Translations under genes and position numbers: made by a program
DNA from: Saprospiraceae bacterium
GTDB lineage: Bacteria > Bacteroidota > Bacteroidia > Chitinophagales > Saprospiraceae
Direction of reading: 5' to 3'
NCBI GenBank assembly: GCA_022841505.1
Contig: JALHRK010000001.1
Location: 357 to 64,356, forward strand
Length of the DNA: 64,000 bases
In this document: in pieces, positions 1-64,000 of the stretch
How positions within the stretch are numbered: position 1 is the first letter of the stretch
Layout: each line of letters opens with the position of its first letter
The notes under the pieces: model-generated
The model's input: the letters and a program-made list of their open reading frames with translations, nothing else
Database searches by the model: none
What the model was told of the DNA's origin: nothing

Positions 1-767
1 TTCCGGAATTGGCTGGGCATATCCCACAGGCTGAACAAATCACCTTGCGACAACTGCTGAGCCATCTGTCGGGCATCACCGATCCGCCGAACGAAAGCAT
101 CCGCTATCAACTCGACCTCGTGAACGACCCGGAGGGCTTTGGAGCACAGCGTACGGAAGCCTTGCTGGAAAAGTACGTTTACGGGAAAGCGCTGAATTTT
201 ACACCGGGCGCCGCTTATGGCTACAGCAACGCCAACTACTGGCTACTGGGGCTAATCGTGGAACGCCTGATGCAAAAAAACCTCCAGCAAGCACTGGACG
301 AGCTGATTTTTTCCCCGCTGAACCTGACCCAAACCTGGATTGAAAAACGCGACGATCGCAATGTTGCGCGGGGGTATTCCAATTTTTATGGCGATGGAAA
401 CCTGCTTGATGTGACCCGCTGGGATCGTGCGGAAGGCGACGGCAAAGCAGCCGGGGGACTTATCAGCACAGCGGAGGACCTGATGATTTTTATGACTGCG
501 CTTTTTGGCGGACAACTCCTGCCCCTCCCCGCTGTAGAAGAAATGAAACAAATTCAGCTTTCTGCCTGCAATAGCATTGATTGTGAATACGGCCTCGGAC
601 TGGAGCTTTGGCGCACCACAGCCGGCACAGCCTACGGCCACAACGGCAGCCTGATTGGGATAGAGGCAAATGTGCTTTATTTTCCGGAAAATGGAAACAC
701 CATCGTATTGTACAAAAACAATGGCAACGGTTCCAATAAACAGTTGATTGACCGGTTAATGGAGTAA
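1..767 (+). CDS. serine hydrolase / beta-lactamase-family protein, C-terminal part (5' end lies outside the window)
   Basis: The frame is open from the window edge. It contains a YSN motif (YxN-like) and a YGHNGS motif (HxG-like third box), as in class C beta-lactamase/PBP-type serine hydrolases. The SxxK box would lie upstream of the window. Confidence 0.65.
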   Translation, partial: PELAGHIPQAEQITLRQLLSHLSGITDPPNESIRYQLDLVNDPEGFGAQRTEALLEKYVYGKALNFTPGAAYGYSNANYWLLGLIVERLMQKNLQQALDELIFSPLNLTQTWIEKRDDRNVARGYSNFYGDGNLLDVTRWDRAEGDGKAAGGLISTAEDLMIFMTALFGGQLLPLPAVEEMKQIQLSACNSIDCEYGLGLELWRTTAGTAYGHNGSLIGIEANVLYFPENGNTIVLYKNNGNGSNKQLIDRLME

Positions 768-1055
768 ATATGCGATTGATGTTGTTTAGTCGCAAATAAC
801 TTCCCTGCCTGGGTGGTCGCTTTTTTCACCCGGGTTGCTTCTGCGACGAATCTTTCTTCTTCAATATCCAGTTATGAAACAGAAAAAATTATGCGCCCCC
901 TAAAGCCTTCTCTCCCATCAATTTGGAGGTTGCAACCCCCATTCAACCGCAAAATATTCTGCACAACCGCCCGCTGCTCCAAATTTTTGCAGCTTCCAAA
1001 AGTGCAACGCATTGTGAAACTGTGCAAAAAGCTGTATTCAAATTTGCAATTCAAT

Positions 1056-1085
1056 TTTGATTATCAACGCAAAAGGGTATTTTTG
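1056..1085 (+). promoter_or_regulatory. candidate Bacteroidota-type promoter for atpDC (-33 TTTG, -7 TATTTTTG)
   Basis: TTTG at 1056-1059 and TAnnTTTG at 1078-1085 are separated by 18 nt, about 39 nt upstream of the atpD ATG. Confidence 0.35.
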
Positions 1086-1111
1086 CACCGTTTTTTGGAG
1101 AACACTCATAA

Positions 1112-2644
<1,533 letters not shown>

Positions 2645-2655
2645 TTTAAGGAGAC

Positions 2656-2970
2656 ATGTTGAACATCAGTGTTTTAACGCCGGAAAAAGAAATCTTCCAC
2701 GGAGGAATCAAATCTGTGAAAGTGCCCGGAAGCCTCGGACAGTTTCAGGTGCTGCAAAACCACGCCCCGATCGTTTCCTCTTTGGATGCGGGCACGGTTC
2801 ACATCGTCACCGCCGGAGGGGAATATCGCTATTTTGATGAAGAAAGCAACACCATCAAGGTTGGCAACGAAACCGGAAGAACGATTTCGTTCAAAACCGC
2901 CGGTGGCTTCATCGAAGTGTTGAATAATGAAGTCTCTCTACTCGTCAAAGGGGTGAAAGACATCAAATAG
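2656..2970 (+). CDS. atpC: F0F1 ATP synthase subunit epsilon
   Basis: 104 aa, starting 12 nt after atpD. The N-terminal beta-sandwich-like sequence (LNISVLTPEKEIFHG...VPGSLGQFQVLQNHAPIVS) is typical of F1 epsilon. Confidence 0.9.
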   Translation: MLNISVLTPEKEIFHGGIKSVKVPGSLGQFQVLQNHAPIVSSLDAGTVHIVTAGGEYRYFDEESNTIKVGNETGRTISFKTAGGFIEVLNNEVSLLVKGVKDIK

Positions 2971-3017
2971 ACGTTAGATGTCAGATATGAGATATTAGAC
3001 AGCTAATGCAATCATAT

Positions 3018-3056
3018 AAAAAGCCTCCGATCATAAACCGGAGGCTTTTTTATTTT
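3018..3056 (+). terminator. rho-independent terminator of atpDC
   Basis: Stem AGCCTCCG / CGGAGGCT with a 9-nt loop, followed by TTTTTTATTTT. Confidence 0.8.
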
Positions 3057-3095
3057 GGTCCACTGCAAATTTTGTACGGATTACAAAACTGCTGC

Positions 3096-3332
3096 TCAAA
3101 CGTGATTTTCCAACGCGGTTCGCTCACTGTAACGCAGGATGTTGCGAAGGGCCGCCGGAGAAGGACGAAAAGTAACTTTAGGTAGCTCCCGGTAAGCAGC
3201 AAACAGCTCTTCGTATTCTTCCCGGAGCACGATGTTTTTCATCAGTGCTTCCTGAATAGCCAGCGTTTCCGTCACGGAAGTTTCTTTGTAAAGATACTGG
3301 ATTAGATGATCAGATGTAAGGTTTTGCTCCAT
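3096..3332 (-). CDS. small hypothetical protein (78 aa, helical)
   Basis: A clean ORF with an ATG start and no overlapping better ORF. I recognise no family. Confidence 0.45.
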   Translation of the reverse strand: MEQNLTSDHLIQYLYKETSVTETLAIQEALMKNIVLREEYEELFAAYRELPKVTFRPSPAALRNILRYSERTALENHV

Positions 3333-3430
3333 AAGGTGTTGCTTGTGAGAAGATCAAAATCAAAAATCACTGATCTAACTAAAAAATTCGCCCGCTTATT
3401 GCATAGTTCCAATTTTTTTTGATAATGGCT

Positions 3431-3859
3431 TTATTTTACCCGATACCAGGTCTGCGTTCGGAAGATGCCCGACCAGTGTTTGCCGCGTACTTTCAGCTCA
3501 TCGGGCTTGCCTTCTTCAAACCAAACGCTGCAGGAATATTCGCTTCCACTTTCCGGATCAAGGATGGTTCCGTTTTTCCAGTAGTACTTGTATTTTTCCA
3601 GCCCCTCTACAATGAGCATGCCCAACAGCAGTTTTCCTTTTTTATTCCCCGGGCATTTTTCGCAGACGGTGTCGGGGGTTCTTTTCAGTAATTTGACCAA
3701 TTTTCCATGGAACTTGCCGTTTTGCTCAAAGATCTCCATGTGGGATTTGGCCTCGCCGGTTTTGTCGTCAATGGTTTTCCAAATGCCGGCAGGCGAGGAT
3801 TGCGCGCTCAACATGGCGCACAGGAATATGGCTGCAACCAGCCCCAAAAAGCGCTTCAT
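3431..3859 (-). CDS. DUF2147-like secreted protein
   Basis: Signal peptide MKRFLGLVAAIFLCAMLSAQ, then the GIWKTIDDKTGEAKSHMEIF...GKLV...WFEEGKPDELKVRG pattern typical of DUF2147. I moved the start to the internal ATG at 3859. Confidence 0.7.
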   Translation of the reverse strand: MKRFLGLVAAIFLCAMLSAQSSPAGIWKTIDDKTGEAKSHMEIFEQNGKFHGKLVKLLKRTPDTVCEKCPGNKKGKLLLGMLIVEGLEKYKYYWKNGTILDPESGSEYSCSVWFEEGKPDELKVRGKHWSGIFRTQTWYRVK

Positions 3860-3895
3860 AAAAGTTGTTTTATTTTTAGTTTGAAAATGAAATTT

Positions 3896-4034
3896 AACCA
3901 CATAGGTTCTTTTTACCACATAGTTGTTTTTACCACATAGGGCACATAGTTGTTTTCACATAGTCCACATAGCACAGGGAAGCCGCCTATGTGTCCTATG
4001 TGAAAACCTCTATTGTGAACTATGTGGTAAAAAA
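3896..4034. repeat. family A intergenic palindromic element (array of CACATAG heptamers followed by inverted CTATGTG copies)
   Basis: About six direct CACATAG copies are followed by CTATGTGTCCTATGTGAAAAC...TATGTGGTAAAAA. The ends are inverted (TTTTTACCACATA / TATGTGGTAAAAA). A second copy is at 12219-12364. Confidence 0.75.
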
Positions 4035-4351
4035 TCGGATGAAGGACTCCAAAACACCTCATCAAAGTTGCATACCTGATCATTTTCCACCCGCACGCCT
4101 TCCTGCTCCAGCAATTCCTGCATCATGGTAGGCGTCGGAAAATGATGCCGTCCGCTGAGTTCCCCTTTTCGGTTAACGACCCGATGCGCCGGCACAGCAT
4201 CGCCGAGGAAACTTTTGTTCAGCGCCCAACCCACCATGCGCGCGGCGCCCAGAGCCAAATGGTCGGCAATGGCGCCGTAAGTGGTAATGCGCCCGCGTGG
4301 AATCCGCCGGGTCACTTCGTACACTTGTTCAAAGTAGGTTGGTTCCGACAT
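4010..4351 (-). CDS. alkyltransferase-like (ATL) protein of the MGMT/Ogt DNA-binding domain family, lacking the catalytic Cys
   Basis: The motif reads PAHRVVN where O6-alkylguanine transferases have PCHRV. The helix-turn-helix part (TTYGAIADHLA) is present. Start set at the ATG at 4351. The last 8 codons and the stop lie inside repeat A. Confidence 0.75.
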   Translation of the reverse strand: MSEPTYFEQVYEVTRRIPRGRITTYGAIADHLALGAARMVGWALNKSFLGDAVPAHRVVNRKGELSGRHHFPTPTMMQELLEQEGVRVENDQVCNFDEVFWSPSSDFLPHSSQ

Positions 4352-4364
4352 ATTTTTACTAATT

Positions 4365-5048
4365 TTGTTCCCCATACTACGATCTGTTGTGCTGAAAATC
4401 AAAGTTAAAGCAAATTCAATTACGAACCTGACCGATGCGCGTTATTTTGCAGCCCGGGAAGTGACCTGGATGGGGTTCTGCCTCGACCCAGCCTCGGATG
4501 ATTATGTGCCGCCTCAAAAGGTGAGCGCCATCTGCGAATGGCTCGACAGCGTCAAATTTGTGGGCGAATTTCCGTTGTCCGACGCGGTGGAAATTCTGGA
4601 AACTGCGGAACAACTCAACCTGCATGCTGTTCAGGTACACCGCTTTACCGAAATGGATGACCTGAACGAATTGCAACGCCGAATCCCGGTGATCCAGGAA
4701 GTGGTGCTGGGGGCTGACGAAGATCCCGTCGCTTTATCCGACTGGATGAACAGCCGCGCGGGCGCCGTAGAAGCTTTTTTGTTGGATTTTGGAAAAAACC
4801 GGATCGCTTGGAACGAAAATCCGGGTTGGCAGGAATGGCTCAAAACCGCCTGCAACCAACATCCGGTGATCCTGAATATGGATTTCGATGCGAATACGCT
4901 TCCGGAAATTTTGAATACCTTGCCCTTGTATGGATTGGCTGTGCATGGGGGCGAAGAGGAAAAAACCGGAATAAAATCTTTTGATGAATTGGACAGCCTG
5001 CTTGAGTTCCTGGAACTCCCTGAAGAACATGCTGTTGAACAACCATAA
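4365..5048 (+). CDS. phosphoribosylanthranilate isomerase (TrpF)-like TIM-barrel protein; start uncertain
   Basis: The sequence aligns by eye with TrpF (ITNLTDARYFA...MGFCLDP...VPPQKV...LNLHAVQVH...GGEEEKTGIKSF). The N-terminal KICG Cys is absent (KVKANSI) and no trp genes are nearby. Confidence 0.5.
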   Translation: MFPILRSVVLKIKVKANSITNLTDARYFAAREVTWMGFCLDPASDDYVPPQKVSAICEWLDSVKFVGEFPLSDAVEILETAEQLNLHAVQVHRFTEMDDLNELQRRIPVIQEVVLGADEDPVALSDWMNSRAGAVEAFLLDFGKNRIAWNENPGWQEWLKTACNQHPVILNMDFDANTLPEILNTLPLYGLAVHGGEEEKTGIKSFDELDSLLEFLELPEEHAVEQP

Positions 5049-5058
5049 ATTACAGACT

Positions 5059-5451
5059 ATGAGCCGGATATTATTGGTCTGCCTGCTCGCTACGACCTGG
5101 CAGGTCGCTACCGCACAAAACGTAAAGGAAGAACCGCTCATCAAAGAAATGATGCAGCAATTCGAAGCCAGCAACCGCAACCGGGCAACGGTCTCGGGCT
5201 GGCGCATTCAACTCCTGGCCACCACCGACCGCCAGAAATTGGACAACGTGCGGCAAACATTTCAATACCGCTACCCGAACATCCCGGTGGACTGGATCCA
5301 CGACCCACCCTACTACAAACTCCGGGCCGGCGCTTTTTTCACCAAATTGGACGCCATGCGCCTCAAGCACATCCTGGAGAAAGAATACTCGGGGATTTAT
5401 TTGGTGAAGGACGAAAAGATTAAGACGGTTGAGTTGGTGCAGTCCTATTGA
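5059..5451 (+). CDS. SPOR domain-containing protein
   Basis: Signal peptide, then GWRIQLLATTDRQKLDNVRQTF...YYKLRAGAFFTKLDAMRLKHIL, which is typical of a SPOR peptidoglycan-binding repeat. Confidence 0.7.
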   Translation: MSRILLVCLLATTWQVATAQNVKEEPLIKEMMQQFEASNRNRATVSGWRIQLLATTDRQKLDNVRQTFQYRYPNIPVDWIHDPPYYKLRAGAFFTKLDAMRLKHILEKEYSGIYLVKDEKIKTVELVQSY

Positions 5452-5455
5452 GGGC

Positions 5456-6493
5456 CTACCACACCACCTTCTTCCCATTTTCATACAACACAAACCGGTC
5501 TTTGGGTTCTTTGAAAGCCAGTGCTTGATTCATGCCAAACTTGCACGCACTTCGGATATTCAGGCCACGAGCAATGCGACTGTAAAAGCCGGTAGCAAAT
5601 GCAATGGCGGCATCGTCACGCACAGCCCAACTGGTGCCGATGACGTAGGGAACTACCTGTGCTAATGCCTGAGCCTGGGCTTCTGAATAGCAAGAGTTGA
5701 AGAGGACTACATTGATTGGGACATTTTCGTCATTAACTATCGTTTCAAAAATACTCTTTACAACATCGGTACCCACAAAAAAAGGATTGCGTTTTGACTC
5801 ATCGTACAAAATGATTCCAGTGTCGTCCTGTGGCACTTGCTGTCCATTGTCTCCACCTAGATTGAGGCCACGATGGATCACGTCTTGTAATTCCGGGTTG
5901 CTTTTTTCTCCATGGCCCGAAAAGTGAACGATGGTTGGTCTTTCGTCGTACAGGTATTCCTGAAACTCTGACAAAGTCACGGCTTTCTTAGAACGGATGC
6001 GGAAAGAGGCAGCGTTGTCGCTTTCCTGAATCTTGGTAGAAATGCGGCTATGTTCCAGATCAACCTGAAGAATGCCGGTGCCGGAAGGATTCGAAGCCAA
6101 AATGAGGATCGTTGTGGGTTCTTTGGGTGGAGTTGGTGAAATTGGTTCTGGAACAGGCTCCGGTTTTGGCACAATAACAACAGGCTCCGGTTTTGGCACA
6201 ACAACAGGCTCCGGGATGTCCATTTCAACACTAATTTCCGGGTCCGTAATGTCGCCAAGATAGCTTTGCAGGGCAGAGGTCACCTGAGCACGGGTACGAG
6301 CATAAAACTCAGACCCTACCACGCCGTTGGAATTGTCTTTTTCATTTTTGTGGTAGCGGCTGGATTGCAGGGTTACGTTGTCGGATAGGTCGTTGTCCCT
6401 AAGCTTATCGGCCACTAAAAACAGGGCATCAATGGCTTTTTCCAGATCGCCTTTCGCAATCATGCTGCGAATGTCTTTGATTTTGATGGTCAT
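5456..6493 (-). CDS. CHAT/caspase-like cysteine protease with an N-terminal EAD-like helical adaptor and a Pro-rich linker
   Basis: The C-terminal half has a His/Cys dyad context (IVHFSGHG ... VVLFNSCYS) typical of CHAT/caspase-fold proteases. The N-terminal ~85 aa helical module matches the C-terminus of the PNP protein at 23561-25096. Start set at the ATG at 6493. Confidence 0.75.
   Translation of the reverse strand: MTIKIKDIRSMIAKGDLEKAIDALFLVADKLRDNDLSDNVTLQSSRYHKNEKDNSNGVVGSEFYARTRAQVTSALQSYLGDITDPEISVEMDIPEPVVVPKPEPVVIVPKPEPVPEPISPTPPKEPTTILILASNPSGTGILQVDLEHSRISTKIQESDNAASFRIRSKKAVTLSEFQEYLYDERPTIVHFSGHGEKSNPELQDVIHRGLNLGGDNGQQVPQDDTGIILYDESKRNPFFVGTDVVKSIFETIVNDENVPINVVLFNSCYSEAQAQALAQVVPYVIGTSWAVRDDAAIAFATGFYSRIARGLNIRSACKFGMNQALAFKEPKDRFVLYENGKKVVW
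6154..6215. repeat. tandem 27/24-nt repeat encoding the PEPVV(V/I)VPK linker of the CHAT protein
   Basis: CAGGCTCCGGTTTTGGCACAA(TAA)CAA occurs 2.4 times. Confidence 0.8.
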
Positions 6494-6736
6494 GATACTG
6501 TTTTCGATTAAGAAGTTTTTCCAGTGTTTGATGCGACAAAGTAATACGAAATACTCTAAATTACTTCCTCTTAGCAAATGTTGCTTTTTTCCAGTCGCAC
6601 GAAGCTCATCAAAATCTACGGTTACACTATTGCCAAAAGTTTTGGGCTTAATTGATTCAGCTTTTTCTTTTAGCTCAAGTAACCTCTTCTGAGCTATTCC
6701 AACGATAATGTCGTCTGTATGAAAACCTTTCCAATA

Positions 6737-6895
6737 TTAAACACCTTCCACATATTTACAGACTTTTTTTTCAGCACTTAATACATAGTTGTGGATAGAA
6801 AGACTTAACTTTTCTATGTCAACACCATAAGCTATTTTCGTTTCTTTCAGCACTTCTTTTACTAATCCATTTATGTCTTGAATTTTCTTCAGCAT
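6737..6895 (-). CDS. 52-codon ORF in the same frame as the CHAT gene, separated from it by a single TAA; either a small gene or the remnant of an N-terminal extension
   Basis: Hand translation gives MLKKIQDINGLVKEVLKETKIAYGVDIEKLSLSIHNYVLSAEKKVCKYVEGV*. The frame then stays open for all 81 codons down to the ATG at 6493. Confidence 0.25.
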   Translation of the reverse strand: MLKKIQDINGLVKEVLKETKIAYGVDIEKLSLSIHNYVLSAEKKVCKYVEGV

Positions 6896-7065
6896 GAGAA
6901 GCCTATCTATGGGCAGAAGGTTATGTTTATATGTTTGTAAAATTGCACATTTTCTCGCTTATGTCAGAAGAGTTATAAAAATTTCCTTCGCGCCGCATGA
7001 AATGGGGTTAAATATCTATCTGTCCAGTGGCTATAATTCTGCGCTTGGTTAGGAGTTGATTGTTG

Positions 7066-7200
7066 CCAGGTAAAAAACCCCGACAGGGGTTGAACGTGAA
7101 TAGCCCCGAATGAAATTCGGGGCCTATGGTAAGGCGTGTTTGCGGGCAACCCTGATAGGGGTTGAATGTTATGTCTGGCCAATTAACAGGTAAACCTCCT
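7066..7200. repeat. short intergenic repeat cluster (two AACCC(C/T)GA(C/T)AGGGGTTGAA(C/T)GT units plus the hairpin CCCCGAATGAAATTCGGGG)
   Basis: Direct repeats and the hairpin are visible in the sequence. The ORFs predicted here (6973-7289) look like artefacts of the repeats. Confidence 0.45.
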
Positions 7201-7328
7201 GCTTGAGCGTGTTTTCGACCCCTTTCAGCGTTGTGCTGCCCGGAATCGGAGTTCCGGGGTACAGAAAACGACAAACGCCCTGCTTTCAAAAGAAAACAAG
7301 GCGTTCGGCATTCCGCGAAAGCGGAAAA

Positions 7329-9458
7329 TTATTGATGCTGCGAAATCAGGTCGTGCATGATCTGGAGGGTTTCTTTGATGTACACATCTTTGGAAACCGT
7401 TTTGATCCAATCCTCATTCCGCGCTTTTTTCGATTCGTCGGCATTGATGACGGCCACGTCAGCGTTCGGGTTTTGAATCCCCGTATTCACCACAGCGTCC
7501 ATCAGGTTTTTGTACGGATCCGCGCTGGCTTGCAGTCCTTTTTCAAAAGACTGGAAAGCATCCAGTTTCAGTGGTAAGAGCGTCATTTCGCGCTGCGATT
7601 CCAGGCGTTTTGCATTTTCCAGCACTTTCCGGAAAACTTCATTGCTTTTGGTACGCGCCTCGCTGTTGGATTTGATCTTATCTAAGTTTTTGACCTTCAT
7701 TACATTCTGGCTGTAAGCCACCGGTTCAATCTCAGACCATTCCAACGAATGTTTTTCTTCCTGCTCGCCGGTTTTGAGATAAAAATAGCTGTCAGGCAGG
7801 ACGATGTCAGGAATTACCCCTTTTTTCTGGGTAGACCCCCCGTTGATGCGGTAAAATTTCTGCATCGTCATTTTGACGCTGCCCAATGGTTTGTATTGGT
7901 CAAACCCGCGTACGGTGCGGTCAAGGTCAACAAAGCGCTGCACGGTGCCTTTCCCAAAAGTAGAGGGGCTGCTGCCCACGATGACGGCCCGACCGTAATC
8001 CTGAAGGGCTGCGGCCAGAATTTCAGAAGCCGAAGCGCTGTATGAATTCACCATGACGATGAGCGGACCGTTGTATTGTACGCCGGCGTCTAAGTCATTC
8101 TGAATATCCGGCATGCCACCCCTCGATTTCACCTGCACGATGGGGCCTTTCTCGATAAAGAAACCCGACATGCGGACGACATCATTGAGCGAACCGCCTG
8201 TGTTGTTGCGCAGGTCGAGGATGATGCCATCTACTTTTTCTGCCTTGAGTTTCGCAATTTCAATGGCAACGTCCTGCGAGCAGAAACGGCCGTCGCGGTG
8301 CTCAAAATCGGCATAGAAGCTCGGCAGGTAAATGAATCCGATTTTTTCACCTTTAGAGCCGCCGTCGAGGATCAGGGATTTTGCGAAGCGCTCATCCAGC
8401 ACCACGATGTCGCGGATGATGGAAATGACTTTTACCGTCCCGTCCACTTTTTTGACCGTCAGCCGCACTTCGGTATCTTTTGCGCCGCGCACCAATTGCA
8501 CCACGTCATTGATCTGCATGCCTTTGATGTCAACCGGAGTTGCAGAGCCTTGCGCCACACTGAGGATGACGTCGTTTTCCTGGAGTTCTTTGCCTTTCCA
8601 GGCCGGGCCGCCAACCACAATAGAAGTCACTTTGGTGTAGTCATCTTCGCTCAGCAACTGCGCGCCGATGCCTTCGAGGCGTCCGCTGAAGCGAATATCA
8701 AAGTTCTCCTTTTCAATGGGTTGGAAATAATTGGTATGCGGGTCGTAGATGCCTGAAATGGCATTCAGGTACACGCTGAGGCGCTCTTCGCGCTTTAGTT
8801 TGCGCAGGCGGTCGTAGAAATCGTCGAACAATTTAAGGACGTCCTCCCGGGCAATTTTTTCCAGTTCTTCCGGCGTTTTTTTCTTTACTTCATTTTCCTG
8901 TGGATCGGACGTTTTTTTCGCCTCCTCTTTTTCCTGGGCGTCCATTTTGGCTACAAACCGATCTAACGTTTCGTATTTGAGGTAGCGGCGCCAGTATTCC
9001 TTCAGTTCGGCGTCGTTTTTGGCATACTTGCGCTTATCGCCGTCGAGCTCTATTTTTTCGTCCACTGTGAAATCGAAAGGTTTTGCGAGAATATCGCGGT
9101 AGTAGCCCTGCGTTTTGTCCATGGCCGTGTTCAGCAACTCCAGCGACAGGTCAAAGCATTGAAAAGTACCGGCTTTCGCTTCGTCGTCCAATTTCAGGCG
9201 ATAAGCTTCCAGTTGTTCCAGTTCTTTTTGGGTAAAAAAGCGCTTGGCGCCATCTATACTTTCAAGATAATTATCGAAGACCTTCTTCGAAAATTCGTCG
9301 TCAATTGCCGGTGGGTCGTAGTGCATTTGCTCCAACCCCCTCAGCATGGCCTGCATCAGCACAGCCTCTTTCTCCTGATCCGTAGGATTGGGAAAAATGG
9401 CCGCCGCAAACAGCCCAACCGCAACTAATGAATAAAAAACGGGCTTATGCAATTTCAT
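7329..9458 (-). CDS. carboxy-terminal processing (tail-specific) peptidase, family S41
   Basis: 709 aa with a signal peptide, a PDZ-like segment (GIGAQL...PAWKGKELQENDVILSV), and the S41 catalytic region DLRNNTGGSL ... NSYSASASEILAAALQDYGRAVIVG..TFGKGTVQ. Confidence 0.9.
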   Translation of the reverse strand: MKLHKPVFYSLVAVGLFAAAIFPNPTDQEKEAVLMQAMLRGLEQMHYDPPAIDDEFSKKVFDNYLESIDGAKRFFTQKELEQLEAYRLKLDDEAKAGTFQCFDLSLELLNTAMDKTQGYYRDILAKPFDFTVDEKIELDGDKRKYAKNDAELKEYWRRYLKYETLDRFVAKMDAQEKEEAKKTSDPQENEVKKKTPEELEKIAREDVLKLFDDFYDRLRKLKREERLSVYLNAISGIYDPHTNYFQPIEKENFDIRFSGRLEGIGAQLLSEDDYTKVTSIVVGGPAWKGKELQENDVILSVAQGSATPVDIKGMQINDVVQLVRGAKDTEVRLTVKKVDGTVKVISIIRDIVVLDERFAKSLILDGGSKGEKIGFIYLPSFYADFEHRDGRFCSQDVAIEIAKLKAEKVDGIILDLRNNTGGSLNDVVRMSGFFIEKGPIVQVKSRGGMPDIQNDLDAGVQYNGPLIVMVNSYSASASEILAAALQDYGRAVIVGSSPSTFGKGTVQRFVDLDRTVRGFDQYKPLGSVKMTMQKFYRINGGSTQKKGVIPDIVLPDSYFYLKTGEQEEKHSLEWSEIEPVAYSQNVMKVKNLDKIKSNSEARTKSNEVFRKVLENAKRLESQREMTLLPLKLDAFQSFEKGLQASADPYKNLMDAVVNTGIQNPNADVAVINADESKKARNEDWIKTVSKDVYIKETLQIMHDLISQHQ

Positions 9459-9651
9459 CGCTTTACTTGTTTTTAATGATCTACCAGAAAGAACGCCAAA
9501 ATGCCCGGTCAGTTGCACAAAAGTGGGGGCAGATTTTGCCTGTTCGTGTAATCTGACGCAAGACCGGATATAAATATACTTTGATTTGCCTTAAAATGTT
9601 TTGCGCAATACCATTTTCCGCAAAAATGTAAGTTTACTTTAACAGGATTTG

Positions 9652-10908
9652 TTAATCTTCAGCCTGGTCAGGTGCTTTTTTCTGCACTTTCAGCTGCATC
9701 GTCGTATCCAACCCGTTGCGCACTTCCACCAGGATTCCATCAGAAAGGCCAAGCTCCACCGGGCGCTTTTCAAACACCCGATCGGCGGTCTGCACTTCTA
9801 CAAACGCTTTTTCCTCCTCAAACAACACGTCGCGCTCTTTGATGGCAATTACTTGTTTGCGCCGATCAAAGATAATATCGGCATTGGCACTATACCCCGC
9901 CCGCAGAAAAATTTTATTGGTCGGCTTTACGGCAGCCCGCACCTCAAATTTCACGGTGCCTTCTTCTTCTAAGCCTTTCGGCGAAATAAACTCCAGTGTC
10001 GCCTCAAATTTTTCGCTTTCAATGGCCCCGACCGTGACTTCCAGCTGCATGCCTTCTTTGAGTTTGCCCACCTCTGCTTCGTCTACTTTTCCTTCAAAAA
10101 TAAGCGAATTCATATCAGCAATGATTGCAACGCTGGTGCCTTCGTTAAAATTATTGCGCTCAATGACCGACGAGCCAACTTCCACCGGGATATCCAAAAC
10201 CATGCCATCTATGGTGGAAACCACCACGTTGGCAATTTGCTTCGATTGCCGCGACGCGCCTTCCCGCAGCAATTGCAGGTTGTTCAGGGCTGCGTCCAAT
10301 TCCTGTTTCTGGATGTCCAACGTGGTCTCAAATTGCTTGATGCTATTGCCCGCCACAATCCGGGAATTTTCAAAAGCAGCTTTTTGGATCTCCAGATCCA
10401 CCTTAAAACGGTTGTACTCCTGCTGCGAAATAACGCCTTCTTCAAAAAGGCCGCGCTGCCGTTCTTCTTCACGTCTGGCGTTTTCGTAGCTGACTTTAGC
10501 GCCTTCCACATCTAAGTTGCGGCGGTTCAATTCGCGCTGGCGATCCAGCTCGCGCTGGGCTTCTTTCAGGCGCAGTCGGGCAATTTCAACGTTGGATTGG
10601 GCAGCGTTGATGTTCAGTTCGCTTGGAATCAACTGGATGCGCGCAACAGGCTGTCCTTTTTTAACAATTTGTCCCGCCTCAACAAATAACGCTTCTACCA
10701 CACCCGACACCTGCGGCTTGATGTGCACCTCCAGGCGGGGTTTAATGGCGCCGGTGGCCACAGCCTTTTTGACGATGTCGGATACAACCGGTTTTTCCAG
10801 CTCAAAATCGCCGGCATCGGAGCGGCCCTGCTGGACAAAATAATAGATCAGTCCGATGGAAGCCAGCAACAAAAAAGCGCCCGCAGAAATTAGACAGCCT
10901 CTTCTCAT
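9652..10908 (-). CDS. efflux transporter periplasmic adaptor (HlyD/MacA family)
   Basis: N-terminal TM segment, a lipoyl-like motif (SGVVEALFVEAGQIVKKGQPVARI), a long coiled-coil hairpin and a C-terminal beta-barrel. It is the last gene of the ABC operon. Confidence 0.88.
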   Translation of the reverse strand: MRRGCLISAGAFLLLASIGLIYYFVQQGRSDAGDFELEKPVVSDIVKKAVATGAIKPRLEVHIKPQVSGVVEALFVEAGQIVKKGQPVARIQLIPSELNINAAQSNVEIARLRLKEAQRELDRQRELNRRNLDVEGAKVSYENARREEERQRGLFEEGVISQQEYNRFKVDLEIQKAAFENSRIVAGNSIKQFETTLDIQKQELDAALNNLQLLREGASRQSKQIANVVVSTIDGMVLDIPVEVGSSVIERNNFNEGTSVAIIADMNSLIFEGKVDEAEVGKLKEGMQLEVTVGAIESEKFEATLEFISPKGLEEEGTVKFEVRAAVKPTNKIFLRAGYSANADIIFDRRKQVIAIKERDVLFEEEKAFVEVQTADRVFEKRPVELGLSDGILVEVRNGLDTTMQLKVQKKAPDQAED

Positions 10909-10941
10909 GAGTTATCAGGTTTTATCTGTTTTGTTTGAATG

Positions 10942-12195
10942 TTATTCGTCTTTTAATGCCAGCACCGGATTCACCCGCGCGGCGTTCATTGCCGGGATCA
11001 GGCCTGCAACAGCTCCGGCAATCACCAGTAAGATCATCGCACTGAGGCCAATGGTCAGGTTAACCTGCGGATTGTAGAAATTTTCCGAATCCATATTATT
11101 GGACATCATGATGTAATTCAGCCCGCCAACTACGAGCGTCCCGGCAAGCAGGCCCAAATACCCCGAAAGTGCAGTGATGAAGACCGATTCGGTCAGGATC
11201 ATGCTGATGATAGACCGCGGAGTAGCGCCAAGTGCTTTCCGGAGCCCAATTTCCCGGGTGCGTTCCTTCACAATGATAAGCATGATGTTGCTGACGCCCA
11301 CAATTCCGGCCAGCAGAGTGCCGATGCCCACAAACCAAAGGAAAGCTTTGATGCCGGTGAACAAATTTTTGAATTGCTGAAATTCTTCTTCGAGGTTAAA
11401 CCCGCCAATGCCCTGGGGGTCATTGGGGTCTACATGGTGGCGTTGCCGGAGCAGGGCTTTCACTTTGGGCTCGACTTCGCTGACCATCACATTGGGCGCC
11501 GACGAGCATACGAAGTAATCCACATCTCCACCGGCTGCAAAAGCACGGTGCATTGTCGGCAACGGAATGACGATGGATTCCTGGTCTTCTTCGTTCCAGG
11601 GTTTGAGTTGGGAGGGTCCAAAAACGCCCGCAACCGTGAATTCAACACCCCGGATGCGGATGGCTTTGCCAACACAACCAACGGCATCTTTGCCGTATAA
11701 TACATCCCGCACCCGGGTTCCGATGATGGCCATTTTGCGGCATTCTGCCACATCGCGGTCGTTGATGTAGCGGCCCTCGTACACCTTTAGTGCTTCAATC
11801 CGAATCATATCGCCCAGTTCCCCCCGAATTTCGTAGCGCTCGCTTTTGTCACCCGCAGCTGCAATCGTTTGCGGCAGGGACAACCGGGGCGCGATGTACG
11901 CAACTTCCGGGATATTGTCTTTGATTGCCTGAATATCCGCCAATTTCAGCTGTGGCCTGCGCCCGGGTTGAAACCCCTGATAGGGCAGGGAAGTACGCGT
12001 AGCCCAGGTGTACATCACGTTTTTTGCGCGGTCGCCAAAGTTTCGGGTGACGCCGTTTTCGAGCCCTTTTCCCATGCCCAGCACAAAAATGAGCATAAAA
12101 ATACCCCAAAAAACGCCCAGCGCTGTGAGCGCAGTGCGCAACTTGTGTTTTTGCATGGTGGCAAAAATTTCCTGCCAGGTGTCGCGGTCAAACAT
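10942..12195 (-). CDS. ABC transporter permease, MacB/FtsX family
   Basis: N-terminal MacB_PCD-type sequence (RTALTALGVFWGIFMLI) and a C-terminal FtsX domain (IVKERTREIGLRKALGA). Confidence 0.9.
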   Translation of the reverse strand: MFDRDTWQEIFATMQKHKLRTALTALGVFWGIFMLIFVLGMGKGLENGVTRNFGDRAKNVMYTWATRTSLPYQGFQPGRRPQLKLADIQAIKDNIPEVAYIAPRLSLPQTIAAAGDKSERYEIRGELGDMIRIEALKVYEGRYINDRDVAECRKMAIIGTRVRDVLYGKDAVGCVGKAIRIRGVEFTVAGVFGPSQLKPWNEEDQESIVIPLPTMHRAFAAGGDVDYFVCSSAPNVMVSEVEPKVKALLRQRHHVDPNDPQGIGGFNLEEEFQQFKNLFTGIKAFLWFVGIGTLLAGIVGVSNIMLIIVKERTREIGLRKALGATPRSIISMILTESVFITALSGYLGLLAGTLVVGGLNYIMMSNNMDSENFYNPQVNLTIGLSAMILLVIAGAVAGLIPAMNAARVNPVLALKDE

Positions 12196-12218
12196 AATTT
12201 GGCGGTTTTGTGATGTTT

Positions 12219-12364
12219 ATTTTTTACCACATATTTTTTCACCACATACGAGTTCACATAGAATTATTCACAATAGACCACATAGCTGTTTCGCCGACTA
12301 GAGAAGGAGTACTATGTGTCCTATGTGAAAACACCTATTGTGAACTCGTATGTGGTAAAAAAAA
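12219..12364. repeat. family A palindromic element, second copy, between the two permease genes
   Basis: It shares TTTTTACCACATA ... CCACATAGC ... CTATGTGTCCTATGTGAAAAC.CCTATTGTGAACT..ATGTGGTAAAAAA with 3896-4034. Confidence 0.75.
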
Positions 12365-12367
12365 CTC

Positions 12368-13597
12368 CTATTCAGTTTTCATAGCGATTACCGGATTGAT
12401 CCTTGCCGCCTGCAATGCGGGCATCAACCCGGCCAGTGCCCCGGCAATAGCCAATACCGTCACTGCGCTCAGTGCAACAGTAAGATTCACTTGGGGGTGT
12501 CTGAAAAAATCCAGTTCCAGCACGCTCAGCAGGCTGATGACGCCAACGCCTGCCAATAAACCTAAGTATCCGGCGACGGAAGTGATGAAAACGGATTCCT
12601 GAAGGATCATGGCAATAATGGAATAAGGCGTTGCCCCCAGCGCTTTCCGGATCCCGATTTCTTTGGTTCGGTCTTTGACGATGATGAGCATGATGTTACT
12701 GACGCCTATCACCCCGGCAATGATGCTGCCGATGCCGACAAACCAGACAAACGCCCGGATGGCCGCAAACAAGCCCTGCACCTCTTCGTATTGTTCTGCA
12801 ACATTGTTGATGTACAACGCTTTTTCGTCATTGGCATCAAATTGAAGGCGGCCTGCAAATGCTTCGCGGACTTTCGCTTCCAGTTTTTTCATTTCCGGGA
12901 CAGACAGATCGCCTGCCGTGAACATGAGCTGGTGGATGTCATCCGTGCCCGAATAGACTTTTTGGGCGGTAGTGATGGGCAGGTAAATGATGCGCATTTC
13001 ATTTTCGCTGCCGGTATCGGTGTATACCCCAACAATGGTGTAGACGATGCCGCCGATATTGATTTCTTTGCCAATTGGATCTTCCCCTTTATCAAAGATG
13101 TTTTCCTTGACCACCCTGCCGATGATGGCCACTTTGCGGTATTGTACGATGTCCGTTTCATTAAGGTAGCGGCCACGTTCCATAGAGGTATTTTCGAGGT
13201 ACTGGTGGCCGGGATGAACAGATCGGATCGGAAAAGCCAACGTTTTGTTGCCGTATTTGACGGTGCGATCTCCAGTCAGGTAGAAGCGTCCGGTGATGTG
13301 TTCTACCTCTTTAAACTGCTCGGTGAGGTATTTGTAGTCTTCATTGGTGAACATGATGTCGCGACCTTTAGGCAAGCCTTTGTAGGGAATAGAAGTCGTC
13401 CCCCGGCGAAGCCAGATGCTGTTGGTAGCGTCGTCCCGAAACTGGTATTCGACGCCATTTTGGAGGCCATTGCCCGCTCCCTGCAAGATGACCAGCATAA
13501 AAATGCCCCAAAAAACCCCAAGCGCAGTGAGTGCGGTGCGCAGTTTATGCCGCCGGATGGTTTGAAAAATCTCCTGCCAGTTGTCGTATTCAAACAT
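12368..13597 (-). CDS. ABC transporter permease, MacB/FtsX family (paralog of 10942-12195)
   Basis: Same architecture as its paralog: RTALTALGVFWGIFMLV ... IVKDRTKEIGIRKALGA. Confidence 0.9.
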   Translation of the reverse strand: MFEYDNWQEIFQTIRRHKLRTALTALGVFWGIFMLVILQGAGNGLQNGVEYQFRDDATNSIWLRRGTTSIPYKGLPKGRDIMFTNEDYKYLTEQFKEVEHITGRFYLTGDRTVKYGNKTLAFPIRSVHPGHQYLENTSMERGRYLNETDIVQYRKVAIIGRVVKENIFDKGEDPIGKEINIGGIVYTIVGVYTDTGSENEMRIIYLPITTAQKVYSGTDDIHQLMFTAGDLSVPEMKKLEAKVREAFAGRLQFDANDEKALYINNVAEQYEEVQGLFAAIRAFVWFVGIGSIIAGVIGVSNIMLIIVKDRTKEIGIRKALGATPYSIIAMILQESVFITSVAGYLGLLAGVGVISLLSVLELDFFRHPQVNLTVALSAVTVLAIAGALAGLMPALQAARINPVIAMKTE

Positions 13598-13632
13598 GGT
13601 ATTGGCAATATAAAGTGACCAAAAAGGGTGCT

Positions 13633-14295
13633 TCAGGATTCGATCAGGCCGTCTTTCAGGCGAATGACCCGGTGCGTCATGGCAGCAATATCGTGTTCGT
13701 GCGTAACAATAATCACGGTAATGCCCTGGTCATTCACCCCTTTAAACAGCTCCATAACTTCCTGGGAAGTCTGCGTATCCAACGCGCCGGTGGGTTCATC
13801 GGCAAGGATAACTTTAGGCTGGGAAACCAATGCCCGGGCAATAGCCACCCGTTGTTGTTGTCCACCGGATAACTGGTTGGGAAGGTGTTCTGCCCAGTCG
13901 CGCAACCCCACCCGGTCTAAGTAGTCCAGGGCGATGTCGCGGCGCATTTTTCGGTCAATTTTTTGATAGTAGAGCGGCAGGGCGACGTTTTCGACCGCAG
14001 ATTTGAACGGGAGCAGGTTAAAGGATTGGAAAACAAAACCTATGAAGCGGTTGCGGTACATAGCAGCCTGGGTTTGCGTCAGGTTTTTGATCGCAACGTC
14101 ATTCAGGATGTATTGACCTTCGTCATAATCGTCGAGGATGCCCAGAATGTTGAGCAGGGTTGATTTTCCGGATCCGGAAGACCCCATAATGGAGATAAAT
14201 TCCCCTTCTCCGATGTGTAGGTCTATGCCTTTAAGCACCTGTAAAGAAGTATAATCGGTGCGGTATGCTTTGCGCACTTCCTTTAGCTGAATCAT
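13633..14295 (-). CDS. ABC transporter ATP-binding protein (MacB/LolD-like)
   Basis: Walker A GSSGSGKST, signature LSGGQQQRVAIARAL and Walker B ILADEPTGALD. Start moved to the ATG at 14295. Confidence 0.92.
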   Translation of the reverse strand: MIQLKEVRKAYRTDYTSLQVLKGIDLHIGEGEFISIMGSSGSGKSTLLNILGILDDYDEGQYILNDVAIKNLTQTQAAMYRNRFIGFVFQSFNLLPFKSAVENVALPLYYQKIDRKMRRDIALDYLDRVGLRDWAEHLPNQLSGGQQQRVAIARALVSQPKVILADEPTGALDTQTSQEVMELFKGVNDQGITVIIVTHEHDIAAMTHRVIRLKDGLIES

Positions 14296-14534
14296 AGATA
14301 GTCGGGTGTTAATCAACACTAAGTAAGATGATTTTCTTATAAATTAGGGCATAGAATGGATGAAAATGCATTTTGTGGGGACGAACGCAACTTCATTCCC
14401 GGGTTTTCGTAGATAAAAGATGGATGCAGCCGGCGTTTACCCCTATGCCTTGTCTGAATTTTGTATCTTCGCGTGGCAGCATTTTCGGGGCTTTTCCGTT
14501 ACCCTTGAAAGGACATCAGTAAGACAGAAAGGAT

Positions 14535-15341
14535 ATGAAGGATTACGCACACAAACGGGCTTTGATGCGCATTGGCGCTTTTATGGTACTGGCGACGCTT
14601 TTGGGCGGTTGCAAATTGGATTCTTTGGGAGAACCGATCGTAGTACCTGATGTAGAACGGGAGTTTTATATTGACCTTTGGGAAAATCTCTATCCCGAAA
14701 GCAGGGAACTGGTTTTTAAAATTGAAACCGTTCAGGCGCAGGATTGCGAAAATGCGACCATCTCTTATAACCTGAACCGCACTGGAAATACCGTGAAGCT
14801 GTCGCTGAATGCGATTTCGACCCCGGAAGATTGTCAGCAAGGGCCAGCCCAGATTTTTGCCAGCGCGCCCACCGGCAGGTTGAATGGCGGCTTGTACACG
14901 ATGAAAGTAGACCTGAAAAATACAGTTTTCAATGAAGGCCAGTTGACCGTTACCGGCGATGCCTACTTTTTAGACATGAATACTGATTATGGTTTTATTT
15001 TCCGGCACAAAAGCTTGTTGCGTGTACCTGAACAAGCCTATTGGGGATACCTTCCTTACGAAACTCCGGAACAGGAAGATCGTGCAAACGACTTTATCAA
15101 TGACTTGCAGGGCAGTTCCATCCAGCAAAACTTTTTAGTGGGATATTATGGCTATTTTTCCGTTGAACCCGATACCCGCGTGAGCATCCATGAGAATAGC
15201 CTGGAAGGAGTTTCCTACAAGTCTTTCCTTTTCAAATATGAAGGATCAGGCGCTAACATTCGGCAACAGATCAATGCTTTCAGACTTTTGCATGGTGCTG
15301 AGTCGGTGCATGTCCTGAATTCAAAAGGCGAAACCTGGTAG
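14535..15341 (+). CDS. hypothetical lipoprotein
   Basis: Lipobox LATLLGGC after a basic N-terminus. I recognise no family. Confidence 0.55.
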   Translation: MKDYAHKRALMRIGAFMVLATLLGGCKLDSLGEPIVVPDVEREFYIDLWENLYPESRELVFKIETVQAQDCENATISYNLNRTGNTVKLSLNAISTPEDCQQGPAQIFASAPTGRLNGGLYTMKVDLKNTVFNEGQLTVTGDAYFLDMNTDYGFIFRHKSLLRVPEQAYWGYLPYETPEQEDRANDFINDLQGSSIQQNFLVGYYGYFSVEPDTRVSIHENSLEGVSYKSFLFKYEGSGANIRQQINAFRLLHGAESVHVLNSKGETW

Positions 15342-15422
15342 TTTCTGCTCTTTAAAGTCCGATAGCTGCGTTATGCCCGGCTCCAAAATCGGTCATTTAC
15401 GCAATGAAATGGATGGACAACT

Positions 15423-16178
15423 CTAACTCGAAGGTTGCAACATTTTTCGATGTGCTGCCGCGCGTTTAGCTTCTTTTTTTTTACTTTCTTTCAATTCAAA
15501 ATTCAGGCCCTCTGCACGAAACTGGTCGTATTTGTCACGATCAAACTGATAAAGCCGGGCCGGGCGATGCGCCACGCCTTCCTGCGTTTGTTCCAGGTCA
15601 ATGAGCAGGTTCATAGACAAAATCTTCTTCCTGAAATTGCGCTTGTCGAGGTCCGTTTCCAGAATTGCCTCATACAAGTGTTGCAGGGCAGTGAGCGTAA
15701 ATTGCGGCGGCAACAACTCGAAGCCAACCGGCCTCGTGCGCACCAACCATTTGAGGCGTTGAAAGCAGGCGTTCAGAATTTCAATGTGGTCAAAAGCCAG
15801 GTCGTTCACTTTGGAAATGGAATGCCACTGCGCTTTTTGAGCGATGGAAGCCGGCTGCAGGTTGTAGTCACTGATCTTGACCAAAGAAAAATAGGCGATG
15901 GTAATGACCCTGCCAAAAGGGTGCCGGTTCGTAGCGCCGAAAGTTTGCACCTGCTCTAAGTAAACGTTTCGCAACCCGGTTAACTCTTCCAAAACGCGTT
16001 TTGCCGCAGTGTCTAAGTCTTCATTCGGGTATACGAAGTACCCGGGTAAAGCCCATTTGCCTTTATACGGTGCTTCCCCACGCTTGATCAGCAGTATCTT
16101 CAAATCCCCTTCATCAAATCCGAAAATGACATTGTCAACGGTAAATGCGGATTTGAAAAAATCGTTGAATTCAGTCAT
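15423..16178 (-). CDS. nrtR: NrtR-like transcriptional regulator (degenerate Nudix domain plus C-terminal winged HTH)
   Basis: The Nudix fold has a degenerate box (GYFVYPNEDLDTAAKRVLEELTG, where the canonical GX5E and RE residues are changed). The C-terminal ~90 aa is wHTH-like (FTLTALQHLYEAIL...DKRNFRKKI). The gene is divergent from nadK. Confidence 0.75.
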   Translation of the reverse strand: MTEFNDFFKSAFTVDNVIFGFDEGDLKILLIKRGEAPYKGKWALPGYFVYPNEDLDTAAKRVLEELTGLRNVYLEQVQTFGATNRHPFGRVITIAYFSLVKISDYNLQPASIAQKAQWHSISKVNDLAFDHIEILNACFQRLKWLVRTRPVGFELLPPQFTLTALQHLYEAILETDLDKRNFRKKILSMNLLIDLEQTQEGVAHRPARLYQFDRDKYDQFRAEGLNFELKESKKKEAKRAAAHRKMLQPSS

Positions 16179-16342
16179 GTTTTTTGCTTGCTGTTATTTG
16201 ATGATACCTTCGGCAAATCGTAGGGAAGAATCAGGATTTTTTTAAAATTTTGCCCTTCCAATCCATATAATATAATCCGAAAAGCCAATTGGGCGAAAAA
16301 TTACCCTTTTTTTGTGGAATCTACAATCGGTTGGGGGGTATT

Positions 16343-16361
16343 TAGTGTAAAAACAACACTA
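16343..16361. promoter_or_regulatory. candidate NrtR operator (perfect palindrome TAGTGT-N7-ACACTA)
   Basis: A 6-N7-6 perfect inverted repeat with a GT-N7-AC core lies in the nrtR/nadK divergent region, 91 nt upstream of the nadK ATG. Confidence 0.4.
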
Positions 16362-16451
16362 CGGTAAGATGTATTATGCCGGACATCCAATTTTTTATCC
16401 CAATCTGAATGACCGGAACTGTTGTAACTTGTCCCCATAAAACGCATCGCT

Positions 16452-17336
16452 ATGCAAGTTGTCGTATTTGGAAAAACAGTCAAAGATAAAGACCTTCCCC
16501 ATATCCAGCATTTGTTCGATGCCCTGCACGATGAAGGCATCAATGCCTATGTGTACAAACCTTATCTGGAAGATTTGAAAGGGTTGATCAACTTCAGGCG
16601 CGATGTAGGCATATTTGAAGGATACCTTGATTTTATCGTCCATAAAATTGATTTTTTTATTGCCCTCGGCGGCGACGGCACTATCCTGGAAGCAGTGACG
16701 CATGTTCGCGACAGCCAGGTGCCCATTGTTGGCATCAACCTGGGGCGGTTGGGTTTTTTGGCCAGCATTGAAAAAAAACGGGTTGCCAATGCCATCCAGT
16801 TACTCAATCGGGGCATGTATGCTTTGGATGAACGGGGATTGCTCTATTTGGAATCGAATCTGCCTATTTTCGGAGAAACCCGTTTTGCACTCAACGACTG
16901 CACCATTCACAAGCGCGACACCTCTTCCATGGTCACCATTCACACTTACGTCAATGGCGCTTACCTGAACTCCTATTGGGCAGATGGCCTGATCATTGCC
17001 ACCCCAACCGGCTCCACTGGGTATTCCCTGAGTTGCGGCGGCCCCATTATTTTTCCGACTTCGGATGATTTCGTCATCACCCCTGTGGCGCCGCATAACC
17101 TGAGCGTCCGGCCCGTGGTTATTTCTGATAATTCGGTGATCTCCTTTGAAGTGGAAGGCCGTGCAGAAAATTTCCTTTGCACCCTCGACTCCCGATTCGA
17201 AATCATCACGGCTGCACATCAATTGGCCGTAAGGCGCAATGATTTTAACATCAAATTAGTGCAGCTTCAGGAGGTTGGTTTTTTGCAAACCATGCGCAAT
17301 AAATTGGCCTGGGGGGCAGATTCGAGAAACATGTAA
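16452..17336 (+). CDS. nadK: NAD kinase
   Basis: 294 aa with the GGDGT motif (ALGGDGTILEA), NxGxLGFL (INLGRLGFLA) and a C-terminal TPTGSTGYSLSCGGPI. Confidence 0.92.
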   Translation: MQVVVFGKTVKDKDLPHIQHLFDALHDEGINAYVYKPYLEDLKGLINFRRDVGIFEGYLDFIVHKIDFFIALGGDGTILEAVTHVRDSQVPIVGINLGRLGFLASIEKKRVANAIQLLNRGMYALDERGLLYLESNLPIFGETRFALNDCTIHKRDTSSMVTIHTYVNGAYLNSYWADGLIIATPTGSTGYSLSCGGPIIFPTSDDFVITPVAPHNLSVRPVVISDNSVISFEVEGRAENFLCTLDSRFEIITAAHQLAVRRNDFNIKLVQLQEVGFLQTMRNKLAWGADSRNM

Positions 17337-17339
17337 CCG

Positions 17340-18119
17340 ATGAACAGGAGAGAACTTTTTCTAAACTTCTTATGGGCGCATCTGCCTTTTTACAAAAAAA
17401 AAGAGCCGGCTATGAATCAGGAAACTTTTAACAAAATCTGGAAAATGATGGGGTTGCGTTACACCTCGCATCCCTGGCATGGCATTTCAATCGGAGCAGC
17501 AGTGCCTGATACGGTCACCGCTTTCATCGAGGTCATTCCTTCGGATACTGTGAAATACGAAGTAGACAAACCCAGCGGCTACCTGAAAATAGACCGCCCG
17601 CAGAAGTTTTCCAACATTGTACCTGCTTTGTACGGCTTTATTCCCCAAACGTATTGCAAAGAAAATGTCGGCAAATTTTGCATGGAACAAACCGGGCGAA
17701 CCGGTATTATGGGCGACGACGATCCGCTTGACATCTGTGTGCTGACCGAACGCGAGGTGACCCACGGCAATATCCTGATACAGGCGGTTCCAATCGGAGG
17801 ATTGCGTATGATTGACGGAGGGCAGGCCGACGATAAAATTATTGCCGTGTTGAAACAGGACGAAGTGTATGGGCACTGGGGCGACATCAACGAAATTCCT
17901 GCCCCGCTCGTAGACCGGCTTCGGCATTATTTTTTGACCTATAAACAACTGCCGGGAGAAACACCCCGATGTGAAATCACGCACGTGTATGGCCGTGATG
18001 AAGCCCACGAGGTGATCCGGCGCAGCCAACAGGATTATGCGCATTATTTTGGCAATCTGGAAGCAGATTTGTCGAAGGCACTTTTGGAGGAATTTAATTC
18101 CGGCAACCAGAAAAAGTAG
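17340..18119 (+). CDS. ppa: inorganic pyrophosphatase, family I; the start may be the ATG at 17412
   Basis: Motifs EVIPSDTVKYEVDK, YGFIPQT and DDDPLDICVL are typical of soluble PPase. The ORF begins 3 nt after the nadK stop. Confidence 0.85.
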   Translation: MNRRELFLNFLWAHLPFYKKKEPAMNQETFNKIWKMMGLRYTSHPWHGISIGAAVPDTVTAFIEVIPSDTVKYEVDKPSGYLKIDRPQKFSNIVPALYGFIPQTYCKENVGKFCMEQTGRTGIMGDDDPLDICVLTEREVTHGNILIQAVPIGGLRMIDGGQADDKIIAVLKQDEVYGHWGDINEIPAPLVDRLRHYFLTYKQLPGETPRCEITHVYGRDEAHEVIRRSQQDYAHYFGNLEADLSKALLEEFNSGNQKK

Positions 18120-18131
18120 AGAGAGAGAGCC

Positions 18132-18971
18132 TTACCACACCAACCTCCGCCAGAAACTATCTAATTGCGCTTTTAGCGCCTCTGCTTTACCCTGGTATTC
18201 ATTTTGCGGGTCTGCAATTACTTTCTCTAAGGCCGCCTGCACTTCCGCTTCCGGCGCTTCCTGAGCCAGCAAAATAATCACCCGGTTCCACGAAACCTGG
18301 TCGCTGTAATAACGCATTCGGGTTTCATCAAGACCAGCAGCCCTCGACAACGTCAGTACTTCTCCAAAAGCAATGAGCGCTTCTGAATACAATTTTTGTT
18401 CCATCAGGCGGTGCGCGTCGGCAAAACGGGATTCTAAGCGGCTCCGAAGCGTTTGTTCTCCGCCCATTGTATTGCCGATATTGGGCATGCGGTAGGAGAT
18501 TTCAGCCAGCCGTTCTGAACTGTAATTCATCGTAGCGTACCAGCTCAATCCGACCCCCACCAGCAAAATGATACTTGCCGCAACAGCCAGCCTGCGCACA
18601 AAAACGGGTCGTAAGGTTTTTATAACGGCAGCTTTGCCGGCAGGTGCTCTTGTTTGATGCGCAATTTCCCATCCGGCCATTTTATCGCGCAGGTTTTCCG
18701 ACCGCAAAGCTGCCAGTCCTTCCAGCACCGGCGCGAGTTCTGTTTCTTGTTCAACCAATTGGGCTTCTGCTTCCCAGCCTGCAAATTTGTCGTTGTAAGC
18801 CTGTGAACGCAAAGCTGCCAACCCGTCGAACAAACGCCGGTATTGCGCGGTGTCTATCCGCAAGGTTTCATCCCTTTCAAGCTCCGCTTCAAAACGGGCG
18901 GCAGCCTCTGCCTCCAATTGCCCGGCTAAGTACTGCTCGATGGTCGCGATGTCGTAATCTTCCGTGTGCAT
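18132..18971 (-). CDS. putative anti-sigma factor / single-pass membrane protein with a TPR-like C-terminal domain
   Basis: It lies directly downstream of the sigma factor gene. It has an N-terminal zf-HC2-position helix (IEQYLAGQL), a central TM segment (LAVAASIILLVGVGLSWY) and a helical C-terminus. Start set at the ATG at 18971. Confidence 0.5.
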   Translation of the reverse strand: MHTEDYDIATIEQYLAGQLEAEAAARFEAELERDETLRIDTAQYRRLFDGLAALRSQAYNDKFAGWEAEAQLVEQETELAPVLEGLAALRSENLRDKMAGWEIAHQTRAPAGKAAVIKTLRPVFVRRLAVAASIILLVGVGLSWYATMNYSSERLAEISYRMPNIGNTMGGEQTLRSRLESRFADAHRLMEQKLYSEALIAFGEVLTLSRAAGLDETRMRYYSDQVSWNRVIILLAQEAPEAEVQAALEKVIADPQNEYQGKAEALKAQLDSFWRRLVW

Positions 18972-18985
18972 GATCTTCGTTTTAA

Positions 18986-19042
18986 ATGTGCAAGTTTGCC
19001 AATTTGCCTTTTGCAAACTTGCGTATTTGCCTACTTGCAAAC
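18986..19042. repeat. family B repeat (TTGCAAACTTGC / TTTGCC decamer-like array)
   Basis: It shares a 23-nt identical core (GCAAGTTTGCAAAAGGCAAATTG, in reverse orientation) and flanking similarity with 49786-49886. It fills the gap between the sigma factor stop and the anti-sigma start. Confidence 0.7.
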
Positions 19043-19585
19043 TTATCTCAACAACTCCTTCATCTTCTGAAGGCAATCAAACTTGCGCTTCCGCGCGGCG
19101 CCTTCGCTGGGCAATCCGAGGTTTTCGGCGACGGCTTCCATCACAAACTCTTTGATGTACACCATTTCCAGTAGCGAACGGCAGGGTTCTCCAATCCGGT
19201 CGAGCAGGGCGCGGGCCATTTTTGCTGCGGCTTCCTGGTCGGCAATCCGGTCTGCAATGGGCGCCACAGGTTCGTCCGGAATCTGATCGTCCCAGCCCGT
19301 TGTACTGCCGCCTTTCCTCCGAAGCAACACCTTGCCAATTCCGATCAGATAAGTTTTCAAATTGCTCTGAAGCGGTGCTGACAATTTACCGGTGGTTGCG
19401 TTGTAGTGAAAAACAACCATGGCATCCTGGAGCAATCCGCTGGCCTCTTCCGGCGACATACGTCCGTATTGCATAAAAAATGCCCGAAATGAACCTCGGT
19501 GTTGGTCATAAAACTGCTGCCAGACTGCTTCTCCGCCGTTGCGCAGCAAATTCAGCTGGCTTTCATCTTCCTTGTAGTTGCTCAT
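19043..19585 (-). CDS. RNA polymerase sigma-70 family (ECF-like) sigma factor
   Basis: 180 aa with a region 2-like segment (FRAFFMQYGRMSPEEASGLLQDAMVVF) and a region 4 HTH (MEAVAENLGLPSEGAARKRKFDCLQKM). Confidence 0.8.
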   Translation of the reverse strand: MSNYKEDESQLNLLRNGGEAVWQQFYDQHRGSFRAFFMQYGRMSPEEASGLLQDAMVVFHYNATTGKLSAPLQSNLKTYLIGIGKVLLRRKGGSTTGWDDQIPDEPVAPIADRIADQEAAAKMARALLDRIGEPCRSLLEMVYIKEFVMEAVAENLGLPSEGAARKRKFDCLQKMKELLR

Positions 19586-19625
19586 TGATCGTTGCTTTGT
19601 TCGATGCGTTACAAATTTCCATTTA

Positions 19626-20540
19626 TTATACCAGGTTCAACGCTCTTTTTTCCAGAACCGACGCTGGCAGGCAGGCCAATATCTCGTCTTTCAGGGCTTG
19701 AATGAGGCGTCGTTTCACATAATCCTGCTGCGTGACCAGCAAAATTTCACGAGCTGGCGCCGGAGAAGCAAAACTTCGCAGCATGTAACGGTGGTCTTCG
19801 GGGAGGGTCATGGCGGCAAGTTCGGGCAGAATGGTATAGCCCATTTTCATCTCCACCAGGCGTTTGAGGGTTTCTAAGCTGCCCGCTTCATACCGGAATT
19901 GCTTGCCGCAATCGCGTTCCAGGTCGCACAACTTGCGGATGCTGGTGCGCAGGCAATGCCCTTCCTGCAACAACCAGAGGTCTTCTGCATTCAGATCCTC
20001 TGCTTTTAGGCCTTCTTTTTGGGTAGGGTCCGAGGTGTAAAGGAAAAAAGCTTCATAAAAAAGCGGTTGCCCTTCTAAGGATTTATCCGGCAACGGCCCG
20101 GCCATGATGGCGGCGTCAACGGCGCCGGTTTTGAGTTTTTCTAATAAAGTTTGCGTCAGGTGCTCCGTCACGATAAACTCCATGGCGGGGTACTTGTTGA
20201 CAAAAGCTTCCAGGAAATAAGGCACTAAATAGGGCGCCAGGGTAGGGATGATTCCGACGCAAAGCCTGCCATTCAGGGCCGCATGCCGTTCTTTGACCAA
20301 CTCTTGCAACCGGCCAACTTCATTCAGGATTTTACGCGCCTGCCGAATAACAGTTTCTCCGATTTCCGTTGGCACAACGGGTTGGCGGCTGCGGTCAAAA
20401 ATTTTACAGTCCAGCTCTTCTTCCAATTTCTGAATCATCATGCTGAGGGTTGGCTGCGTGACGTGGCACCCTTCCGCAGCTTTCGCAAAATGCCTTAGAT
20501 TATCAACTGCCGCGATGTACTCTAATTGCTGAATGTTCAT
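19626..20540 (-). CDS. oxyR: LysR-family peroxide-sensing regulator OxyR
   Basis: N-terminal LysR HTH (LEYIAAVDNLRHFAKAAEGCHVTQPTLSMMIQKLE). The redox Cys pair sits in the canonical context LLQEGHCLRTSIRKLC, with C-x8-C spacing as in E. coli C199/C208. Confidence 0.85.
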   Translation of the reverse strand: MNIQQLEYIAAVDNLRHFAKAAEGCHVTQPTLSMMIQKLEEELDCKIFDRSRQPVVPTEIGETVIRQARKILNEVGRLQELVKERHAALNGRLCVGIIPTLAPYLVPYFLEAFVNKYPAMEFIVTEHLTQTLLEKLKTGAVDAAIMAGPLPDKSLEGQPLFYEAFFLYTSDPTQKEGLKAEDLNAEDLWLLQEGHCLRTSIRKLCDLERDCGKQFRYEAGSLETLKRLVEMKMGYTILPELAAMTLPEDHRYMLRSFASPAPAREILLVTQQDYVKRRLIQALKDEILACLPASVLEKRALNLV

Positions 20541-20580
20541 GCTTCATAGATTTTTTCAATTCCTACATCAAAAATATCAG

Positions 20581-20612
20581 TTTGATTGATTAATTCATAA
20601 AAATTACCTTTG
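20581..20612 (+). promoter_or_regulatory. candidate promoter divergent from oxyR (-33 TTTG, -7 TACCTTTG)
   Basis: TTTG at 20581-20584 and TAnnTTTG at 20605-20612 are separated by 20 nt. Confidence 0.35.
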
Positions 20613-20808
20613 CTTATCTCAAAAATACGCGAACGCGTAGTACACGTAAAAAGGGTCGGGAACTTTCGGCATGTTTACGTCAACCACTGACCTCAGCAAA
20701 TATACGAAAGCTGAAGCCTCTAACCAGATTAGCAACCAAACGAATCAGATGGCAGGTGGTGAATTTTAGGATCAAGTTATTATAAATGTCGTGAAATAAT
20801 TTTTTTAG

Positions 20809-20848
20809 AGGCTGCCCAATGTTTACAACGGGGCAGCCTTCTTTATCT
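20809..20848 (+). terminator. hairpin terminator-like element closing the oxyR-divergent small unit
   Basis: A perfect 9-bp stem AGGCTGCCC / GGGCAGCCT with a 13-nt loop, followed by TCTTTATCT. Confidence 0.45.
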
Positions 20849-20861
20849 CACCAACTTCGGG

Positions 20862-20903
20862 CAAAAAAACAGGAGCCACCCCGGAAAACCGGAGTGACTC
20901 CTG
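20862..20903 (-). terminator. hairpin with a T-run on the minus strand
   Basis: An imperfect 13-bp stem CAGGAGCCACCCCGG-AAAA-CCGGAGTGACTCCTG is preceded on the plus strand by AAAAAAA, which is a U-tract for a minus-strand transcript. Confidence 0.35.
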
Positions 20904-21276
20904 TCGTTAATGCACGTTAGTTTTTCTACTACTAAAAAACTGTTCTATAGTAAATTTTCTACAATTTGGACTTCAATTCTTATCTTTATGGACTAAACGC
21001 GCCCATAAAATATGACTGCAAGTTCGCGATAGAAAGCCAATTTAACTTCGACGATTACCGCCCTTTTCACCACTACTTCTTTTTTACATATATTTCGCAT
21101 CCACTTACCTGTGCCAGGCAAAAAAGCATATCTCTCGCCCCTAATATGCTATTTTTAAGTCTTTTATTTATAACAAGCTTCTCTAAAAACTTTCTAACCT
21201 GTAAAGAAATTGCATTTTTTTTGTAATTTTCCAGTGGTATTTCACCAAATATTACAGATTTAACAAAAGTGTTAAA

Positions 21277-22716
21277 ATGGAAAAGAGCAAATTCATTGCG
21301 TACCTGCGAAACTTGAGCCCCAAAGAGCTGACCGGATTTGGAAAGTACTTGTCCCGGAATTGTGAAAATCAGGAAGCAACGCTTGCCGTGTTCAACTACA
21401 TCAAAAACTTCCGCCCGGATTATTCTGACGAAGAAAACCTAAACATTGACTTCGCTTCGGCTAAGATCTTTGAGAAGCCCTGGGCGCAAAACAGCGCAGA
21501 CAACAGAATCAAGCTGCTGAATACCCTGTCAGATCTGTTTCTCCGGTTGAAGGAATTCCTTATTCATCAAAAAGTAAGGGCAGGTTCCCTTGAAGCGCAG
21601 TTATTGTGGCTGGAAATTTTGTTGGCCCGTGAACAATACGCTGATGCAACCAAACATTTGGAGCAGATACAATCCACCATCATGGATCGCATGCCAACAG
21701 GGGATCAATATTATTTTCTGAAACTTGCCCTGCCTTACCTTGATTGTTATAAGATTCCAGGTAAGGGACGATTCGAGGGGTATAAAGCATTAATTGACTG
21801 CGCTTCCAGCCTGGAAGCTTTTTATGCCTTTACCCAACTCAAACTTGCCTGCGAAATAGCAAGCCGCCGAAAATTTTTGGCTCCCGAAGAGTTAACAGCC
21901 CAAGATGGGTTAGGCGCGGCTCTGCCAGGCTTCAACTATGCGCCTGCCTTTTTGGCAGCCAATCCAATCATAAACATCTATTACGAGATTTATCAGCTCC
22001 TGCGAAGTGAAGATGGCGCACATTTCGATGAAGCCTTTGACCTGCTGCATCAAAATGCGGGAAAAATTGATCTGGAGGAGCAACTCATTTTGCTGACTTA
22101 TTTGCAAAATTATGCAGCTAACCAATTGATTAAAGGAGCAAATTGGGTTTCTAAAAAATTACATAAATTGAACCTGTTAGGGCTTCGTCACGGGGCATTC
22201 ACCTTAAAAGGGCTGCTACCTGTTTCCCAATATTATAACATCATTGCAGTGGCCTGCCAGGCTGGGGAATTTGAATGGGCGGAAACATTTATCGAAGGGT
22301 ACACACTTGAAATGAAAACGCCTGACAGGACGGATAAAAAATTCCTTGGCCTGGGGATCGTAGCGTTCAGGCAAAAAGCATTTCAAAAAGCGTTGGATCA
22401 ATTTAAACAGGTTCAATCTGTGGATATTGATGACACCATTCGCTTAAAACCATTATTGCTGGCATGTTGCTATGAAATGGGGCAAGTAGATACGTGGATC
22501 ATTTACATGAGTAAGGCCTTCTCAAAACAGTTGTCCAGAGAGAAGTATATGAGAAAAGATACCATCATAGCTATGAAAAACTTTGTCAGGTTTTTTAATA
22601 CGCTGCACCGTGGGAAATTCAATAAAGAGCTGTTAATTAATAAAATACAGACCAATCATGCTTTTTTAAAAGAATGGTTACTTGAAAAAGCAAACGATCA
22701 TCCTGATGCCCGGTAA
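21277..22716 (+). CDS. hypothetical all-alpha (TPR-like) protein, paralog 1 of an island-bracketing pair
   Basis: 479 aa that aligns end to end by eye with 25437-26933. Shared blocks are SKF..(Y/F)L..LS.KEL..F, KLLN(T/A)LSDLFL.LKEFLI.QKV, LK(L/M)ACEIA, LLNYAA.Q and F.WA..F. I recognise no family. Confidence 0.7.
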   Translation: MEKSKFIAYLRNLSPKELTGFGKYLSRNCENQEATLAVFNYIKNFRPDYSDEENLNIDFASAKIFEKPWAQNSADNRIKLLNTLSDLFLRLKEFLIHQKVRAGSLEAQLLWLEILLAREQYADATKHLEQIQSTIMDRMPTGDQYYFLKLALPYLDCYKIPGKGRFEGYKALIDCASSLEAFYAFTQLKLACEIASRRKFLAPEELTAQDGLGAALPGFNYAPAFLAANPIINIYYEIYQLLRSEDGAHFDEAFDLLHQNAGKIDLEEQLILLTYLQNYAANQLIKGANWVSKKLHKLNLLGLRHGAFTLKGLLPVSQYYNIIAVACQAGEFEWAETFIEGYTLEMKTPDRTDKKFLGLGIVAFRQKAFQKALDQFKQVQSVDIDDTIRLKPLLLACCYEMGQVDTWIIYMSKAFSKQLSREKYMRKDTIIAMKNFVRFFNTLHRGKFNKELLINKIQTNHAFLKEWLLEKANDHPDAR

Positions 22717-22722
22717 CAAAAT

Positions 22723-22755
22723 CCGCCGCCCATAAGCCCGGCTCATGAGCGGCGG
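22723..22755. terminator. hairpin between the convergent genes paralog 1 and the FN3 gene
   Basis: Stem CCGCCGC / GCGGCGG with a 19-nt loop. Confidence 0.35.
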
Positions 22756-22780
22756 TTGCCGTGTTATTCAGCGTAATGCA

Positions 22781-23161
22781 TTAGAGGATAATATCCACCC
22801 AGATGATTTCTCCGGAATACTGCGCTTCGCAAACCGCTTTGACATGGACGGTATAAGTACCGGCAGGCAGTCCCGTGAAGGTGTGATACAGGTTCGTAGT
22901 TGGCACCGGCTGGCTTGTATAATGGTCTTCTCTCCGGTAATACCATACTTCGAAACCGTCCGGGCTGCCCGCTGCATTCCAGGAGAAAGAGATGGCGCCT
23001 GAACCCTGATTCGTAATGTCGAGGTTGTAAGGATCCATGCATAGGCATTCCGTTTCCGGTTGAACCGGCGAGGAATAGCTCTGGAAAACCTGGGCCAAAA
23101 GCGCCAGCAAAAGAACGGTCATGAAGGCGCCCCATCGTCCTCTTTTTTGTGCATTTTTCAT
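22781..23161 (-). CDS. small secreted fibronectin type III-like protein
   Basis: Signal peptide (GAFMTVLLLALLAQVF), then one FN3-like module (ISFSWNAAGSPDGFEVWYY...YHTFTGLPAGTYTVHVKAVC). Confidence 0.6.
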   Translation of the reverse strand: MKNAQKRGRWGAFMTVLLLALLAQVFQSYSSPVQPETECLCMDPYNLDITNQGSGAISFSWNAAGSPDGFEVWYYRREDHYTSQPVPTTNLYHTFTGLPAGTYTVHVKAVCEAQYSGEIIWVDIIL

Positions 23162-23560
23162 AGTAAGATAAGAATTGAAATGGAGGAAATGCGATGGCAG
23201 GAAACGGTAAGTAACAGGCAGAAAAAGGGCATCTTGCCTGCAGGGTGCAATACTGCAGGCAATTCAAAAATTGAACTTCTCCTTGCGGGCACTAGTAAAC
23301 CGAAAGAAGAAGCATACCGCCTTGTCTTGTGAAACTACTCTTGTCAGGGAAGTCGGAAGGATACGATCGCAGCATTCGTTGCCGGAGGTATTTCCTCGCC
23401 GTGCCGTGCCTGTCATCATGTTCGACGAAGGCAAAGGTATGGGCGAAGTGAAGAAAAATCAATTTAATTGACTGATTTACAAATATTTATAAAAATTTCT
23501 GTGGATTTCCGTGAATTTCTATAGATCCATCCTGACAGCTCGGACGCTAAAGAACAGCCC

Positions 23561-25096
23561 CTACAATCGCCCAACCAACTCCAAAAGTCCCGCCACAATC
23601 TGGCTCCGCTCCACCGTGGCCTCATCATTCCGGATGGTTCCGATGCGTAGTTTACGGGTCATGGCTTCCCAGCGGGAGGAAATTTGCAACGCTTCCAGAT
23701 GGGATTCTTCATCCCGGGATGCGGTGAAGTCAATTACGGCCTGAATTGCAGCTTCCGGCCTCCCGGAGGCAATCATCCGCTGCAATTTTTGGATGTATTC
23801 TGTTGTGACGGGGCTCCGATCCGGTTTTTTGCCTGTTGATCCCGGAGTTGCCGCTTCTTTAGTGCCGTAATAATGGTGGCTTATTTCAATGCGTTCCGCC
23901 GATTGTACATATTTATCTCCTCCGACAGCGTCCGTACTCTTATGCTCCTGATGATGGGTAACGCTGTTGTTGTCTCCGAGCCGGAAGTCGCCCCCCACCG
24001 TGATATTGCTGCCCTGAATGACGTTTTTGCTGTCGAAAATCGTCACACCGGCGTTCCCCGATTTTTTGGCTTCCACCAGTAAACGCTCCAATTCTGCCTG
24101 GAGCGCCGTTTTTCCTTCAAGCGCGTGTCTCAGGGCAATGCGCGCCTCGGCTTTCACATCGGCATCATCCGGCGCATTTTTTAAAGCATTGTATTCCTCT
24201 GCCAGCAGAGATTTTACTTTTTGCCACAAAGCCACGGCAGATTCGCTCGTTGTGCGGCTAAAATCCTGTCCGCCAGCTTCCATTTTGGTGATTGGCAATG
24301 TCATTTCGAGCATTTGTTTTGCCAATTCCTTCACATCCATACCTACGAATTTAAACTGAGATATATCTAACTGGTCAAGCATTTCAAAAATAAAAGCCGC
24401 CATATTGGCTGCTGCCCGTTCCTGCGAACCACCGGCATCTGCATGCGATTTACCTTCCAAAAGGTCAGAAATGCCCCGGATGTTGCCAAACCGGATGCCG
24501 GTATGAAACTGCATGGCCTGGCCGAAACCAATGGATTCCATTTCTAAAGCCGTCGTATCGTTGAACGATTGCTTCAGGAGGCGGTAAACGGCTCCGTCGG
24601 TGGCTGCAATCACTTTATCCCCGGAAGCGATGGGTCCAAAAACCACTTTTGCTCCAGGGGGGCCGCCCACGACCCTTTTTTGCCACCGATCATTTCCCGC
24701 AACAGATTGGGCAGTTGCCAGTAAGTCCTTGCTGTAATATCCGGCTTCCGGTCGAACAACGAAGCCAGTCTCCGTTTCTTTTCCAGATTCATAGCCATAA
24801 AACTTCGTCCCAACGACCACATCCCCCAATACTACATCTTTAACCCCTCCGGCGATACCTGCCAGGATAACTACAACCGGCTCAAAAAGACGAATTGTTT
24901 TTTCTGTTGCCAGTGCAACAGTGCTGTTCCCTGACCCCGTCTGATGAGTGACAATATTGAAGACGCCATTTTTGCCTTCAAACTGCCCGGATACATAGCG
25001 ACTTCCTTCAACCGCCCTTTCTGTTTGCGAAATCAAATGCGCCAGAATCGCTTTATGCTCCAGCGGAATTGGCGTGAGTATGGCAATATGATTCAT
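23561..25096 (-). CDS. PNP/MTA-nucleosidase-superfamily effector, with a coiled-coil and a Gly-rich segment, ending in a C-terminal EAD-like adaptor
   Basis: The N-terminal ~250 aa carry PNP_UDP_1 hallmarks (HIAILTPIPLEH, ILAGIAGG, GDVVVG, TALEMESIGF, IRGISDL). The C-terminal ~80 aa match the N-terminus of the CHAT protein. Start set at the ATG at 25096. Confidence 0.75.
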   Translation of the reverse strand: MNHIAILTPIPLEHKAILAHLISQTERAVEGSRYVSGQFEGKNGVFNIVTHQTGSGNSTVALATEKTIRLFEPVVVILAGIAGGVKDVVLGDVVVGTKFYGYESGKETETGFVVRPEAGYYSKDLLATAQSVAGNDRWQKRVVGGPPGAKVVFGPIASGDKVIAATDGAVYRLLKQSFNDTTALEMESIGFGQAMQFHTGIRFGNIRGISDLLEGKSHADAGGSQERAAANMAAFIFEMLDQLDISQFKFVGMDVKELAKQMLEMTLPITKMEAGGQDFSRTTSESAVALWQKVKSLLAEEYNALKNAPDDADVKAEARIALRHALEGKTALQAELERLLVEAKKSGNAGVTIFDSKNVIQGSNITVGGDFRLGDNNSVTHHQEHKSTDAVGGDKYVQSAERIEISHHYYGTKEAATPGSTGKKPDRSPVTTEYIQKLQRMIASGRPEAAIQAVIDFTASRDEESHLEALQISSRWEAMTRKLRIGTIRNDEATVERSQIVAGLLELVGRL

Positions 25097-25436
25097 CGGA
25101 AAAAAAATAATTGACCATGAAAAAAAACACCTGCTCACTCCTCCCCGAAACATAAACCTCCGGCTTCTATATATAGAGGGGTTCTATCAAAAACAAATTT
25201 GGCACAGTTTATTCTTTAAAGCAAATACGGGTTTTGCCCAAATCACCGAACTTTTCGTACCTTTGTTTTTACCCCAATCGTTTCAATTACTTCGATTAGT
25301 TGTTAATTTTAGCCGCTGGATTCTAATTTAAATCATTAATAATCAAAATTTTAAAAACAAAACTACTCCCACTTAAACCTTTCGCTTGATTTTATGGCCG
25401 CATTGCAATTTTCACCGTAAAAAAAAACGGAATTTT

Positions 25437-26933
25437 ATGAAAAATAGTAAATTTTTGTCCTTTTTGGGTACGCTGAGCAAAAAAGAGCTGGTCGCATTTG
25501 AACAATACCTGCTGTTTTTCCACCGAAAAGAAAAAATTGCACTCCTCGTGTTCTCCTACCTCAAACCTTTTTATCCAAAGTTCAATACCCCGGCAATTGC
25601 ATTTGAATTTGCCTATCAGGAAATATTTGGGTCTCCGCTGCCCGTAGAGCCCAAGGGCGGAAAGAATAAAGCAAAAAAACTGCTGAATGCACTTTCAGAC
25701 TTGTTCCTGTTTCTAAAGGAATTCCTCATCATCCAAAAAGTAAAGAAATATCCTTTAGAAAAAGAGCTGCTATGGTCGGGTGTTTTACTGGACAGAAGAA
25801 AGGTCCGGGCGTTTGAAACACATTATCCCAAACTGAAAAAAAAGGTCAACTCGTCCCCGGTAGATGTTCCCGGTTATCTGGACAAACTTGCAGCAAGCTA
25901 CATTCCAAACTACCTGTTACTTGAGGATAATTCAGCCAGGAGCATTGCCTCTTTGTTAACCTTCATTGATGATTTGGATTGTTTTTATACAAGTACCCGT
26001 TTAAAAATGGCCTGCGAAATCGCAACGCAAAAGAATGTACTGGCGCTAAATCTGCCAATGGACTCTGCGTTTCAGGCCGTAAGTTTAGTAGGGGTTCTTT
26101 CTCCAAATTTAAAAAAAAGCAACCCCCTCATCGCCATCTACATGGAGTTGTTCCTGCTCATTGTGAATAAACAGCACGAAAGCTTCAAAAAAGTGGAGTC
26201 ACTATTGCGGGCAAATACGGACAGGATCGAAAACCGGGAACAGCACATAATCGTTATTCACCTCTTAAATTATGCTGCTGCCCAAATCCGACTGGGCCAT
26301 CCGGAGGGTTGGAGCATGGTTCATCGCTTGAATGAATATGGCATCAAAAGGAAGCTTTTCATTGAAGGGGGGAGTATGTCGCCGGTTCAATTTACCAACA
26401 TCATCAATGCTGCCTGTAAAACCAGATCCTTTAGATGGGCTCAAAACTTCGTCAAAACGTATGCCCCATATCTCGGGGAGGACATCCGCGAAAACAACAT
26501 AGCATTGGGACAAGCCCAAATTGCTTTTGAACAGGGTTTTTATAAAAAGACGATGAGTGTCCTGAAGAAAAACCCCGGCGGCGACCTGTTTTATGAGCTT
26601 CGTGCCAGGTCCCTGACGTTGAGGAGCATCTGTGAACTCCGCCAGGAAGTGGTTGAAATCCAGAAATACTGTTTTGCTTTTGAACAATATATCTTCCGAA
26701 ACAAGAAAAGGAATACCGAAGCGATTGCGTCAGTCCTCAATTTTATTAAAATGCTCAAAATCGTGATTTTCAGAAAAAAAGACAAAGAACGCATCATCAA
26801 TGAGATAAAAACTCTGAAGCCGATTCAATTTGAAGACTGGCTGCTCCGGCAAGTGGAGGTATACTATGCAGCTGCCCCCAGCCGCATGAAGGGCAAGTTG
26901 CGTGGCAAGTCCGGAAATCAACTCAAAACTTAA
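25437..26933 (+). CDS. hypothetical all-alpha (TPR-like) protein, paralog 2
   Basis: 498 aa from the ATG at 25437, which aligns with the start of paralog 1. See 21277-22716 for the shared blocks. Confidence 0.7.
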   Translation: MKNSKFLSFLGTLSKKELVAFEQYLLFFHRKEKIALLVFSYLKPFYPKFNTPAIAFEFAYQEIFGSPLPVEPKGGKNKAKKLLNALSDLFLFLKEFLIIQKVKKYPLEKELLWSGVLLDRRKVRAFETHYPKLKKKVNSSPVDVPGYLDKLAASYIPNYLLLEDNSARSIASLLTFIDDLDCFYTSTRLKMACEIATQKNVLALNLPMDSAFQAVSLVGVLSPNLKKSNPLIAIYMELFLLIVNKQHESFKKVESLLRANTDRIENREQHIIVIHLLNYAAAQIRLGHPEGWSMVHRLNEYGIKRKLFIEGGSMSPVQFTNIINAACKTRSFRWAQNFVKTYAPYLGEDIRENNIALGQAQIAFEQGFYKKTMSVLKKNPGGDLFYELRARSLTLRSICELRQEVVEIQKYCFAFEQYIFRNKKRNTEAIASVLNFIKMLKIVIFRKKDKERIINEIKTLKPIQFEDWLLRQVEVYYAAAPSRMKGKLRGKSGNQLKT

Positions 26934-27837
26934 GCTGCCTTGCATTTTGCGCCAGCATTTGCAGGGAATTCCAATATCGGTCGTAAAGTGCAGGATTGCT
27001 TTTTTTAGAAAATTCAAGAACGGGACAATTGGCACGCGAAACCCCATAGACATAATGCGAAACCATAATTTTCCCGTCGGGACTATCCCCATCAACGGTC
27101 ATGAAATAATTGGCAGGGATATGTTGGTAGGCGAATATTTCAAAAGTGCCGCGGTACCCGGCGTTGATGAATTGCTGTTGCACCTTACCGAGCTTTTCAA
27201 TGGCTTCTCTGATTTTGCCAATGCTTTTCAACTCATCGGGTAAGTGTTTGGCCCGGTCGCTGAAATACAGCTGGGTTTCTTCGCAGTCGGGATCCAGCAG
27301 GTAGCATTTAAAATTGACGCCCTTAGCCAAAAGCTCCTGCACATGGTGCTTGAACTCTTTTTCATTCCGGGAGAAAAAATAGCCTGCAAAGGTATTCAGC
27401 ACCACCCCAAACTCGATGACTTCCTGTTTTGCATCAGAAATGAAATCCACTTTTTGAGCGATGGTCAGGCGGCCGTCTTCGTAAAATGTGAATCCAGGAT
27501 GAGCCGAAGGGTGCACTGTTGTTTCGATTTTTATAGGGATTGGGGCCCAATTGGATGGTACAGCTTCACCATATTGAGTCTCTTCCCATTCCACACCGAT
27601 TTCCCTGCGGATAAGTTCCTGAATGCCTTCAGCCGCTATTTTCAGTATTTTGTTGCCCCCTTCCTTCTTTCGGACAATTTTGCTAAACGCTGATTCAGAT
27701 ACAATGAACCCAAGTACTTCCATTTTTTCAACGATCTGTAGTTGGGAATACCCTTGTTTCTCCTTGAGCAATACCACCCCAGCCTGGATGATGTCTATGC
27801 TGCGTTGTCTGATCGGGCCTCCTGGTTTATCCGCCAT
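26923..27837 (-). CDS. HTH regulator with a C-terminal DUF5919-like domain; the alternative start is 27861
   Basis: The N-terminal HTH-like segment is YSQLQIVEKMEVLGFIVSESAFSKIV. The C-terminal part (KCYLLDPDCEE...GTFEIFAYQHIPANYFMTVDG...VSHYVYG...CPVLEF...LYDRYWNSLQ) resembles the domain fused to XRE HTHs in actinobacterial DUF5919 proteins. This is from memory only. Confidence 0.5.
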   Translation of the reverse strand: MADKPGGPIRQRSIDIIQAGVVLLKEKQGYSQLQIVEKMEVLGFIVSESAFSKIVRKKEGGNKILKIAAEGIQELIRREIGVEWEETQYGEAVPSNWAPIPIKIETTVHPSAHPGFTFYEDGRLTIAQKVDFISDAKQEVIEFGVVLNTFAGYFFSRNEKEFKHHVQELLAKGVNFKCYLLDPDCEETQLYFSDRAKHLPDELKSIGKIREAIEKLGKVQQQFINAGYRGTFEIFAYQHIPANYFMTVDGDSPDGKIMVSHYVYGVSRANCPVLEFSKKSNPALYDRYWNSLQMLAQNARQLKF

Positions 27838-27901
27838 AAGTATTTGATTTTTTGAATGCATTGCTGCGTTAAGATACAAAAATTCCCTTCCCTGCTCCGG
27901 A

Positions 27902-28516
27902 TCAGACCGTTTTGGCAGCATCCAGCACCATCAGGATACCTGCATTGCCGCATTGCGGGTCGTTCAGGTAGTTTTTTACGATGCGAACCAAAACAAACCC
28001 CACCTTTTGTTGCGGGGTAATGGTGGGGTCTGTTAATTCACCATTCAACACCCGGGCGCCGTATGCATCAATGGTCAAATGGTCTTTATAGGGCAAATAC
28101 CCGTTCAGCATACCCACAGTTACCTGCCCTTTCAACCCCAGTTTACGGCATAATTCCTGCCGGGTTCGGTACAAAGCACGCGCCACGCCTTGTCCGCGAT
28201 AAGCAGGATCAACGCCCATATCCATGCCGTACAACCATACGCCCTGCGGGTCGTGGGTATTCAACCATAAGTTATCCGAAATTTCCAGGAAGGTATGGTC
28301 TGCTTCGAGTGGGTGGTTGGTGCGCATGGTGCTGCTCATCGCAATCAGACGCTCTCCGTCCGTCACCACAAATTGCCCTTCCGGAAACAGCTCGATGTGT
28401 CGCAAATAGTGTGGTGCGGCGAGCCTTTCTTCTTCAGCGAGCGTAGGGAATACCGTTCGTTGGAGCGCTTCCAATTTTATTACATCCGCCGGGATGGTGT
28501 TACGGATCAAATACAT
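27902..28516 (-). CDS. GNAT family N-acetyltransferase
   Basis: Acetyl-CoA binding motif A is present (VDPAYRGQGVARALYRTRQELCRKLG). 204 aa with a C-terminal extension. Confidence 0.8.
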   Translation of the reverse strand: MYLIRNTIPADVIKLEALQRTVFPTLAEEERLAAPHYLRHIELFPEGQFVVTDGERLIAMSSTMRTNHPLEADHTFLEISDNLWLNTHDPQGVWLYGMDMGVDPAYRGQGVARALYRTRQELCRKLGLKGQVTVGMLNGYLPYKDHLTIDAYGARVLNGELTDPTITPQQKVGFVLVRIVKNYLNDPQCGNAGILMVLDAAKTV

Positions 28517-29157
28517 TAGTTTTTATTTTTATAATAACCAACTGATAATTAAATGTTTAAAAAAAAATCAGGTGGTTAATTTCCAAATCACACCGGATTC
28601 CTGCTTTAAAATTCAAAGAGCAGGAATAATTTTTTCACCTCAAATTTATGTGTTGTTGGGATGATGTTGTTAAATTTGGGCAACGGTTGAGGTCTGTTTT
28701 GTAAATTGTTACCAAACTTTATACGGAACGGCCTGCACCAACCGTTAAGTAACGGAACCTTATACTTACTTCCCCTTTTGTAACGACGCTTTCTTCCCCC
28801 GGATATTGGGTGTCAAACTATTCCCTGTTGAGAAACTTAATATGCTTCAAAGTTACCTTTGAAAACTGTATGCCATTCAGGCATGTTAATCCTGTATGAG
28901 TTAGTGCCCAAAAACGGTTAAACCATAATCCTATGAACTTTGGTGCTCCCAAAAATGTCGTAACAATCGACGTAGTCATCGCTTTGATTGTATTTCTGGT
29001 CTGCGTTTTTCTGTCCTGCGCCATGCATTCGGACACTATCGCCGGATTCGCTACCGGTTGAGCGCTTTTCAGAGAAACAATTAAGTATACTAAAACCGAT
29101 TAGCGTTACCTGTTTTGTAATTATCGCTGTACCTTTCCTCTTTCGCTTTACCCGCGT

Positions 29158-32100
29158 ATGGAGCAAAACAGCAATCAGCAAAGACAGCAGTACAACGCAG
29201 CGTTCAAACATGCCTTAGATGCATTGAACGCTTCGCAACGCGAGGCGGTTGATCATATCGAAGGCCCGATGCTGGTCATTGCCGGCCCCGGCACTGGCAA
29301 AACGCATATCCTGGCCGCCCGCATTGGCCGTATTTTGTCGGAAACCGACGCCCAGGCCAACAATATCCTCTGCCTTACTTTCACCGACGCGGGCGTCCAT
29401 GCCATGCGCGAACGCCTGCTCCAATGGATCGGCCCGGAAGGACACCGTGTACACATCCACACCTTCCACGCCTTTTGCAACAGCATCATCCAGGATAACC
29501 TTGAGTATTTTGGCCGAAGCGACATTGAGCCACTCAGCGAACTCGAACGGGTGGAAATTATCCGCCGCATGCTTGACACGCTCGACCCCGCGCACCCGCT
29601 CTACCGCAGCGCAGACGCTTACTTTTATGAATCCCACCTCCGGGATCTTTTTCAGCGCATGAAATCGGAAAACTGGACGCCCGCGCTCCTCCACGAAAAA
29701 ATTGACACATACCTCGAAGCATTGCCACAACGCCCGGAGTTCAGGTACCAGGTCAACCGAGGGCACCTGCGCAAAGGGGATCCCAAAACGGCGCAAATAG
29801 AAGAGGCCCGCCAAAAAATGGAACGGCTCCGCGCAGCCGCAGCGCTTTACCCCCAATATGAATTGGCCTTGCGGCAAATGCGGCGCTACGATTACGACGA
29901 CATGATCCTGTGGGTTTTGCGCGCATTTGCTGAAAACGAAGCCCTCCTGCGCAGTTATCAGGAGCGCTATCTCTACCTGCTGGTGGATGAATACCAGGAT
30001 ACCAATGGCGCCCAAAATGAGGTCATCCGCCGGTTGATCGCCTACTGGGAGTCGCCCAATGTATTCATTGTTGGCGACGACGACCAGTCCATTTTTGAAT
30101 TCCAGGGAGCGCGCCTGAAAAACCTGCTGGACTTTTACGCCCAATACCGCGAACAACTGAAGGTAGTGGTGCTCCGCGACAATTATCGCTCTTCCCAACA
30201 TATTTTAGATGCTTCGCACGGTTTGATCGGCGTCAACGAACGGCGCATTGTAAATAGTTTAGACAACGTGGGTATTCAAAAGATCCTAACTGCCCGCAAC
30301 GACAACTTCTCCCGCTCGGCTTTTCTGCCGGAGGTGCTGTCTTATGCCAACCTGGCCCAGGAGGAAACCGGCGTAGTCGCCCAGATAGAAGCGCTCTGGC
30401 AGAGTGGTTTCCCCTTGCAGGAAGTGGCAGTGATTTACGCCCGGCACAAACAGGTGCGCACGATCGCTTCCCTGCTTGAAAAAAAAGGCATCCCTTACGC
30501 AACGCGACGCCGCGTGAACATTCTCGATTTGCCGCTCATCCGCAACATGAGAACCCTGCTGGAATATTGTTATCTCGAATATACCCGGCCTTATAGTGGC
30601 GAACACCTGCTTTTTCAAATCCTGCATTTCGATTTTTCGGGCATTCCTCCCAACGCACTGTCGCGGCTGAGCTGGGCCATCGCCGGGACGGGTACCGCTG
30701 AAAGGCCCTTCTGGCGCGATGCTTTGCAAACCAAAGGCCCGGAAGCGGATTGGCGCGAAGCCACTACCCGATTTTCCGCTGTTCTGGAAGACCTGATTGC
30801 ACAGGTGGCCAACCTCGGTTTGCCGGCTTTTCTGGAACGGCTGCTCAACCGCAGCGGCATACTGGGCTTAGTGATTCAGCACCCTGAAAAAGTATGGCTG
30901 ACCCAGGTGGTGAAAACATTTTTCGATTTCGTTCTCGAAGAGAGCGACCGCAATCCCCGACTCACCCTGCGCCGCCTGCTCGACATCCTGCGCAATATGG
31001 ACGACAACCGGTTAGCCATCGAAATCAACAAATCAGTCGTCGCCAAAAACGGCGTCAACCTGCTGACGGCTCACAGCGCCAAAGGGCTGGAATTTCAGAT
31101 CGTTTTTATGATTGATTGTGTCAAAGACGGTTGGGAACCCCAGAGTCGTGGCGGCAACGGCCGTTTTGCACTCCCGGATACGCTTACCTTTTCGGGCGAA
31201 GAAGACGCGCTGGAAGCCCGCCGCCGGCTGTTTTATGTAGCCATGACGCGGGCCAAAGAGCGCCTGTACCTCTCCTACAGTCGCCAGGACGCGAAAGGGA
31301 AGGATACCCGGCCCGCAGTTTTTATAGATGAGTTGGGCCTTGTCGCTTCAGAACGTACCTTGCCACCCGCCGTGCTGGCGGAAGCTGAATTGCTGCAAAT
31401 GACCGAAGTGGGGCGCCCCCAAATTCCCGCCGAAGCCGAAGCCGCCATCCATACCCTACTGGAAGGCTTTGTAGTCAGTATTTCCGCGCTGAACCGCTAC
31501 CTGCGCTGCCCGTTGAGTTTTTATTATGAAAACGTGTTACGGGCGCCCGCCCTGCAAAGCGAAGCGGCCAGCTACGGGTTGGCAGCGCACAACGCCCTGC
31601 AACGCCTGTTTGAGCGCATGTTGTCGGCAAAGGGGCAGCGGTTTCCCGGCTTGCGCGAATTCCTGCACCTTTTCGAGCGGGAAATGGAAAGAATGCGGGG
31701 CTATTTTCCACCGAAAGCATTCGATCGCCGCGTAGAAACCGGTCGCGCCTACCTGAGTGCCTACTACCATCAGCACATCGAACACTGGCACAAAAAAGTG
31801 CGCCTCGAACTTCAGGTTCGCAATGCGGTTGTGGACGGGGTACCGATCACCGGGATCATTGACAAGGTGGAAATCCACGAACACCAAAGCGTGGTGCTGG
31901 TAGACTACAAAACGGGCAGTCACCGCGACGCCAAACTGCGTCCACCCGGCGGCGCCCAGCCCTACGGCGGCAGCTACTGGCGGCAATTGGTATTTTACAA
32001 ACTACTCTACGAAAACTACGACAACAGCGGAAAACGGGCGGATACCGGTGTAATTTCTTATTTGGATCCCGACCCGACTGGCGTGTTTCCCCAGGTCTCC

Positions 32101-32286
32101 ATTGCGCTCAGCAACGAAGACGCCGCTTTCCTGCGCGCACTCCTGCGCGAAACCTACGCCCGCATCCTGAACCACGAATTTTATGAAGGTTGTGGCGAAC
32201 CCTCTTGTGCCTGGTGCAATTTTGTGCGTTTGAAAGGAACCGTGAATAGTTTTAGCGGGGAGGAGTTAGAGGAACTGGATGATTGA
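29158..32286 (+). CDS. UvrD/AddA-type SF1 helicase fused to a C-terminal PD-(D/E)XK (RecB/Cas4-like) nuclease with a four-Cys cluster
   Basis: Walker A AGPGTGKT and the motifs DEYQDTN, VGDDDQSIFEFQGA, LTAHSAKGLEF and YVAMTRAKERL are present. The C-terminus has GIIDKVE...VLVDYKTG plus the Cys residues of CPLSFYY and CGEPSCAWC. Confidence 0.9.
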   Translation: MEQNSNQQRQQYNAAFKHALDALNASQREAVDHIEGPMLVIAGPGTGKTHILAARIGRILSETDAQANNILCLTFTDAGVHAMRERLLQWIGPEGHRVHIHTFHAFCNSIIQDNLEYFGRSDIEPLSELERVEIIRRMLDTLDPAHPLYRSADAYFYESHLRDLFQRMKSENWTPALLHEKIDTYLEALPQRPEFRYQVNRGHLRKGDPKTAQIEEARQKMERLRAAAALYPQYELALRQMRRYDYDDMILWVLRAFAENEALLRSYQERYLYLLVDEYQDTNGAQNEVIRRLIAYWESPNVFIVGDDDQSIFEFQGARLKNLLDFYAQYREQLKVVVLRDNYRSSQHILDASHGLIGVNERRIVNSLDNVGIQKILTARNDNFSRSAFLPEVLSYANLAQEETGVVAQIEALWQSGFPLQEVAVIYARHKQVRTIASLLEKKGIPYATRRRVNILDLPLIRNMRTLLEYCYLEYTRPYSGEHLLFQILHFDFSGIPPNALSRLSWAIAGTGTAERPFWRDALQTKGPEADWREATTRFSAVLEDLIAQVANLGLPAFLERLLNRSGILGLVIQHPEKVWLTQVVKTFFDFVLEESDRNPRLTLRRLLDILRNMDDNRLAIEINKSVVAKNGVNLLTAHSAKGLEFQIVFMIDCVKDGWEPQSRGGNGRFALPDTLTFSGEEDALEARRRLFYVAMTRAKERLYLSYSRQDAKGKDTRPAVFIDELGLVASERTLPPAVLAEAELLQMTEVGRPQIPAEAEAAIHTLLEGFVVSISALNRYLRCPLSFYYENVLRAPALQSEAASYGLAAHNALQRLFERMLSAKGQRFPGLREFLHLFEREMERMRGYFPPKAFDRRVETGRAYLSAYYHQHIEHWHKKVRLELQVRNAVVDGVPITGIIDKVEIHEHQSVVLVDYKTGSHRDAKLRPPGGAQPYGGSYWRQLVFYKLLYENYDNSGKRADTGVISYLDPDPTGVFPQVSIALSNEDAAFLRALLRETYARILNHEFYEGCGEPSCAWCNFVRLKGTVNSFSGEELEELDD

Positions 32287-33514
32287 GATCAGTATGCTTC
32301 GCCTTACCCCTTACCTCTCTGTTAATATTATACATCAACCACACACAAACCAGCATCGTACACGCCACCACCCAACCCAAAGCCGGGTAATTTTCCAACC
32401 GCCCGCTGGTTGTTTGGTGGACGATCAGGCCGGCAATCGCGGAGGAAATCCCTCCGGAGATTTGCGAGACCGATGCATTTACGCCCATGAAGGCGCCCCG
32501 GTCCACCTGGGCAGGCACCGCTGTCAACAGCGCCGACGAAGAAATCATGCGCGCCGTAATGCCCGCGAAAAGGATGGCATTAAAAGCAATCAGCAGCCAC
32601 AATGGCGTGACGCCGAGGTTGGTATAAATCAAAACCAAAAGGATGGATAAGGCCGAACCACCTGCAAAAACGCGCATTGGGCCGACGCGGTCGGTCAACT
32701 TGCCAATCAAAGGGCCTGCAATCATTGAACAAATGCCCGTGACTAAATAAATGAGCGGTAAATCTTCTAAGCGTACCCCCAGGTTGTTGACGGCAAAAGC
32801 GCTGCCGAACGGCATAAGCATGAACCCGCCCGTTGCCAGCAGGGTTGTTGCCGCAAAGGCGCGCAGGTGGCGCTGTTTGGAAACCGTTCCTATGAGGTGC
32901 TGAAAAGCAGAATGGTCTTTCTGAATGGCCAAATGAGCGTCCACCGGTTTCATTTTCCACATAATCAACCCCAAAAGTGGAATGCACAGGCCGGCAATCA
33001 TCAAAAACGGAGCGTGCCAATCCCATAAATTGGACAAGTACAACCCGGCGGGCAAGCCCAATACCTGGCTTACCGCAAAGGCCATTTGAACAAAACCCAT
33101 GACCCGTCCCCGGGTTTGCAGTGGAAAAAGATCGGTGATGATGGCAAAAGAGATCGAGCCGATCACCCCGCCAAAAATTCCGGTGATAATGCGGGCAGCC
33201 AGCAGTAAAGGGTAGGTGGGCGCAAACCCGCATAAAAAAGTGCCGGCAATGAATCCCGCAAAAAAGAACAGCAGCAACTTTTTTCGGTCGAAACGATCGG
33301 CAAAACCCGCCGCCAGCAAACCCGAAGCGCCGGCGCTCAGGGCATAGGCAGAAACAACCAGTCCAAATTGGGAGGGGTTGATGTTTAACAGGGGCATCAT
33401 CTGCGCGCCAAGCGGCGACAACACCATGAAATCCAGGATGATCGCAAACTGCAGGAAGGCCAATGTGGCAATAAGGAAGATTTGGTATGGGGTGAAAAGC
33501 TTTTCTTTAGACAT
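32252..33514 (-). CDS. MFS transporter
   Basis: 420 aa with about 12 predicted TM segments and the MFS loop motif GFADRFDRKK. Its 3' end overlaps the helicase 3' end by 35 nt (convergent). Confidence 0.88.
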   Translation of the reverse strand: MSKEKLFTPYQIFLIATLAFLQFAIILDFMVLSPLGAQMMPLLNINPSQFGLVVSAYALSAGASGLLAAGFADRFDRKKLLLFFFAGFIAGTFLCGFAPTYPLLLAARIITGIFGGVIGSISFAIITDLFPLQTRGRVMGFVQMAFAVSQVLGLPAGLYLSNLWDWHAPFLMIAGLCIPLLGLIMWKMKPVDAHLAIQKDHSAFQHLIGTVSKQRHLRAFAATTLLATGGFMLMPFGSAFAVNNLGVRLEDLPLIYLVTGICSMIAGPLIGKLTDRVGPMRVFAGGSALSILLVLIYTNLGVTPLWLLIAFNAILFAGITARMISSSALLTAVPAQVDRGAFMGVNASVSQISGGISSAIAGLIVHQTTSGRLENYPALGWVVACTMLVCVWLMYNINREVRGKAKHTDLNHPVPLTPPR

Positions 33515-33526
33515 AAGACGAACTGA

Positions 33527-34639
33527 TTACTTTTTGTATTTCTCCGGGATTAATTCCAAAACATTCCCGTTGTATAAGTGGATATTTTTGAAATGCATTT
33601 TGCCTTCATGTGCTAGTTTGCCGATCACAATGGAGGGATGTACGCCGTATGCTACTGCGCATTCTTCTACACGGTTTACACTTAAATAGTGTAATTCACC
33701 TTTGAGTGTCTCCAGTATTTCCGGGTGCTTTAGCATTTTCGAAGCCATTCTGTTTGCTTCCTCTTCTATTGTGCTATTTTCTCCGTTGTGTAAATTATCC
33801 AAAATAAAAGGGACTTCCTCGTTCAGGTGTAGCAATACATGCGCCAACTCATGCGCCAGGGTAAACCAAAAATGGTCTATTCGTTTGTACCTACCAGTAT
33901 AGACTACAGTTGGGCTACCATTGCTAAAGAAAGCAGCACCATCTATGTCGGTTTTCTCCAAATGAGGCAATGCCAGAAATTTAACCCCAACACGACCGAG
34001 TTCATCTAAAAAATCCGAAATGCCATTTTCACTTACTGTATATACTGCAATATTTTGGTAAAGCTCCTCCAATTTTTGGCGCCGGTAATCCTCTACTTGA
34101 ATTTGTAGTGCTTCTATCTGCGCCTTGCGGTACCAGGTTATTGCGTAAGCAGCATTAAATTGGTTATATACATCTGATTTTCGAGTAAGAAAAGGAAGCA
34201 GGTTCTCATCAAAATCTTTAAAATCCAACTCCGTTTTACCCCAGAACTTCAGCGCTTGGCTTTTAAGATCTTCTAAATCCCGAGGCGGCCGCAGCCACCC
34301 CTTTTTTATCATATCACGCACAGGCATTCGTGCATAAATTTGAGCTTTAATATCCGCTATTTTTTCTTTTTCGGTGGGCACATCCTGCAACCACAATTGG
34401 TAGGCGTAATCAAGATTGAGCCAGTATTGCGCAGAAGTGTCAAAAACTTCTGCCAAAATGCGCGCCATGTCTATGCTTATACTTTTTTTGTTGTTCAGCA
34501 CTTCGCTGATATGCTTTTGTGAAAAGCCGGTAATTTCAGCAAAGTCTTCCTGATTCCATTCGCGTAGCTCGAGTTGTTCACGGATAAAATAACCGGGACC
34601 AAATTTTTTCGCGGGTCTTGATTGAGCTGTACTGATCAT
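33527..34639 (-). CDS. XRE-family HTH fused to an ImmA/IrrE (M78, COG2856) zinc metallopeptidase; putative antitoxin partner of HigB (alternative start 34651)
   Basis: An N-terminal HigA-like HTH (WNQEDFAEITGFSQKHISEVLNNKKSISIDMARILAEVF) and a C-terminal HEXXH (LAHELAHVLLH). Confidence 0.8.
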   Translation of the reverse strand: MISTAQSRPAKKFGPGYFIREQLELREWNQEDFAEITGFSQKHISEVLNNKKSISIDMARILAEVFDTSAQYWLNLDYAYQLWLQDVPTEKEKIADIKAQIYARMPVRDMIKKGWLRPPRDLEDLKSQALKFWGKTELDFKDFDENLLPFLTRKSDVYNQFNAAYAITWYRKAQIEALQIQVEDYRRQKLEELYQNIAVYTVSENGISDFLDELGRVGVKFLALPHLEKTDIDGAAFFSNGSPTVVYTGRYKRIDHFWFTLAHELAHVLLHLNEEVPFILDNLHNGENSTIEEEANRMASKMLKHPEILETLKGELHYLSVNRVEECAVAYGVHPSIVIGKLAHEGKMHFKNIHLYNGNVLELIPEKYKK

Positions 34640-34643
34640 GGAG

Positions 34644-34952
34644 TCAAGCATAGTGGTTTGAAATAGTGAGCAGGTAAAAATCACCAATTGTACAAGATTC
34701 GTTTATCCAGTTTATATTCATTTCAAGCCGGTACTTCTGATTTAGCCTCATTGAATGCCGATGCTCGGAGCCTTTTAATTTTTCGAAACGCAGGCCTTTG
34801 TCTGAAAGTAAGTCGTGTACGTCTACTGCCGCTTCAATCTTCTGGATCGTTGCAAAGAATTTGTCAATTACCTGTTCCGGCAACTTTAGCTTTCTGGATT
34901 TTCCAGAGAGATAAAGGCTTTCCAGTTCTTTGTCATCAAGGAAGACTTTCAT
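34644..34952 (-). CDS. higB: HigB/RelE-family toxin (plasmid maintenance system killer-like)
   Basis: 102 aa. The pattern ...KKLKLPEQVIDKF...L....G.RFEKLKG....HSMRLNQKYRL is typical of HigB-type killers. It lies directly upstream of the HTH partner. Confidence 0.7.
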   Translation of the reverse strand: MKVFLDDKELESLYLSGKSRKLKLPEQVIDKFFATIQKIEAAVDVHDLLSDKGLRFEKLKGSEHRHSMRLNQKYRLEMNINWINESCTIGDFYLLTISNHYA

Positions 34953-34969
34953 TTGACTTAGATGTACTG

Positions 34970-35000
34970 CAAATATATACCTTTTTGGTAAAAAATCAAA
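34970..35000 (-). promoter_or_regulatory. candidate promoter of the higB-like operon (-33 TTTG, -7 TATATTTG)
   Basis: On the minus strand, TTTG (35000-34997) and TAnnTTTG (34977-34970) are spaced by 19 nt. The -7 box ends 17 nt upstream of the ATG. Confidence 0.35.
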
Positions 35001-35056
35001 AAACTTTAATAGAGGTAGCTATATTTGATCTGGATAATTCAATTCACAGACATAGC

Positions 35057-36349
35057 ATGACCAAATCCATCCAAAACTGGGCCGGCAACGTCCAATTCAA
35101 GCCGGAAAACTACCTGCTCCCGGAGCATCCGGACGAAATCGCAACGTATATCCGGCGCGCCGCAGAAACAGGCAAAAAAATCCGGACGGTGGGCAGCGCG
35201 CATAGCTTTTCTCCTTTGATCGAAACGCAGGACTGGCTCCTGTCATTAGATCGCTATCAGGGATTGAGCGCCGTTTCAAAAGCATCCCGAACTGCTACGG
35301 CAAAAGCGGGCACAAAGCTTTATACATTAGGTGAACTGCTGTTCCGGGAAGGGCTGGCCATGGAAAACCTCGGCGACATTGACCGGCAATCGCTTGCAGG
35401 GGCGCTGACCACAGGAACGCATGGCTCCGGCACGGGTTTTGGCATTTTAGCAACACAGGTGGAAGAACTCAGTCTGATAGACGGCCTGGGAAACCCGCAT
35501 ACTTGTTCACGAACCCAGGCTCCGGAGCTGTTCCGGGCAGCGCTGGTTTCAATGGGTTTGCTGGGGGTCATCACCGAGCTCAAATTGCGCCTGGAGCCGG
35601 CCTATCGCCTGCATTATGTGCACCGGAAAGGCAGTCTGGACGAAACCTTAGGAAATCTGGAGGATTACAAACACAACAACCGGAACTTTGAATTCTACTG
35701 GTTCCCCCATACCAAATCCGTCCAGCTAAAGTTGGTGAACCGCACGGACGATTCACCCCGCCACAACGGCACACTGCGCTGGATAAATGACGTCCTCATC
35801 GAAAATGCCGCTTTTGGGGCTTTGAGCTGCTATGCCCGCAGGTTCCCAAGCCAGGCAATGGGCATAAGCCGGCTATGCGGGAACCTTATTTCAGACGGCG
35901 AGCGGGTAGATTGGAGCCACCGCGTTTTTGCCACAACACGTTTGGTGCCTTTTGTAGAAATGGAGTACAACATTCCAACAGAAAACTTTGTTGGAGCGTT
36001 TCGTGATATGGAAACGGCCATCAACAAACACCAGTTTGCCGTTCATTTTCCGGTAGAATGCCGCTGGGCAAAAGCAGACGACCTCCTGCTTAGTCCGGCC
36101 AATGGCCGCGACAGCGCCTATATCGCCGTACACATGTATAAAGGAATGCCCTGGAAACCTTATTTTGAAACACTGGAAGCCATTTTCAAAGCGCACGGCG
36201 GCAGGCCCCATTGGGGGAAAATGAACACTTGCACAACTGAAAATTTCCAAAAAATGTACCCGGATTGGCCGCAATTTCTGGCTATCCGTGAAAAGATGGA
36301 CCCCAACCGAATTTTTATGAATTCCTATTTCGGGCAATTGATCGGCTGA
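35057..36349 (+). CDS. FAD-linked oxidase of the D-arabinono-1,4-lactone / L-gulonolactone oxidase family
   Basis: An FAD_binding_4-type N-terminus (IRTVGSAHSFSP...) and an ALO-type C-terminus (GGRPHWGKM). The longer tracked ORF (34688-) overlaps higB antisense, so the start is set at the ATG at 35057. Confidence 0.82.
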   Translation: MTKSIQNWAGNVQFKPENYLLPEHPDEIATYIRRAAETGKKIRTVGSAHSFSPLIETQDWLLSLDRYQGLSAVSKASRTATAKAGTKLYTLGELLFREGLAMENLGDIDRQSLAGALTTGTHGSGTGFGILATQVEELSLIDGLGNPHTCSRTQAPELFRAALVSMGLLGVITELKLRLEPAYRLHYVHRKGSLDETLGNLEDYKHNNRNFEFYWFPHTKSVQLKLVNRTDDSPRHNGTLRWINDVLIENAAFGALSCYARRFPSQAMGISRLCGNLISDGERVDWSHRVFATTRLVPFVEMEYNIPTENFVGAFRDMETAINKHQFAVHFPVECRWAKADDLLLSPANGRDSAYIAVHMYKGMPWKPYFETLEAIFKAHGGRPHWGKMNTCTTENFQKMYPDWPQFLAIREKMDPNRIFMNSYFGQLIG

Positions 36350-36383
36350 TGTCGGTATCTTTGCTCTTCAAATATTAATTTAG

Positions 36384-37244
36384 ATGGAACCGAGGCTCAA
36401 GATTGCCATACAAAAATCAGGTCGTTTGCAGGAAGACTCCCTGCGTTTGCTCCGCGAATGCGGCATCAGGGTGGACGACGGCAAGGACCAACTGCGAGCC
36501 CAGGCGCGCAATTTCCCTTTGGATTTACTCTATTTGCGCAATTCCGATATTCCGCAATACATCGAAGACGGGGTCGCCCACGCCGGCATTCTGGGCGAAA
36601 ACACCTGGTTGGAAAAGCAAAAAGACATCCGGTCGGTCATTTCTTTGGGATTTGCCAAATGCCGCTTGTCGGTAGCCGTTTCCAAAACGACGGAGTATCC
36701 CGGCGTGCAATGGCTGCAAGGCAAGCGCATTGCGACTTCTTATCCAAATTCCCTGCGCGCTTTTCTGGAAAAGCACCACATTGAAGCCGAAATCCATGAA
36801 ATTTCCGGATCGGTAGAAATTGCGCCCAATATTGGCCTTGCCGACGCCATCTGCGACCTGGTCAGCTCGGGCAGTACCCTGTTCCAAAATGGATTGGAAG
36901 AAAAAGAAGTTGTGCTGCGCTCGGAAGCGCACCTCTATGCGAACAAACAATTGGATCCTGCGATTGGCAGCATCCTCGATAAACTGATTTTCCGCATTCA
37001 GTCGGTGCTTGAAGCGCGGCAACACCGCTACCTGCTGATGAATGCCCCCGTTAGTTCGGTGGAGCGCATCACGCAGATTTTGCCGGGCATGAAAAGCCCG
37101 ACGGTCATGCCGTTAGCGGTAGAAGGCTGGTGCTCCATCCACACCGTTATTCCCGAAGCGCGTTTTTGGGACATCATTGATGAACTGAAAGCAAGTGGGG
37201 CACAAGGTATTTTGATCACGCCGATTGAAAAAATGATCTTATGA
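36384..37244 (+). CDS. hisG: ATP phosphoribosyltransferase (long form)
   Basis: 286 aa with LKIAIQKSGRL, DLVSSGSTL and the C-terminal regulatory domain. Confidence 0.93.
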   Translation: MEPRLKIAIQKSGRLQEDSLRLLRECGIRVDDGKDQLRAQARNFPLDLLYLRNSDIPQYIEDGVAHAGILGENTWLEKQKDIRSVISLGFAKCRLSVAVSKTTEYPGVQWLQGKRIATSYPNSLRAFLEKHHIEAEIHEISGSVEIAPNIGLADAICDLVSSGSTLFQNGLEEKEVVLRSEAHLYANKQLDPAIGSILDKLIFRIQSVLEARQHRYLLMNAPVSSVERITQILPGMKSPTVMPLAVEGWCSIHTVIPEARFWDIIDELKASGAQGILITPIEKMIL

Positions 37245-38527
37245 ACCCGTATATTTTGCCTGAACGGAGCGACTGGCCAAGCCTTATACGTCGTCCGACG
37301 ATGGATACCGCTTCTTTGGAAACGGTTGTTGACAGTATCCTGCAAGCCGTAAAGGAGGAAGGTGATGTAGCTGTAAAACGCTATACCCAACAATTCGATC
37401 AGGCCGAAATTACGGTGCTTGCAGTGAGCGAATCAGAATTCTTAGCGGCTGAACAGGCGTTGGAAGAAGACCTGAAAGCTGCTATCCGCCTTGCAAAAGA
37501 CAACATCGAGCGCTTCCATGTCCGGCAACACGACACGGTGGAGGTCATAGAAACCATGCCTGGCGTGCGCTGCTGGCGAAAAAGTATGCCGATCGAAAAA
37601 GTAGGCCTTTACATTCCAGGGGGCACGGCGCCGTTGTTTTCGACGGTTCTGATGCTGGGCGTACCCGCAGCATTGGCCGGGTGCAACGAGGTGGTCTTGT
37701 GTTCCCCCCCACGAACCGACGGCTCCATTCATCCGGCAATTCTGTACGCTGCCCGGCTGGCTGGTATTCGCAGCGTTTTTAAAGTCGGCGGCGTGCAGGC
37801 CATTGGCGCCATGGCTTTTGGCACGGAGAGCATCCCGGCAGTTTATAAAATATTCGGGCCGGGTAATCAGTACGTTACCTGCGCCAAACAATTGGTGCAG
37901 CGCAGCCGCGTCAGCATTGACCTTCCAGCCGGCCCTTCAGAAGTCCTGGTTTGTGCCGACCACACAGCAAACCCTGAATTTGTTGCCGCTGATCTGTTGT
38001 CGCAAGCTGAACACGGCGCCGACAGCCAGGTCGTGTTGGTTGCTTTTGAAGAAACCTTCGTACAGCAAGTGCTGGCAGCCATCGAACAACAATTGGAATC
38101 CCTGCCACGCCGCGATATCGCACAGGCAGCTATGGCCAATAGTGTAGCTGTTGTTTTAAAAAACCGTTCAGATGCCACGGACTTCATCAATGCCTACGCC
38201 CCGGAGCACTTGATCCTGTCGGTGGAAGATGCCAGCGCATTTTCAGCAGGCATTGCCAACGCCGGTTCGGTTTTTCTCGGGCATTATACCCCGGAATCCG
38301 CCGGCGATTATGCCTCCGGCACCAATCACACCCTGCCAACCAACGGGTATGCCCGCACATACAGCGGCGTTTCGCTCGATTCTTTTGTAAAAAAGATCAC
38401 TTTCCAGGAAATCACCCGCGAAGGATTAGAATTACTCGGCCCTTCGGTGATGTGCATGGCCGAAGCGGAAGCGTTGGTCGGGCATAGCCGGGCAGTAGGG
38501 ATTAGAATTGGGAATACAACTCCATGA
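37241..38527 (+). CDS. hisD: histidinol dehydrogenase
   Basis: 428 aa with IPGGTAPLFSTVLM, AGPSEVLV, SQAEHG and PEHL. Its start overlaps the hisG stop (ATGA). Confidence 0.95.
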   Translation: MNPYILPERSDWPSLIRRPTMDTASLETVVDSILQAVKEEGDVAVKRYTQQFDQAEITVLAVSESEFLAAEQALEEDLKAAIRLAKDNIERFHVRQHDTVEVIETMPGVRCWRKSMPIEKVGLYIPGGTAPLFSTVLMLGVPAALAGCNEVVLCSPPRTDGSIHPAILYAARLAGIRSVFKVGGVQAIGAMAFGTESIPAVYKIFGPGNQYVTCAKQLVQRSRVSIDLPAGPSEVLVCADHTANPEFVAADLLSQAEHGADSQVVLVAFEETFVQQVLAAIEQQLESLPRRDIAQAAMANSVAVVLKNRSDATDFINAYAPEHLILSVEDASAFSAGIANAGSVFLGHYTPESAGDYASGTNHTLPTNGYARTYSGVSLDSFVKKITFQEITREGLELLGPSVMCMAEAEALVGHSRAVGIRIGNTTP

Positions 38528-39165
38528 CTACATTTATAGAAGGCGTGCAAATCGGCCTCCTCCTCAGCATTTTGGCAGGTCCTTTGCTCTTTGCATTACT
38601 GCAGGCAGGTATTGAACGGGGCACACGCGGAGGATTTAGTGTGGCTTTGGGCATCTGGATCAGCGACTGGCTATTTATTGCTGCCTTGCTTTGGGGGTTT
38701 TCTTTTTTAAATGAACTGAGTTCGAATCCCAGTTTCCGGTTTTGGATAACGCTGTTGGGCGCTTTTACGCTTGGCGGTAGCGGAGTAAGTATGTTACTTT
38801 CCAAAAAAACGCCCGAGCCCGATAATTTTTCTCCTTCCCGGAAAACAGATATCCAATTATTTATCAAAGGTTTTTTGATCAATACGATCAACCCGTTTAC
38901 TGTTTTTTTCTGGATGGGCGCTATTGGCGCAATGGCTGTTCAGAAGGCGTTTTTGCCCGGTGACTTGTGGACCCTCTGCTTGGGCATTATGTTGACGATC
39001 ATGCTGGCCGACTCCGCAAAAGTCTTATTCGCCAAAGCGATCCGGCATTTTTTAAGTCCAAACCACATCGTTTGGCTTCGTCGAATTTCCGGAATGGCTT
39101 TGTTGGGCTTTGGGCTTTGGTTGTTTGGGCAAATCCTTTTTTTCAATGCAACAGCGTTGCAGTAA
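38524..39165 (+). CDS. LysE/RhtB-family amino-acid exporter
   Basis: 213 aa with 5-6 TM segments and the typical N-terminus (GLLLSILAGPLLFALLQ). Its start overlaps the hisD stop (ATGA). Confidence 0.8.
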   Translation: MTTFIEGVQIGLLLSILAGPLLFALLQAGIERGTRGGFSVALGIWISDWLFIAALLWGFSFLNELSSNPSFRFWITLLGAFTLGGSGVSMLLSKKTPEPDNFSPSRKTDIQLFIKGFLINTINPFTVFFWMGAIGAMAVQKAFLPGDLWTLCLGIMLTIMLADSAKVLFAKAIRHFLSPNHIVWLRRISGMALLGFGLWLFGQILFFNATALQ

Positions 39166-39315
39166 AGCAGCGAAACACGTTGGTTCTGCGTCATTATATT
39201 AGGTCTCGCACTGTTAGGTGCGAATCCTTTTTTGTCATACTGAACGTTGCAAATCATGTGATTAAGCTGAAGGCAATGCGCTAAGCTAAGCAACGTGAAG
39301 TATAAAAGCCGAACC

Positions 39316-39852
39316 ATGCCAGGAAAACATTACCTCTTGCTGCTTGCGTGCAGCCTGCTCCTTTTTGGTTGCAGAGATTTTGCGCTGACCGATATTCCGG
39401 AACAGACGCAAGGATTGGCGCCTGTCTATTTGCCTTTAGATTGGCAGGATGTGAAAACCGAACCGGAAAAAACCATAAGCACGCCCGTTCAGGTGATTCG
39501 CCGCGAAGGCTATCTGTTTGTGCTGGACGACCGAAAAGGCATTCACATTATTGACCATACTCAGACTGACCTTCTGAATAAGATTGGTTTTTTGAAAGTT
39601 CCTGGCTGTAAAAAAATGGCCCTTCATGGCGCGTATCTCTATGTCAACAACTTCCAGGACTTGCTCATTTTTGAAATCGGCTCTGGCGCTGTCTTTACCT
39701 TGAAAAAGCGACTTGATAATGCTTTTGAGATGGATTTTGACAGCAATTTCCCTTCACACCATCGTGGCTTTTTTGAATGTGTTGACGACGAACGCGGCCC
39801 GGTCATTGATTGGGAGGATGCACTGCTTGTAAGCCCTGAATGCTGGAGATAA
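39316..39852 (+). CDS. hypothetical lipoprotein (LVIVD-repeat-like)
   Basis: Lipobox LLLFGC, plus segments such as GYLFVLDDRKGIHIID and GAYLYVNNFQDLLIFEI that resemble LVIVD beta-propeller repeats. Confidence 0.5.
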   Translation: MPGKHYLLLLACSLLLFGCRDFALTDIPEQTQGLAPVYLPLDWQDVKTEPEKTISTPVQVIRREGYLFVLDDRKGIHIIDHTQTDLLNKIGFLKVPGCKKMALHGAYLYVNNFQDLLIFEIGSGAVFTLKKRLDNAFEMDFDSNFPSHHRGFFECVDDERGPVIDWEDALLVSPECWR

Positions 39853-39887
39853 GCGCCTGTTTCTTATCCCTTTAAATTCACTACCTT

Positions 39888-40634
39888 ATGAAAAAGCTAT
39901 TTTTTTTACTGTTTGCCTATTTTACTTTTACCCAACTTTCTTGCCCTGAAATTGATGAGACGCCCTGGGATTGGTTTTCACGTCTATCTTATGATTTCGA
40001 CATCCAGGATGACAAGCTCTACCTCGCCAATACCCGCAACATCCGGTCGTTTGAGTTGACCGATCCGATCGCACCGGCTTTAACGGGCGCAGCGTTCACT
40101 GAAAACGGGGTATTCCAGGTGGAGGCGACACCAGGGTATTGCGCCGTTACAGGCAATTTTACAAGCCTGGTATTTCCACTAAATGTGAATGGCATACCCG
40201 AAACACCATTGGAAACCCAGCTTTTTGATGGCTGTTTGCCGGTTGTCTCCCATGCCGGGTATTTTTTTTCACTGGAAAACATCACAGCAGGTTGCCGCAA
40301 TCCTTCATTCGCACAAGGCAGCATGGTTCGTATCATCCCTGTATCAAATCCACTTCCCGAACAAACAATGATTAAGACGATATCACTTGCCGATCCCCGG
40401 GACGTAGCAATTCAGGGCGATCTGCTTTTTATTGCGGACGGATTAAGTGGGCTAAAGGTGTTTTCAATTGCTGACCTTGACCAAATACAACTGCTGTCGC
40501 ACCGCAGTGATCTGATTGCTACCCGGGTTCAGGTGGGCGAAAACCGGCTCACCGTCGTAAGCGAAAACCGGGTTTTGGTTTTCGATTATTCGAATCCGGC
40601 AGCCCTTCACTTGTTGGCAGAAATGCCGTTTTGA
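39888..40634 (+). CDS. LVIVD repeat-containing protein
   Basis: Signal peptide, then repeats such as DDKLYLANTRNIRSFEL, GDLLFIADGLSGLKVFSI and ENRLTVVSENRVLVFD. Confidence 0.55.
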   Translation: MKKLFFLLFAYFTFTQLSCPEIDETPWDWFSRLSYDFDIQDDKLYLANTRNIRSFELTDPIAPALTGAAFTENGVFQVEATPGYCAVTGNFTSLVFPLNVNGIPETPLETQLFDGCLPVVSHAGYFFSLENITAGCRNPSFAQGSMVRIIPVSNPLPEQTMIKTISLADPRDVAIQGDLLFIADGLSGLKVFSIADLDQIQLLSHRSDLIATRVQVGENRLTVVSENRVLVFDYSNPAALHLLAEMPF

Positions 40635-40638
40635 AGCT

Positions 40639-41343
40639 TTGATAATGAGGTATAAAATATCCAAAGCCATGCGCCACACCTGCCTTTTTATTGCTTTTGC
40701 CTGGTACTTTCCCTTTGTTGCATTTGCACAACACGCGGATAGTACGGGAGCCGCTCCCCGGCTGATGTTAAAAGCCTCGATCGGCGATTTAATCGGCACA
40801 CAATATTCGAGAGTCCATCTATCCGCAGCCTGGCGGATGACGCCCCGACAATACGTGGAGGTCGGCGGCGGCAGACTCATTCCGTTTGGTATAGCTGCCC
40901 ACAAAGTTGCGTGGAATGATTTTTCCGGGTATACATTTGAGGCGTCTTACCGGCTTTTCACAAGACCCCTGACCAGCGTCAACATTCGTCCGTCATGGTG
41001 GCTGGCTGGCGGCATAGCTTACCAGGAACTGGAAGGAAACATCAGCGGGGATTTCAGCCGCCAGGATCAAAACTATTCGCAGCGCCTGGAATACGATGTG
41101 AAGGATCAGCGCACTGGCGGCAAAGTAAGTGCAGGCCTTTTGTTTTTTTTGGGGAAAAATTTGACGCTGGATTGGGGGATTTCATTTTTTATTTTTGACC
41201 GGCAGTGGGCATTCAGCGAATTGCCCGAAGATGTTGTGTTTCTTAAAAATGGCTCGCGCCACTGGCGTTATAGCCATCAACCAAACAGGAAAACAGAAGC
41301 GCGAGGTGCTATGATTTTGAAGGTCGGGTGGGTATTTTATTAG
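40639..41343 (+). CDS. hypothetical outer-membrane beta-barrel-like protein
   Basis: Signal peptide, alternating hydrophobic pattern and an aromatic C-terminus (VGWVFY). Confidence 0.45.
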   Translation: MIMRYKISKAMRHTCLFIAFAWYFPFVAFAQHADSTGAAPRLMLKASIGDLIGTQYSRVHLSAAWRMTPRQYVEVGGGRLIPFGIAAHKVAWNDFSGYTFEASYRLFTRPLTSVNIRPSWWLAGGIAYQELEGNISGDFSRQDQNYSQRLEYDVKDQRTGGKVSAGLLFFLGKNLTLDWGISFFIFDRQWAFSELPEDVVFLKNGSRHWRYSHQPNRKTEARGAMILKVGWVFY

Positions 41344-41444
41344 GAGCAAGGCAGCAATTAAGCAATCAGAATGGCTTATTGTTCCCGCAAAAAAAGCGAT
41401 TATTGCATCAAAATTTGATCAGCATGCAAACCTCCGCACCCGGT

Positions 41445-42209
41445 ATGAAAATCATCACCTATAATCTCAACGGCATCCGTTCGGCCCTTTCAAAAGGGTT
41501 CATTGATTGGGTGCGCGCCAACGATTTTGACATCATCTGCATTCAGGAAACCAAAGCCCAGGAAGGGCAATTCGACCGGTCTGAATTTGAGGAACTGGGC
41601 TACCATCATTATTGGTTTGACGCAGAAAAAAAAGGGTACAGCGGCGTAGCTGTCCTGACCCGAATCAAACCAGACCAGGTCATCAAGGGCTGTGGGATTG
41701 ATGCCTATGATAGAGAAGGCCGGATCATCCGCTTAGACTTTGGCGACTGGACGCTGCTCAACTGTTATTTTCCTTCAGGCACCACCGGCGATGCGCGTCA
41801 GGATTTCAAAATGGAATTCTTAGATAATTTTTATAACTGGGTTGAAGCGTTAAAAAAAGAGCGCCCCAAGCTCATCGTCGTAGGCGACTACAACATCGCG
41901 CATACCGAAAAAGACATTCACGACCCGGTGGGCAATAAAAAATCATCCGGCTTCCTGCCCGAAGAACGGGCCTGGATGACCAAGTGGTTCAGCAATGGCT
42001 TCACGGACGCTTTCCGCTACCTCAATCCCGACAAAGTTGAATACAGCTGGTGGAGTTTTCGCTTTAATGCCCGTGCCAACAATAAGGGCTGGCGCATTGA
42101 TTATTTATCGGTTACCGATAACCTGCGCGATCGCCTCCGCGCTTCCGATCATAAGATGAGTGTGGTGCATTCCGATCATTGTGCGGTGTTTTTAGAGCTA
42201 GCAGATTAG
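41445..42209 (+). CDS. xth: exodeoxyribonuclease III
   Basis: 254 aa from the ATG at 41445, with MKIITYNLNGIRS, ICIQETK, GDYNIAH, the WWSFR-type motif and SDHCAV. Confidence 0.9.
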   Translation: MKIITYNLNGIRSALSKGFIDWVRANDFDIICIQETKAQEGQFDRSEFEELGYHHYWFDAEKKGYSGVAVLTRIKPDQVIKGCGIDAYDREGRIIRLDFGDWTLLNCYFPSGTTGDARQDFKMEFLDNFYNWVEALKKERPKLIVVGDYNIAHTEKDIHDPVGNKKSSGFLPEERAWMTKWFSNGFTDAFRYLNPDKVEYSWWSFRFNARANNKGWRIDYLSVTDNLRDRLRASDHKMSVVHSDHCAVFLELAD

Positions 42210-42211
42210 TA

Positions 42212-42290
42212 TCTGTCCGGGCGGAGCCCGAAGAATAGTACACGCGAGGCGGAGCCATCACGCGAGCGTACAGAACTATAAAAACAGACG
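42212..42290. repeat. family C palindromic element (GGAGCC / CGCGAG core with TGTCTGT...ACAGAC-like ends)
   Basis: Its reverse complement aligns over about 80 nt with 50263-50353 (GTACGCTCGCG.GATGGCTCCGCCTCGCGTG...CGGGCTCCGCC). It exactly fills the convergent xth/panC gap. Confidence 0.7.
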
Positions 42291-43145
42291 CTATTTAAGC
42301 GTCATGTTATCAATCAGCCGCACGCCTTCCAACCACGCAGCTACGCACGCTACCACTTGGGGCGCTTCCAGCATGGTCTGTACAGGCTGCAGGGTTTCGG
42401 AGTTCACTATTTCAAAATATTCGGGTTCGAATCCGGCATCTGAAAGAGCGGTCATCGCTTCCCGGCTGATTTCACCCGGAAGGGTTCCGTTCATGGCCTT
42501 GCTTTGGGCTGCCACCAGTGTTTGATAGATGACAGAGCCTAGTCTGCGCCCCTCGGGAGAAAGGCGCACATTGCGTGAACTCATGGCCAATCCGTCTGCT
42601 TCGCGTACGGTGGGCACCACGACCAACTGCACCGGAAATCCGGTGACGCGGATGAGATGCCGAACGATAGCCACCTGTTGAAAATCTTTTTGCCCCATGT
42701 AGAGCTGCCCGGGGTCAACAAGGTCTAGCAAACGCTTCACCACCTGGGCAACCCCTTTGAAATGTCCAGGGCGAAAAAGCCCTTCCATGACCTCGTCAAG
42801 GCCTTCAAAATCAATTTCAAAGTCGGGAATGGCGCCTGGCGGATAAATTTCTTCGACTTCCGGCATGAAAATCACATCGCATCCAACCTTCGCGAGCAAT
42901 GCTGCGTCTTTTTCAGGTGTCCGGGGATACTTGTCCAGGTCTGAAAGATCGTTGAACTGGGTGGGATTGACAAAAATGCTGCATACGGTGTAGCATCCGT
43001 CGGCCTGAGCGGCGCGGATGAGTGCCAAATGGCCTTCATGCAAAGCCCCCATCGTGGGTATGAACCCGATGGCATTGCTACGACGTTCCCGCAGGATCGT
43101 TTTTAAATGGCTCCGGAGATCGGCAGCTTTTTGAAAAATATGCAT
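42291..43145 (-). CDS. panC: pantoate--beta-alanine ligase
   Basis: 284 aa with PTMGALHEGHLAL, FVNPTQF and GQKDFQQ. Confidence 0.95.
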   Translation of the reverse strand: MHIFQKAADLRSHLKTILRERRSNAIGFIPTMGALHEGHLALIRAAQADGCYTVCSIFVNPTQFNDLSDLDKYPRTPEKDAALLAKVGCDVIFMPEVEEIYPPGAIPDFEIDFEGLDEVMEGLFRPGHFKGVAQVVKRLLDLVDPGQLYMGQKDFQQVAIVRHLIRVTGFPVQLVVVPTVREADGLAMSSRNVRLSPEGRRLGSVIYQTLVAAQSKAMNGTLPGEISREAMTALSDAGFEPEYFEIVNSETLQPVQTMLEAPQVVACVAAWLEGVRLIDNMTLK

Positions 43146-43435
43146 TGTTTTCTGATGCTTTGATAGCGGCTCAAATATAGACGTTTCCTCAACAAATGTG
43201 TCCTGGAAATGGGAAATGAGCCAGTAACAAGTTCATTGAAATCCTTTTTGATTGAAAGTCTTTGAAAAATAGCGGAGTGTGCATTTTTTTTTGTTAATTT
43301 TGCGTCCCGTTCATTGACCATAGTAGTTACATGTTCAGCCCGTTGGCGTGTATTGGTAAATAGCCCGGTTGTACCAGGCCTTTCAGAATCACCCGGAGCT
43401 GCTATGTGGATAAACTGTATAAACCACTGCGCTGT

Positions 43436-44242
43436 ATGAGCAAAAAGAGAGTGCTGATCGTGACCCAGGAGATGGAACCCTACACCGATCTTTCCGCAAT
43501 CGCAGAAATTTCCCGCAAATTGCCGCAGTATATTCAGGAGAAAGGTATGGAAATTCGCGTGTTGATGCCCCGTTTTGGCGTCATCAACGAGCGTCGCCAT
43601 CGGCTCCATGAAGTAGTTAGGCTATCGGGTATGAATATCATCGTAGATGACGATGATTTTCCCCTTATTATTAAGGTCGCTTCCCTGCAGGAAGCCAGGA
43701 TGCAAGTTTATTTCTTAGACAATGACGATTTTTTTCGTCGCAAGTCCACCTTCGAAAGCGAAGAAGGAACGCCCTACGAAGACAATCCAGACCGGATGGT
43801 TTTCTTTTGCAAAGGCGTAATCGAAACCGTTAAGAAATTTGGATGGGCGCCGGACATCATACATTGCCACGGCTGGATGACCAGCCTTATTCCCTTGTAT
43901 CTCAAGACGGCTTACAAAACCGAACCTTTGTTCCAAAACTCAAAAGTCATTTATTCGATGTACGACAGTCCGTTCGATCAAATGTACTCGGATAAGTTTT
44001 TGGCCAAAGCTTCGATCAATAACCTTACACCCGGCGATCTGGCCAGCTACCAGAATGGTTCCGGCGTTACGTTGCACAAAGGGGCGATTGCCTATTCTGA
44101 TGCGGTGATTGTAGGGAGTGCTTCCGTTGGCGACACCGTGCCTCCAACAGACAAACCTTTATTGCCTTTTCAGGAAGCCGATTATTTAAGCGCCTACCTG
44201 GAGTTTTACAACACGCTTTTAGCCGAAAATGAGCCTGCGTAA
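43436..44242 (+). CDS. short glycogen/starch synthase-like protein (Glyco_transf_5 N-terminal domain only)
   Basis: VLIVTQEMEPY...MPRFG... is typical of the ~270-aa Bacteroidota glycogen-synthase-like proteins found next to panC. Confidence 0.75.
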   Translation: MSKKRVLIVTQEMEPYTDLSAIAEISRKLPQYIQEKGMEIRVLMPRFGVINERRHRLHEVVRLSGMNIIVDDDDFPLIIKVASLQEARMQVYFLDNDDFFRRKSTFESEEGTPYEDNPDRMVFFCKGVIETVKKFGWAPDIIHCHGWMTSLIPLYLKTAYKTEPLFQNSKVIYSMYDSPFDQMYSDKFLAKASINNLTPGDLASYQNGSGVTLHKGAIAYSDAVIVGSASVGDTVPPTDKPLLPFQEADYLSAYLEFYNTLLAENEPA

Positions 44243-44350
44243 GTGTTGCGTACCCGGCTCAACATTTTCCCTTGACAGGCTTACCTGCCTTTTGATGTCT
44301 CTGATGTCAAAAGGCAGCTCTATTTACTAATTTTCAACCTTAAAAATAAC

Positions 44351-45694
44351 ATGAATAAATCAATCACAGTTTTTCTGTTGCTGATGGCGACCCTTTTTTC
44401 CTGTACCGATCCAACCAAACTGGGCGCGGACTTACTGGAAGAAGACCAGATCAGCGCCGGATTTACAGATACGCTCTCCCTGATTACCTACACAGTTGAA
44501 GGGGATTCGGTGAGAACTTATACAGGAGCCTTTGCTTCACAACTGAACAGGTACCTGTTCGGTGATTTTACGAGCCCTGTTTTTGGCCGTTCTGCCTCCA
44601 CGCTTTACGTGCAGGCGCGCATGCCCCAGGGCGCAACAGGTTTCGTCGTAGAACCTGGATTTAAAGACACCGATCTGCTGGATTCCATTGTCCTGGTATT
44701 GCCGTATGACACCGCCGGGTATTATGGAATAACCAACGAAGTGTTTGGCATGGAGGTGTTTGAATTGTCTGAATCTATGGTAGATACGGCCGATTATTAT
44801 TCCAATCAAACCTTCCAAACGCTCCCTGTTTCAATCGGCAGCAAATTTTTTATTCCCAAAAAGGACAGTGTGGAGATCGTCACTTACACCGGAACGAACC
44901 CGGATACGGTGAAAGTTCCTATGCAACTGCGTATTCCGCTCAACCAGATGTGGGGTAGCGCGTTTATATTCAGGGACACGGCCACGTACAAAAGTGATTC
45001 TGCGTTTCTCGACTTTTTCAAAGGCATCCAACTTAAGCCGACTTCGCAGAATGGCGGGCTCATCAGCTTCAACCTGAAATCCGCGACCGGAGGAATCTAC
45101 ATTTATTATACCCGCGACGGCAAAGGCCGCGAATACCAATTGCCTTTCAATGCTCTGGCAGCCCGCGTTGCCAATTATGTAAATGACCACAGCGGCACAC
45201 CCGTTGCTAATTTCATTACTAACCAGCAATTAGGGGACAGCCTTGTTTTTGTTCAGGGAATGAGAGGCTTGAATACGGCTATTGAAATTCCGAACGCAGC
45301 AGCACTTAAAGGACTGATTGTCAATAAAGCGGAATTGGAAGTATTTGTAAATGGGTTAGGCAATAACGTGGATTACCCTTCGTTAGAGTTCCTTTCATTG
45401 CTGTACCCAAAAAGCGACAATACCTTTCAGGTCGTCAGTGATATTACCCTGGCTTCTACCCGGAGGTTCAATGTTTTCGGCGGAGTTTTTGAAAAAGGTA
45501 CGTTGGGGCGGCCGGATGTTTACAGAATGAATATTTCCGCTCATTTTCAGGATGTGATTGACGGACTTGTATCAAATAAACTTTATATTACCGCGTTTCC
45601 GAAACCTGAAGACGCAGCGTTTGTAACCTTGTATGGGTCAAAGCATCCACTTTACCCCATTCGGCTAAAGGTTGCATTCACGGATGTTCAATAA
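44351..45694 (+). CDS. DUF4270-like lipoprotein
   Basis: Lipobox-like N-terminus (LMATLFSC). Its position between the glycogen-synthase-like gene and glmS matches the conserved Bacteroidota synteny of DUF4270. Confidence 0.6.
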   Translation: MNKSITVFLLLMATLFSCTDPTKLGADLLEEDQISAGFTDTLSLITYTVEGDSVRTYTGAFASQLNRYLFGDFTSPVFGRSASTLYVQARMPQGATGFVVEPGFKDTDLLDSIVLVLPYDTAGYYGITNEVFGMEVFELSESMVDTADYYSNQTFQTLPVSIGSKFFIPKKDSVEIVTYTGTNPDTVKVPMQLRIPLNQMWGSAFIFRDTATYKSDSAFLDFFKGIQLKPTSQNGGLISFNLKSATGGIYIYYTRDGKGREYQLPFNALAARVANYVNDHSGTPVANFITNQQLGDSLVFVQGMRGLNTAIEIPNAAALKGLIVNKAELEVFVNGLGNNVDYPSLEFLSLLYPKSDNTFQVVSDITLASTRRFNVFGGVFEKGTLGRPDVYRMNISAHFQDVIDGLVSNKLYITAFPKPEDAAFVTLYGSKHPLYPIRLKVAFTDVQ

Positions 45695-45724
45695 ATTGTC
45701 TTATCCACTCAAAACGAGTATCGC

Positions 45725-47566
45725 ATGTGCGGAATAGTAGCTTACATCGGAAAAAAAGAAGCCTACCCAATTCTAATCAAAGGATTGCAACGATTGGAAT
45801 ATCGCGGATATGACAGTTCCGGTGTTGCTTTACTCAGCAATGGCAGTATCAACGTCCTGAAAAAAAAGGGAAAAGTAAGCGAACTGTCAAACTTCGCAGC
45901 AGATCGCCCACACGATGGCACCTTAGGGATTGCCCATACGCGCTGGGCTACACACGGCGCCCCCGATGACATCAATGCACACCCCCATCAATCAGGCGAT
46001 AAAACCCTGGCGCTGGTTCACAACGGCATTATCGAAAATTATGCCCCGTTGAAAGCTGCCCTGGAACAGGATGGCCATGTTTTTATAAGCGAAACCGATA
46101 CGGAGGTTTTGACGCACCTGATCGAAGAAATCAAGCGGCGTGAAAACCTGCCCATTGAAGAAGCCGTGCGTCTTGCCCTTACCCGGGTAGTTGGCGCCTA
46201 CGCCATTGTTGTGGTTGACCGCGACGAACCCGACAAATTGGTAGCAGCCCGCAAAGGCAGTCCGCTGGTAGTCGGCATCGGCGATGACGAATACTTCATG
46301 GCTTCGGATGCCACCCCCATCATTGAGCATACTAAACGGGTAATTTACCTGAACGATGAAGAAATCGTGATGGCAACCCGCGATGGCCGCCTCGAAATCA
46401 AATCCATCGAAAACGAAGTGCAGACGCCGTTCATTCATGAACTGGACATGCAAATCGAGATGATGGAAAAAAGCGGGTTCGACTATTTCATGCTCAAAGA
46501 AATTTATGAGCAGCCCAAAACCATTGGCGATTCCATGCGGGGCCGCCTGAATGCGGAAGAAGGCTGGGTTAAATTGGGCGGTTTGGACGAGTTCACGTCG
46601 CGCATTGCAAAAGCGCAACGTTTCATTATTGCTGCCTGCGGCACTTCCTGGCACTCCGGCCTGATTGGAGAATACCTGATTGAAGACCTTGCCCGTATTC
46701 CGGTAGAAGTAGAATATGCTTCGGAGTTGCGCTACCGCAACCCGATCATTACGGATGAAGACGTGGTGATTGCCATTTCACAATCCGGAGAAACCGCAGA
46801 TACGCTGGCAGCACTGGAATTGGCGAAAGAAAAAGGCGCGATGATTTATGGAATCGTCAATGTGGTCGGATCTTCCATCGCCCGCATTACAGACGCCGGT
46901 TCTTACATTCACGCCGGGCCTGAAATCGGGGTTGCGTCTACCAAAGCTTTTACGGGGCAGGTTACCCTGCTGACAATGATTGCATTGAGCCTTGCCCAAA
47001 AGCGTGGCACCATCAGCGATGAATACTTCCGCAAGTTGTTGAAAGAATTGGGCAATATTCCTGCAAAAGTGAGCAAAGTATTGGAGAGCAACGCGCTGAT
47101 CCAGTATATTGCCGGCGAAATCAAAGACCGCACCAATGCTTTGTATCTGGGCCGGGGGTATAACTTCCCGGTTGCCCTGGAGGGCGCTTTGAAACTGAAA
47201 GAAATTTCCTATATTCACGCCGAAGGATACCCCGCCGCTGAAATGAAGCACGGGCCCATTGCGTTGATTGATGAGGAGATGCCGGTTATTGTGATTGCAA
47301 CCAATAAGAGCGCTTACGACAAAATTGTGAGCAATATTCAGGAAGTGAAAGCGAGAAAGGGCTTCGTCATTGCAATCGTTACGGAAGGCGATACGGTCAT
47401 CAGTAAAATTGCTGACCACACCATCGAAATTCCGGATACCGAAGAACCGTTAACCCCGCTGCTTTCTGTGATTCCGTTGCAGTTGTTGTCCTACCACATC
47501 GCCGTCATGCGGGGATGTAATGTGGATCAGCCACGCAACCTTGCGAAGTCAGTGACCGTTGAATAA
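45725..47566 (+). CDS. glmS: glutamine--fructose-6-phosphate aminotransferase
   Basis: 613 aa with the N-terminal MCGIVAY, two SIS domains and the C-terminal DQPRNLAKSVTVE. Confidence 0.97.
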   Translation: MCGIVAYIGKKEAYPILIKGLQRLEYRGYDSSGVALLSNGSINVLKKKGKVSELSNFAADRPHDGTLGIAHTRWATHGAPDDINAHPHQSGDKTLALVHNGIIENYAPLKAALEQDGHVFISETDTEVLTHLIEEIKRRENLPIEEAVRLALTRVVGAYAIVVVDRDEPDKLVAARKGSPLVVGIGDDEYFMASDATPIIEHTKRVIYLNDEEIVMATRDGRLEIKSIENEVQTPFIHELDMQIEMMEKSGFDYFMLKEIYEQPKTIGDSMRGRLNAEEGWVKLGGLDEFTSRIAKAQRFIIAACGTSWHSGLIGEYLIEDLARIPVEVEYASELRYRNPIITDEDVVIAISQSGETADTLAALELAKEKGAMIYGIVNVVGSSIARITDAGSYIHAGPEIGVASTKAFTGQVTLLTMIALSLAQKRGTISDEYFRKLLKELGNIPAKVSKVLESNALIQYIAGEIKDRTNALYLGRGYNFPVALEGALKLKEISYIHAEGYPAAEMKHGPIALIDEEMPVIVIATNKSAYDKIVSNIQEVKARKGFVIAIVTEGDTVISKIADHTIEIPDTEEPLTPLLSVIPLQLLSYHIAVMRGCNVDQPRNLAKSVTVE

Positions 47567-47629
47567 TCAACGCGGGTTTGACGCCTGTTTTTTTAGCCTT
47601 TAATTTTTACATCAGACATTTTTATTGTC

Positions 47630-48337
47630 ATGGAACATTTTGAAATGGAATACAACTCCCGTCGGGAGGAGCTCATCATACCCGAATACGGCAGGAATAT
47701 TCAAAACCTGATCCGTTATGCCAAAACCATCGAAGACCGGCGGCATCGCCAGGCGTATGTAGAAAAAATCATCAACCTGATGATGCAGATGCATCCACAA
47801 AACCGCAATGCGGACGATTACCGCGAGCGGCTTTGGAAGCATTTGTTTCACATTGCCAATTACGAATTGGACGTGACGCCTCCGGGCGGCATCGTGCCCC
47901 GGCCGGAAGACGCGAAGAAAAAACCGGAAAGGGTTCCCTATCCGAGGTCAGAAGCACGTTTCAGGCATTACGGCAACCACGTGCAGCGCCTGATCGAAAA
48001 AGCACTGGCCATGGAGAAAGGCGCCAAAAGAGAAGGCTTGGTGAGCGTCATTGGCTCGTATATGAAATTGGCTTATAGAACCTGGAACAAGGAACACTAC
48101 GTCAGCGATGAAGTCATTAAAACGGACCTGCTGAGCTTATCCAGCGAACAATTGGTGCTGCACGACGACGCTTCCATTGACGGCTTAGCCAACTCTAACC
48201 GCCGCCGCCCTGAACAAAACCGCAGCGGCAGCAACACGAATCGCCGTCCGCCAAATAACGGCGGGGGGAATCGCCCCTATCAGCAATACCCGAGCAACCA
48301 GTCGCGCAACAACAAAATGATTCGCAAGAAAAAATAA
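47630..48337 (+). CDS. DUF4290-like protein with a low-complexity basic tail
   Basis: IIPEYGRNIQNLI..A..IEDR..R typical of DUF4290, and the conserved position upstream of murA in Bacteroidota. Confidence 0.7.
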   Translation: MEHFEMEYNSRREELIIPEYGRNIQNLIRYAKTIEDRRHRQAYVEKIINLMMQMHPQNRNADDYRERLWKHLFHIANYELDVTPPGGIVPRPEDAKKKPERVPYPRSEARFRHYGNHVQRLIEKALAMEKGAKREGLVSVIGSYMKLAYRTWNKEHYVSDEVIKTDLLSLSSEQLVLHDDASIDGLANSNRRRPEQNRSGSNTNRRPPNNGGGNRPYQQYPSNQSRNNKMIRKKK

Positions 48338-48351
48338 GCGATTTCTATCGT

Positions 48352-48393
48352 CCTCTATGGTTCCCGGGCATTGAAGTTTGGCAACCATAGAGG
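48352..48393 (+). terminator. hairpin after the DUF4290-like gene
   Basis: A perfect 11-bp stem CCTCTATGGTT / AACCATAGAGG with a 20-nt loop, and a weak U-tract. Confidence 0.35.
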
Positions 48394-48432
48394 ATCTGCA
48401 TTCTATTCCTCATATTCTATTCCTGATTCCTG

Positions 48433-49776
48433 ATGCAGGTCCTCAATACTCCTTCTTCCCGCGCCACCTCAGCCGATGCTTTTGAAGTCATTGGCGGAAA
48501 ACAATTAAAAGGCGAAATCATCGCGCAAGGCGCCAAAAACGAAGCGCTGCAAGTCATTTCTGCCGTGCTGCTGACTTCCGACGAAGTGACCATTTCCAAT
48601 ATTCCCGACATCCTCGACGTCCGGTTGCTGATTGAATTGCTGAAAGGCCTGGGGGTTACGGTGAACCGGTTGCAGGAAGATACCTACACGTTTTGTGCCG
48701 CAGGCGTTGACCTGGCTCACATTGAATCTGAAGATTTTCAGCAGCATGCAGCCCGGATCCGGGGTTCGGTCATGATCATCGGACCTTTAGTGGCGCGGTT
48801 TGGAAAAGCATTCCTGCCCAAGCCCGGCGGTGACAAAATTGGCCGCAGGCGATTGGATACGCACTTCCTCGGGCTCGAACAACTCGGCGCGCAATTCCAC
48901 TACAACCCGGATAAAAACGCGTTTACCGTTGAATCGCACGGCCTGAAAGGAAGTTATATTCTGATGGATGAAATTTCGGTCACGGGCACCGCAAATGTTT
49001 TAATGGGCGCCACGCTCGCTGAAGGCACAACCACCATCTACAATGCAGCTTGCGAGCCTTATGTGCAGCAGCTTTGTAAAATGCTCAACCGCATGGGCGC
49101 CCGAATCGAAGGCATTGGCTCCAACCTGCTTACCATACAGGGCGTAACCAGCTTAGGCGGAACCACGCACCGGTTGCTACCCGATATGATCGAAGTGGGC
49201 AGTTTCATCGGATTGGCGGCCATGACACAATCCGAAATCACCATCAAGTCTGTTCAGATTCCTGAACTGGGCATCATTCCGCGCGTTTTTGAACGCATGG
49301 GCATCGCCATGGAATTCCGGGGAGACGATATTTTTGTCCCGGCTCAGGAGCACTACGAAATTCAAAATTTTATTGACGGTTCCATTCTGACCATTTACGA
49401 TGCCCCCTGGCCCGGCTTCACCCCCGACCTGATGAGCATCATCCTGGTTGTTGCCACACAAGCCAAAGGCAGCGTGCTGGTACACCAGAAAATGTTTGAA
49501 AGCCGCCTGTTTTTTGTAGATAAACTGATTGACATGGGCGCGCAGATCATTCTTTGCGACCCGCACCGCGCCAGCGTGATCGGCCTTGACCGCAGGTTCC
49601 AGTTGCGCGGCATCGAAATGACTTCGCCGGATATCCGCGCAGGGGTTGCCCTGCTGATCGCCGCCATGTCGGCCAAAGGCAGAAGTGTCATCCACAACAT
49701 TCACCAGATTGACCGCGGCTACCAATATATTGATACGCGCCTGAATGCGATTGGGGCGGAGATTAGGCGGATGTAG
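48433..49776 (+). CDS. murA: UDP-N-acetylglucosamine 1-carboxyvinyltransferase
   Basis: 447 aa with GAKNEALQV, the KPGGDKIGRRRLDTH loop (Asp in place of the fosfomycin-target Cys) and the C-terminal IDRGY. Confidence 0.95.
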   Translation: MQVLNTPSSRATSADAFEVIGGKQLKGEIIAQGAKNEALQVISAVLLTSDEVTISNIPDILDVRLLIELLKGLGVTVNRLQEDTYTFCAAGVDLAHIESEDFQQHAARIRGSVMIIGPLVARFGKAFLPKPGGDKIGRRRLDTHFLGLEQLGAQFHYNPDKNAFTVESHGLKGSYILMDEISVTGTANVLMGATLAEGTTTIYNAACEPYVQQLCKMLNRMGARIEGIGSNLLTIQGVTSLGGTTHRLLPDMIEVGSFIGLAAMTQSEITIKSVQIPELGIIPRVFERMGIAMEFRGDDIFVPAQEHYEIQNFIDGSILTIYDAPWPGFTPDLMSIILVVATQAKGSVLVHQKMFESRLFFVDKLIDMGAQIILCDPHRASVIGLDRRFQLRGIEMTSPDIRAGVALLIAAMSAKGRSVIHNIHQIDRGYQYIDTRLNAIGAEIRRM

Positions 49777-49785
49777 TTTTGGGTA

Positions 49786-49886
49786 AAAGGCAAGTTTGCA
49801 AATTGGCAAAGTGCAAGTTTGCAAAAGGCAAATTGCCAACTTGCAGATTTGCTAATTTGCCTCTTGCCAATTTGCCCCTTGCCCCT
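49786..49886. repeat. family B repeat, long copy (GGCAA/TTGCC and GCAAGTTTGC units forming an imperfect ~100-nt palindrome)
   Basis: See 18986-19042. It lies between the murA stop and the panD start. Confidence 0.7.
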
Positions 49887-49907
49887 TTTTACAGAAAATA
49901 GGTTAAC

Positions 49908-50258
49908 ATGCTGATCCAGAGACTTAAATCCAAAATACACAGGGCAGTCGTCACACAAGCCGACCTCAACTACGTTGGCAGCATCACCATTGACGAAGAC
50001 CTGATGGACGCCGCCAACCTCATCGAAGGCGAACGCGTGCAAATCGTCAACAACAACAACGGCGAGCGGTTTGAAACCTACGTGATCGTTGGCGAACGCG
50101 GTTCGGGCATGATTTGCCTCAATGGCGCTGCTGCCCGTTTGGTGCAGGTGGGCGACCTCGTCATCATCATGGGCTATGCCTGGATGGAGTTCGAAGAAGC
50201 GAAGCTGTTCAAGCCGAGCGTTGTTTTTCCTGACGAGCGCAACAGAGTTGTCTTGTAA
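49908..50258 (+). CDS. panD: aspartate 1-decarboxylase
   Basis: 116 aa with KSKIHRA.VT and the self-cleavage site YVGS|ITID. Confidence 0.95.
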
Positions 50259-50262
50259 ATAG

Positions 50263-50353
50263 TGTCTGTCTTTAACGGTACGCTCGCGCGATGGCTCCGC
50301 CTCGCGTGCCCTATTTGTCGGGCTCCGCCTGGCATTAACGCTAAAGAACAGAC
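50263..50353. repeat. family C palindromic element, second copy
   Basis: Terminal inverted repeats GTGTCTGTCTTTA / TAAAGAACAGAC, with the core GTACGCTCGCGCGATGGCTCCGCCTCGCGTG...CGGGCTCCGCC shared with 42212-42290. Confidence 0.7.
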
Positions 50354-50394
50354 ATTAAATCGTCCTATAAAATTGTAGGCATAAATAAGTCTCT

Positions 50395-50940
50395 ATGTTC
50401 GGTCTTTTCAAAAAAAAGGAATCCATGCCCCCGATCCGGGATCTGGTTTGGATGAGCGCCGCAGCTAAAAAGCGGGGCGCGCTGGCTTTGATTGCCGCAT
50501 CAGAAGACCCGGTCATTGCCGCCTGGTTCGACGAAACCGTCCAGGAATGGCAACAGTTTCTTGATGACGCGGGCCATTCTGTTCGCGTAGAATCCGTCCC
50601 ATTCCTCCAACCTTTGGATGTGAAAGACCGGAACGTCTTTCTCCTGGAGCATTACCCTCTTGCAAGCCGGGAAACAAAAGTGATGCAAAGCTGGAAGCCG
50701 AAGGACGTGGTCGTTTTTGTTTCAATGGAAGACGCGCTCCTGCAACTTTTTGGCGGGGATAACCTTATCGCCCTAATGCAAAAAATGGGTATGGCTGAAA
50801 ATGAAGCCATGGAACACACCATGATTTCGCGTTCCATCCGCAATGCGCAGGAAAAATTGGATAAAAAGGTGGAGCGTGAGCACAATGCAGATGCTCAGGA
50901 GGAATGGTTTAAGATCAATGTGGAAAAATATCCAAAGTAG
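50395..50940 (+). CDS. stand-alone SecA NBD2 (IRA2)-like domain protein
   Basis: 181 aa that aligns by eye with E. coli SecA from about PMIRKDLPDLVYMTEAEK to [10 protein letters not shown]. The matches are [21 protein letters not shown]...[58 protein letters not shown]. The motif VI arginines are missing. Confidence 0.55.
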   Translation: [181 protein letters not shown]

Positions 50941-50954
50941 TTGATCGAAGATCA

Positions 50955-51090
50955 ACGCCGCCTACACCGCTCGCGCGTAGGCGGTGGCTGAGCTGGCGGC
51001 TGAGCGACTTGTACTGAGCGAAGTCGAAGTAAGTCGAAGTTCCGCCTCGCGTGTGTCATTCCCGCCAGAGAATCTCGGGCTTCGCCCGAT
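50955..51090. repeat. degenerate family C-related repeat cluster
   Basis: A hairpin CCGCCTAC...GTAGGCGG, a tandem AAGTCGAAGT x2, and the C-like cores TCCGCCTCGCGTGTG and CGGGCTTCGCCCG. Confidence 0.3.
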
Positions 51091-51128
51091 TTTGGGGTCT
51101 GCCGGCTAAAGCCAGCGACCACAAGCAC

Positions 51129-52883
51129 TCACTGCTTTGCCACCTTCCCCTGCCAAACTATATTTCCTTCGGCCTTGATGCTACAAAAATACACCCCTCC
51201 CGGCAGCCCCTCCAGATTCAACGCCAACTGTGGCTGTCCTTCTGGCAATTCGCCACAGCGCAGTTCCCGTCCCAGGGCATCGCGCAGCGACCAGAAAGCG
51301 CCGTGCGGCAAGCGCTGCTGCGGCTCGATGACCACGTAATCCTTCGCCGGATTAGGATAGACTCTCACAGCCATTCCATGAGGGGTAACTTCGCCTGTTG
51401 TTGTTACCGTCACCTCCACCCATTCACAATAAGTATCACTCGCATTTTCATTGCTCACGGTGAGGCACACTTCATAAACACCCGGCGCAGTATATTCATG
51501 CACCGGATTTTGCTCGGTACTCCCTGCCGATCCATCCCCAAAATCCCACTGCCATTGGGTAGGAAAAAACAGGCTGTAATCCCAGAAGGTGGCCTCTAAT
51601 TCCTGCTCCGCATGCTGAAACGTTGCCTGCGGATGATGGTCTATACCGAGGGTGTCGCAGGGGCTGCCATCCCAGGGGCCGAGGCCGTAGTAGGGGTGGT
51701 TGGGGATGGAGCGACCAAGATTATGGCTGAAAGATAAGGCATTTTTTTCAAAATTACATGCTAATCCGCTAGCATTTGGATTGTGAATAACGTGTAATTC
51801 TTTAAGGTTATAGCCGGAAACATAAATCTTTTGATCGGGTGCCAACTGGATCATCGCAAAGTCTGTTCCGCTGGGGGGAGGAGGTAATGCATCAATTGTA
51901 ATACGGGATGCGGCGATGTCTTGTACCCAGCTATCGTATTGATAAAGATTTCGATCCGAGGAAAGGTACAAATAGCGGGAATTTGGAGAAAAAGCAATGC
52001 CCCCGTGATAAGCAGTATCTCGGTAAATTAAGTGTAGAGGATTAGATAATAAGCCTGTACTGCGATCAAAGTCATAAATATCGAGATATTGATCTTGAGC
52101 TGCTTTATAAAGATTGAGTTTAGCATACTTGGTGCCATCAGGTGAAAAAACGGCCTGGCCGACCCCTGAAGGAGATGCATTCCCCACATTTTCTATTTCA
52201 AGTTCAGTAACTCCATCTGGTCCAAGTAAAAACCGATGATAAGTATTGGAAAAATATTTAAATACAATGAGCCACCAATCCCGCCCATTGGCATGGCGAA
52301 CAGCAGTTAGTTTTCCCAGGCTGACTTGATTTTCTTCTAAAATAACATTCTTTTCTAAAACCACCCCTTGAAGTTGATTAAAAGAAAAATTAATTATAGA
52401 ATAAAAAAAGGGAAATACACTGGATACAACCTCGTATTCATCCATTTCCTGGTATTCTCTTCTGCCGTGAAAAAGATAGTATAAGCTATCAGATCCGGGC
52501 ATGGGCAAAGCAATTGCGCCCTGGTCAAGGGGCTGCCCATAAGGCAACCAATCATCGGTCATTACCCCCGGGTTCAGCCCTTCCCCGTTCTCGATGATTT
52601 CATGATGTTGGTTCATGATAATAAAGCCGTTAGAAGAAAACAGCAAATTGCCGTCAGCATCGCACATCCCAGTATTAGCAATATCTATATTAATTGTCTT
52701 AGGTCGTTCATGAAGGGAAACAGGAGCATCCTTAAAGTCCAGCCAGAAGTTTCTAGTCTGAAGGCTCATTGATCCCCATCCGAAAGTCCAGATATAATCG
52801 CGCTTTTCACGGATGAAAGCTTGCTGTGAAATAACGAATATGGGCGTAAGGAAGAAAATTGAAACGATTATAAGTCTGATCAT
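51129..52883 (-). CDS. secreted T9SS cargo protein with a PKD domain and a C-terminal sorting domain
   Basis: Signal peptide, a PKD signature (WQWDFGDGSAGSTEQNPVHEYTAPGVYEVCLTV) and a T9SS CTD (VRVYPNPAKDYVVIE...GVYFCSIKAEG). Confidence 0.8.
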   Translation of the reverse strand: MIRLIIVSIFFLTPIFVISQQAFIREKRDYIWTFGWGSMSLQTRNFWLDFKDAPVSLHERPKTINIDIANTGMCDADGNLLFSSNGFIIMNQHHEIIENGEGLNPGVMTDDWLPYGQPLDQGAIALPMPGSDSLYYLFHGRREYQEMDEYEVVSSVFPFFYSIINFSFNQLQGVVLEKNVILEENQVSLGKLTAVRHANGRDWWLIVFKYFSNTYHRFLLGPDGVTELEIENVGNASPSGVGQAVFSPDGTKYAKLNLYKAAQDQYLDIYDFDRSTGLLSNPLHLIYRDTAYHGGIAFSPNSRYLYLSSDRNLYQYDSWVQDIAASRITIDALPPPPSGTDFAMIQLAPDQKIYVSGYNLKELHVIHNPNASGLACNFEKNALSFSHNLGRSIPNHPYYGLGPWDGSPCDTLGIDHHPQATFQHAEQELEATFWDYSLFFPTQWQWDFGDGSAGSTEQNPVHEYTAPGVYEVCLTVSNENASDTYCEWVEVTVTTTGEVTPHGMAVRVYPNPAKDYVVIEPQQRLPHGAFWSLRDALGRELRCGELPEGQPQLALNLEGLPGGVYFCSIKAEGNIVWQGKVAKQ

Positions 52884-52945
52884 GGCTATAAAATAAACAG
52901 CCGGAGCTTCTCAAGTAGAAGAAACCCCGGCTATAGATGATCAAA

Positions 52946-55900
52946 TTATTTTACAATCAATAAGCGGAGATTCACCACTTCAGCATTATCGGGTACGATG
53001 CTGACAATATATACACCCGATGCCATGTCAGAAGTTGAAATTCGCTGTAATTGTCCAGTATTAGGCAATCCAACTACTTTTACAATCTTACCGTAGGCGT
53101 CATACAATAGTAATTGAGTGGTTTGGCTGAAGCCGTGAGAAATCATCACATAGTCTCCTGCTGGGTTGGGAAAGAGCCTTACTGTTGCCTCCTTTCCTTC
53201 ATGCTGCGGCTTTAATGATTCCTGCAGGAGAGCTATGCTACCCTGTGGTACTACAAATGCAGATATAGAATCAGCGCATGATTCGGTTTCTACGTAGGTC
53301 GAATCAGCAAAGTACGCACGCATAGCCCGGGCAACAAACACAGCGCGCCCGCCTTCTTCCGGACACTGTATGGCAATGGCTGTCAATGTGTCTTTTTCGG
53401 GTTGGGTAAAACTCAGATTTCCCTTGGCCAGCACGTCGAGGTACAATTTATTGACGGTTCGCTGGTTTTTTTCCGGGCGGGTAATGGCGCTGATCTCCTC
53501 GTTTTCTTCAATCAGTTCTTCTATTTCCAGCAGCCGCAGGCTGTCTGTAAAGTGAGACAATTGCTGCACCGTGTCTACTAACTGGTTAGCCTGCTGAAAC
53601 CATTCTTCCCTTTCCGAAGGCATGATAGTGATGGAATCGGTCACAATCAGGCTGTCTAACTCACGGATGAGTTGGATGAGGCTGTCTAACTCCCCTACAA
53701 ATGAGGCGATCGCTTCAGTTTCAGTAGTAGGATCAAATAAAGCTGTTTTTGTCTGTTCGATTCCTATCAATTGACCCAGCGTGTTCAATTCCTCTTCGTC
53801 AAAAAAATTGCTCAGTATAGTATCTTCAGTCATCAAAGCAGGGTTCTCCAGTAGCTTTTGGTAGAGTCCCCATTTTGCATCCCAAACAGTACCCGCAGGA
53901 AAATGATTAATGCTGTCTTTAGCAATCCGGTGGGCTAAATTCAATTGTTCTTCTTCCTCAGTAAGCTGTGGTTGTTCGGTACAGATAATTGAAATAGAAT
54001 CATATGGTTGAAACCATTCTGCCGTATCTATAAGCGGAGCATTCGGCAATGCAATACTCGGTGGATAAGTATTGACAGTTTCTCCCACGTCGTAGGGTTC
54101 AAAAACACGATAGGCATTTGACTGAATAGCCCCAATATCATTCCCTTCATGCACGGCCGCTGCTTGCCCATTTGTTTGCCCATAATCCTCAGCCGTACCC
54201 TCCCAGCGGTTGCCGCGTCCATTTTGAATGGGCGCGAGGATGCCATTGGTATACCGTAGACCTGTAACCATCGGGATGCGGAAAAGCGTGGTCACCACAT
54301 CAGCGCCGGAGTTGTTGCCTGCCATGCTCAGACCCCATTCGAAGCCTTGTACTGTATTGCACTCCAATCGGATGTCACCCGATGCATTGACATTGATACC
54401 GTAGCCCGACCCGTTACCCGCTACCGTGTTTCCACGAACCCAGTTGTTATTTCCCATAACTACGTTGATACCAGCTAACAGCCCTTCCAACTTCAGCCTG
54501 TTGTTTGTCACTTCCCAGGAAGTAGCACTGCTGATACGAATGCCTTGGTCGAACGGCCCGTTCAGGGAGATGCCATTGTTATCAATTACAGCGCTCGAGG
54601 CGGGATGTGGCAAGGCATTCTCCTCTACCCGGATACCGGCGCCCGTAGGGGCGCTGGTTTCGTCCAGGCTGATATTGTTGTCGCGCACGGAAATTGATGT
54701 CGCAGGCGCATTCTGGAACAAATACACCCCCGCCTGTTTGGCGTTGATCAGGTTGTTTTCAACTATCAGCACCCGCTCTGTACATAACTCCAGACGAACC
54801 CCGGTGTCCACCTCTTCCATTTTGTTTTGGGTGATGTCGGCATGGGTTCCTCTGGCCCAAATAGCATTCGTACAGTTAGCGAAAGAAACCAGATCAGTGG
54901 AGTCATTGCCTAAACCAATTTGCTTCAGGAGATGCGCTGCTCCGCCTTCATGCCGGATGCCAAAACCGGTGAAGGCGTAGTTTGGCTCATCGGTCACCCC
55001 GACGACGTTTTCAAAGATGCTACGCTCCACCGAGAGCGGCGTGTTTTCAGTCAAGATACCATTGTGAATGTCGCGGAAGGTATTTATGCCACCCGGCTCA
55101 ATTGCTGCTGTTCCAATATGGATCGGGGAGTTACAATTCCGAATGAAGATTCCAGTGAAAGGCCGGTCGCCCACCGACGGTGTTTGTCCGGAATAAGGAG
55201 TTAATAAATTCTCCTCGCCATCAAAGGTATTGCCTGAGAAAGGCAGAAGGTTGAAAGCGCCCGGTGTTTCTCTATTAAAGAAAATGCCGATGTAGTTTCG
55301 GGTGAACGTTGTTCCCTGAATATCTATGGTGGATTTGTCCAACGCATGCACGGCATATTGCGCATCGGATATTATTGAGCCTTTAGAGCGGAGTAACCCT
55401 CCTCCTGAACCGAATACCCGGATACCACGCCACATTTCTTCGCAGCCGTGGAGGCCGCCATTCTGGGTCACACTACTAAGTGCCAATGTCGCAGTGGGTT
55501 GTACGACCATCTCGGCGCCGGATTGCATGCGGCCTTCTATATACAAAAAGGTATAATCTACATCTACAATCAGCCGGCCATTTAATGCCAGACAGGTGTT
55601 TGCCAGAAAACCGGCAGGCAGAGTACCGGTATTGATCAAGTTGCTCAGCAGTACTTCACCATCGTCCAGCATGGACGCGTCTATATTATATGGAGAATCA
55701 CAAGGGCAATCGAATCCCGTTGTATCGCATTCAACGAGGGTGATCATCAGCGTATCGGCACTGATCCTGTCGCAGATGGTATCTGTAAATTCATGGATTA
55801 CAGTATAGACCCCCGCTTCTTCATAAGTATGCTGAGGCGACACCCCGTTACTGTCGTTTCCATCGCCGAATGTCCAGGAATGGATACCTCCAACAGTATA

Positions 55901-58900
55901 CGCAGGCTCGAAGTAGGTATTGAGGCAAAAGATCGTGGGCGTGAATGCAGCATCACGAATCTTAACTTCGATGCTGTCCGAATAAATTCGAACCTGTCCG
56001 CAAAGATTTGTCAAGGTCAGCGTAAAAGGGAAGGTACCGGAATCAGGAAATGTATAATCAAATTCTTCCTCATCGGACGTTGTGCCATTGACATTCCAAA
56101 GAATAGAATTAACGCCCTCAGAAGTGCTGTTTATCCGGAATCGGTAAACCCCACAGGAATCAATAAGCGCGCCTGCATCAAAATCTACTGTGGGGAAGGG
56201 AAATTCGCAGCAATCAGTTACGGTAATAGTGTCTCTAAAAACACCTGGCAAACATAAATTGGTAACCGTATGCGTAACGATCACCATCCCATCCGAAAGA
56301 AGAATGCCAGAGGGATTCATGGCGTCGCTGGTGGGACCGGGAACACCGAAAACCCAATTGTGTTCTAAGTCTTCAGCCGTATTGTTGCTGGTGAAGTACC
56401 ACAGGCAATCCTCTTCATAATAGGTAAAGGATGCATCGGGTTCAGGTGGATAAACCGTAACGACAACATCATCTTCGCCTAAGCACAATTCAAAACTTTC
56501 ATGGACAGTTCCATAATTTTCTACAGTGCGAACTAATCTGTAAGTAGTTGTTTTTAAGGGAGAAACGCTCAATAGATGCGTTTCCGGATCAATAGCTCCG
56601 TTGATGTTGCTGATCTCGTTGTTCAACACTTCGCAGGACGCAATGGCTGGCAAGATTGGATCGTCGCTTTCATCGAGTTCAAACCATTCATACCGAATCG
56701 TAATTCCGGAAATCATGCAAAATTTATTGCCCAAAAGAACGGTGTCGGGGCATTCTATAATGGTCGTGTCTTCGCCTGCGGTGAAGTCATCCCTCATTAA
56801 TTCGACATAATCCAAAGTTAGTGTTGCATCGGCATTCCCAAACTCAGTATCGTGGGTTAGATAGAGTCGCAGCGCATCTTCATCAGAAGGATTTATCTCT
56901 ATGCAACTTGCCAGAATTTTATCAGTTATATCAACATCGGTAGAAAAATCAAGTAATGTAGTGCTTGTGCCACTATAGGGAGGTAAAATACTTTGATCGC
57001 CAGGTATTTCCAATTCATTTGCTTCTACAAGGTCAGCATGAAAGCTCAGTGTTCCTGTGTTAGTGAACGAATTTTCGAGATAAACTCCAAATAGGTAGCG
57101 ACCTTCTATTAACTCCCCTGCCAATAAAGTCCACACACCTTCAGAAAAATCATCCAGATCATTAGCGCCTAAACGTATCGTGGAACTGTTTTCTGAAATC
57201 AAGAGATCAGGTGTTCCATGCGATCTATACCATCCGGGAAGTAGGGCAAAAGGATTACTAAGAATCATAAAAGGAGGATCAATAACTCCTAAAGTAGTAA
57301 AAGCAGGTTGTTGAAAATTTCCATACACCATTCCATTGCAAAATCCAGGATTACAGAGCAGGTTGTTACAGAAAGAACTTTTATCACAGAATGGATCTTC
57401 AAAACTCTGACAAGCAGGAAATATAGGCTCATTTTCACAATCATATACGACTTCACAGTCTGTTGTAGGAATGCAATCGTCAGAGACCTTCACACGTACA
57501 TACACAAGCGTAAAATTACCTTTTCTTCCATCGCAACCTGTGGGCGTATATCCGAGTAGGGTTAACCCTGGCCTGTTGGGCTTAAAAAGATAACTAGAAG
57601 ACATTGGCTGCCAGGTTAATTCTCCATATAAAGGTGTTAAAAGGAACAATTCTGATATGCCTGTTACGTCCGGATGATCGTTAGCGACCAGATCGTCTAC
57701 ATAAATTGTGAGACTATCACACATATCTACCTCATAGCGTGTTTCACAGTCAGGGCCAAAATCTTCAACCCCTGCCACAGTGCAGCCGCATTCAGTTCCC
57801 ATGTGATACCCCAAAGTACACATGATGTCTAATTCATCCGTTGTAATTTGGCGTCTCGTTTCAGGAGGCAAAAAACCGCTCATTAAGTAATCTGGGGTCA
57901 TTGTGGCATCACAATTGGCATTAAGGTGAGAATGAGATTGTTGCATTAATTGATCAGAACCATTATTGGAAAGAACAGGGTACTTGTCGTTTGTACCTTC
58001 AAAATATAGATCCGGTCCAATAATACTCTGTATATCCTGACAACTTTTATAAAAATCACTACCTGGATCAATCATCATATTACGAATCCAGAATGGCCAT
58101 TCGCCAGGGGTTTCCTCAATAATAGGAATTAGTGTTCCTGGTGCAGCAGAGTATATAAATCTTAGATATTGATCATATAATGTGTACGCTCCAACGTTAC
58201 CTAATATGCTGGATCGAAAATCGAGCATGTGAAGGGCCTCATGCCAAACAACTGTATAAAGATCAGTAAGGCCGGAACTTGAAGATGGCCCGCTTCCTGT
58301 GCCATACCAATACGATGCATTCACATCATCTTCAAAATTTATGCGAATCGTGCCATGATAATTATCAGGCGAAGGAAAAGTTGCCGGAACGTCCGCTGCA
58401 TTGATAATAAGCCAAGGGAAGCCGACACTTAAGCCAATAGAAGGGCGACCATATGGAGTGGCTACCCCTAACACATCTGAATCCAAAGTTGTTGTTAGTC
58501 CAAGTTCGGGCACAACCTGGGAGGGCAAGATTCGCACATTTACTTCCCGTACCAGCTCATCACAAGCGCCCGTAGTTTGCAAAACGATTGTATCTGCTAT
58601 CTCTGAAAACACCTGGCATACTACGCGTCTTCTGTCAGCTCCAAGCACCGGGTCATTGAATCCGGATTCTGTGTAAATACAATCTTCAAAATAAATATTA
58701 AAATACCCGGTAGAAATGTCAAATTCGGAACATCCACAACCGGGGACACTATCTAATCTTGATTCTCCTCCTCCCATCACTACTTCCGGCAATTTGATGT
58801 ATTCAATTGGATAGGCGTTACCAAAGCGATCCACTATATCCAATGTCAAAGCGCTGTCAAAAGTAATGGAATCTAAAACACCGCAAAAAGGAACAGGTGG

Positions 58901-59965
58901 ATCATCTCCATCCACCTCTATGACTAAATTTTCCGGGTTTCCAGCTTCTGCTCCGTTCCCACCGCTAATATTTTGTAAACTGAACGTATAATTATGATCT
59001 CCCCATGCGCCATTTATGGAAAGCGAGAAGCATTTTTGACTTGACGTATCATCAAAAACCAAAGTTTCTGTAGTATAACCAGTAAGGTGGGGTGATGCGC
59101 TACCCTGCAACTCCACATCTACCTCTGTAGGCGAACAGTCGCAAGGGTTAGCGATGTTGACACAGATCATTACCGTATCCCCCGCATTCGCACTAATCGT
59201 ATCCTGGTCAAACGCAACTGTCGTCGTATCGCCCGCGGGCGCTGTGAAACTGGAAAACTGGAGGTCTTTGAAAACTCCGGTATGCGTCGTGTTGACGTTG
59301 ACGCTTTGCACCAGCAGACTTGCCTGCACGCAGGTCGGCAAACTGACGGTATAGGAAGCCGCAAAGTTCCAGGTACTGCCGTTCGTGGAAGTATAGGTAC
59401 TGACACTGCTGCCGCTGCGCACCAATTTCAACCATTGGTGTCCCAAAGCGGTGGTATTGTTTGAAGATTGGGAGCCGTCCGTTGAAGTTCGGACGAAGCG
59501 CTGCACGGAAGTGCCCAGCGCGGTTCTCAGGCCAACTTTTATGGCGCCCGGAGCATTGTCCGCCCGCAATTCCAGTCCGGCTAAACCGCCGCTTACGCTC
59601 AACACTTTAACAATGACTTCCCCGTCGCCGCACACCTCCCGCTGCACGCTGTACTGTTTGTCGGCAGTGGCAGAAGGAACATTGTTGGCTGAAATGGAAA
59701 TGGTGTCGCTGTCGCAGGCATCGTAGGTAGCTGACCCGGTCACGGAGCCGATGTTTGCGTCCTGCAAACTACCGCAGGCGCTACTCATGGCCCACGGGGG
59801 GGGGGGTAAAATTACCACTCCCTTTTCAGGTTGTACAATGGCTGTTGCATCCGGCGCGGCCGGGAACAAAGCGTACTGGCCGCCATTCGTTGCGAACAGA
59901 AAAAACGTGGCAACCAGCAGCAAAGCCGGGAGCGTAAATTTGAGAGCGGAAAGAACATTTTTCAT
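52946..59965 (-). CDS. giant (2339 aa) T9SS-secreted multidomain surface protein with a HExxH motif, PKD domains, a parallel beta-helix region and a C-terminal sorting domain
   Basis: Signal peptide from the ATG at 59965. An N-terminal LamG/DUF1349-like beta-sandwich, HEALH at 58229-58243, Cys-rich modules, PKD signatures (HSWTFGDGNDSNG...HTYEEAGVYTV), PbH1-like repeats (NNLINAKQAGVYLFQN..., NNRLKLEG...), a helical region and a T9SS CTD (VRLFPNPAGDYVMISH...GVYIVSIV). Confidence 0.85.
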   Translation of the reverse strand: MKNVLSALKFTLPALLLVATFFLFATNGGQYALFPAAPDATAIVQPEKGVVILPPPPWAMSSACGSLQDANIGSVTGSATYDACDSDTISISANNVPSATADKQYSVQREVCGDGEVIVKVLSVSGGLAGLELRADNAPGAIKVGLRTALGTSVQRFVRTSTDGSQSSNNTTALGHQWLKLVRSGSSVSTYTSTNGSTWNFAASYTVSLPTCVQASLLVQSVNVNTTHTGVFKDLQFSSFTAPAGDTTTVAFDQDTISANAGDTVMICVNIANPCDCSPTEVDVELQGSASPHLTGYTTETLVFDDTSSQKCFSLSINGAWGDHNYTFSLQNISGGNGAEAGNPENLVIEVDGDDPPVPFCGVLDSITFDSALTLDIVDRFGNAYPIEYIKLPEVVMGGGESRLDSVPGCGCSEFDISTGYFNIYFEDCIYTESGFNDPVLGADRRRVVCQVFSEIADTIVLQTTGACDELVREVNVRILPSQVVPELGLTTTLDSDVLGVATPYGRPSIGLSVGFPWLIINAADVPATFPSPDNYHGTIRINFEDDVNASYWYGTGSGPSSSSGLTDLYTVVWHEALHMLDFRSSILGNVGAYTLYDQYLRFIYSAAPGTLIPIIEETPGEWPFWIRNMMIDPGSDFYKSCQDIQSIIGPDLYFEGTNDKYPVLSNNGSDQLMQQSHSHLNANCDATMTPDYLMSGFLPPETRRQITTDELDIMCTLGYHMGTECGCTVAGVEDFGPDCETRYEVDMCDSLTIYVDDLVANDHPDVTGISELFLLTPLYGELTWQPMSSSYLFKPNRPGLTLLGYTPTGCDGRKGNFTLVYVRVKVSDDCIPTTDCEVVYDCENEPIFPACQSFEDPFCDKSSFCNNLLCNPGFCNGMVYGNFQQPAFTTLGVIDPPFMILSNPFALLPGWYRSHGTPDLLISENSSTIRLGANDLDDFSEGVWTLLAGELIEGRYLFGVYLENSFTNTGTLSFHADLVEANELEIPGDQSILPPYSGTSTTLLDFSTDVDITDKILASCIEINPSDEDALRLYLTHDTEFGNADATLTLDYVELMRDDFTAGEDTTIIECPDTVLLGNKFCMISGITIRYEWFELDESDDPILPAIASCEVLNNEISNINGAIDPETHLLSVSPLKTTTYRLVRTVENYGTVHESFELCLGEDDVVVTVYPPEPDASFTYYEEDCLWYFTSNNTAEDLEHNWVFGVPGPTSDAMNPSGILLSDGMVIVTHTVTNLCLPGVFRDTITVTDCCEFPFPTVDFDAGALIDSCGVYRFRINSTSEGVNSILWNVNGTTSDEEEFDYTFPDSGTFPFTLTLTNLCGQVRIYSDSIEVKIRDAAFTPTIFCLNTYFEPAYTVGGIHSWTFGDGNDSNGVSPQHTYEEAGVYTVIHEFTDTICDRISADTLMITLVECDTTGFDCPCDSPYNIDASMLDDGEVLLSNLINTGTLPAGFLANTCLALNGRLIVDVDYTFLYIEGRMQSGAEMVVQPTATLALSSVTQNGGLHGCEEMWRGIRVFGSGGGLLRSKGSIISDAQYAVHALDKSTIDIQGTTFTRNYIGIFFNRETPGAFNLLPFSGNTFDGEENLLTPYSGQTPSVGDRPFTGIFIRNCNSPIHIGTAAIEPGGINTFRDIHNGILTENTPLSVERSIFENVVGVTDEPNYAFTGFGIRHEGGAAHLLKQIGLGNDSTDLVSFANCTNAIWARGTHADITQNKMEEVDTGVRLELCTERVLIVENNLINAKQAGVYLFQNAPATSISVRDNNISLDETSAPTGAGIRVEENALPHPASSAVIDNNGISLNGPFDQGIRISSATSWEVTNNRLKLEGLLAGINVVMGNNNWVRGNTVAGNGSGYGINVNASGDIRLECNTVQGFEWGLSMAGNNSGADVVTTLFRIPMVTGLRYTNGILAPIQNGRGNRWEGTAEDYGQTNGQAAAVHEGNDIGAIQSNAYRVFEPYDVGETVNTYPPSIALPNAPLIDTAEWFQPYDSISIICTEQPQLTEEEEQLNLAHRIAKDSINHFPAGTVWDAKWGLYQKLLENPALMTEDTILSNFFDEEELNTLGQLIGIEQTKTALFDPTTETEAIASFVGELDSLIQLIRELDSLIVTDSITIMPSEREEWFQQANQLVDTVQQLSHFTDSLRLLEIEELIEENEEISAITRPEKNQRTVNKLYLDVLAKGNLSFTQPEKDTLTAIAIQCPEEGGRAVFVARAMRAYFADSTYVETESCADSISAFVVPQGSIALLQESLKPQHEGKEATVRLFPNPAGDYVMISHGFSQTTQLLLYDAYGKIVKVVGLPNTGQLQRISTSDMASGVYIVSIVPDNAEVVNLRLLIVK
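59796..59806 (-). repeat. 11-nt homopolymeric C tract (coding strand) inside the 5' end of the giant gene
   Basis: Eleven consecutive G on the plus strand. On the coding strand this reads TTA CCC CCC CCC CCG TGG, encoding LPPPPW, about 53 codons after the start. Confidence 0.9.
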
Positions 59966-60375
59966 AATCGGTATTTGGTTTAAAATGAAAAAAACAAACA
60001 CTTCAGGCATTCCATGGGGATTGCCTGGCGGGGTAGTAAAACAGCATGAACGGCATACCAAACATAAGGATGGCTGCGTGAATTGTGTTTGCTCTGTGTT
60101 GTGCCGTAAATTTTTGCGGCTTTATTGAATGATGGCGGCGCAGGTAGGGTAGTTTCCCAAAATGAGGGATGCAAGGGAAGCGCCGTCATAGACGTTGTGG
60201 ACAAATATAGCTGGTCTATCCTGAAAAAAGAAGGTGACTTGTGTTAAGTTTTTGTACATGATGGGACAAATGATCGCTTTTCAATATGCCCCATTCCTGT
60301 TTTTACTAAAAACACCAGCCATTATCTCGTAAATTCAGGCTAAGTTTGCCCACGATACGAATTCGCTGACATAGC

Positions 60376-61125
60376 ATGAACAACGCCGCCTACACCATAA
60401 AAATACCTCAATTCGAGGGGCCTTTCGACCTGCTGCTTTTTTTCATTGAGCGGGATGAATTGGATATTCACGACATTCCGATTTCCAAAATTACCGGCGA
60501 TTTTCTCAATTACATCCACCAGATGGAGCGCATGAACATTGATTTGGCCAGCGAATTCATCCTCGTGGCGGCTACGCTTTGCCGCATTAAAGCTAAAATG
60601 CTGCTTCCGCGAAAACCAGTGGACGAAGAAGGGAATGAGATTGACCCGCGCCAGGAATTGGTGGATCGCCTGCTGGAATACAAACGCTACAAAAGCATCC
60701 TGGAGGAAATGCGCGTGCTGGAAGAACAACGCGCCCAACAAAATTTGCGCGGCAACGCGACCGAAGAATTGCGCCGAATTGCCACAAAAGCCTTAGTGGA
60801 TTCGGAACTGGAGGCGCTGACCCTGTTCAAACTCCTGCGCACCTTCGAGCGTGTCATGCGCCGTTTCGACGAAAGCAACCCGACCACCATCCACCGCATT
60901 GCCCAGTTCAACTACACCATCGAAGACCAGCAAAACTTTATCCTTTCCAAAATTCACGCCGGTTCTAAAGCGGGGTTTAAACAACTTTTCGGGGAGTGCC
61001 GCGACCGGATTCATGCCATCATTACCTTTTTGGCGCTGCTCGATTTGCTTAATATGGAATTGGTGGCCATCACCCAGGGAGAAGGCGTTAATAATTTTTG
61101 GTTGGAAACGCCGGAGGCAGGTTAA
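60376..61125 (+). CDS. scpA: segregation and condensation protein A
   Basis: 249 aa with the typical ScpA N-terminus F.GPFDLLL.LI.....DI.DI.I..IT..FL. Confidence 0.88.
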   Translation: MNNAAYTIKIPQFEGPFDLLLFFIERDELDIHDIPISKITGDFLNYIHQMERMNIDLASEFILVAATLCRIKAKMLLPRKPVDEEGNEIDPRQELVDRLLEYKRYKSILEEMRVLEEQRAQQNLRGNATEELRRIATKALVDSELEALTLFKLLRTFERVMRRFDESNPTTIHRIAQFNYTIEDQQNFILSKIHAGSKAGFKQLFGECRDRIHAIITFLALLDLLNMELVAITQGEGVNNFWLETPEAG

Positions 61126-61128
61126 TCC

Positions 61129-63963
61129 CTACCGCGTCAAATACATGTAGCGATTCCGATCCAGCTCCCGAAAAAACGGATCCGATAAATCGCGGATAAA
61201 ATGGATGGCTTCTCCGGTGGATTTCATCTCCGGGCCGAGGTTTTTGTCCACATCCGGAAATTTATCAAAAGAAAAGACGGGAACCTTGATCGCATAGCCG
61301 CTGGGCTGTGGCCGGATATCGAAATCGCTGAGCTTGTGCGTACCCAACATAATTTTGGTGGCAATTTGCAGGTACGGCACCTTGTAGGCTTTGGCGATAA
61401 ACGGGGTTGTACGCGACGCACGTGGATTGGCTTCAATCACATAAACGTGCTCCTCTTCGCTTTGTTTGTCCTTTTTTATGGCAAATTGCACGTTGATCAG
61501 CCCCCGGATATTGAGGGCAAATGCCAATTTTCTGGTATATTCCACCATCGTACTGATGGCTTCAACGGAAAGGCTATAGGTAGGCAGCACCGCCGAACTG
61601 TCGCCGGAGTGGATGCCCGCCGGTTCGATGTGCTCCATAATGCCCATGATGTGTACGTCTTCGCCGTCGCATATCGCGTCAATTTCCGCTTCTTTGGCGC
61701 GCTCTAAGAAATGGTCAATGAGCACCCGGTTGTCGGGCATGCTTTTGAACAAATGCAAGACGTGGCGCTCCAATTCGTCGTCGTTGATGACAATGCGCAT
61801 GTTTTGGCCACCCAATACATAAGAAGGCCGCACCAATACCGGATAGCCAACTTGGTGGGCGACTTTAATTGCCTCGTCGGTGTCCAAAGCCACCCCGTAA
61901 TTTGGATAAGGAATCTCCAGCGCTTTCAGCAAATCCGAAAACGCACCCCGGTCTTCCGCCATGTCCATCGAGGCGAAATCGGTTCCCAAAATCCGGTAGC
62001 CTTTTTCGTGGAGGGTTTGCGCAAGTTTAAGTGCCGTTTGTCCGCCCAATTGTACGATGATGCCTTCCGGTTTTTCCAATTCGAGAATTTCTTCGAGGTG
62101 TTCCCAAAAGACCGGTTCGAAGTACAATTTATCGGCAATATCGAAATCCGTGGAAACCGTTTCCGGGTTGCAATTGATCATGATGGCTTCGTAGCCGGCT
62201 TCTTTGATCGCAAGCAGGCCATGCACGCAGCAATAATCAAATTCGATGCCCTGGCCGATGCGGTTTGGGCCGGAGCCAAGCACCACTACTTTTTTATTGT
62301 TGGATGGAATGCTTTCGTTTTCTGTATCGAAGGTGGAATAGAAATATGGCGTTTTCGCTTCAAATTCAGCGGCGCAGGTATCCACCATTTTGTAGGTGCG
62401 GCGGATGTTCAGTTTACGGCGTTGCCGGGTCACTTCTTCCTCCTTGATGCGCAATACCCAGGCGATTTGCGCGTCTGAATAGCCGACCTGCTTCAGTTCG
62501 AGGAAAAAATCTGCAGGAATGTCTTCGGCCACATTGAACCGGAGCAACCGCTCTTCCATCTTGACCAACCGCTTGATCTGGCGAATGAACCAGGGGTCAA
62601 TATGGGTCAATTTCTGTACTGTCTTTTCCGGCACGCCGAGTCGCAGGGCATCCTTGAGGCGAAAAATCCGGTCGTCGCTCACCTGCTCTAAGCGTTCCAG
62701 AATATCAGAGGTTCTGATCCATTCTTTTTTATCGGCGCCAAGCCCAGTGCGGTTGTTTTCGAGCGACTGGCAGGCTTTTTGAAGCGCTTCCAGAAAGTTT
62801 CGGCCGATGGCCATCACTTCGCCGACCGACTTCATTTGCAGGCCAAGGCGGTGATCGGCGCCAACGAATTTTTCAAAATTCCAGCGCGGCATTTTTACAA
62901 TCACATAATCCAAAGTCGGCTCGAAATACGCAGACGTCGTTTTGGTGATCTGGTTGCTGAGTTCGTCCAGATTGTAGCCAATGGCCAATTTGGCTGCGAT
63001 TTTTGCGATCGGGTAGCCGGTTGCTTTACTGGCCAAAGCCGAAGAACGCGAGACCCTTGGGTTGATTTCCACCACAATCAAATCTTCCGTTTCCGGGTGC
63101 ATGGCAAACTGAATATTGCAGCCGCCTGCAAAATTGCCCAGGGAGCGCATGGCCAGAATGGCTTCGTCGCGCATGCGCTGGTAGGCGGTATCCGAAAGGG
63201 TCATGGCCGGCGCTACCGTGATGCTGTCGCCGGTGTGGATGCCCATGGGGTCGAGGTTTTCGACCGTGCAAATGATGACCACACTGTCGCTTGCGTCGCG
63301 CAGCAATTCCAGCTCAAACTCTTTCCAGCCCAGCACCGCTCTTTCCACCAGCACCTCGTGCGTTGGCGACATGCTGAGGCCCCGCCGCAACAGCGCGTCA
63401 AATTCATCTTCTTTGTGAACAAAAGCAGCACCGGATCCTCCCAGGGTGTAAGATGGTCGGATCACCAGCGGAAAGCCAATTTCCTGTGCTGCTTCTTTCC
63501 CTTCCAGAAAAGAGTTGGCGATACGGGAAGGCGCTACGGAAAGCCCGATTTTCAGCATGTGGCTGCGGAAAGCCTCGCGGTTTTCCGTCAATTCAATCGC
63601 ATCTAAATCAACCCCGATGAGTCGGATTCCATATTTCTCCCAAACCCCGCGCTGCCCCGCCTCAATGGTCAGGTTGAGCGCCGTTTGTCCGCCCATGGTC
63701 GGCAAAACGGCATCAATTTGCCGGTCTTCCAGGATCTGGATGATGCTGTCCACCGTAAGCGGCAATAAATAGACATGATCGGCCGTAACCGGATCGGTCA
63801 TGATCGTCGCCGGATTGGAGTTGATGAGCGAAACTTCGATGCCTTCTTCCCGCAAAGAGCGGGCGGCCTGGCTGCCGGAATAATCAAATTCACAGGCTTG
63901 CCCAATGATAATAGGGCCACTGCCGATAATCAGTACGGAACGAATGGAAGTATCTTTGGGCAT
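61129..63963 (-). CDS. carB: carbamoyl-phosphate synthase large subunit
   Basis: 944 aa from the ATG at 63963, with duplicated ATP-grasp halves (IGQACEFDYSGSQA / IGQGIEFDYCCVH) and a C-terminal MGS-like region. Confidence 0.95.
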   Translation of the reverse strand: MPKDTSIRSVLIIGSGPIIIGQACEFDYSGSQAARSLREEGIEVSLINSNPATIMTDPVTADHVYLLPLTVDSIIQILEDRQIDAVLPTMGGQTALNLTIEAGQRGVWEKYGIRLIGVDLDAIELTENREAFRSHMLKIGLSVAPSRIANSFLEGKEAAQEIGFPLVIRPSYTLGGSGAAFVHKEDEFDALLRRGLSMSPTHEVLVERAVLGWKEFELELLRDASDSVVIICTVENLDPMGIHTGDSITVAPAMTLSDTAYQRMRDEAILAMRSLGNFAGGCNIQFAMHPETEDLIVVEINPRVSRSSALASKATGYPIAKIAAKLAIGYNLDELSNQITKTTSAYFEPTLDYVIVKMPRWNFEKFVGADHRLGLQMKSVGEVMAIGRNFLEALQKACQSLENNRTGLGADKKEWIRTSDILERLEQVSDDRIFRLKDALRLGVPEKTVQKLTHIDPWFIRQIKRLVKMEERLLRFNVAEDIPADFFLELKQVGYSDAQIAWVLRIKEEEVTRQRRKLNIRRTYKMVDTCAAEFEAKTPYFYSTFDTENESIPSNNKKVVVLGSGPNRIGQGIEFDYCCVHGLLAIKEAGYEAIMINCNPETVSTDFDIADKLYFEPVFWEHLEEILELEKPEGIIVQLGGQTALKLAQTLHEKGYRILGTDFASMDMAEDRGAFSDLLKALEIPYPNYGVALDTDEAIKVAHQVGYPVLVRPSYVLGGQNMRIVINDDELERHVLHLFKSMPDNRVLIDHFLERAKEAEIDAICDGEDVHIMGIMEHIEPAGIHSGDSSAVLPTYSLSVEAISTMVEYTRKLAFALNIRGLINVQFAIKKDKQSEEEHVYVIEANPRASRTTPFIAKAYKVPYLQIATKIMLGTHKLSDFDIRPQPSGYAIKVPVFSFDKFPDVDKNLGPEMKSTGEAIHFIRDLSDPFFRELDRNRYMYLTR

Positions 63964-64000
63964 GGCTGAGTGAAGGCTTTGATAAATTGCGCGCAAAGAT

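Follow-up and report, generated by a model that had tools for sequence, protein, structure and literature searches.

The region between oxyR and a helicase gene in the 64,000-nt stretch of Saprospiraceae DNA analysed here (the window) derives from a five-gene cassette and is a rearranged copy of it, in which a TPR–FN3 gene pair has been duplicated, the gene for the small protein S107 has been lost, and a GNAT acetyltransferase gene is present as a passenger. The cassette is a real linked module, apparently undescribed in the literature, and a conflict function for it is plausible. We infer, with about even confidence, that the region, as a derived copy of this lineage-specific linked cassette, encodes a gated conflict or cell-suicide module.

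An earlier note on this DNA had described six genes in the region, and each of the six ORFs was found at the position and on the strand listed in Table 1. As had been stated there, none of the six is a mobility gene. The A/T-rich flanks that it described correspond to spacers of 736 nt (20541–21276) and 641 nt (28517–29157) that bound the region, with a GC content of 0.36–0.39 compared to 0.45–0.57 in the neighbours; an Rfam search of both spacers gave no match. Both TPR-family paralogs, A and D, are convergent with a minus-strand block, and the D and E genes share an 11-nt overlap. From the ortholog alignment, the start of C is probably M20 (nt 25096), giving a protein of 511 aa, and that of E is probably nt 27834, because its orthologs are ~303 aa long. 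The hairpin between A and B is likely a bidirectional terminator of the two genes, judging from its pattern. The motif TTTCACCG upstream of D is a candidate operator or 5' element of that gene; TTTC[AC]CCG occurs near the called start in 23/60 TPR genes, mostly 24–29 nt 5' of the ATG.

Table 1. Features of the six-gene region, with the EAD11–CHAT gene located elsewhere in the window
Feature	Position	Strand	Remark
TPR-family paralog A	21277..22716	+	479-aa ORF; part of the extra, duplicated TPR–FN3 pair
Candidate hairpin, GC-rich, 15 bp, between convergent A and B	22723..22755		Consensus scan, pattern match only
FN3 protein B, predicted to be exported or membrane-anchored	22781..23161	-	126 aa; partner of paralog A
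Effector C, MTAN-type nucleosidase + EAD11	23561..25096	-	Pfam; ORF 23561–25153
Deletion scar of S107 (Mor-like HTH)	25188..25195		DNA alignment against L001 and L011
TTTCACCG motif, 27 nt 5' of the D start codon	25410..25417	+	
TPR-family paralog D	25437..26933	+	498 aa; canonical-position TPR gene
Regulator E, HTH + PLD-fold	26923..27834	-	~303 aa; ORF 26923–27921
GNAT acetyltransferase F	27902..28516	-	Pfam Acetyltransf_1 3.1e-7
EAD11–CHAT (caspase-like peptidase) protein, outside the six-gene region	5456..6493	-	Pfam and own EAD11 HMM

The cassette is carried by dozens of Saprospiraceae species in flanks that are otherwise unrelated, and some genomes contain two cassettes. Its canonical order is PNP ← S107 | TPR → ← exported FN3 ← E, where E is the TrmB-like HTH/PLD-fold regulator, and both order and orientation are fixed ('E+ B+ TPR- S107+ PNP+'). 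Among ~60 non-redundant loci, only five families recurred, E (60), TPR (53), PNP (37), B (31), and S107 (30), and the sixth most frequent family occurred 6 times. In the 34 E-anchored loci with enough flank, TPR was adjacent in 29/34, PNP in 24/34, S107 in 23/34, and B in 20/34, and the helicase adjoined E in 1/34. The same arrangement was independently recovered from 26 S107-anchored metagenome loci. Thus, the co-occurrence check proposed in the earlier note came out strongly in favour of linkage: across the ~60 loci, the TPR paralogs stay together with the PNP/EAD effector and the HTH/DUF5919-like regulator in fixed relative orientation. The identification of F as a GNAT gene was correct, but its membership of the module was not borne out: F adjoins E in 1/34 unbiased loci, is retained by the close clade of the window and by L006, and is a clade-specific passenger outside the cassette.

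The layout of the window departs from the canonical one. Between C and D, ~390 nt have been cleanly deleted, removing the S107 gene present in relatives; no match to S107 was found across the whole window, and the gene is cleanly deleted in L011 as well. A type II toxin–antitoxin pair was rejected because S107 is deleted in the window and L011 although PNP is intact. The window PNP is under purifying selection (dN/dS 0.09–0.11), and its persistence without S107 indicates that the gating proposed below is not indispensable. Orthologs of D are present in L001–L006 and L011–L068. The earlier description of a duplicated sensor plus payload holds in that both paralogs are convergent, but the duplication is lineage-specific, and only a single TPR gene, together with S107, belongs to the canonical unit. 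The payload slot after S107 is variable in content. In L031, it contains GASH, DO-GTPase2, DO-GTPase1, and GAP1-N1+EAD1 ahead of PNP, and this insert, the only place where a GTPase core was found, is the GTPase-centric conflict system published by Kaur et al. (2020; PMC7159879). The payloads in L028/L048 and L093 are of an unrecognised kind.

The idea of an accessory or defence island did not survive the comparison of flanks. In the window's close relatives, the region is syntenic with the same helicase, and the locus keeps this neighbour as helicase identity drops from 97% to 82%. The upstream flank varies, with oxyR in the window and L001 and gltX plus a deacetylase in L004/L005. Across the family, the 127 flanking genes are mostly housekeeping (Hsp70, porin, tRNA synthetase, FabI-like); no transposase or integrase was among the 25 most frequent families, no known defence genes were enriched, and PADLOC hits in the flanks were generic helicase matches only. 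A defence or mobile island was therefore rejected, the exception being L008, in which a resolvase and a Mu-type transposase neighbour the TPR/E/PNP trio. All cassette genes tested are under purifying selection.

By BLASTP, A and D are true paralogs, as had been claimed, with 31% identity over their full length (E = 9e-65). A is all-alpha, also as described earlier, since its AF2 model (pLDDT 84) has 24 helices, and the A family profile matched consensus TPR proteins at residues 337–414 (E = 2.8e-8). The structure prediction and Foldseek search that the earlier note had recommended confirmed the helical fold, but returned generic TPR solenoids only, with a best E of 0.01. D had no match in Pfam, NCBIfam, PADLOC, or PHROGs, and no HTH was detected in A or D with Pfam and NCBIfam. 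When clustered at 50% identity, the TPR family comprises 6,700 clusters or more. A is the fastest-evolving gene of the locus, with an L004 ortholog that is 39% identical compared to 88% for the helicase, and the dN of TPR is ~8 times the value for the helicase next to it. The dN/dS of A is 0.21 and that of the TPR genes overall 0.13–0.21, which indicates relaxed purifying selection, positive selection not being demonstrated.

B was rightly described as a small FN3 protein (Pfam fn3, 3.4e-7), and its predicted secretion is consistent with an N-terminus that is basic and then hydrophobic. In 35 B homologs, two Cys residues and a DDLIM-like C-terminal end are conserved. In L004/L005, every TPR gene has a B gene after it. 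In addition, TPR and B co-vary in pairwise identity (rho 0.65), and these two families diverge fastest, with median pairwise identities of 35% and 39%, respectively, compared to 43–50% in the other cassette families.

The description of C as a PNP-nucleosidase/EAD effector was confirmed by Pfam matches to PNP_UDP_1 (1.9e-24, about nt 24377–25087) and to a C-terminal EAD11 domain (1.2e-14, about nt 23564–23794), separated by a middle region that is conserved and has no family match. The same architecture, PNP plus C-terminal EAD11, was also seen in C orthologs. In PADLOC, the PNP domain matched PDC-M60C (1e-14) and the PN-superfamily effector (4e-9); A, B, D, E, and F had no match at E ≤ 0.1, in agreement with the earlier statement that PNP alone among the six genes is tied to known defence. 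C also matched NCBIfam MtnN at 5.8e-21, a score that is under the model cutoff and not comparable with the PADLOC scores across models, and the PNP profile matched MTA/SAH nucleosidases at 6e-23. The closest solved relatives of the domain by sequence are housekeeping MTA/SAH nucleosidases, and residues E13, M186–E187, and S210–D211, which are invariant in 26 cassette PNP domains, align to the MTAN EME and SD motifs. Cap17-clade PNP domains are ATP nucleosidase immune effectors (Rousset et al., 2023, bioRxiv 10.1101/2023.01.24.525353).

For E, the label 'HTH/DUF5919-like' proved reasonable. The AF2 model (pLDDT 90.6) has an N-terminal HTH and a C-terminal PLD-like fold resembling TrmB/TrmBL2, and the Foldseek hits included TrmBL2 at 1.2e-5 and members of the PLD family (1e-4 to 1e-3). 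The best superposition of the C-terminal domain was with the TrmB sugar-binding domain (TMt 0.47, rmsd 3.5, 191 columns), so that in the model it is a putative TrmB-like ligand-binding domain. The window E had no Pfam hit at E ≤ 0.1, and precomputed annotations give PF19319 (DUF5919) for two of its homologs, P0043 and P0051. No HKD-type site is evident in E: where a PLD-type enzyme would have its catalytic His, the pattern built from the family alignment allows either His or Pro, and no conserved column is a His. The family was seen only in Saprospiraceae-type genomes, and a search for relatives in IMG/VR found none. S107 is ~107 aa long with an HTH at its C-terminus, and it matched phrog_836 (phage late transcriptional activator) at 3e-5 and, at the equivalent position, Pfam Mor weakly at 0.065, all S107 hits being under curated thresholds. 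Neither the six genes nor S107 contain a P-loop or NTPase domain detectable with Pfam/NCBIfam.

EAD11 was found in 21/55 E-anchored loci, and about half of the cassettes carry no EAD at all. The domain is either fused to PNP or located on small adjacent ORFs (Pfam 1e-11 to 1e-19); in several genomes, it resides on a separate ~130-aa protein in the regulator operon and PNP is without it, and L090 has three consecutive EAD11 genes. A second EAD11-tagged effector of the window, EAD11–CHAT (Pfam EAD11 1.4e-16, CHAT 1.6e-9; own EAD11 HMM, E = 2e-4), lies 17 kb upstream of the cassette, and in the neighbourhood of other cassettes TRADD-like_N and a PDZ protein carry EAD11 as well. Homotypic EAD interaction couples effectors to conflict-system cores, according to PMC7159879 and PMC8195603. 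Our EAD11 HMM found no EAD11 in A, B, D, E, or F; therefore, nothing physically ties the TPR proteins to the nucleosidase. The earlier suggestion that the TPR paralogs control the nucleosidase was thus not supported, and an LRR-AP-GTPase-COR protein is an alternative controller. LRR-AP-GTPase-COR-EAD11 is the published EAD11-bearing core protein in Saprospiraceae (Kaur et al.); it was not seen in the 64-kb window, and no AP-GTPase was seen in any locus.

On the reading to which we give about even weight, the cassette would consist of three transcription units: S107, a Mor-like HTH activator, followed by a payload, usually an MTAN-type nucleosidase that has its middle region conserved and often carries a C-terminal EAD11; a ~475-aa TPR protein, divergent from the first unit; and, convergent with the TPR gene, the TrmB-like HTH/PLD-fold regulator followed by the small exported FN3 protein. 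These would form a tightly gated conflict module acting through abortive infection or programmed death. Specificity or sensing would come from the fast-evolving TPR–FN3 pair, and payload transcription would be gated by the two HTH proteins. The nucleosidase would be the executioner and, on the analogy of Cap17/DtcC, would deplete an adenine nucleotide, and EAD11 would wire it into a homotypic adaptor network that includes the window's EAD11–CHAT. In the organism of the window, the TPR–FN3 pair has been duplicated (A–B), the FN3 partner of D lost, S107 deleted, and GNAT gained. Counting against a defence role are the housekeeping flanks, the lack of an NTPase or any other recognised sensor-switch in the cassette, PADLOC matches confined to PNP, and the IMG/VR search that found no relatives of E.

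A bolder proposal, possible though doubtful, is that the cassette represents a new NTPase-free conflict class of filamentous Saprospiraceae, with a constant FN3/TPR/TrmB-like/Mor-like module for sensing and gating, a swappable payload, and an EAD11 hub. The TrmB-like protein may then be a ligand-sensing repressor and the Mor-like protein an activator; the payloads observed are the nucleosidase with or without EAD11, the GAP1/DO-GTPase system, and unassigned three-gene sets. If so, the EAD11 hub would recruit other death-adaptor-tagged executioners, such as EAD11–CHAT, and the TPR family would be among the larger unrecognised sensor families in Bacteroidota. The earlier interpretation as a whole is partly supported, and its claim of a new system type is possible.

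Three other explanations were weighed against the gated module. It is rather unlikely that PNP–EAD11, like EAD11–CHAT, is recruited and activated by an unlinked ROCO-like LRR-AP-GTPase-COR-EAD11 protein, with the TPR, FN3, and HTH proteins setting expression or serving otherwise. About half of the cassettes lack EAD11 yet keep PNP with TPR, S107, and E, so that the cassette linkage is tighter than the EAD11 linkage. The separate ~130-aa EAD11 protein in the regulator operon fits the cassette as the EAD11-bearing 'core', and an AP-GTPase was absent from the window and from every locus. Such an unlinked sensor would nevertheless account for the absence of EAD11 from A, B, D, E, and F, and for two EAD11-tagged effectors 17 kb apart in the window with no core protein between them; the Kaur et al. 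supplement gives LRR-AP-GTPase-COR-EAD11 as the published EAD11 partner. That the genes came together by chance, as unrelated members of an island acquired recently between oxyR and the helicase, is highly improbable. The AT-rich spacers on both sides and the upstream flank that differs among relatives (oxyR or gltX plus deacetylase) would fit it, but the same gene families are linked in ~60 loci with unrelated flanks, and the helicase neighbourhood is kept from 97% to 82% helicase identity. TPR within 7 kb of E would be expected in ~0.5% of loci, a rough estimate assuming one or two TPR genes per ~5 Mb genome, whereas it was observed in 29/34.

Unlikely, too, is a sensory or regulatory module of filamentous Saprospiraceae without a conflict role, in which the FN3 protein, being exported, and the TPR protein, in the cytoplasm, would pass on a cue from the envelope or from cell contact. 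The nucleosidase may then release a base or ribose derivative read by the TrmB-like regulator, and the output may be transcriptional, acting for example on gliding, development, or the response to nutrients. In favour of this, three of the five proteins have a regulatory appearance, E has a C-terminal domain whose best superposition is with the TrmB sugar-binding domain, and Kaur et al. (PMC7159879) suggest signal generation as a possible role of PNPase domains. Housekeeping flanks free of mobility genes, a wide distribution within one family with synteny among close relatives, and purifying selection on every gene also fit this explanation. However, EAD11, CHAT, TRADD-like_N, and GAP1/EAD1 are so far reported only in predicted conflict or apoptosis-like systems (PMC8195603), and payload swaps, component gain and loss, two copies per genome, and fast TPR/FN3 divergence are atypical of a core sensory pathway.

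The component set of the cassette matches no system catalogued in PADLOC-DB 2.0, and this assignment was rejected. Like the RRNPP systems (Rap/NprR/PlcR/AimR), the cassette combines a cytoplasmic TPR protein with a co-evolving small neighbour gene whose product has an export signal. An RRNPP quorum-sensing receptor was rejected because the partner B, instead of being a short pro-peptide, folds as an FN3 domain (~105 aa, with two paired Cys conserved), because the TPR protein has no detected HTH, and because no RRNPP protein was among the top 50 Foldseek hits; the host, too, belongs to Bacteroidota, not Firmicutes. E shares with TrmB/TrmBL2 an N-terminal HTH and a PLD-fold like the TrmB effector-binding domain (Foldseek 1e-5), whereas its sequence identity to TrmB is ~10% and the whole-chain TM-scores are low (0.32–0.37). 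S107 resembles the Mor/C activators of Mu-like phages in its family match (phrog_836, weak Mor) and its HTH, but it is chromosomal and outside a prophage.

C shares with Cap17 (CBASS) and DtcC (Detocs) the PNP_UDP fold, the conserved catalytic acids, and a fused signalling or adaptor domain, and like these effectors it matches PADLOC PNP effector profiles, whereas the cassette has no CD-NTase/SAVED, histidine kinase/receiver, NLR, or pAgo partner. With respect to the EAD-coupled systems, as far as the accessible parts of Kaur, Burroughs, Iyer, and Aravind (eLife 2020, 2021) describe them, the cassette differs in having no NTPase core (MoxR-vWA, STAND, or GTPase) and in that about half of its copies are without an EAD. 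The TrmB-like regulator, the Mor-like HTH, the ~475-aa TPR protein, and the exported FN3 protein are not named among the EAD-coupled components in those parts. In common with the systems described there, the cassette has an effector enzyme with a terminal EAD11, additional EAD11 copies within the same genome or locus on effector-like proteins (CHAT, TRADD-like_N), a constant module with a variable payload, and a filamentous bacterial host lineage.

The six open reading frames that the earlier note delineated in the locus between oxyR and the helicase gene are all present. They encode two TPR-family proteins, A and D (479 and 498 aa), a 126-aa FN3 protein, B (Pfam fn3, 3.4e-7), a nucleosidase, C, whose 530-aa frame carries PNP_UDP_1 (1.9e-24) and a C-terminal EAD11 (1.2e-14; both Pfam), a DUF5919-like regulator, E, and a 204-aa protein, F, whose GNAT fold is supported by Pfam. 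Ortholog alignments indicate that C and E most likely start internally to give proteins of 511 and ~303 aa, respectively (see the table). The proposed paralogy of A and D is borne out by 31% identity over the entire length (E=9e-65), and the all-alpha nature of A agrees with its predicted model (pLDDT 84, 24 helices). The A/T-rich spacers on either side measure 736 and 641 nt, with a GC of 0.36-0.39. No RNA family was detected by Rfam over 19500-30000, which includes both spacers, and a repeat search over 20400-29300 revealed nothing beyond the similarity between the paralogs, in particular no long terminal repeats, direct or inverted, such as would mark a mobile element. The 736-nt spacer contains a strong 17-bp terminator-like hairpin with a T-run. 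A 95-aa frame between oxyR and A, called in the homologous locus L001 of another genome, was treated as spurious, because stops interrupt it in the window and it is confined to L001-type genomes.

Coordinates of features in the window and in homologous loci of other genomes (L handles)
Feature	Sequence	Position	Strand	Remark
Locus, genes A to F	window	21277-28516
Remnant of 95-aa frame	window	20775-21055		called in L001
Terminator-like hairpin	window	20868-20905	-	inside 736-nt spacer
Most likely start of C	window	25096	-
Gene D	window	25437-26933	+
Most likely start of E	window	27834	-
TTTC[AC]CCG site	window	25410-25417		also upstream of TPR genes in L001, L011, L015, L016, L023, L031, L050 and others
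S107 deletion scar	window	25188-25195		compare L001 14150-14540
EAD11-CHAT protein	window	5456-6493	-	N-terminal EAD11 (Pfam 1.4e-16), Pro-rich linker, CHAT caspase-like peptidase (1.6e-9)
GTPase-type payload	L031	9570-16107
Three-protein payload	L028	13851-20599
Three-protein payload	L048	13773-20811
Unannotated payload	L093	10831-18602
GrpE/Hsp70/HEAT set	L016	14968-20152
GrpE/Hsp70-like/HEAT payload	L025	13591-20774
Distant trio	L008	7781-15377
Most distant TPR homologs	L009/L010	9296-15018

In relatives, the contigs with A homologs carry the same gene set, even where A identity falls to 35-39% and the upstream flank differs. A scan for the regulator family, with one genome per GTDB species, returned 58 loci, all in Saprospiraceae, Lewinellaceae or Phaeodactylibacter MAGs. 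When all frames of ~60 non-redundant loci were clustered, five families recurred, namely E (60 loci), TPR (53), PNP (37), FN3 (31) and a 107-aa Mor-like HTH protein, S107 (30), and the next family was seen in 6. Of the regulator-anchored loci, 34 extend at least 6 kb beyond E; in these, a TPR gene was adjacent in 29, PNP in 24, S107 in 23, FN3 in 20 and EAD11 in 15; assuming one or two TPR genes per ~5 Mb genome, we estimate that chance would place a TPR gene there in ~0.2 loci. The genes keep one fixed order and orientation, E(+) FN3(+) TPR(-) S107(+) PNP(+), and the identical arrangement was recovered when S107 served as a second, independent anchor in a metagenome scan. These results indicate that the TPR paralogs, the PNP/EAD effector and the DUF5919-like regulator form a tightly linked cassette, of which one canonical member, S107, is missing from the window copy.

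The module put forward in the earlier note thus stands in its core and not in its setting. The A/D, C and E families do not lie in unlinked housekeeping contexts, as both the neighbourhood analysis and the S107-anchored recovery show. The GNAT gene does: it adjoins E in 1/34 loci, as does the helicase gene, and its linkage is specific to one clade, so that it is better regarded as a passenger. The description of the locus as an accessory or defence island is rejected, since the locus is conserved family-wide and its flanks are housekeeping genes, with no integrase or catalogued defence gene among the flanking genes examined. No catalogued system matches the cassette, and no description of it was found in the literature searched.

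Three other arrangements were observed. In L071, a 2,046-nt contig, E, FN3 and S107 are consecutive, and the TPR gene expected between the last two is missing. L008, the one clearly mobile context among the loci, holds a distant trio (TPR 26%, E-like 32% and PNP 37% without EAD11) adjoining a resolvase, an AAA_22 protein and an rve/Mu-transpos_C transposase, with HSDR_N and GIY-YIG genes upstream. In Aureispira (L009/L010), the gene before the most distant TPR homologs encodes a divergent 116-aa, beta-rich protein with a signal peptide, while GNAT, APH-kinase, AAA_5 and TM2/SHOCT genes come after them; small, phage-like genes carrying a PAPS_reduct domain are found upstream. The pairing of TPR with an exported partner, as seen in Aureispira, may be older than the cassette.

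The window locus is a derived copy of the cassette. The TPR-FN3 pair was duplicated as a unit, as indicated by L004, L005 and L013, where an FN3 paralog comes after either of the two TPR paralogs. D in the window no longer has an FN3 partner and shares 11 nt with E. The S107 gene, which in L001 sits between PNP and D, has been removed by a clean ~390-nt deletion, common to the window and its closest relative, L011, but not to L001/L012, and the flanking intergenic DNA is otherwise conserved. The locus keeps its place beside the UvrD/PDDEXK helicase gene as helicase identity drops from 97% to 82%, and is therefore not a recent insertion. Identities to L004 and L005 are 88% and 82% for the helicase, 81% and 66% for C, 63% and 66% for E, and 69% and 56% for B, but only 37-40% for A and D. 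Between close relatives, dN/dS was 0.21 for A, 0.13-0.19 for D, 0.16-0.20 for B, 0.10-0.15 for E and 0.09-0.11 for C, compared to 0.04-0.06 for the flanks. The cassette genes evolve faster than their flanks, yet still under purifying selection; positive selection is not claimed, as whole-gene dN/dS is <0.25 in all genes. Across 12 canonical loci, the median pairwise identity was 35% for TPR, 39% for FN3 and 43-50% for the others, and TPR and FN3 identities showed the best correlation of all gene pairs (rho 0.65), which is modest evidence that the two co-evolve or travel together. Synonymous divergence from L011 is lower in D (dS 0.12) than in the other genes of the locus (0.28-0.44), an unevenness that suggests recent recombination or gene conversion across D.

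The family profile of A matched consensus TPR repeats at residues 337-414. Foldseek searches of A against PDB and BFVD returned generic TPR, Sel1 and PPR solenoids alone, none significant (best E ~0.01), and a specific kinship to IFIT or APC is accordingly not claimed. Beyond weak TPR matches, A and D belong to no family in Pfam, NCBIfam, PADLOC or PHROGs. An exhaustive profile search retrieved 11,764 representative clusters at E<=1e-3, of which 6,721 reached E<=1e-30; all of the top 150 matches align essentially full-length (~470 aa), and the ten that were looked up are all unnamed or 'hypothetical'. The tiny family suggested by 17 matches in a word-indexed search with A was thereby recognized as a sensitivity artefact and dropped. 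No function was found for the ~475-aa TPR family or the DUF5919-like regulators in the databases and literature searched. Near the called start of 23/60 TPR genes, in most cases 24-29 nt upstream of the ATG, lies the motif TTTC[AC]CCG, a candidate operator or 5' element; gene A has a variant, TTTCACCA, farther upstream.

The model of E (pLDDT 90.6) begins with a helical HTH at the N-terminus, after which comes an alpha/beta domain, and its closest structures are TrmBL2/TrmB and PLD-fold proteins (E=1e-5; rmsd 3.5 to the TrmB sugar-binding domain). Two E homologs carry PF19319/DUF5919. Because the position equivalent to the PLD-type catalytic His is His or Pro, according to a search pattern from the family alignment, the modelled alpha/beta domain is probably ligand-binding rather than catalytic. 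The basic N-terminus, hydrophobic segment, two conserved Cys and conserved C-terminal end of B would fit an exported or signal-anchored FN3 domain. The idea of TPR and B as an RRNPP-like pair for peptide signalling was rejected, since B is a folded domain. S107 matched phage late transcriptional activators (phrog_836, 3e-5) and, weakly, Pfam Mor, and its profile had no match in PDB. It cannot be an essential antitoxin, since the PNP gene survives intact in the window without it. No relatives of the E family were found in IMG/VR; the A-family and full S107 alignments are too divergent for pattern scans of viral collections.

C is nearest to MTA/SAH nucleosidases (profile E=6e-23), its catalytic Glu, Met-Glu and Ser-Asp motifs are invariant across 26 cassette orthologs, and it is also matched by PADLOC PNP effector profiles. 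In the Cap17 clade, PNP domains have been proven to act as immune effectors with ATP-nucleosidase activity (bioRxiv 10.1101/2023.01.24.525353). EAD11 was found in 21/55 E-anchored loci, either fused to PNP or on a separate small protein (Pfam 1e-11 to 1e-19), which is one of ~130 aa directly upstream of the regulator or one of 200-236 aa after PNP, and in L090 a PNP-EAD11 gene is followed by two further EAD11 frames. Cassette neighbours elsewhere include one EAD11-PDZ and one TRADD-like_N-EAD11 protein. A word-indexed search with the EAD11 segment alone gave no matches. The window also has a solitary EAD11-CHAT gene, flanked by trpF-like and Tsp protease genes, ~17 kb from PNP-EAD11.

The position after S107 accepts different genes. 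In L031, a complete set of GASH, DO-GTPase2, DO-GTPase1 and GAP1-N1+EAD1 genes, which is the GTPase-centric system of Kaur et al. 2020 (PMC7159879), lies between S107 and PNP, beside the TPR and regulator genes. L028 and L048 share a three-protein payload after S107 (466, 1108 and 667-769 aa), in which no Pfam family exceeded threshold and one weak, sub-threshold DUF6249 match was seen; L093 has a different set, also without annotation. In L016, GrpE, an atypical Hsp70 (nucleotide-binding domain only), a ~875-aa HEAT-repeat protein and a second Hsp70-like protein follow PNP, whereas in L025 the GrpE/Hsp70-like/HEAT set directly follows S107 and replaces PNP.

Jointly, the EAD11 links, the payload swaps, the Mor-like S107 and the Cap17 parallel speak for a gated conflict module whose payload can be swapped; we consider the chances of a conflict function to be evenly balanced. 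Against it count the lack of an NTPase in the cassette, the housekeeping flanks and the fact that IMG/VR yielded no relatives of E. The TPR proteins may control the nucleosidase, but they lack EAD11, so that no physical link joins them to PNP. The real controller of PNP-EAD11 may instead be an unlinked ROCO-like sensor, since LRR-AP-GTPase-COR-EAD11 proteins are listed for Haliscomenobacter hydrossis, a Saprospiraceae, in the supplement of Kaur et al. 2021 (PMC8195603); however, half of the cassettes are devoid of EAD11 and still keep PNP beside the other cassette genes. A non-conflict sensory module, in which FN3 and TPR form a relay and the TrmB-like regulator senses a product of the nucleosidase, is also viable.

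If the conflict reading is true, the cassette would be an immune or programmed-death module gated by transcription factors and a TPR-FN3 pair in place of an NTPase switch, a genomic home for the orphan adaptor EAD11, and a locus with a constant module and a variable payload, in which new effectors could be sought. It would also be a bacterial instance of the PNP-plus-TPR logic that is fused in fungal NLRs. The hosts, filamentous and predatory Saprospiraceae that live in wastewater and in marine systems, are of ecological importance. Even if regulatory rather than defensive, the cassette provides a context for a very large TPR family and for the DUF5919-like regulators. Whereas an NTPase switch organizes the EAD systems described in Kaur et al. 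2020 and 2021, the cassette has no NTPase, and we rate it as a variant of the EAD-coupled, PNP-effector conflict theme.

Follow-up and report, generated by a model that had tools for sequence, protein, structure and literature searches.

The gene and its product

Within the window, i.e. the whole stretch of 64,000 nucleotides that was analysed, the open reading frame (ORF) at positions 23561 to 25096 of the reverse strand comprises 511 codons and a stop. The ORF list, the translation and domain scans led us to read its product as a PNP nucleosidase domain followed by a helical domain (MID), a short beta motif, a linker and an EAD11 adaptor. An alternative in-frame start at 25153 gives a longer ORF, but 25096 is the likely start because all homologues begin at the methionine of MNxxAILTP. 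The AlphaFold2 (AF2) model of the 511-residue protein had a mean pLDDT of 82.6, and its segments followed one another as read from the sequence, in the order (PNP, helical, Gly-rich, linker, adaptor) that an earlier note on this DNA had proposed. Residues 349 to 427, covering the motif and linker region, had a pLDDT of about 28 to 52 in this monomer model.

The N-terminal nucleosidase domain

The N-terminus of the protein is an MTAN-like PNP fold with conserved catalytic residues. The domain (residues 4 to 240; 24377 to 25087, reverse strand) was identified by Pfam as PNP_UDP_1 (E = 1.7e-24, 87 bits against a cut-off of 25.1), and the closest solved structures were MTA/SAH nucleosidases (MTANs; phmmer E = 1.9e-10, Foldseek TM of about 0.85 on the target); the Foldseek search was run on the whole model, so that the PNP domain dominated the matches and the folds of MID and EAD11 were not compared separately. 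Alignment with MTANs of the PDB placed M186/E187 and D211 directly on the catalytic positions M173/E174 and D197, while the invariant E13 was one position off MTAN E12 in the pairwise alignment. In a 43-sequence family alignment, the invariant columns were E13, K86/D87, K106, R115, M186/E187, R207, S210/D211 and K216. The earlier note had assigned the domain to the same MTA/SAH-nucleosidase/PNP_UDP_1 fold and had named absence of the catalytic residues as the finding that would overturn the assignment; M186/E187 and D211 are conserved.

The domain scored below the NCBIfam thresholds for the housekeeping enzyme, with 75.2 bits against the MtnN equivalog cut-off of 169 (NF004079) and 39 bits against 73.8 (TIGR01704), in agreement with the view of the earlier note that it is not an ordinary salvage nucleosidase. 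Several homologues bear the name 5'-methylthioadenosine/S-adenosylhomocysteine nucleosidase in the source annotations. The PADLOC search matched the protein to a candidate defence protein model, PDC-M60C (1e-14), and, partially and weakly, to the CBASS "Effector PN-superfamily" model (3.9e-9, residues 38 to 118). The nearest PNP relatives outside the order, with 40 to 44% identity, were N-terminal domains of larger proteins, namely NB-ARC/STAND-TPR, nSTAND, TPR-GreAB-C-PIN and caspase-CHAT-FGS proteins, and these NLR, TPR, FGS and PIN fusions parallel those of Cap17-clade members.

The helical domain and the EAD11 adaptor

MID (residues 255 to 347; 24056 to 24334, reverse strand) is a family-specific domain delimited by the AF2 model and by conservation, and Pfam gave no match in it. 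The earlier note was right that this segment is helical, but it was modelled as a compact domain of five confident helices (pLDDT mostly 85 to 96) and not as a long coiled coil. Short-form members of the family retain it, and it is also found without PNP, in MID+motif+EAD11 proteins.

The C-terminal segment of about 80 residues, which had been called EAD-like, is a true EAD11 (residues 432 to 511; 23564 to 23803, reverse strand). Pfam EAD11 (PF19964) matched residues 435 to 511 with E = 1.4e-14 and 54.3 bits against a cut-off of 26, and residues 432 to 510 were modelled as four helices with a pLDDT of about 87 to 96. The protein combines an effector domain with a terminal non-catalytic EAD, located at its extreme C-terminus. 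A second EAD11 protein is encoded at 5456 to 6577 on the reverse strand of the same contig, 17 kb from the PNP gene, and consists of an N-terminal EAD11 (Pfam, 1.2e-16) and a CHAT (caspase-like) protease (1.2e-9). This is the CHAT protein to which the earlier note had drawn attention, and its sequence makes it a candidate EAD11 partner of the PNP protein. The two EAD11 domains of the window were 26% identical (E = 0.001), and the domain from the PNP tail was 16 to 44% identical to EAD11 domains from other genomes, a range that includes the value for the window pair. Searches of the window ORFs by phmmer with the EAD11, middle and full segments returned only the query itself and were too insensitive to recover the EAD11 pair.

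We then made a census of EAD11 proteins with a search profile that excluded the motif columns. The effector domains attached to EAD11 were TIR, CHAT/caspase, PNP, SEFIR and trypsin, and the NTPases attached were KAP, Roc-COR and STAND (nSTAND1); EAD11 was also found on LRR proteins. Among the 150 best-scoring clusters, there were 27 motif+EAD11 proteins and six MID+motif+EAD11 proteins. Since the C-terminal domain is a true EAD11 and EAD11 is carried by both effectors and NTPases in the census, recruitment is the natural reading of how the enzyme is activated.

A conserved beta motif between the helical domain and EAD11

The Gly/Asn-rich stretch GNAGVTIFDSKNVIQGSNITVGGDFRLGDNN occupies residues 346 to 377 of the protein. 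The Gly-rich beta-segment noted there earlier is present, but it is more than filler. It contains a conserved motif that recurs at the termini of proteins whose genes lie at the loci of this family, and from its sequence it probably serves as a second adaptor beside EAD11. The motif, r1 (residues 356 to 375; SKNVIQGSNITVGGDFRLGD; 23972 to 24031, reverse strand), was delimited with a motif HMM and by its position in relatives, and can be read as the three hexapeptides NVIQGS, NITVGG and DFRLGD. The motif is about 20 residues long, and its profile has 27 match columns. Compositional analysis showed that glycine and asparagine were each enriched 2.6-fold, valine 2.1-fold and isoleucine 1.8-fold, while proline was absent, leucine (0.2-fold) and lysine (0.8-fold) were depleted and glutamine was not enriched (0.74-fold). 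The motif is rich in G, N, V, I and S overall and free of proline, and it fits amyloid signalling motifs in length (about 20 to 25 residues), in the enrichment of G, N, V and I and in the depletion of P, L and K. The AF2 monomer showed it at low confidence and without secondary structure, which is compatible with an amyloid-like element but is no proof of one. On the strength of its sequence, we propose that r1 is a homotypic, amyloid-like adaptor. A possible degenerate second unit, r2 (residues 390 to 411; AVGGDKYVQSAERIEISHHYYG; 23864 to 23929, reverse strand), was compared by eye with protein P0029 (IEGNVYIAETINIEQ) and with the N-termini of motif+EAD11 proteins, and resembles the tail of the motifs on the partner side (GNVHIGDIINIQQ or GDTHYHYYQ).

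In about 50 Saprospirales loci, the PNP effector ends with the motif. A regular expression of the motif matched PNP proteins only, and the partners surfaced when the HMM was used: at a threshold of at least 14 bits it matched 54 PNP ORFs and 31 non-PNP ORFs of the same loci, while reversed or shuffled ORFs gave zero matches at this threshold. The 31 non-PNP ORFs represent 28 distinct proteins, in 23 of which the motif lies 2 to 25 residues after the first methionine. The same-locus proteins that start with the motif, often encoded by adjacent genes, include NLR-like proteins of the NB-ARC-TPR and CHAT-STAND-TPR types, as well as membrane FGE-sulfatase proteins, proteins of HSP70 operons and "motif+EAD11" adaptors of about 130 residues. 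At locus L078 (L numbers designate loci of related genomes), the PNP-MID-motif gene is followed by genes for a motif-bearing protein of 905 residues, a motif-NB-ARC-TPR and a motif-CHAT-STAND-TPR protein, one motif peptide on the partner side being MAKIYNSKNIIYQSSIYSTGNVHIGDTYNIYGE. The partner at L033 is a motif-TM-FGE-sulfatase, and at L008 and L018 a motif-bearing protein of about 873 residues follows GrpE and HSP70. A PNP-MID-motif gene directly precedes a motif+EAD11 gene at L012/L013, L025, L027, L037 and L049, and the homology search with the EAD11 alignment identified P0121 and P0122 as motif+EAD11 adaptors. The window protein itself looks, at the sequence level, as if "PNP-motif" and "motif-EAD11" had been fused.

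Comparison of the effector and partner motifs in 27 pairs, each from a single locus, gave a mean identity of 48%, with a range of 38 to 61%. Cognate pairs were 48% identical and non-cognate pairs 45% (permutation p = 0.004). As judged from these sequences, the layout, with the motif at the end of the effector and at the start of the sensor, is that of the NLR-associated amyloid signalling motifs (BASS and fungal PUASM).

Genes surrounding the PNP gene

The PNP gene of the window is part of a neighbourhood that recurs in related genomes. A gene for a TPR-like, all-helical solenoid, B480, lies at 25386 to 26933 on the forward strand (likely start 25437), divergent from the PNP gene, and a second paralog, recognised by its similarity to the first, lies at 21277 to 22716 on the forward strand. 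These are the two paralogs cited in the earlier note; both are TPR-like solenoids, were 31% identical (E = 1e-64), lack EAD11 and belong to a conserved five-gene cassette. The AF2 model of B480 was all alpha (pLDDT 82.8), and Foldseek returned weak matches to the TPR proteins IFIT5, NprR and LGN; as these are generic TPR solenoids matched at low TM, they assign no specific function to B480. Downstream of the PNP gene, at 22781 to 23161 on the reverse strand, is a gene for a small cassette protein, FN126, with orthologues at the same position in L001 and L005 to L009; by eye, its N-terminal hydrophobic stretch is a putative signal peptide, and an orthologue carries a weak fn3 annotation. P303, a conserved cassette protein of roughly 300 residues (26923 to 27921, reverse strand), is found beside the cassette in about 34 loci. 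It may have an N-terminal HTH, as seen by eye, and it had no match in Pfam, NCBIfam or PADLOC, nor did a P303 profile match PDB sequences. Searches of NCBIfam and PADLOC with B480, P303, FN126 and HTH104, a protein of roughly 104 residues with an HTH, gave nothing significant.

The earlier note had described the PNP gene as monocistronic. This holds in the window, but in about 45 related loci the HTH104 gene stands immediately upstream of the PNP gene, often tens of bases away. In the window, its place is taken by an intergenic stretch (25188 to 25406) which, in a blastn comparison with L001, was left unaligned opposite positions 9343 to 9959, where L001 holds a 108-aa gene. No remnant of HTH104 was found anywhere in the window, and on this alignment the upstream HTH gene is deleted there. 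The downstream hairpin that had been noted is visible at 23235 to 23259 (GCCTGCAG...CTGCAGGC), but it was not called by the terminator scan. No integrase or phage-type Pfam domain was present among the window ORFs scanned. The GC content is slightly low at 20 to 28 kb of the window.

Proposed activation by assembly through two adaptors

In our view, the gene product probably acts in a bacterial conflict network, as an effector of immunity or programmed death that is activated by assembly through the motif and EAD11. The recruitment-activated, immune-type effector of the earlier note fits all of the comparative evidence, although that account overlooked the most informative part of the protein, the conserved motif. 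In the explanation that we favour, everything beyond the PNP domain is the regulatory part, and the window gene is the fused form of the two-gene arrangement of related genomes, in which PNP-MID-motif is followed by motif-EAD11. The PNP domain would be a nucleosidase of a clade that is elsewhere fused directly to NLR-like STAND NTPases and, once activated, would most likely cleave the N-glycosidic bond of ATP, dATP or another abundant nucleotide, by analogy with Cap17 and DtcC. MID would be followed by a two-part adaptor made of the motif of about 20 residues, forming one beta-solenoid-like rung, and the four-helix EAD11, and the same two-part adaptor also exists as a free-standing protein of about 130 residues in many relatives. 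The motif would co-assemble with its counterparts at the N-termini of sensors (NB-ARC-TPR, CHAT-STAND-TPR, membrane FGS and HSP70-linked proteins), while EAD11 would pair with EAD11 of other proteins, here the CHAT protease and in the family generally TIR and caspase effectors and KAP, Roc-COR and STAND NTPases. Brought together in such an assembly, the enzyme molecules would become active.

Several observations were counted against activation by assembly. The motif of the window protein is internal and not at a terminus, whereas the layout with a C-terminal motif on the effector and an N-terminal motif on the NLR does exist in the family (L078). The identity between the two EAD11 domains of the window, only 26%, lies within the range seen with EAD11 domains from elsewhere, and cognate motif pairs exceed non-cognate ones in identity by a small margin. 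Within 80 kb of the source contig, including 10-kb extensions on each side, we found no motif-bearing partner, nor was an EAD11-bearing NTPase found within 80 kb; no recognised defence system flanks the locus, PADLOC being blank for the cassette neighbours. Finally, the MTAN and futalosine-hydrolase models outscored the CBASS effector model for the PNP domain.

Recruitment could instead depend solely on EAD11-EAD11 contacts with an EAD11 NTPase or the CHAT protease, the Gly/Asn stretch being a non-signalling linker. EAD11 is a curated adaptor family found on many effectors and NTPases, an EAD11-CHAT gene is present in the window, and the motif is internal in the window protein and unstructured in its AF2 model. 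We nevertheless regard this as unlikely, because no other short segment of the family is as well conserved as the motif, which is unexpected of a mere linker, because 23 distinct, unrelated proteins of the same loci, including NLR-like proteins without EAD11, carry it at their very N-terminus, and because it ends short-form PNP proteins that are entirely devoid of EAD11.

Slightly less likely again is that the motif does not self-assemble and serves instead as a peptide tag, to which the TPR-like B480 would bind as a holder or chaperone of all motif-bearing proteins, or as a degron or a cleavage site for CHAT. B480 paralogs that stand without a neighbouring PNP or motif gene (21277 to 22716 in the window; L005 and L007) argue against a tag, as does the presence of the motif at the effector C-terminus and the sensor N-terminus in adjacent genes, which together with the composition bias is the reported signature of amyloid motifs. 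The idea draws on the fact that B480 is a TPR-like solenoid, that TPR proteins commonly bind short extended peptides, that B480 is encoded beside the PNP-motif gene in about 48 loci and that CHAT proteases are linked to the system.

A different role for the enzyme itself was proposed by Burroughs, Kaur and Aravind for PNPase domains in ternary conflict systems (PMC7159879), namely that the PNP domain frees a base or ribosyl product from a nucleotide as a second messenger and does not kill. Short-form PNP genes that head operons with ZorA/OmpA-like, HSP70 and large unknown proteins are in line with such a signal, but we judge it improbable here: those immune PNP domains that have been assayed deplete ATP or dATP and are toxic alone (bioRxiv 10.1101/2023.01.24.525353), and a scan of neighbouring genes turned up no nucleotide-sensor domain such as SAVED, CARF or SLOG. 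That the protein is an MTA/SAH or futalosine nucleosidase of salvage with a lineage-specific tail is very improbable, in spite of MTANs being its best sequence and structure matches and giving its homologues their annotated name, given the score far below the equivalog cut-off (75 bits against 169), the variable C-terminal modules (none, EAD11 or other) and the NLR fusions of relatives, the basic residues K86, K106, R115, R207 and K216, which are invariant as compared within the family alignment alone, and an immune-like genome context (NLR, CHAT, FGS and a TIR-rich EAD11 network).

Returning to activation by assembly, a bolder version is that the motif founds a new prokaryotic family of cross-beta (amyloid-like) signalling, the first in Bacteroidota, wired to EAD11 in a free-standing two-part adaptor so that one network links sensors and effectors, as a bacterial counterpart of the RHIM-plus-Death-domain (RIPK1) or ASC-type logic. 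We put this forward tentatively and would expect it to fail rather more readily than to hold. If it were true, the motif side would join NLR-like sensors, HSP70 modules and FGS sensors of the membrane, and the EAD11 side would join TIR, CHAT/caspase and PNP effectors and GTPase/KAP cores, with the window protein as the "enzyme-motif-EAD" fusion.

PNP-family effectors have recently been recognised as agents of cell suicide or virus starvation through the destruction of ATP, and little is known of their activation in systems other than CBASS and Detocs; this family offers a testable case in which assembly would proceed by two types of adaptor. Should the motif act like BASS or PUASM, amyloid-type immune signalling would reach another bacterial phylum and be physically tied to Death-like EAD adaptors, which would bear on the origin of the signalosome logic of animals and fungi (RHIM, Death fold, NLR). 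The motif+EAD11 proteins of roughly 130 residues and the 20-residue peptides are small and easy reagents.

Comparison with known systems

The principle of EAD coupling, and the occurrence of EAD11 on LRR-AP-GTPase-COR proteins of Haliscomenobacter, have been described (PMC7159879; PMC8195603). EAD11 was defined on these proteins, from the same order as the source of the window. PNP-EAD effectors were already predicted, PNPase being among the listed EAD-coupled effector domains (Kaur, Burroughs, Iyer and Aravind, 2020/2021; PMC7159879; PMC8195603), and EAD-coupled systems share with the window protein the fusion of a small terminal helical adaptor to an enzymatic effector. The positional table of the Kaur supplement holds a single unique EAD11 architecture, and in the portions of the Kaur text and tables that were searched we found no PNP-MID-motif-EAD11, motif+EAD11, EAD11-CHAT or EAD11-FGS arrangement. 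A literature search for amyloid signalling, Bacteroidetes and NLR returned Kaur 2021 only. Neither the motif nor the two-part adaptor that it forms with EAD11 in Bacteroidota appears to have been described in the literature searched.

Immune PNP domains, including one fused to a Death domain, have ATP nucleosidase activity (bioRxiv 10.1101/2023.01.24.525353). The immune ATP nucleosidases (CBASS Cap17, Detocs DtcC, sponge DDAN and the fungal and coral NLR-PNP proteins; Rousset et al., 2023) likewise have a PNP_UDP fold with a conserved catalytic aspartate and, like the window protein, are joined to immune signalling modules, the close PNP relatives of the window protein being N-termini of NLRs. 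DDAN, with its Death domain and PNP, is the animal counterpart of EAD11 and PNP. Activation differs, in that Cap17 responds to a cyclic nucleotide and DtcC to phosphotransfer while the window protein would use adaptor-mediated assembly; the PADLOC match to the CBASS effector model is weak and partial. The architectural logic, in which an enzyme or a bare adaptor carries a cross-beta motif and a helical homotypic domain and so bridges two kinds of higher-order assembly, is by analogy also that of RIPK1 (kinase-RHIM-Death domain), ASC (PYD-CARD) and FADD (DD-DED), and we claim no homology with these proteins.

Amyloid motifs associated with NLRs are known from bacteria, as BASS1 to BASS11 (Dyrka 2020; Bab/Agp, Ibarlosa 2024), and from fungi, as HRAM, PP, sigma and PUASM (Wojciechowski 2022); amyloid signalling has been shown in an antiphage system of E. 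coli, and BASS11 has also been found beside EAD7. Like the family motif, they are roughly 20 to 25 residues long, rich in G, N, V and I and free of proline, and are located at the C-terminus of the effector and the N-terminus of an adjacent NB-ARC/STAND-TPR protein. Pairs of amyloid motifs are about 40 to 60% identical, compared with 38 to 61% here, and in both cases there are other genomes in which the effector is joined to an NLR in an "all-in-one" protein. The family motif differs in being found in Bacteroidota (Saprospirales), while the text of the 2020 BASS preprint does not mention Bacteroidetes and the list of bacterial effector domains in the BASS paper does not contain PNP_UDP. Unlike BASS, it is also paired with EAD11 in the free-standing adaptor and occurs in TM/FGS and HSP70-operon proteins, and, unlike in BASS effectors, it is internal in the window protein. 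For a link to BASS11, a search of phages and plasmids with a TPR-GreAB-C-PIN fragment gave no enterobacterial matches, and the Burkholderia protein inspected had no such N-terminal motif. Fungal PNP_UDP effectors carry a motif of their own, PUASM, and a comparison made by eye with the peptide VFHGKGIQHTGSGNFSVGNDLSIS showed that its ending ...GSGNFSVGND resembles ...VGGDFRLGDN of the window protein.

Domain organisation of the window protein

On the minus strand, the ORF at 23561-25096 specifies a protein of 511 residues. Starting at an in-frame ATG upstream, at 25153, would give 19 extra residues; since every homologue starts at the methionine of MNxxAILTP, 23561-25096 is the likely gene, as the earlier note had it. 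The Pfam matches were PNP_UDP_1 at aa 4-240 (E 1.7e-24) and, at aa 435-511 (E 1.4e-14), the helical adaptor EAD11 (PF19964). An AlphaFold2 model based on 43 family members (mean pLDDT 82.6) was confident for the PNP domain, for five helices at aa 255-347 (MID, a family-specific middle domain) and for the four helices of EAD11 at aa 432-510, and had low confidence over aa 349-427. The Gly-rich stretch that the earlier note had quoted, GNAGVTIFDSKNVIQGSNITVGGDFRLGDNN (aa 346-377), lies within the low-confidence region. The ORF, the Pfam matches and the model bore out the coordinates and segments described from the sequence in all particulars except the coiled coil, in place of which AlphaFold2 modelled the compact helical MID.

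A Gly/Asn-rich motif shared by PNP effectors and proteins of the same loci

The Gly/Asn-rich segment is the most interesting part of the window protein. The 424 homologues showed three architectures: PNP-MID-motif-EAD11 (about 500 aa), PNP-MID-motif, ending directly after the motif (about 380 aa), and PNP-motif-EAD11 without MID (about 380 aa). Besides PNP, the sole element common to all three was this motif of about 20 residues. Its composition is high in G, N, V, I and S and scarce in L, A and E, and proline is absent. The consensus on the effector side, NSKNViqGSnIsVGGDFrLGD, parses as three hexapeptides (NVIQGS, NITVGG and DFRLGD), together as long as a single rung of a beta-solenoid.

We ran a motif HMM over every ORF, in all six frames, of the window and 93 related loci (94 sources, 1.56 Mb). 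With a threshold of 14 bits it matched 54 ORFs that encode PNP and 31 that do not; reversed or shuffled, the same ORFs gave zero matches at 10 bits or more. The motif starts 2-25 residues past the first methionine in 23 of the 28 distinct non-PNP proteins; in the window protein it is internal. Partner proteins have a consensus of their own, SKNvixgSsIxAGGNVHIGD, with systematic differences from that of the effectors. Motif pairs from the same locus averaged 48% identity versus 45% for non-cognate pairs (permutation p 0.004), a small excess.

Sixteen proteins of about 130 aa consist of the motif, a linker and EAD11, and a longer one (236 aa) has the same parts. Their genes often lie directly 3' of a PNP-MID-motif gene (e.g. 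in loci L012, L025, L027, L037 and L049), and in the window protein this two-gene arrangement, PNP-MID-motif plus motif-EAD11, appears to have been fused into one. Residues 390-411 of the window protein, AVGGDKYVQSAERIEISHHYYG, resemble by eye only the tail of partner-side motifs and would form a degenerate second motif unit.

Other partners are larger. Locus L078 has four successive motif-carrying genes, encoding PNP-MID-motif, motif-905 aa, motif-NB-ARC-TPR and motif-CHAT-STAND-TPR proteins. An operon in L008, L016 and L018 (10001-16300) encodes PNP-MID-motif, GrpE, HSP70 and a motif-first protein of ~873 aa, a relative of which occurs in L022; the arrangement is reminiscent of the conflict systems with HSP70 in Kaur et al. 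2020. L006 encodes a small protein with two TM segments and a C-terminal motif, L033 a motif-TM-FGE-sulfatase protein, and there are several further motif-TM proteins. EAD11-FGE-sulfatase and motif-TM-FGE-sulfatase proteins were seen beside the cassette that holds the PNP gene (L025 13479-14684 (-), L029 11166-12278 (-) and L033 12891-13907), the same putative ligand-binding domain being attached to either type of adaptor. In 80 kb of the source contig (JGI 3300015615, Ga0183872_10417607), we found no further motif protein and no EAD11 NTPase.

Likeness to amyloid signalling motifs

NLR-associated amyloid signalling motifs, the bacterial BASS and the fungal motifs, have been defined by motif placement, pair identity, all-in-one fusions and composition. 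The family described here shares these features: one short G/N-rich motif at the C-terminus of an effector and at the N-terminus of an NLR-like protein of the adjoining gene, about 40-60% identity within the pair, 'all-in-one' effector-NLR fusions in other genomes, and a beta-helix-type composition. The low model confidence of the motif in the monomer is consistent with amyloid motifs and is not among their defining features.

BASS1-10 come from Actinobacteria and Cyanobacteria. BASS11, of the E. coli Bab/Agp antiphage system, is proven by experiment and also occurs beside EAD7. The fungal motifs include PUASM, specific to PNP_UDP effectors, whose peptide ...GSGNFSVGND resembles ...VGGDFRLGDN of the present motif by eye only. 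Bacteroidetes are not mentioned in the 2020 BASS preprint, nor is PNP listed there as an effector domain of bacteria. EAD11, the PNP-EAD class of effectors, immune PNP nucleosidases and amyloid signalling are already known; relative to the literature searched, the motif family, its presence in Bacteroidota along with a PNP effector, and the motif with EAD11 as a two-part adaptor appear to be new.

The EAD11 adaptor and the proposed mechanism

EAD11 belongs to the 'effector-associated domains' that Kaur, Burroughs, Iyer and Aravind described, small adaptors at protein termini which, in their proposal, couple effectors homotypically to core NTPases (PMC7159879; PMC8195603). According to the supplement of Kaur et al., it is borne by LRR-AP-GTPase-COR proteins of Haliscomenobacter hydrossis, an organism of the same order as the source (PMC7159879; PMC8195603). 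As a class, fusions of PNPase to an EAD already figure in the literature.

Among 1.84 billion representative proteins, 3,679 clusters matched (E <= 0.001) an EAD11 profile that excluded the motif columns. Pfam EAD11 was present in all 99 multi-domain representatives scanned, where its partners were TIR_2 (24 members), TIR (10), CHAT (8), PNP_UDP_1 (6), KAP NTPase and Caspase (4 each), Trypsin and LRR (2 each), and Roc/COR, nSTAND1, FGE-sulfatase and SEFIR (1 each). The window itself has a second EAD11 protein, EAD11-CHAT (5456-6577); the two EAD11 domains are only 26% identical. The recruitment through an adaptor that the earlier note had suggested therefore has solid footing in a family-level pattern. 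Among the best-scoring 150 clusters, 27 were motif+EAD11 and 6 were MID+motif+EAD11; as the profile was free of the motif, motif-linker-EAD11 is a widespread, free-standing two-part module. Some large proteins (700-1,600 aa) have three to seven EAD11 copies; P0131-P0134, P0141, P0143 and P0235 (990-1,620 aa) have four to seven in tandem, in P0131 besides LRR repeats, and could be multivalent hubs for EAD11 effectors.

Most likely, a motif-bearing sensor would, once activated, template or recruit the motif of the PNP effector through homotypic binding and a presumed cross-beta structure, and EAD11 would tie the same effector to other EAD11 proteins, directly or via small adaptors. Clustering would then switch on the nucleosidase, the substrate of which we likewise infer. 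The motif-EAD11 adaptor could bridge two kinds of assembly. That EAD11 alone matters, a reading suited to its many partners, is unlikely beside effectors that end at the motif. That the motif is a tag for the TPR protein of the cassette or for CHAT is slightly less likely still.

The nucleosidase domain

Of the solved structures, MTA/SAH nucleosidases and futalosine hydrolase came nearest to the PNP domain. In the alignment, M186/E187 take the place of the MTAN catalytic pair M173/E174, and D211 that of the general acid D197; M186/E187 and D211 are invariant across the family together with E13, adjoining the position of MTAN E12. The basic residues K86, K106, R115, R207 and K216 are also invariant, and it is speculation that they mark a phosphate-binding site. 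In a scan of PNP relatives with one genome per species (80 loci), the closest outside Saprospirales (40-44% identity) were N-terminal domains of larger proteins (PNP-NB-ARC-TPR, PNP-nSTAND, PNP-TPR-GreAB-C-PIN and caspase-CHAT-PNP-FGS), and it is in these architectures that the immune ATP-nucleosidase clade was seen by Rousset et al. (bioRxiv 10.1101/2023.01.24.525353). PADLOC gave moderate matches to two models, the candidate defence protein PDC-M60C and the CBASS 'PN-superfamily' effector. That the PNP domain is a signal generator seems very improbable. A plain salvage enzyme, for which the nearness to MTAN structures might speak, is scarcely credible at an MtnN NCBIfam score of 75 bits, far under the cut-off of 169.

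The genomic cassette and its surroundings

The PNP gene lies within a conserved cassette of five genes in about 50 Saprospirales loci (L001, L005-L066) with differing outer flanks: P303 (+), FN126 (+; small, with an N-terminal hydrophobic stretch and a weak fn3 annotation), B480 (-; a TPR-like solenoid), HTH104 (+; small, with a C-terminal helix-turn-helix-like stretch, a weak match only) and PNP-MID-motif (+). The search for a family assignment for P303, FN126, B480 and HTH104 gave none. With HTH104 ending a few tens of bases 5' of the PNP start, or overlapping it, the two genes are probably co-transcribed. The roughly 104-aa HTH104 gene precedes PNP in nearly all relatives and is deleted in the window, where the cassette spans 21277-27921: 218 bp (25188-25406) stand in place of 616 bp (9343-9959) of L001, a 92%-identical relative. 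The PNP gene is intact, 92% identical to that of L001 at the DNA level. 'Monocistronic', as the earlier note had the gene, therefore describes the window copy only and fails for the relatives. HTH104 could be dispensable, or the window copy of PNP could be deregulated.

B480+FN126 pairs also occur as additional copies, and a second pair is downstream in the window. Between the convergent B480 (ending at 22716) and FN126 (ending at 22781), a strong GC-rich hairpin of 15 bp with a T-run after it (22723-22755) is probably a bidirectional terminator. GC is 0.43-0.47 over 20000-28000 versus 0.49-0.56 on either side, which fits a horizontally acquired or fast-evolving island; no recognised defence island was found in the neighbourhood of the window PNP gene. 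A BatA/vWA/DUF58 cluster (L094 1-4600), about 5-10 kb left of the window start, had no detected EAD or motif. A 1,042-aa UvrD-helicase/PD-(D/E)XK nuclease fusion (29158-32286 (+)) adjoins the cassette also in L001 and L005; near it is an HTH_3 + Peptidase_M78 (ImmA/IrrE-like) protein (33527-34687 (-)), whose L001 orthologue is longer and also has a weak HigB-like toxin match. Two proteins with PKD domains and type IX secretion C-terminal sorting domains are encoded at 51129-52883 (-) (584 aa) and 52946-60061 (-) (2,371 aa, with a right-handed beta-helix); the sorting domains mark the organism as a member of Bacteroidota. In L009 (10001-18377), and also in L026, the first gene of an operon is a short-form PNP-MID-motif; it is followed by 848-aa and 748-aa proteins (weak Band_7), one of 501 aa that PADLOC matched weakly to ZorA (MotA/ExbB-like; 1.4e-5) and an OmpA-domain protein, resembling a Zorya-like stator pair adjoining the PNP effector.
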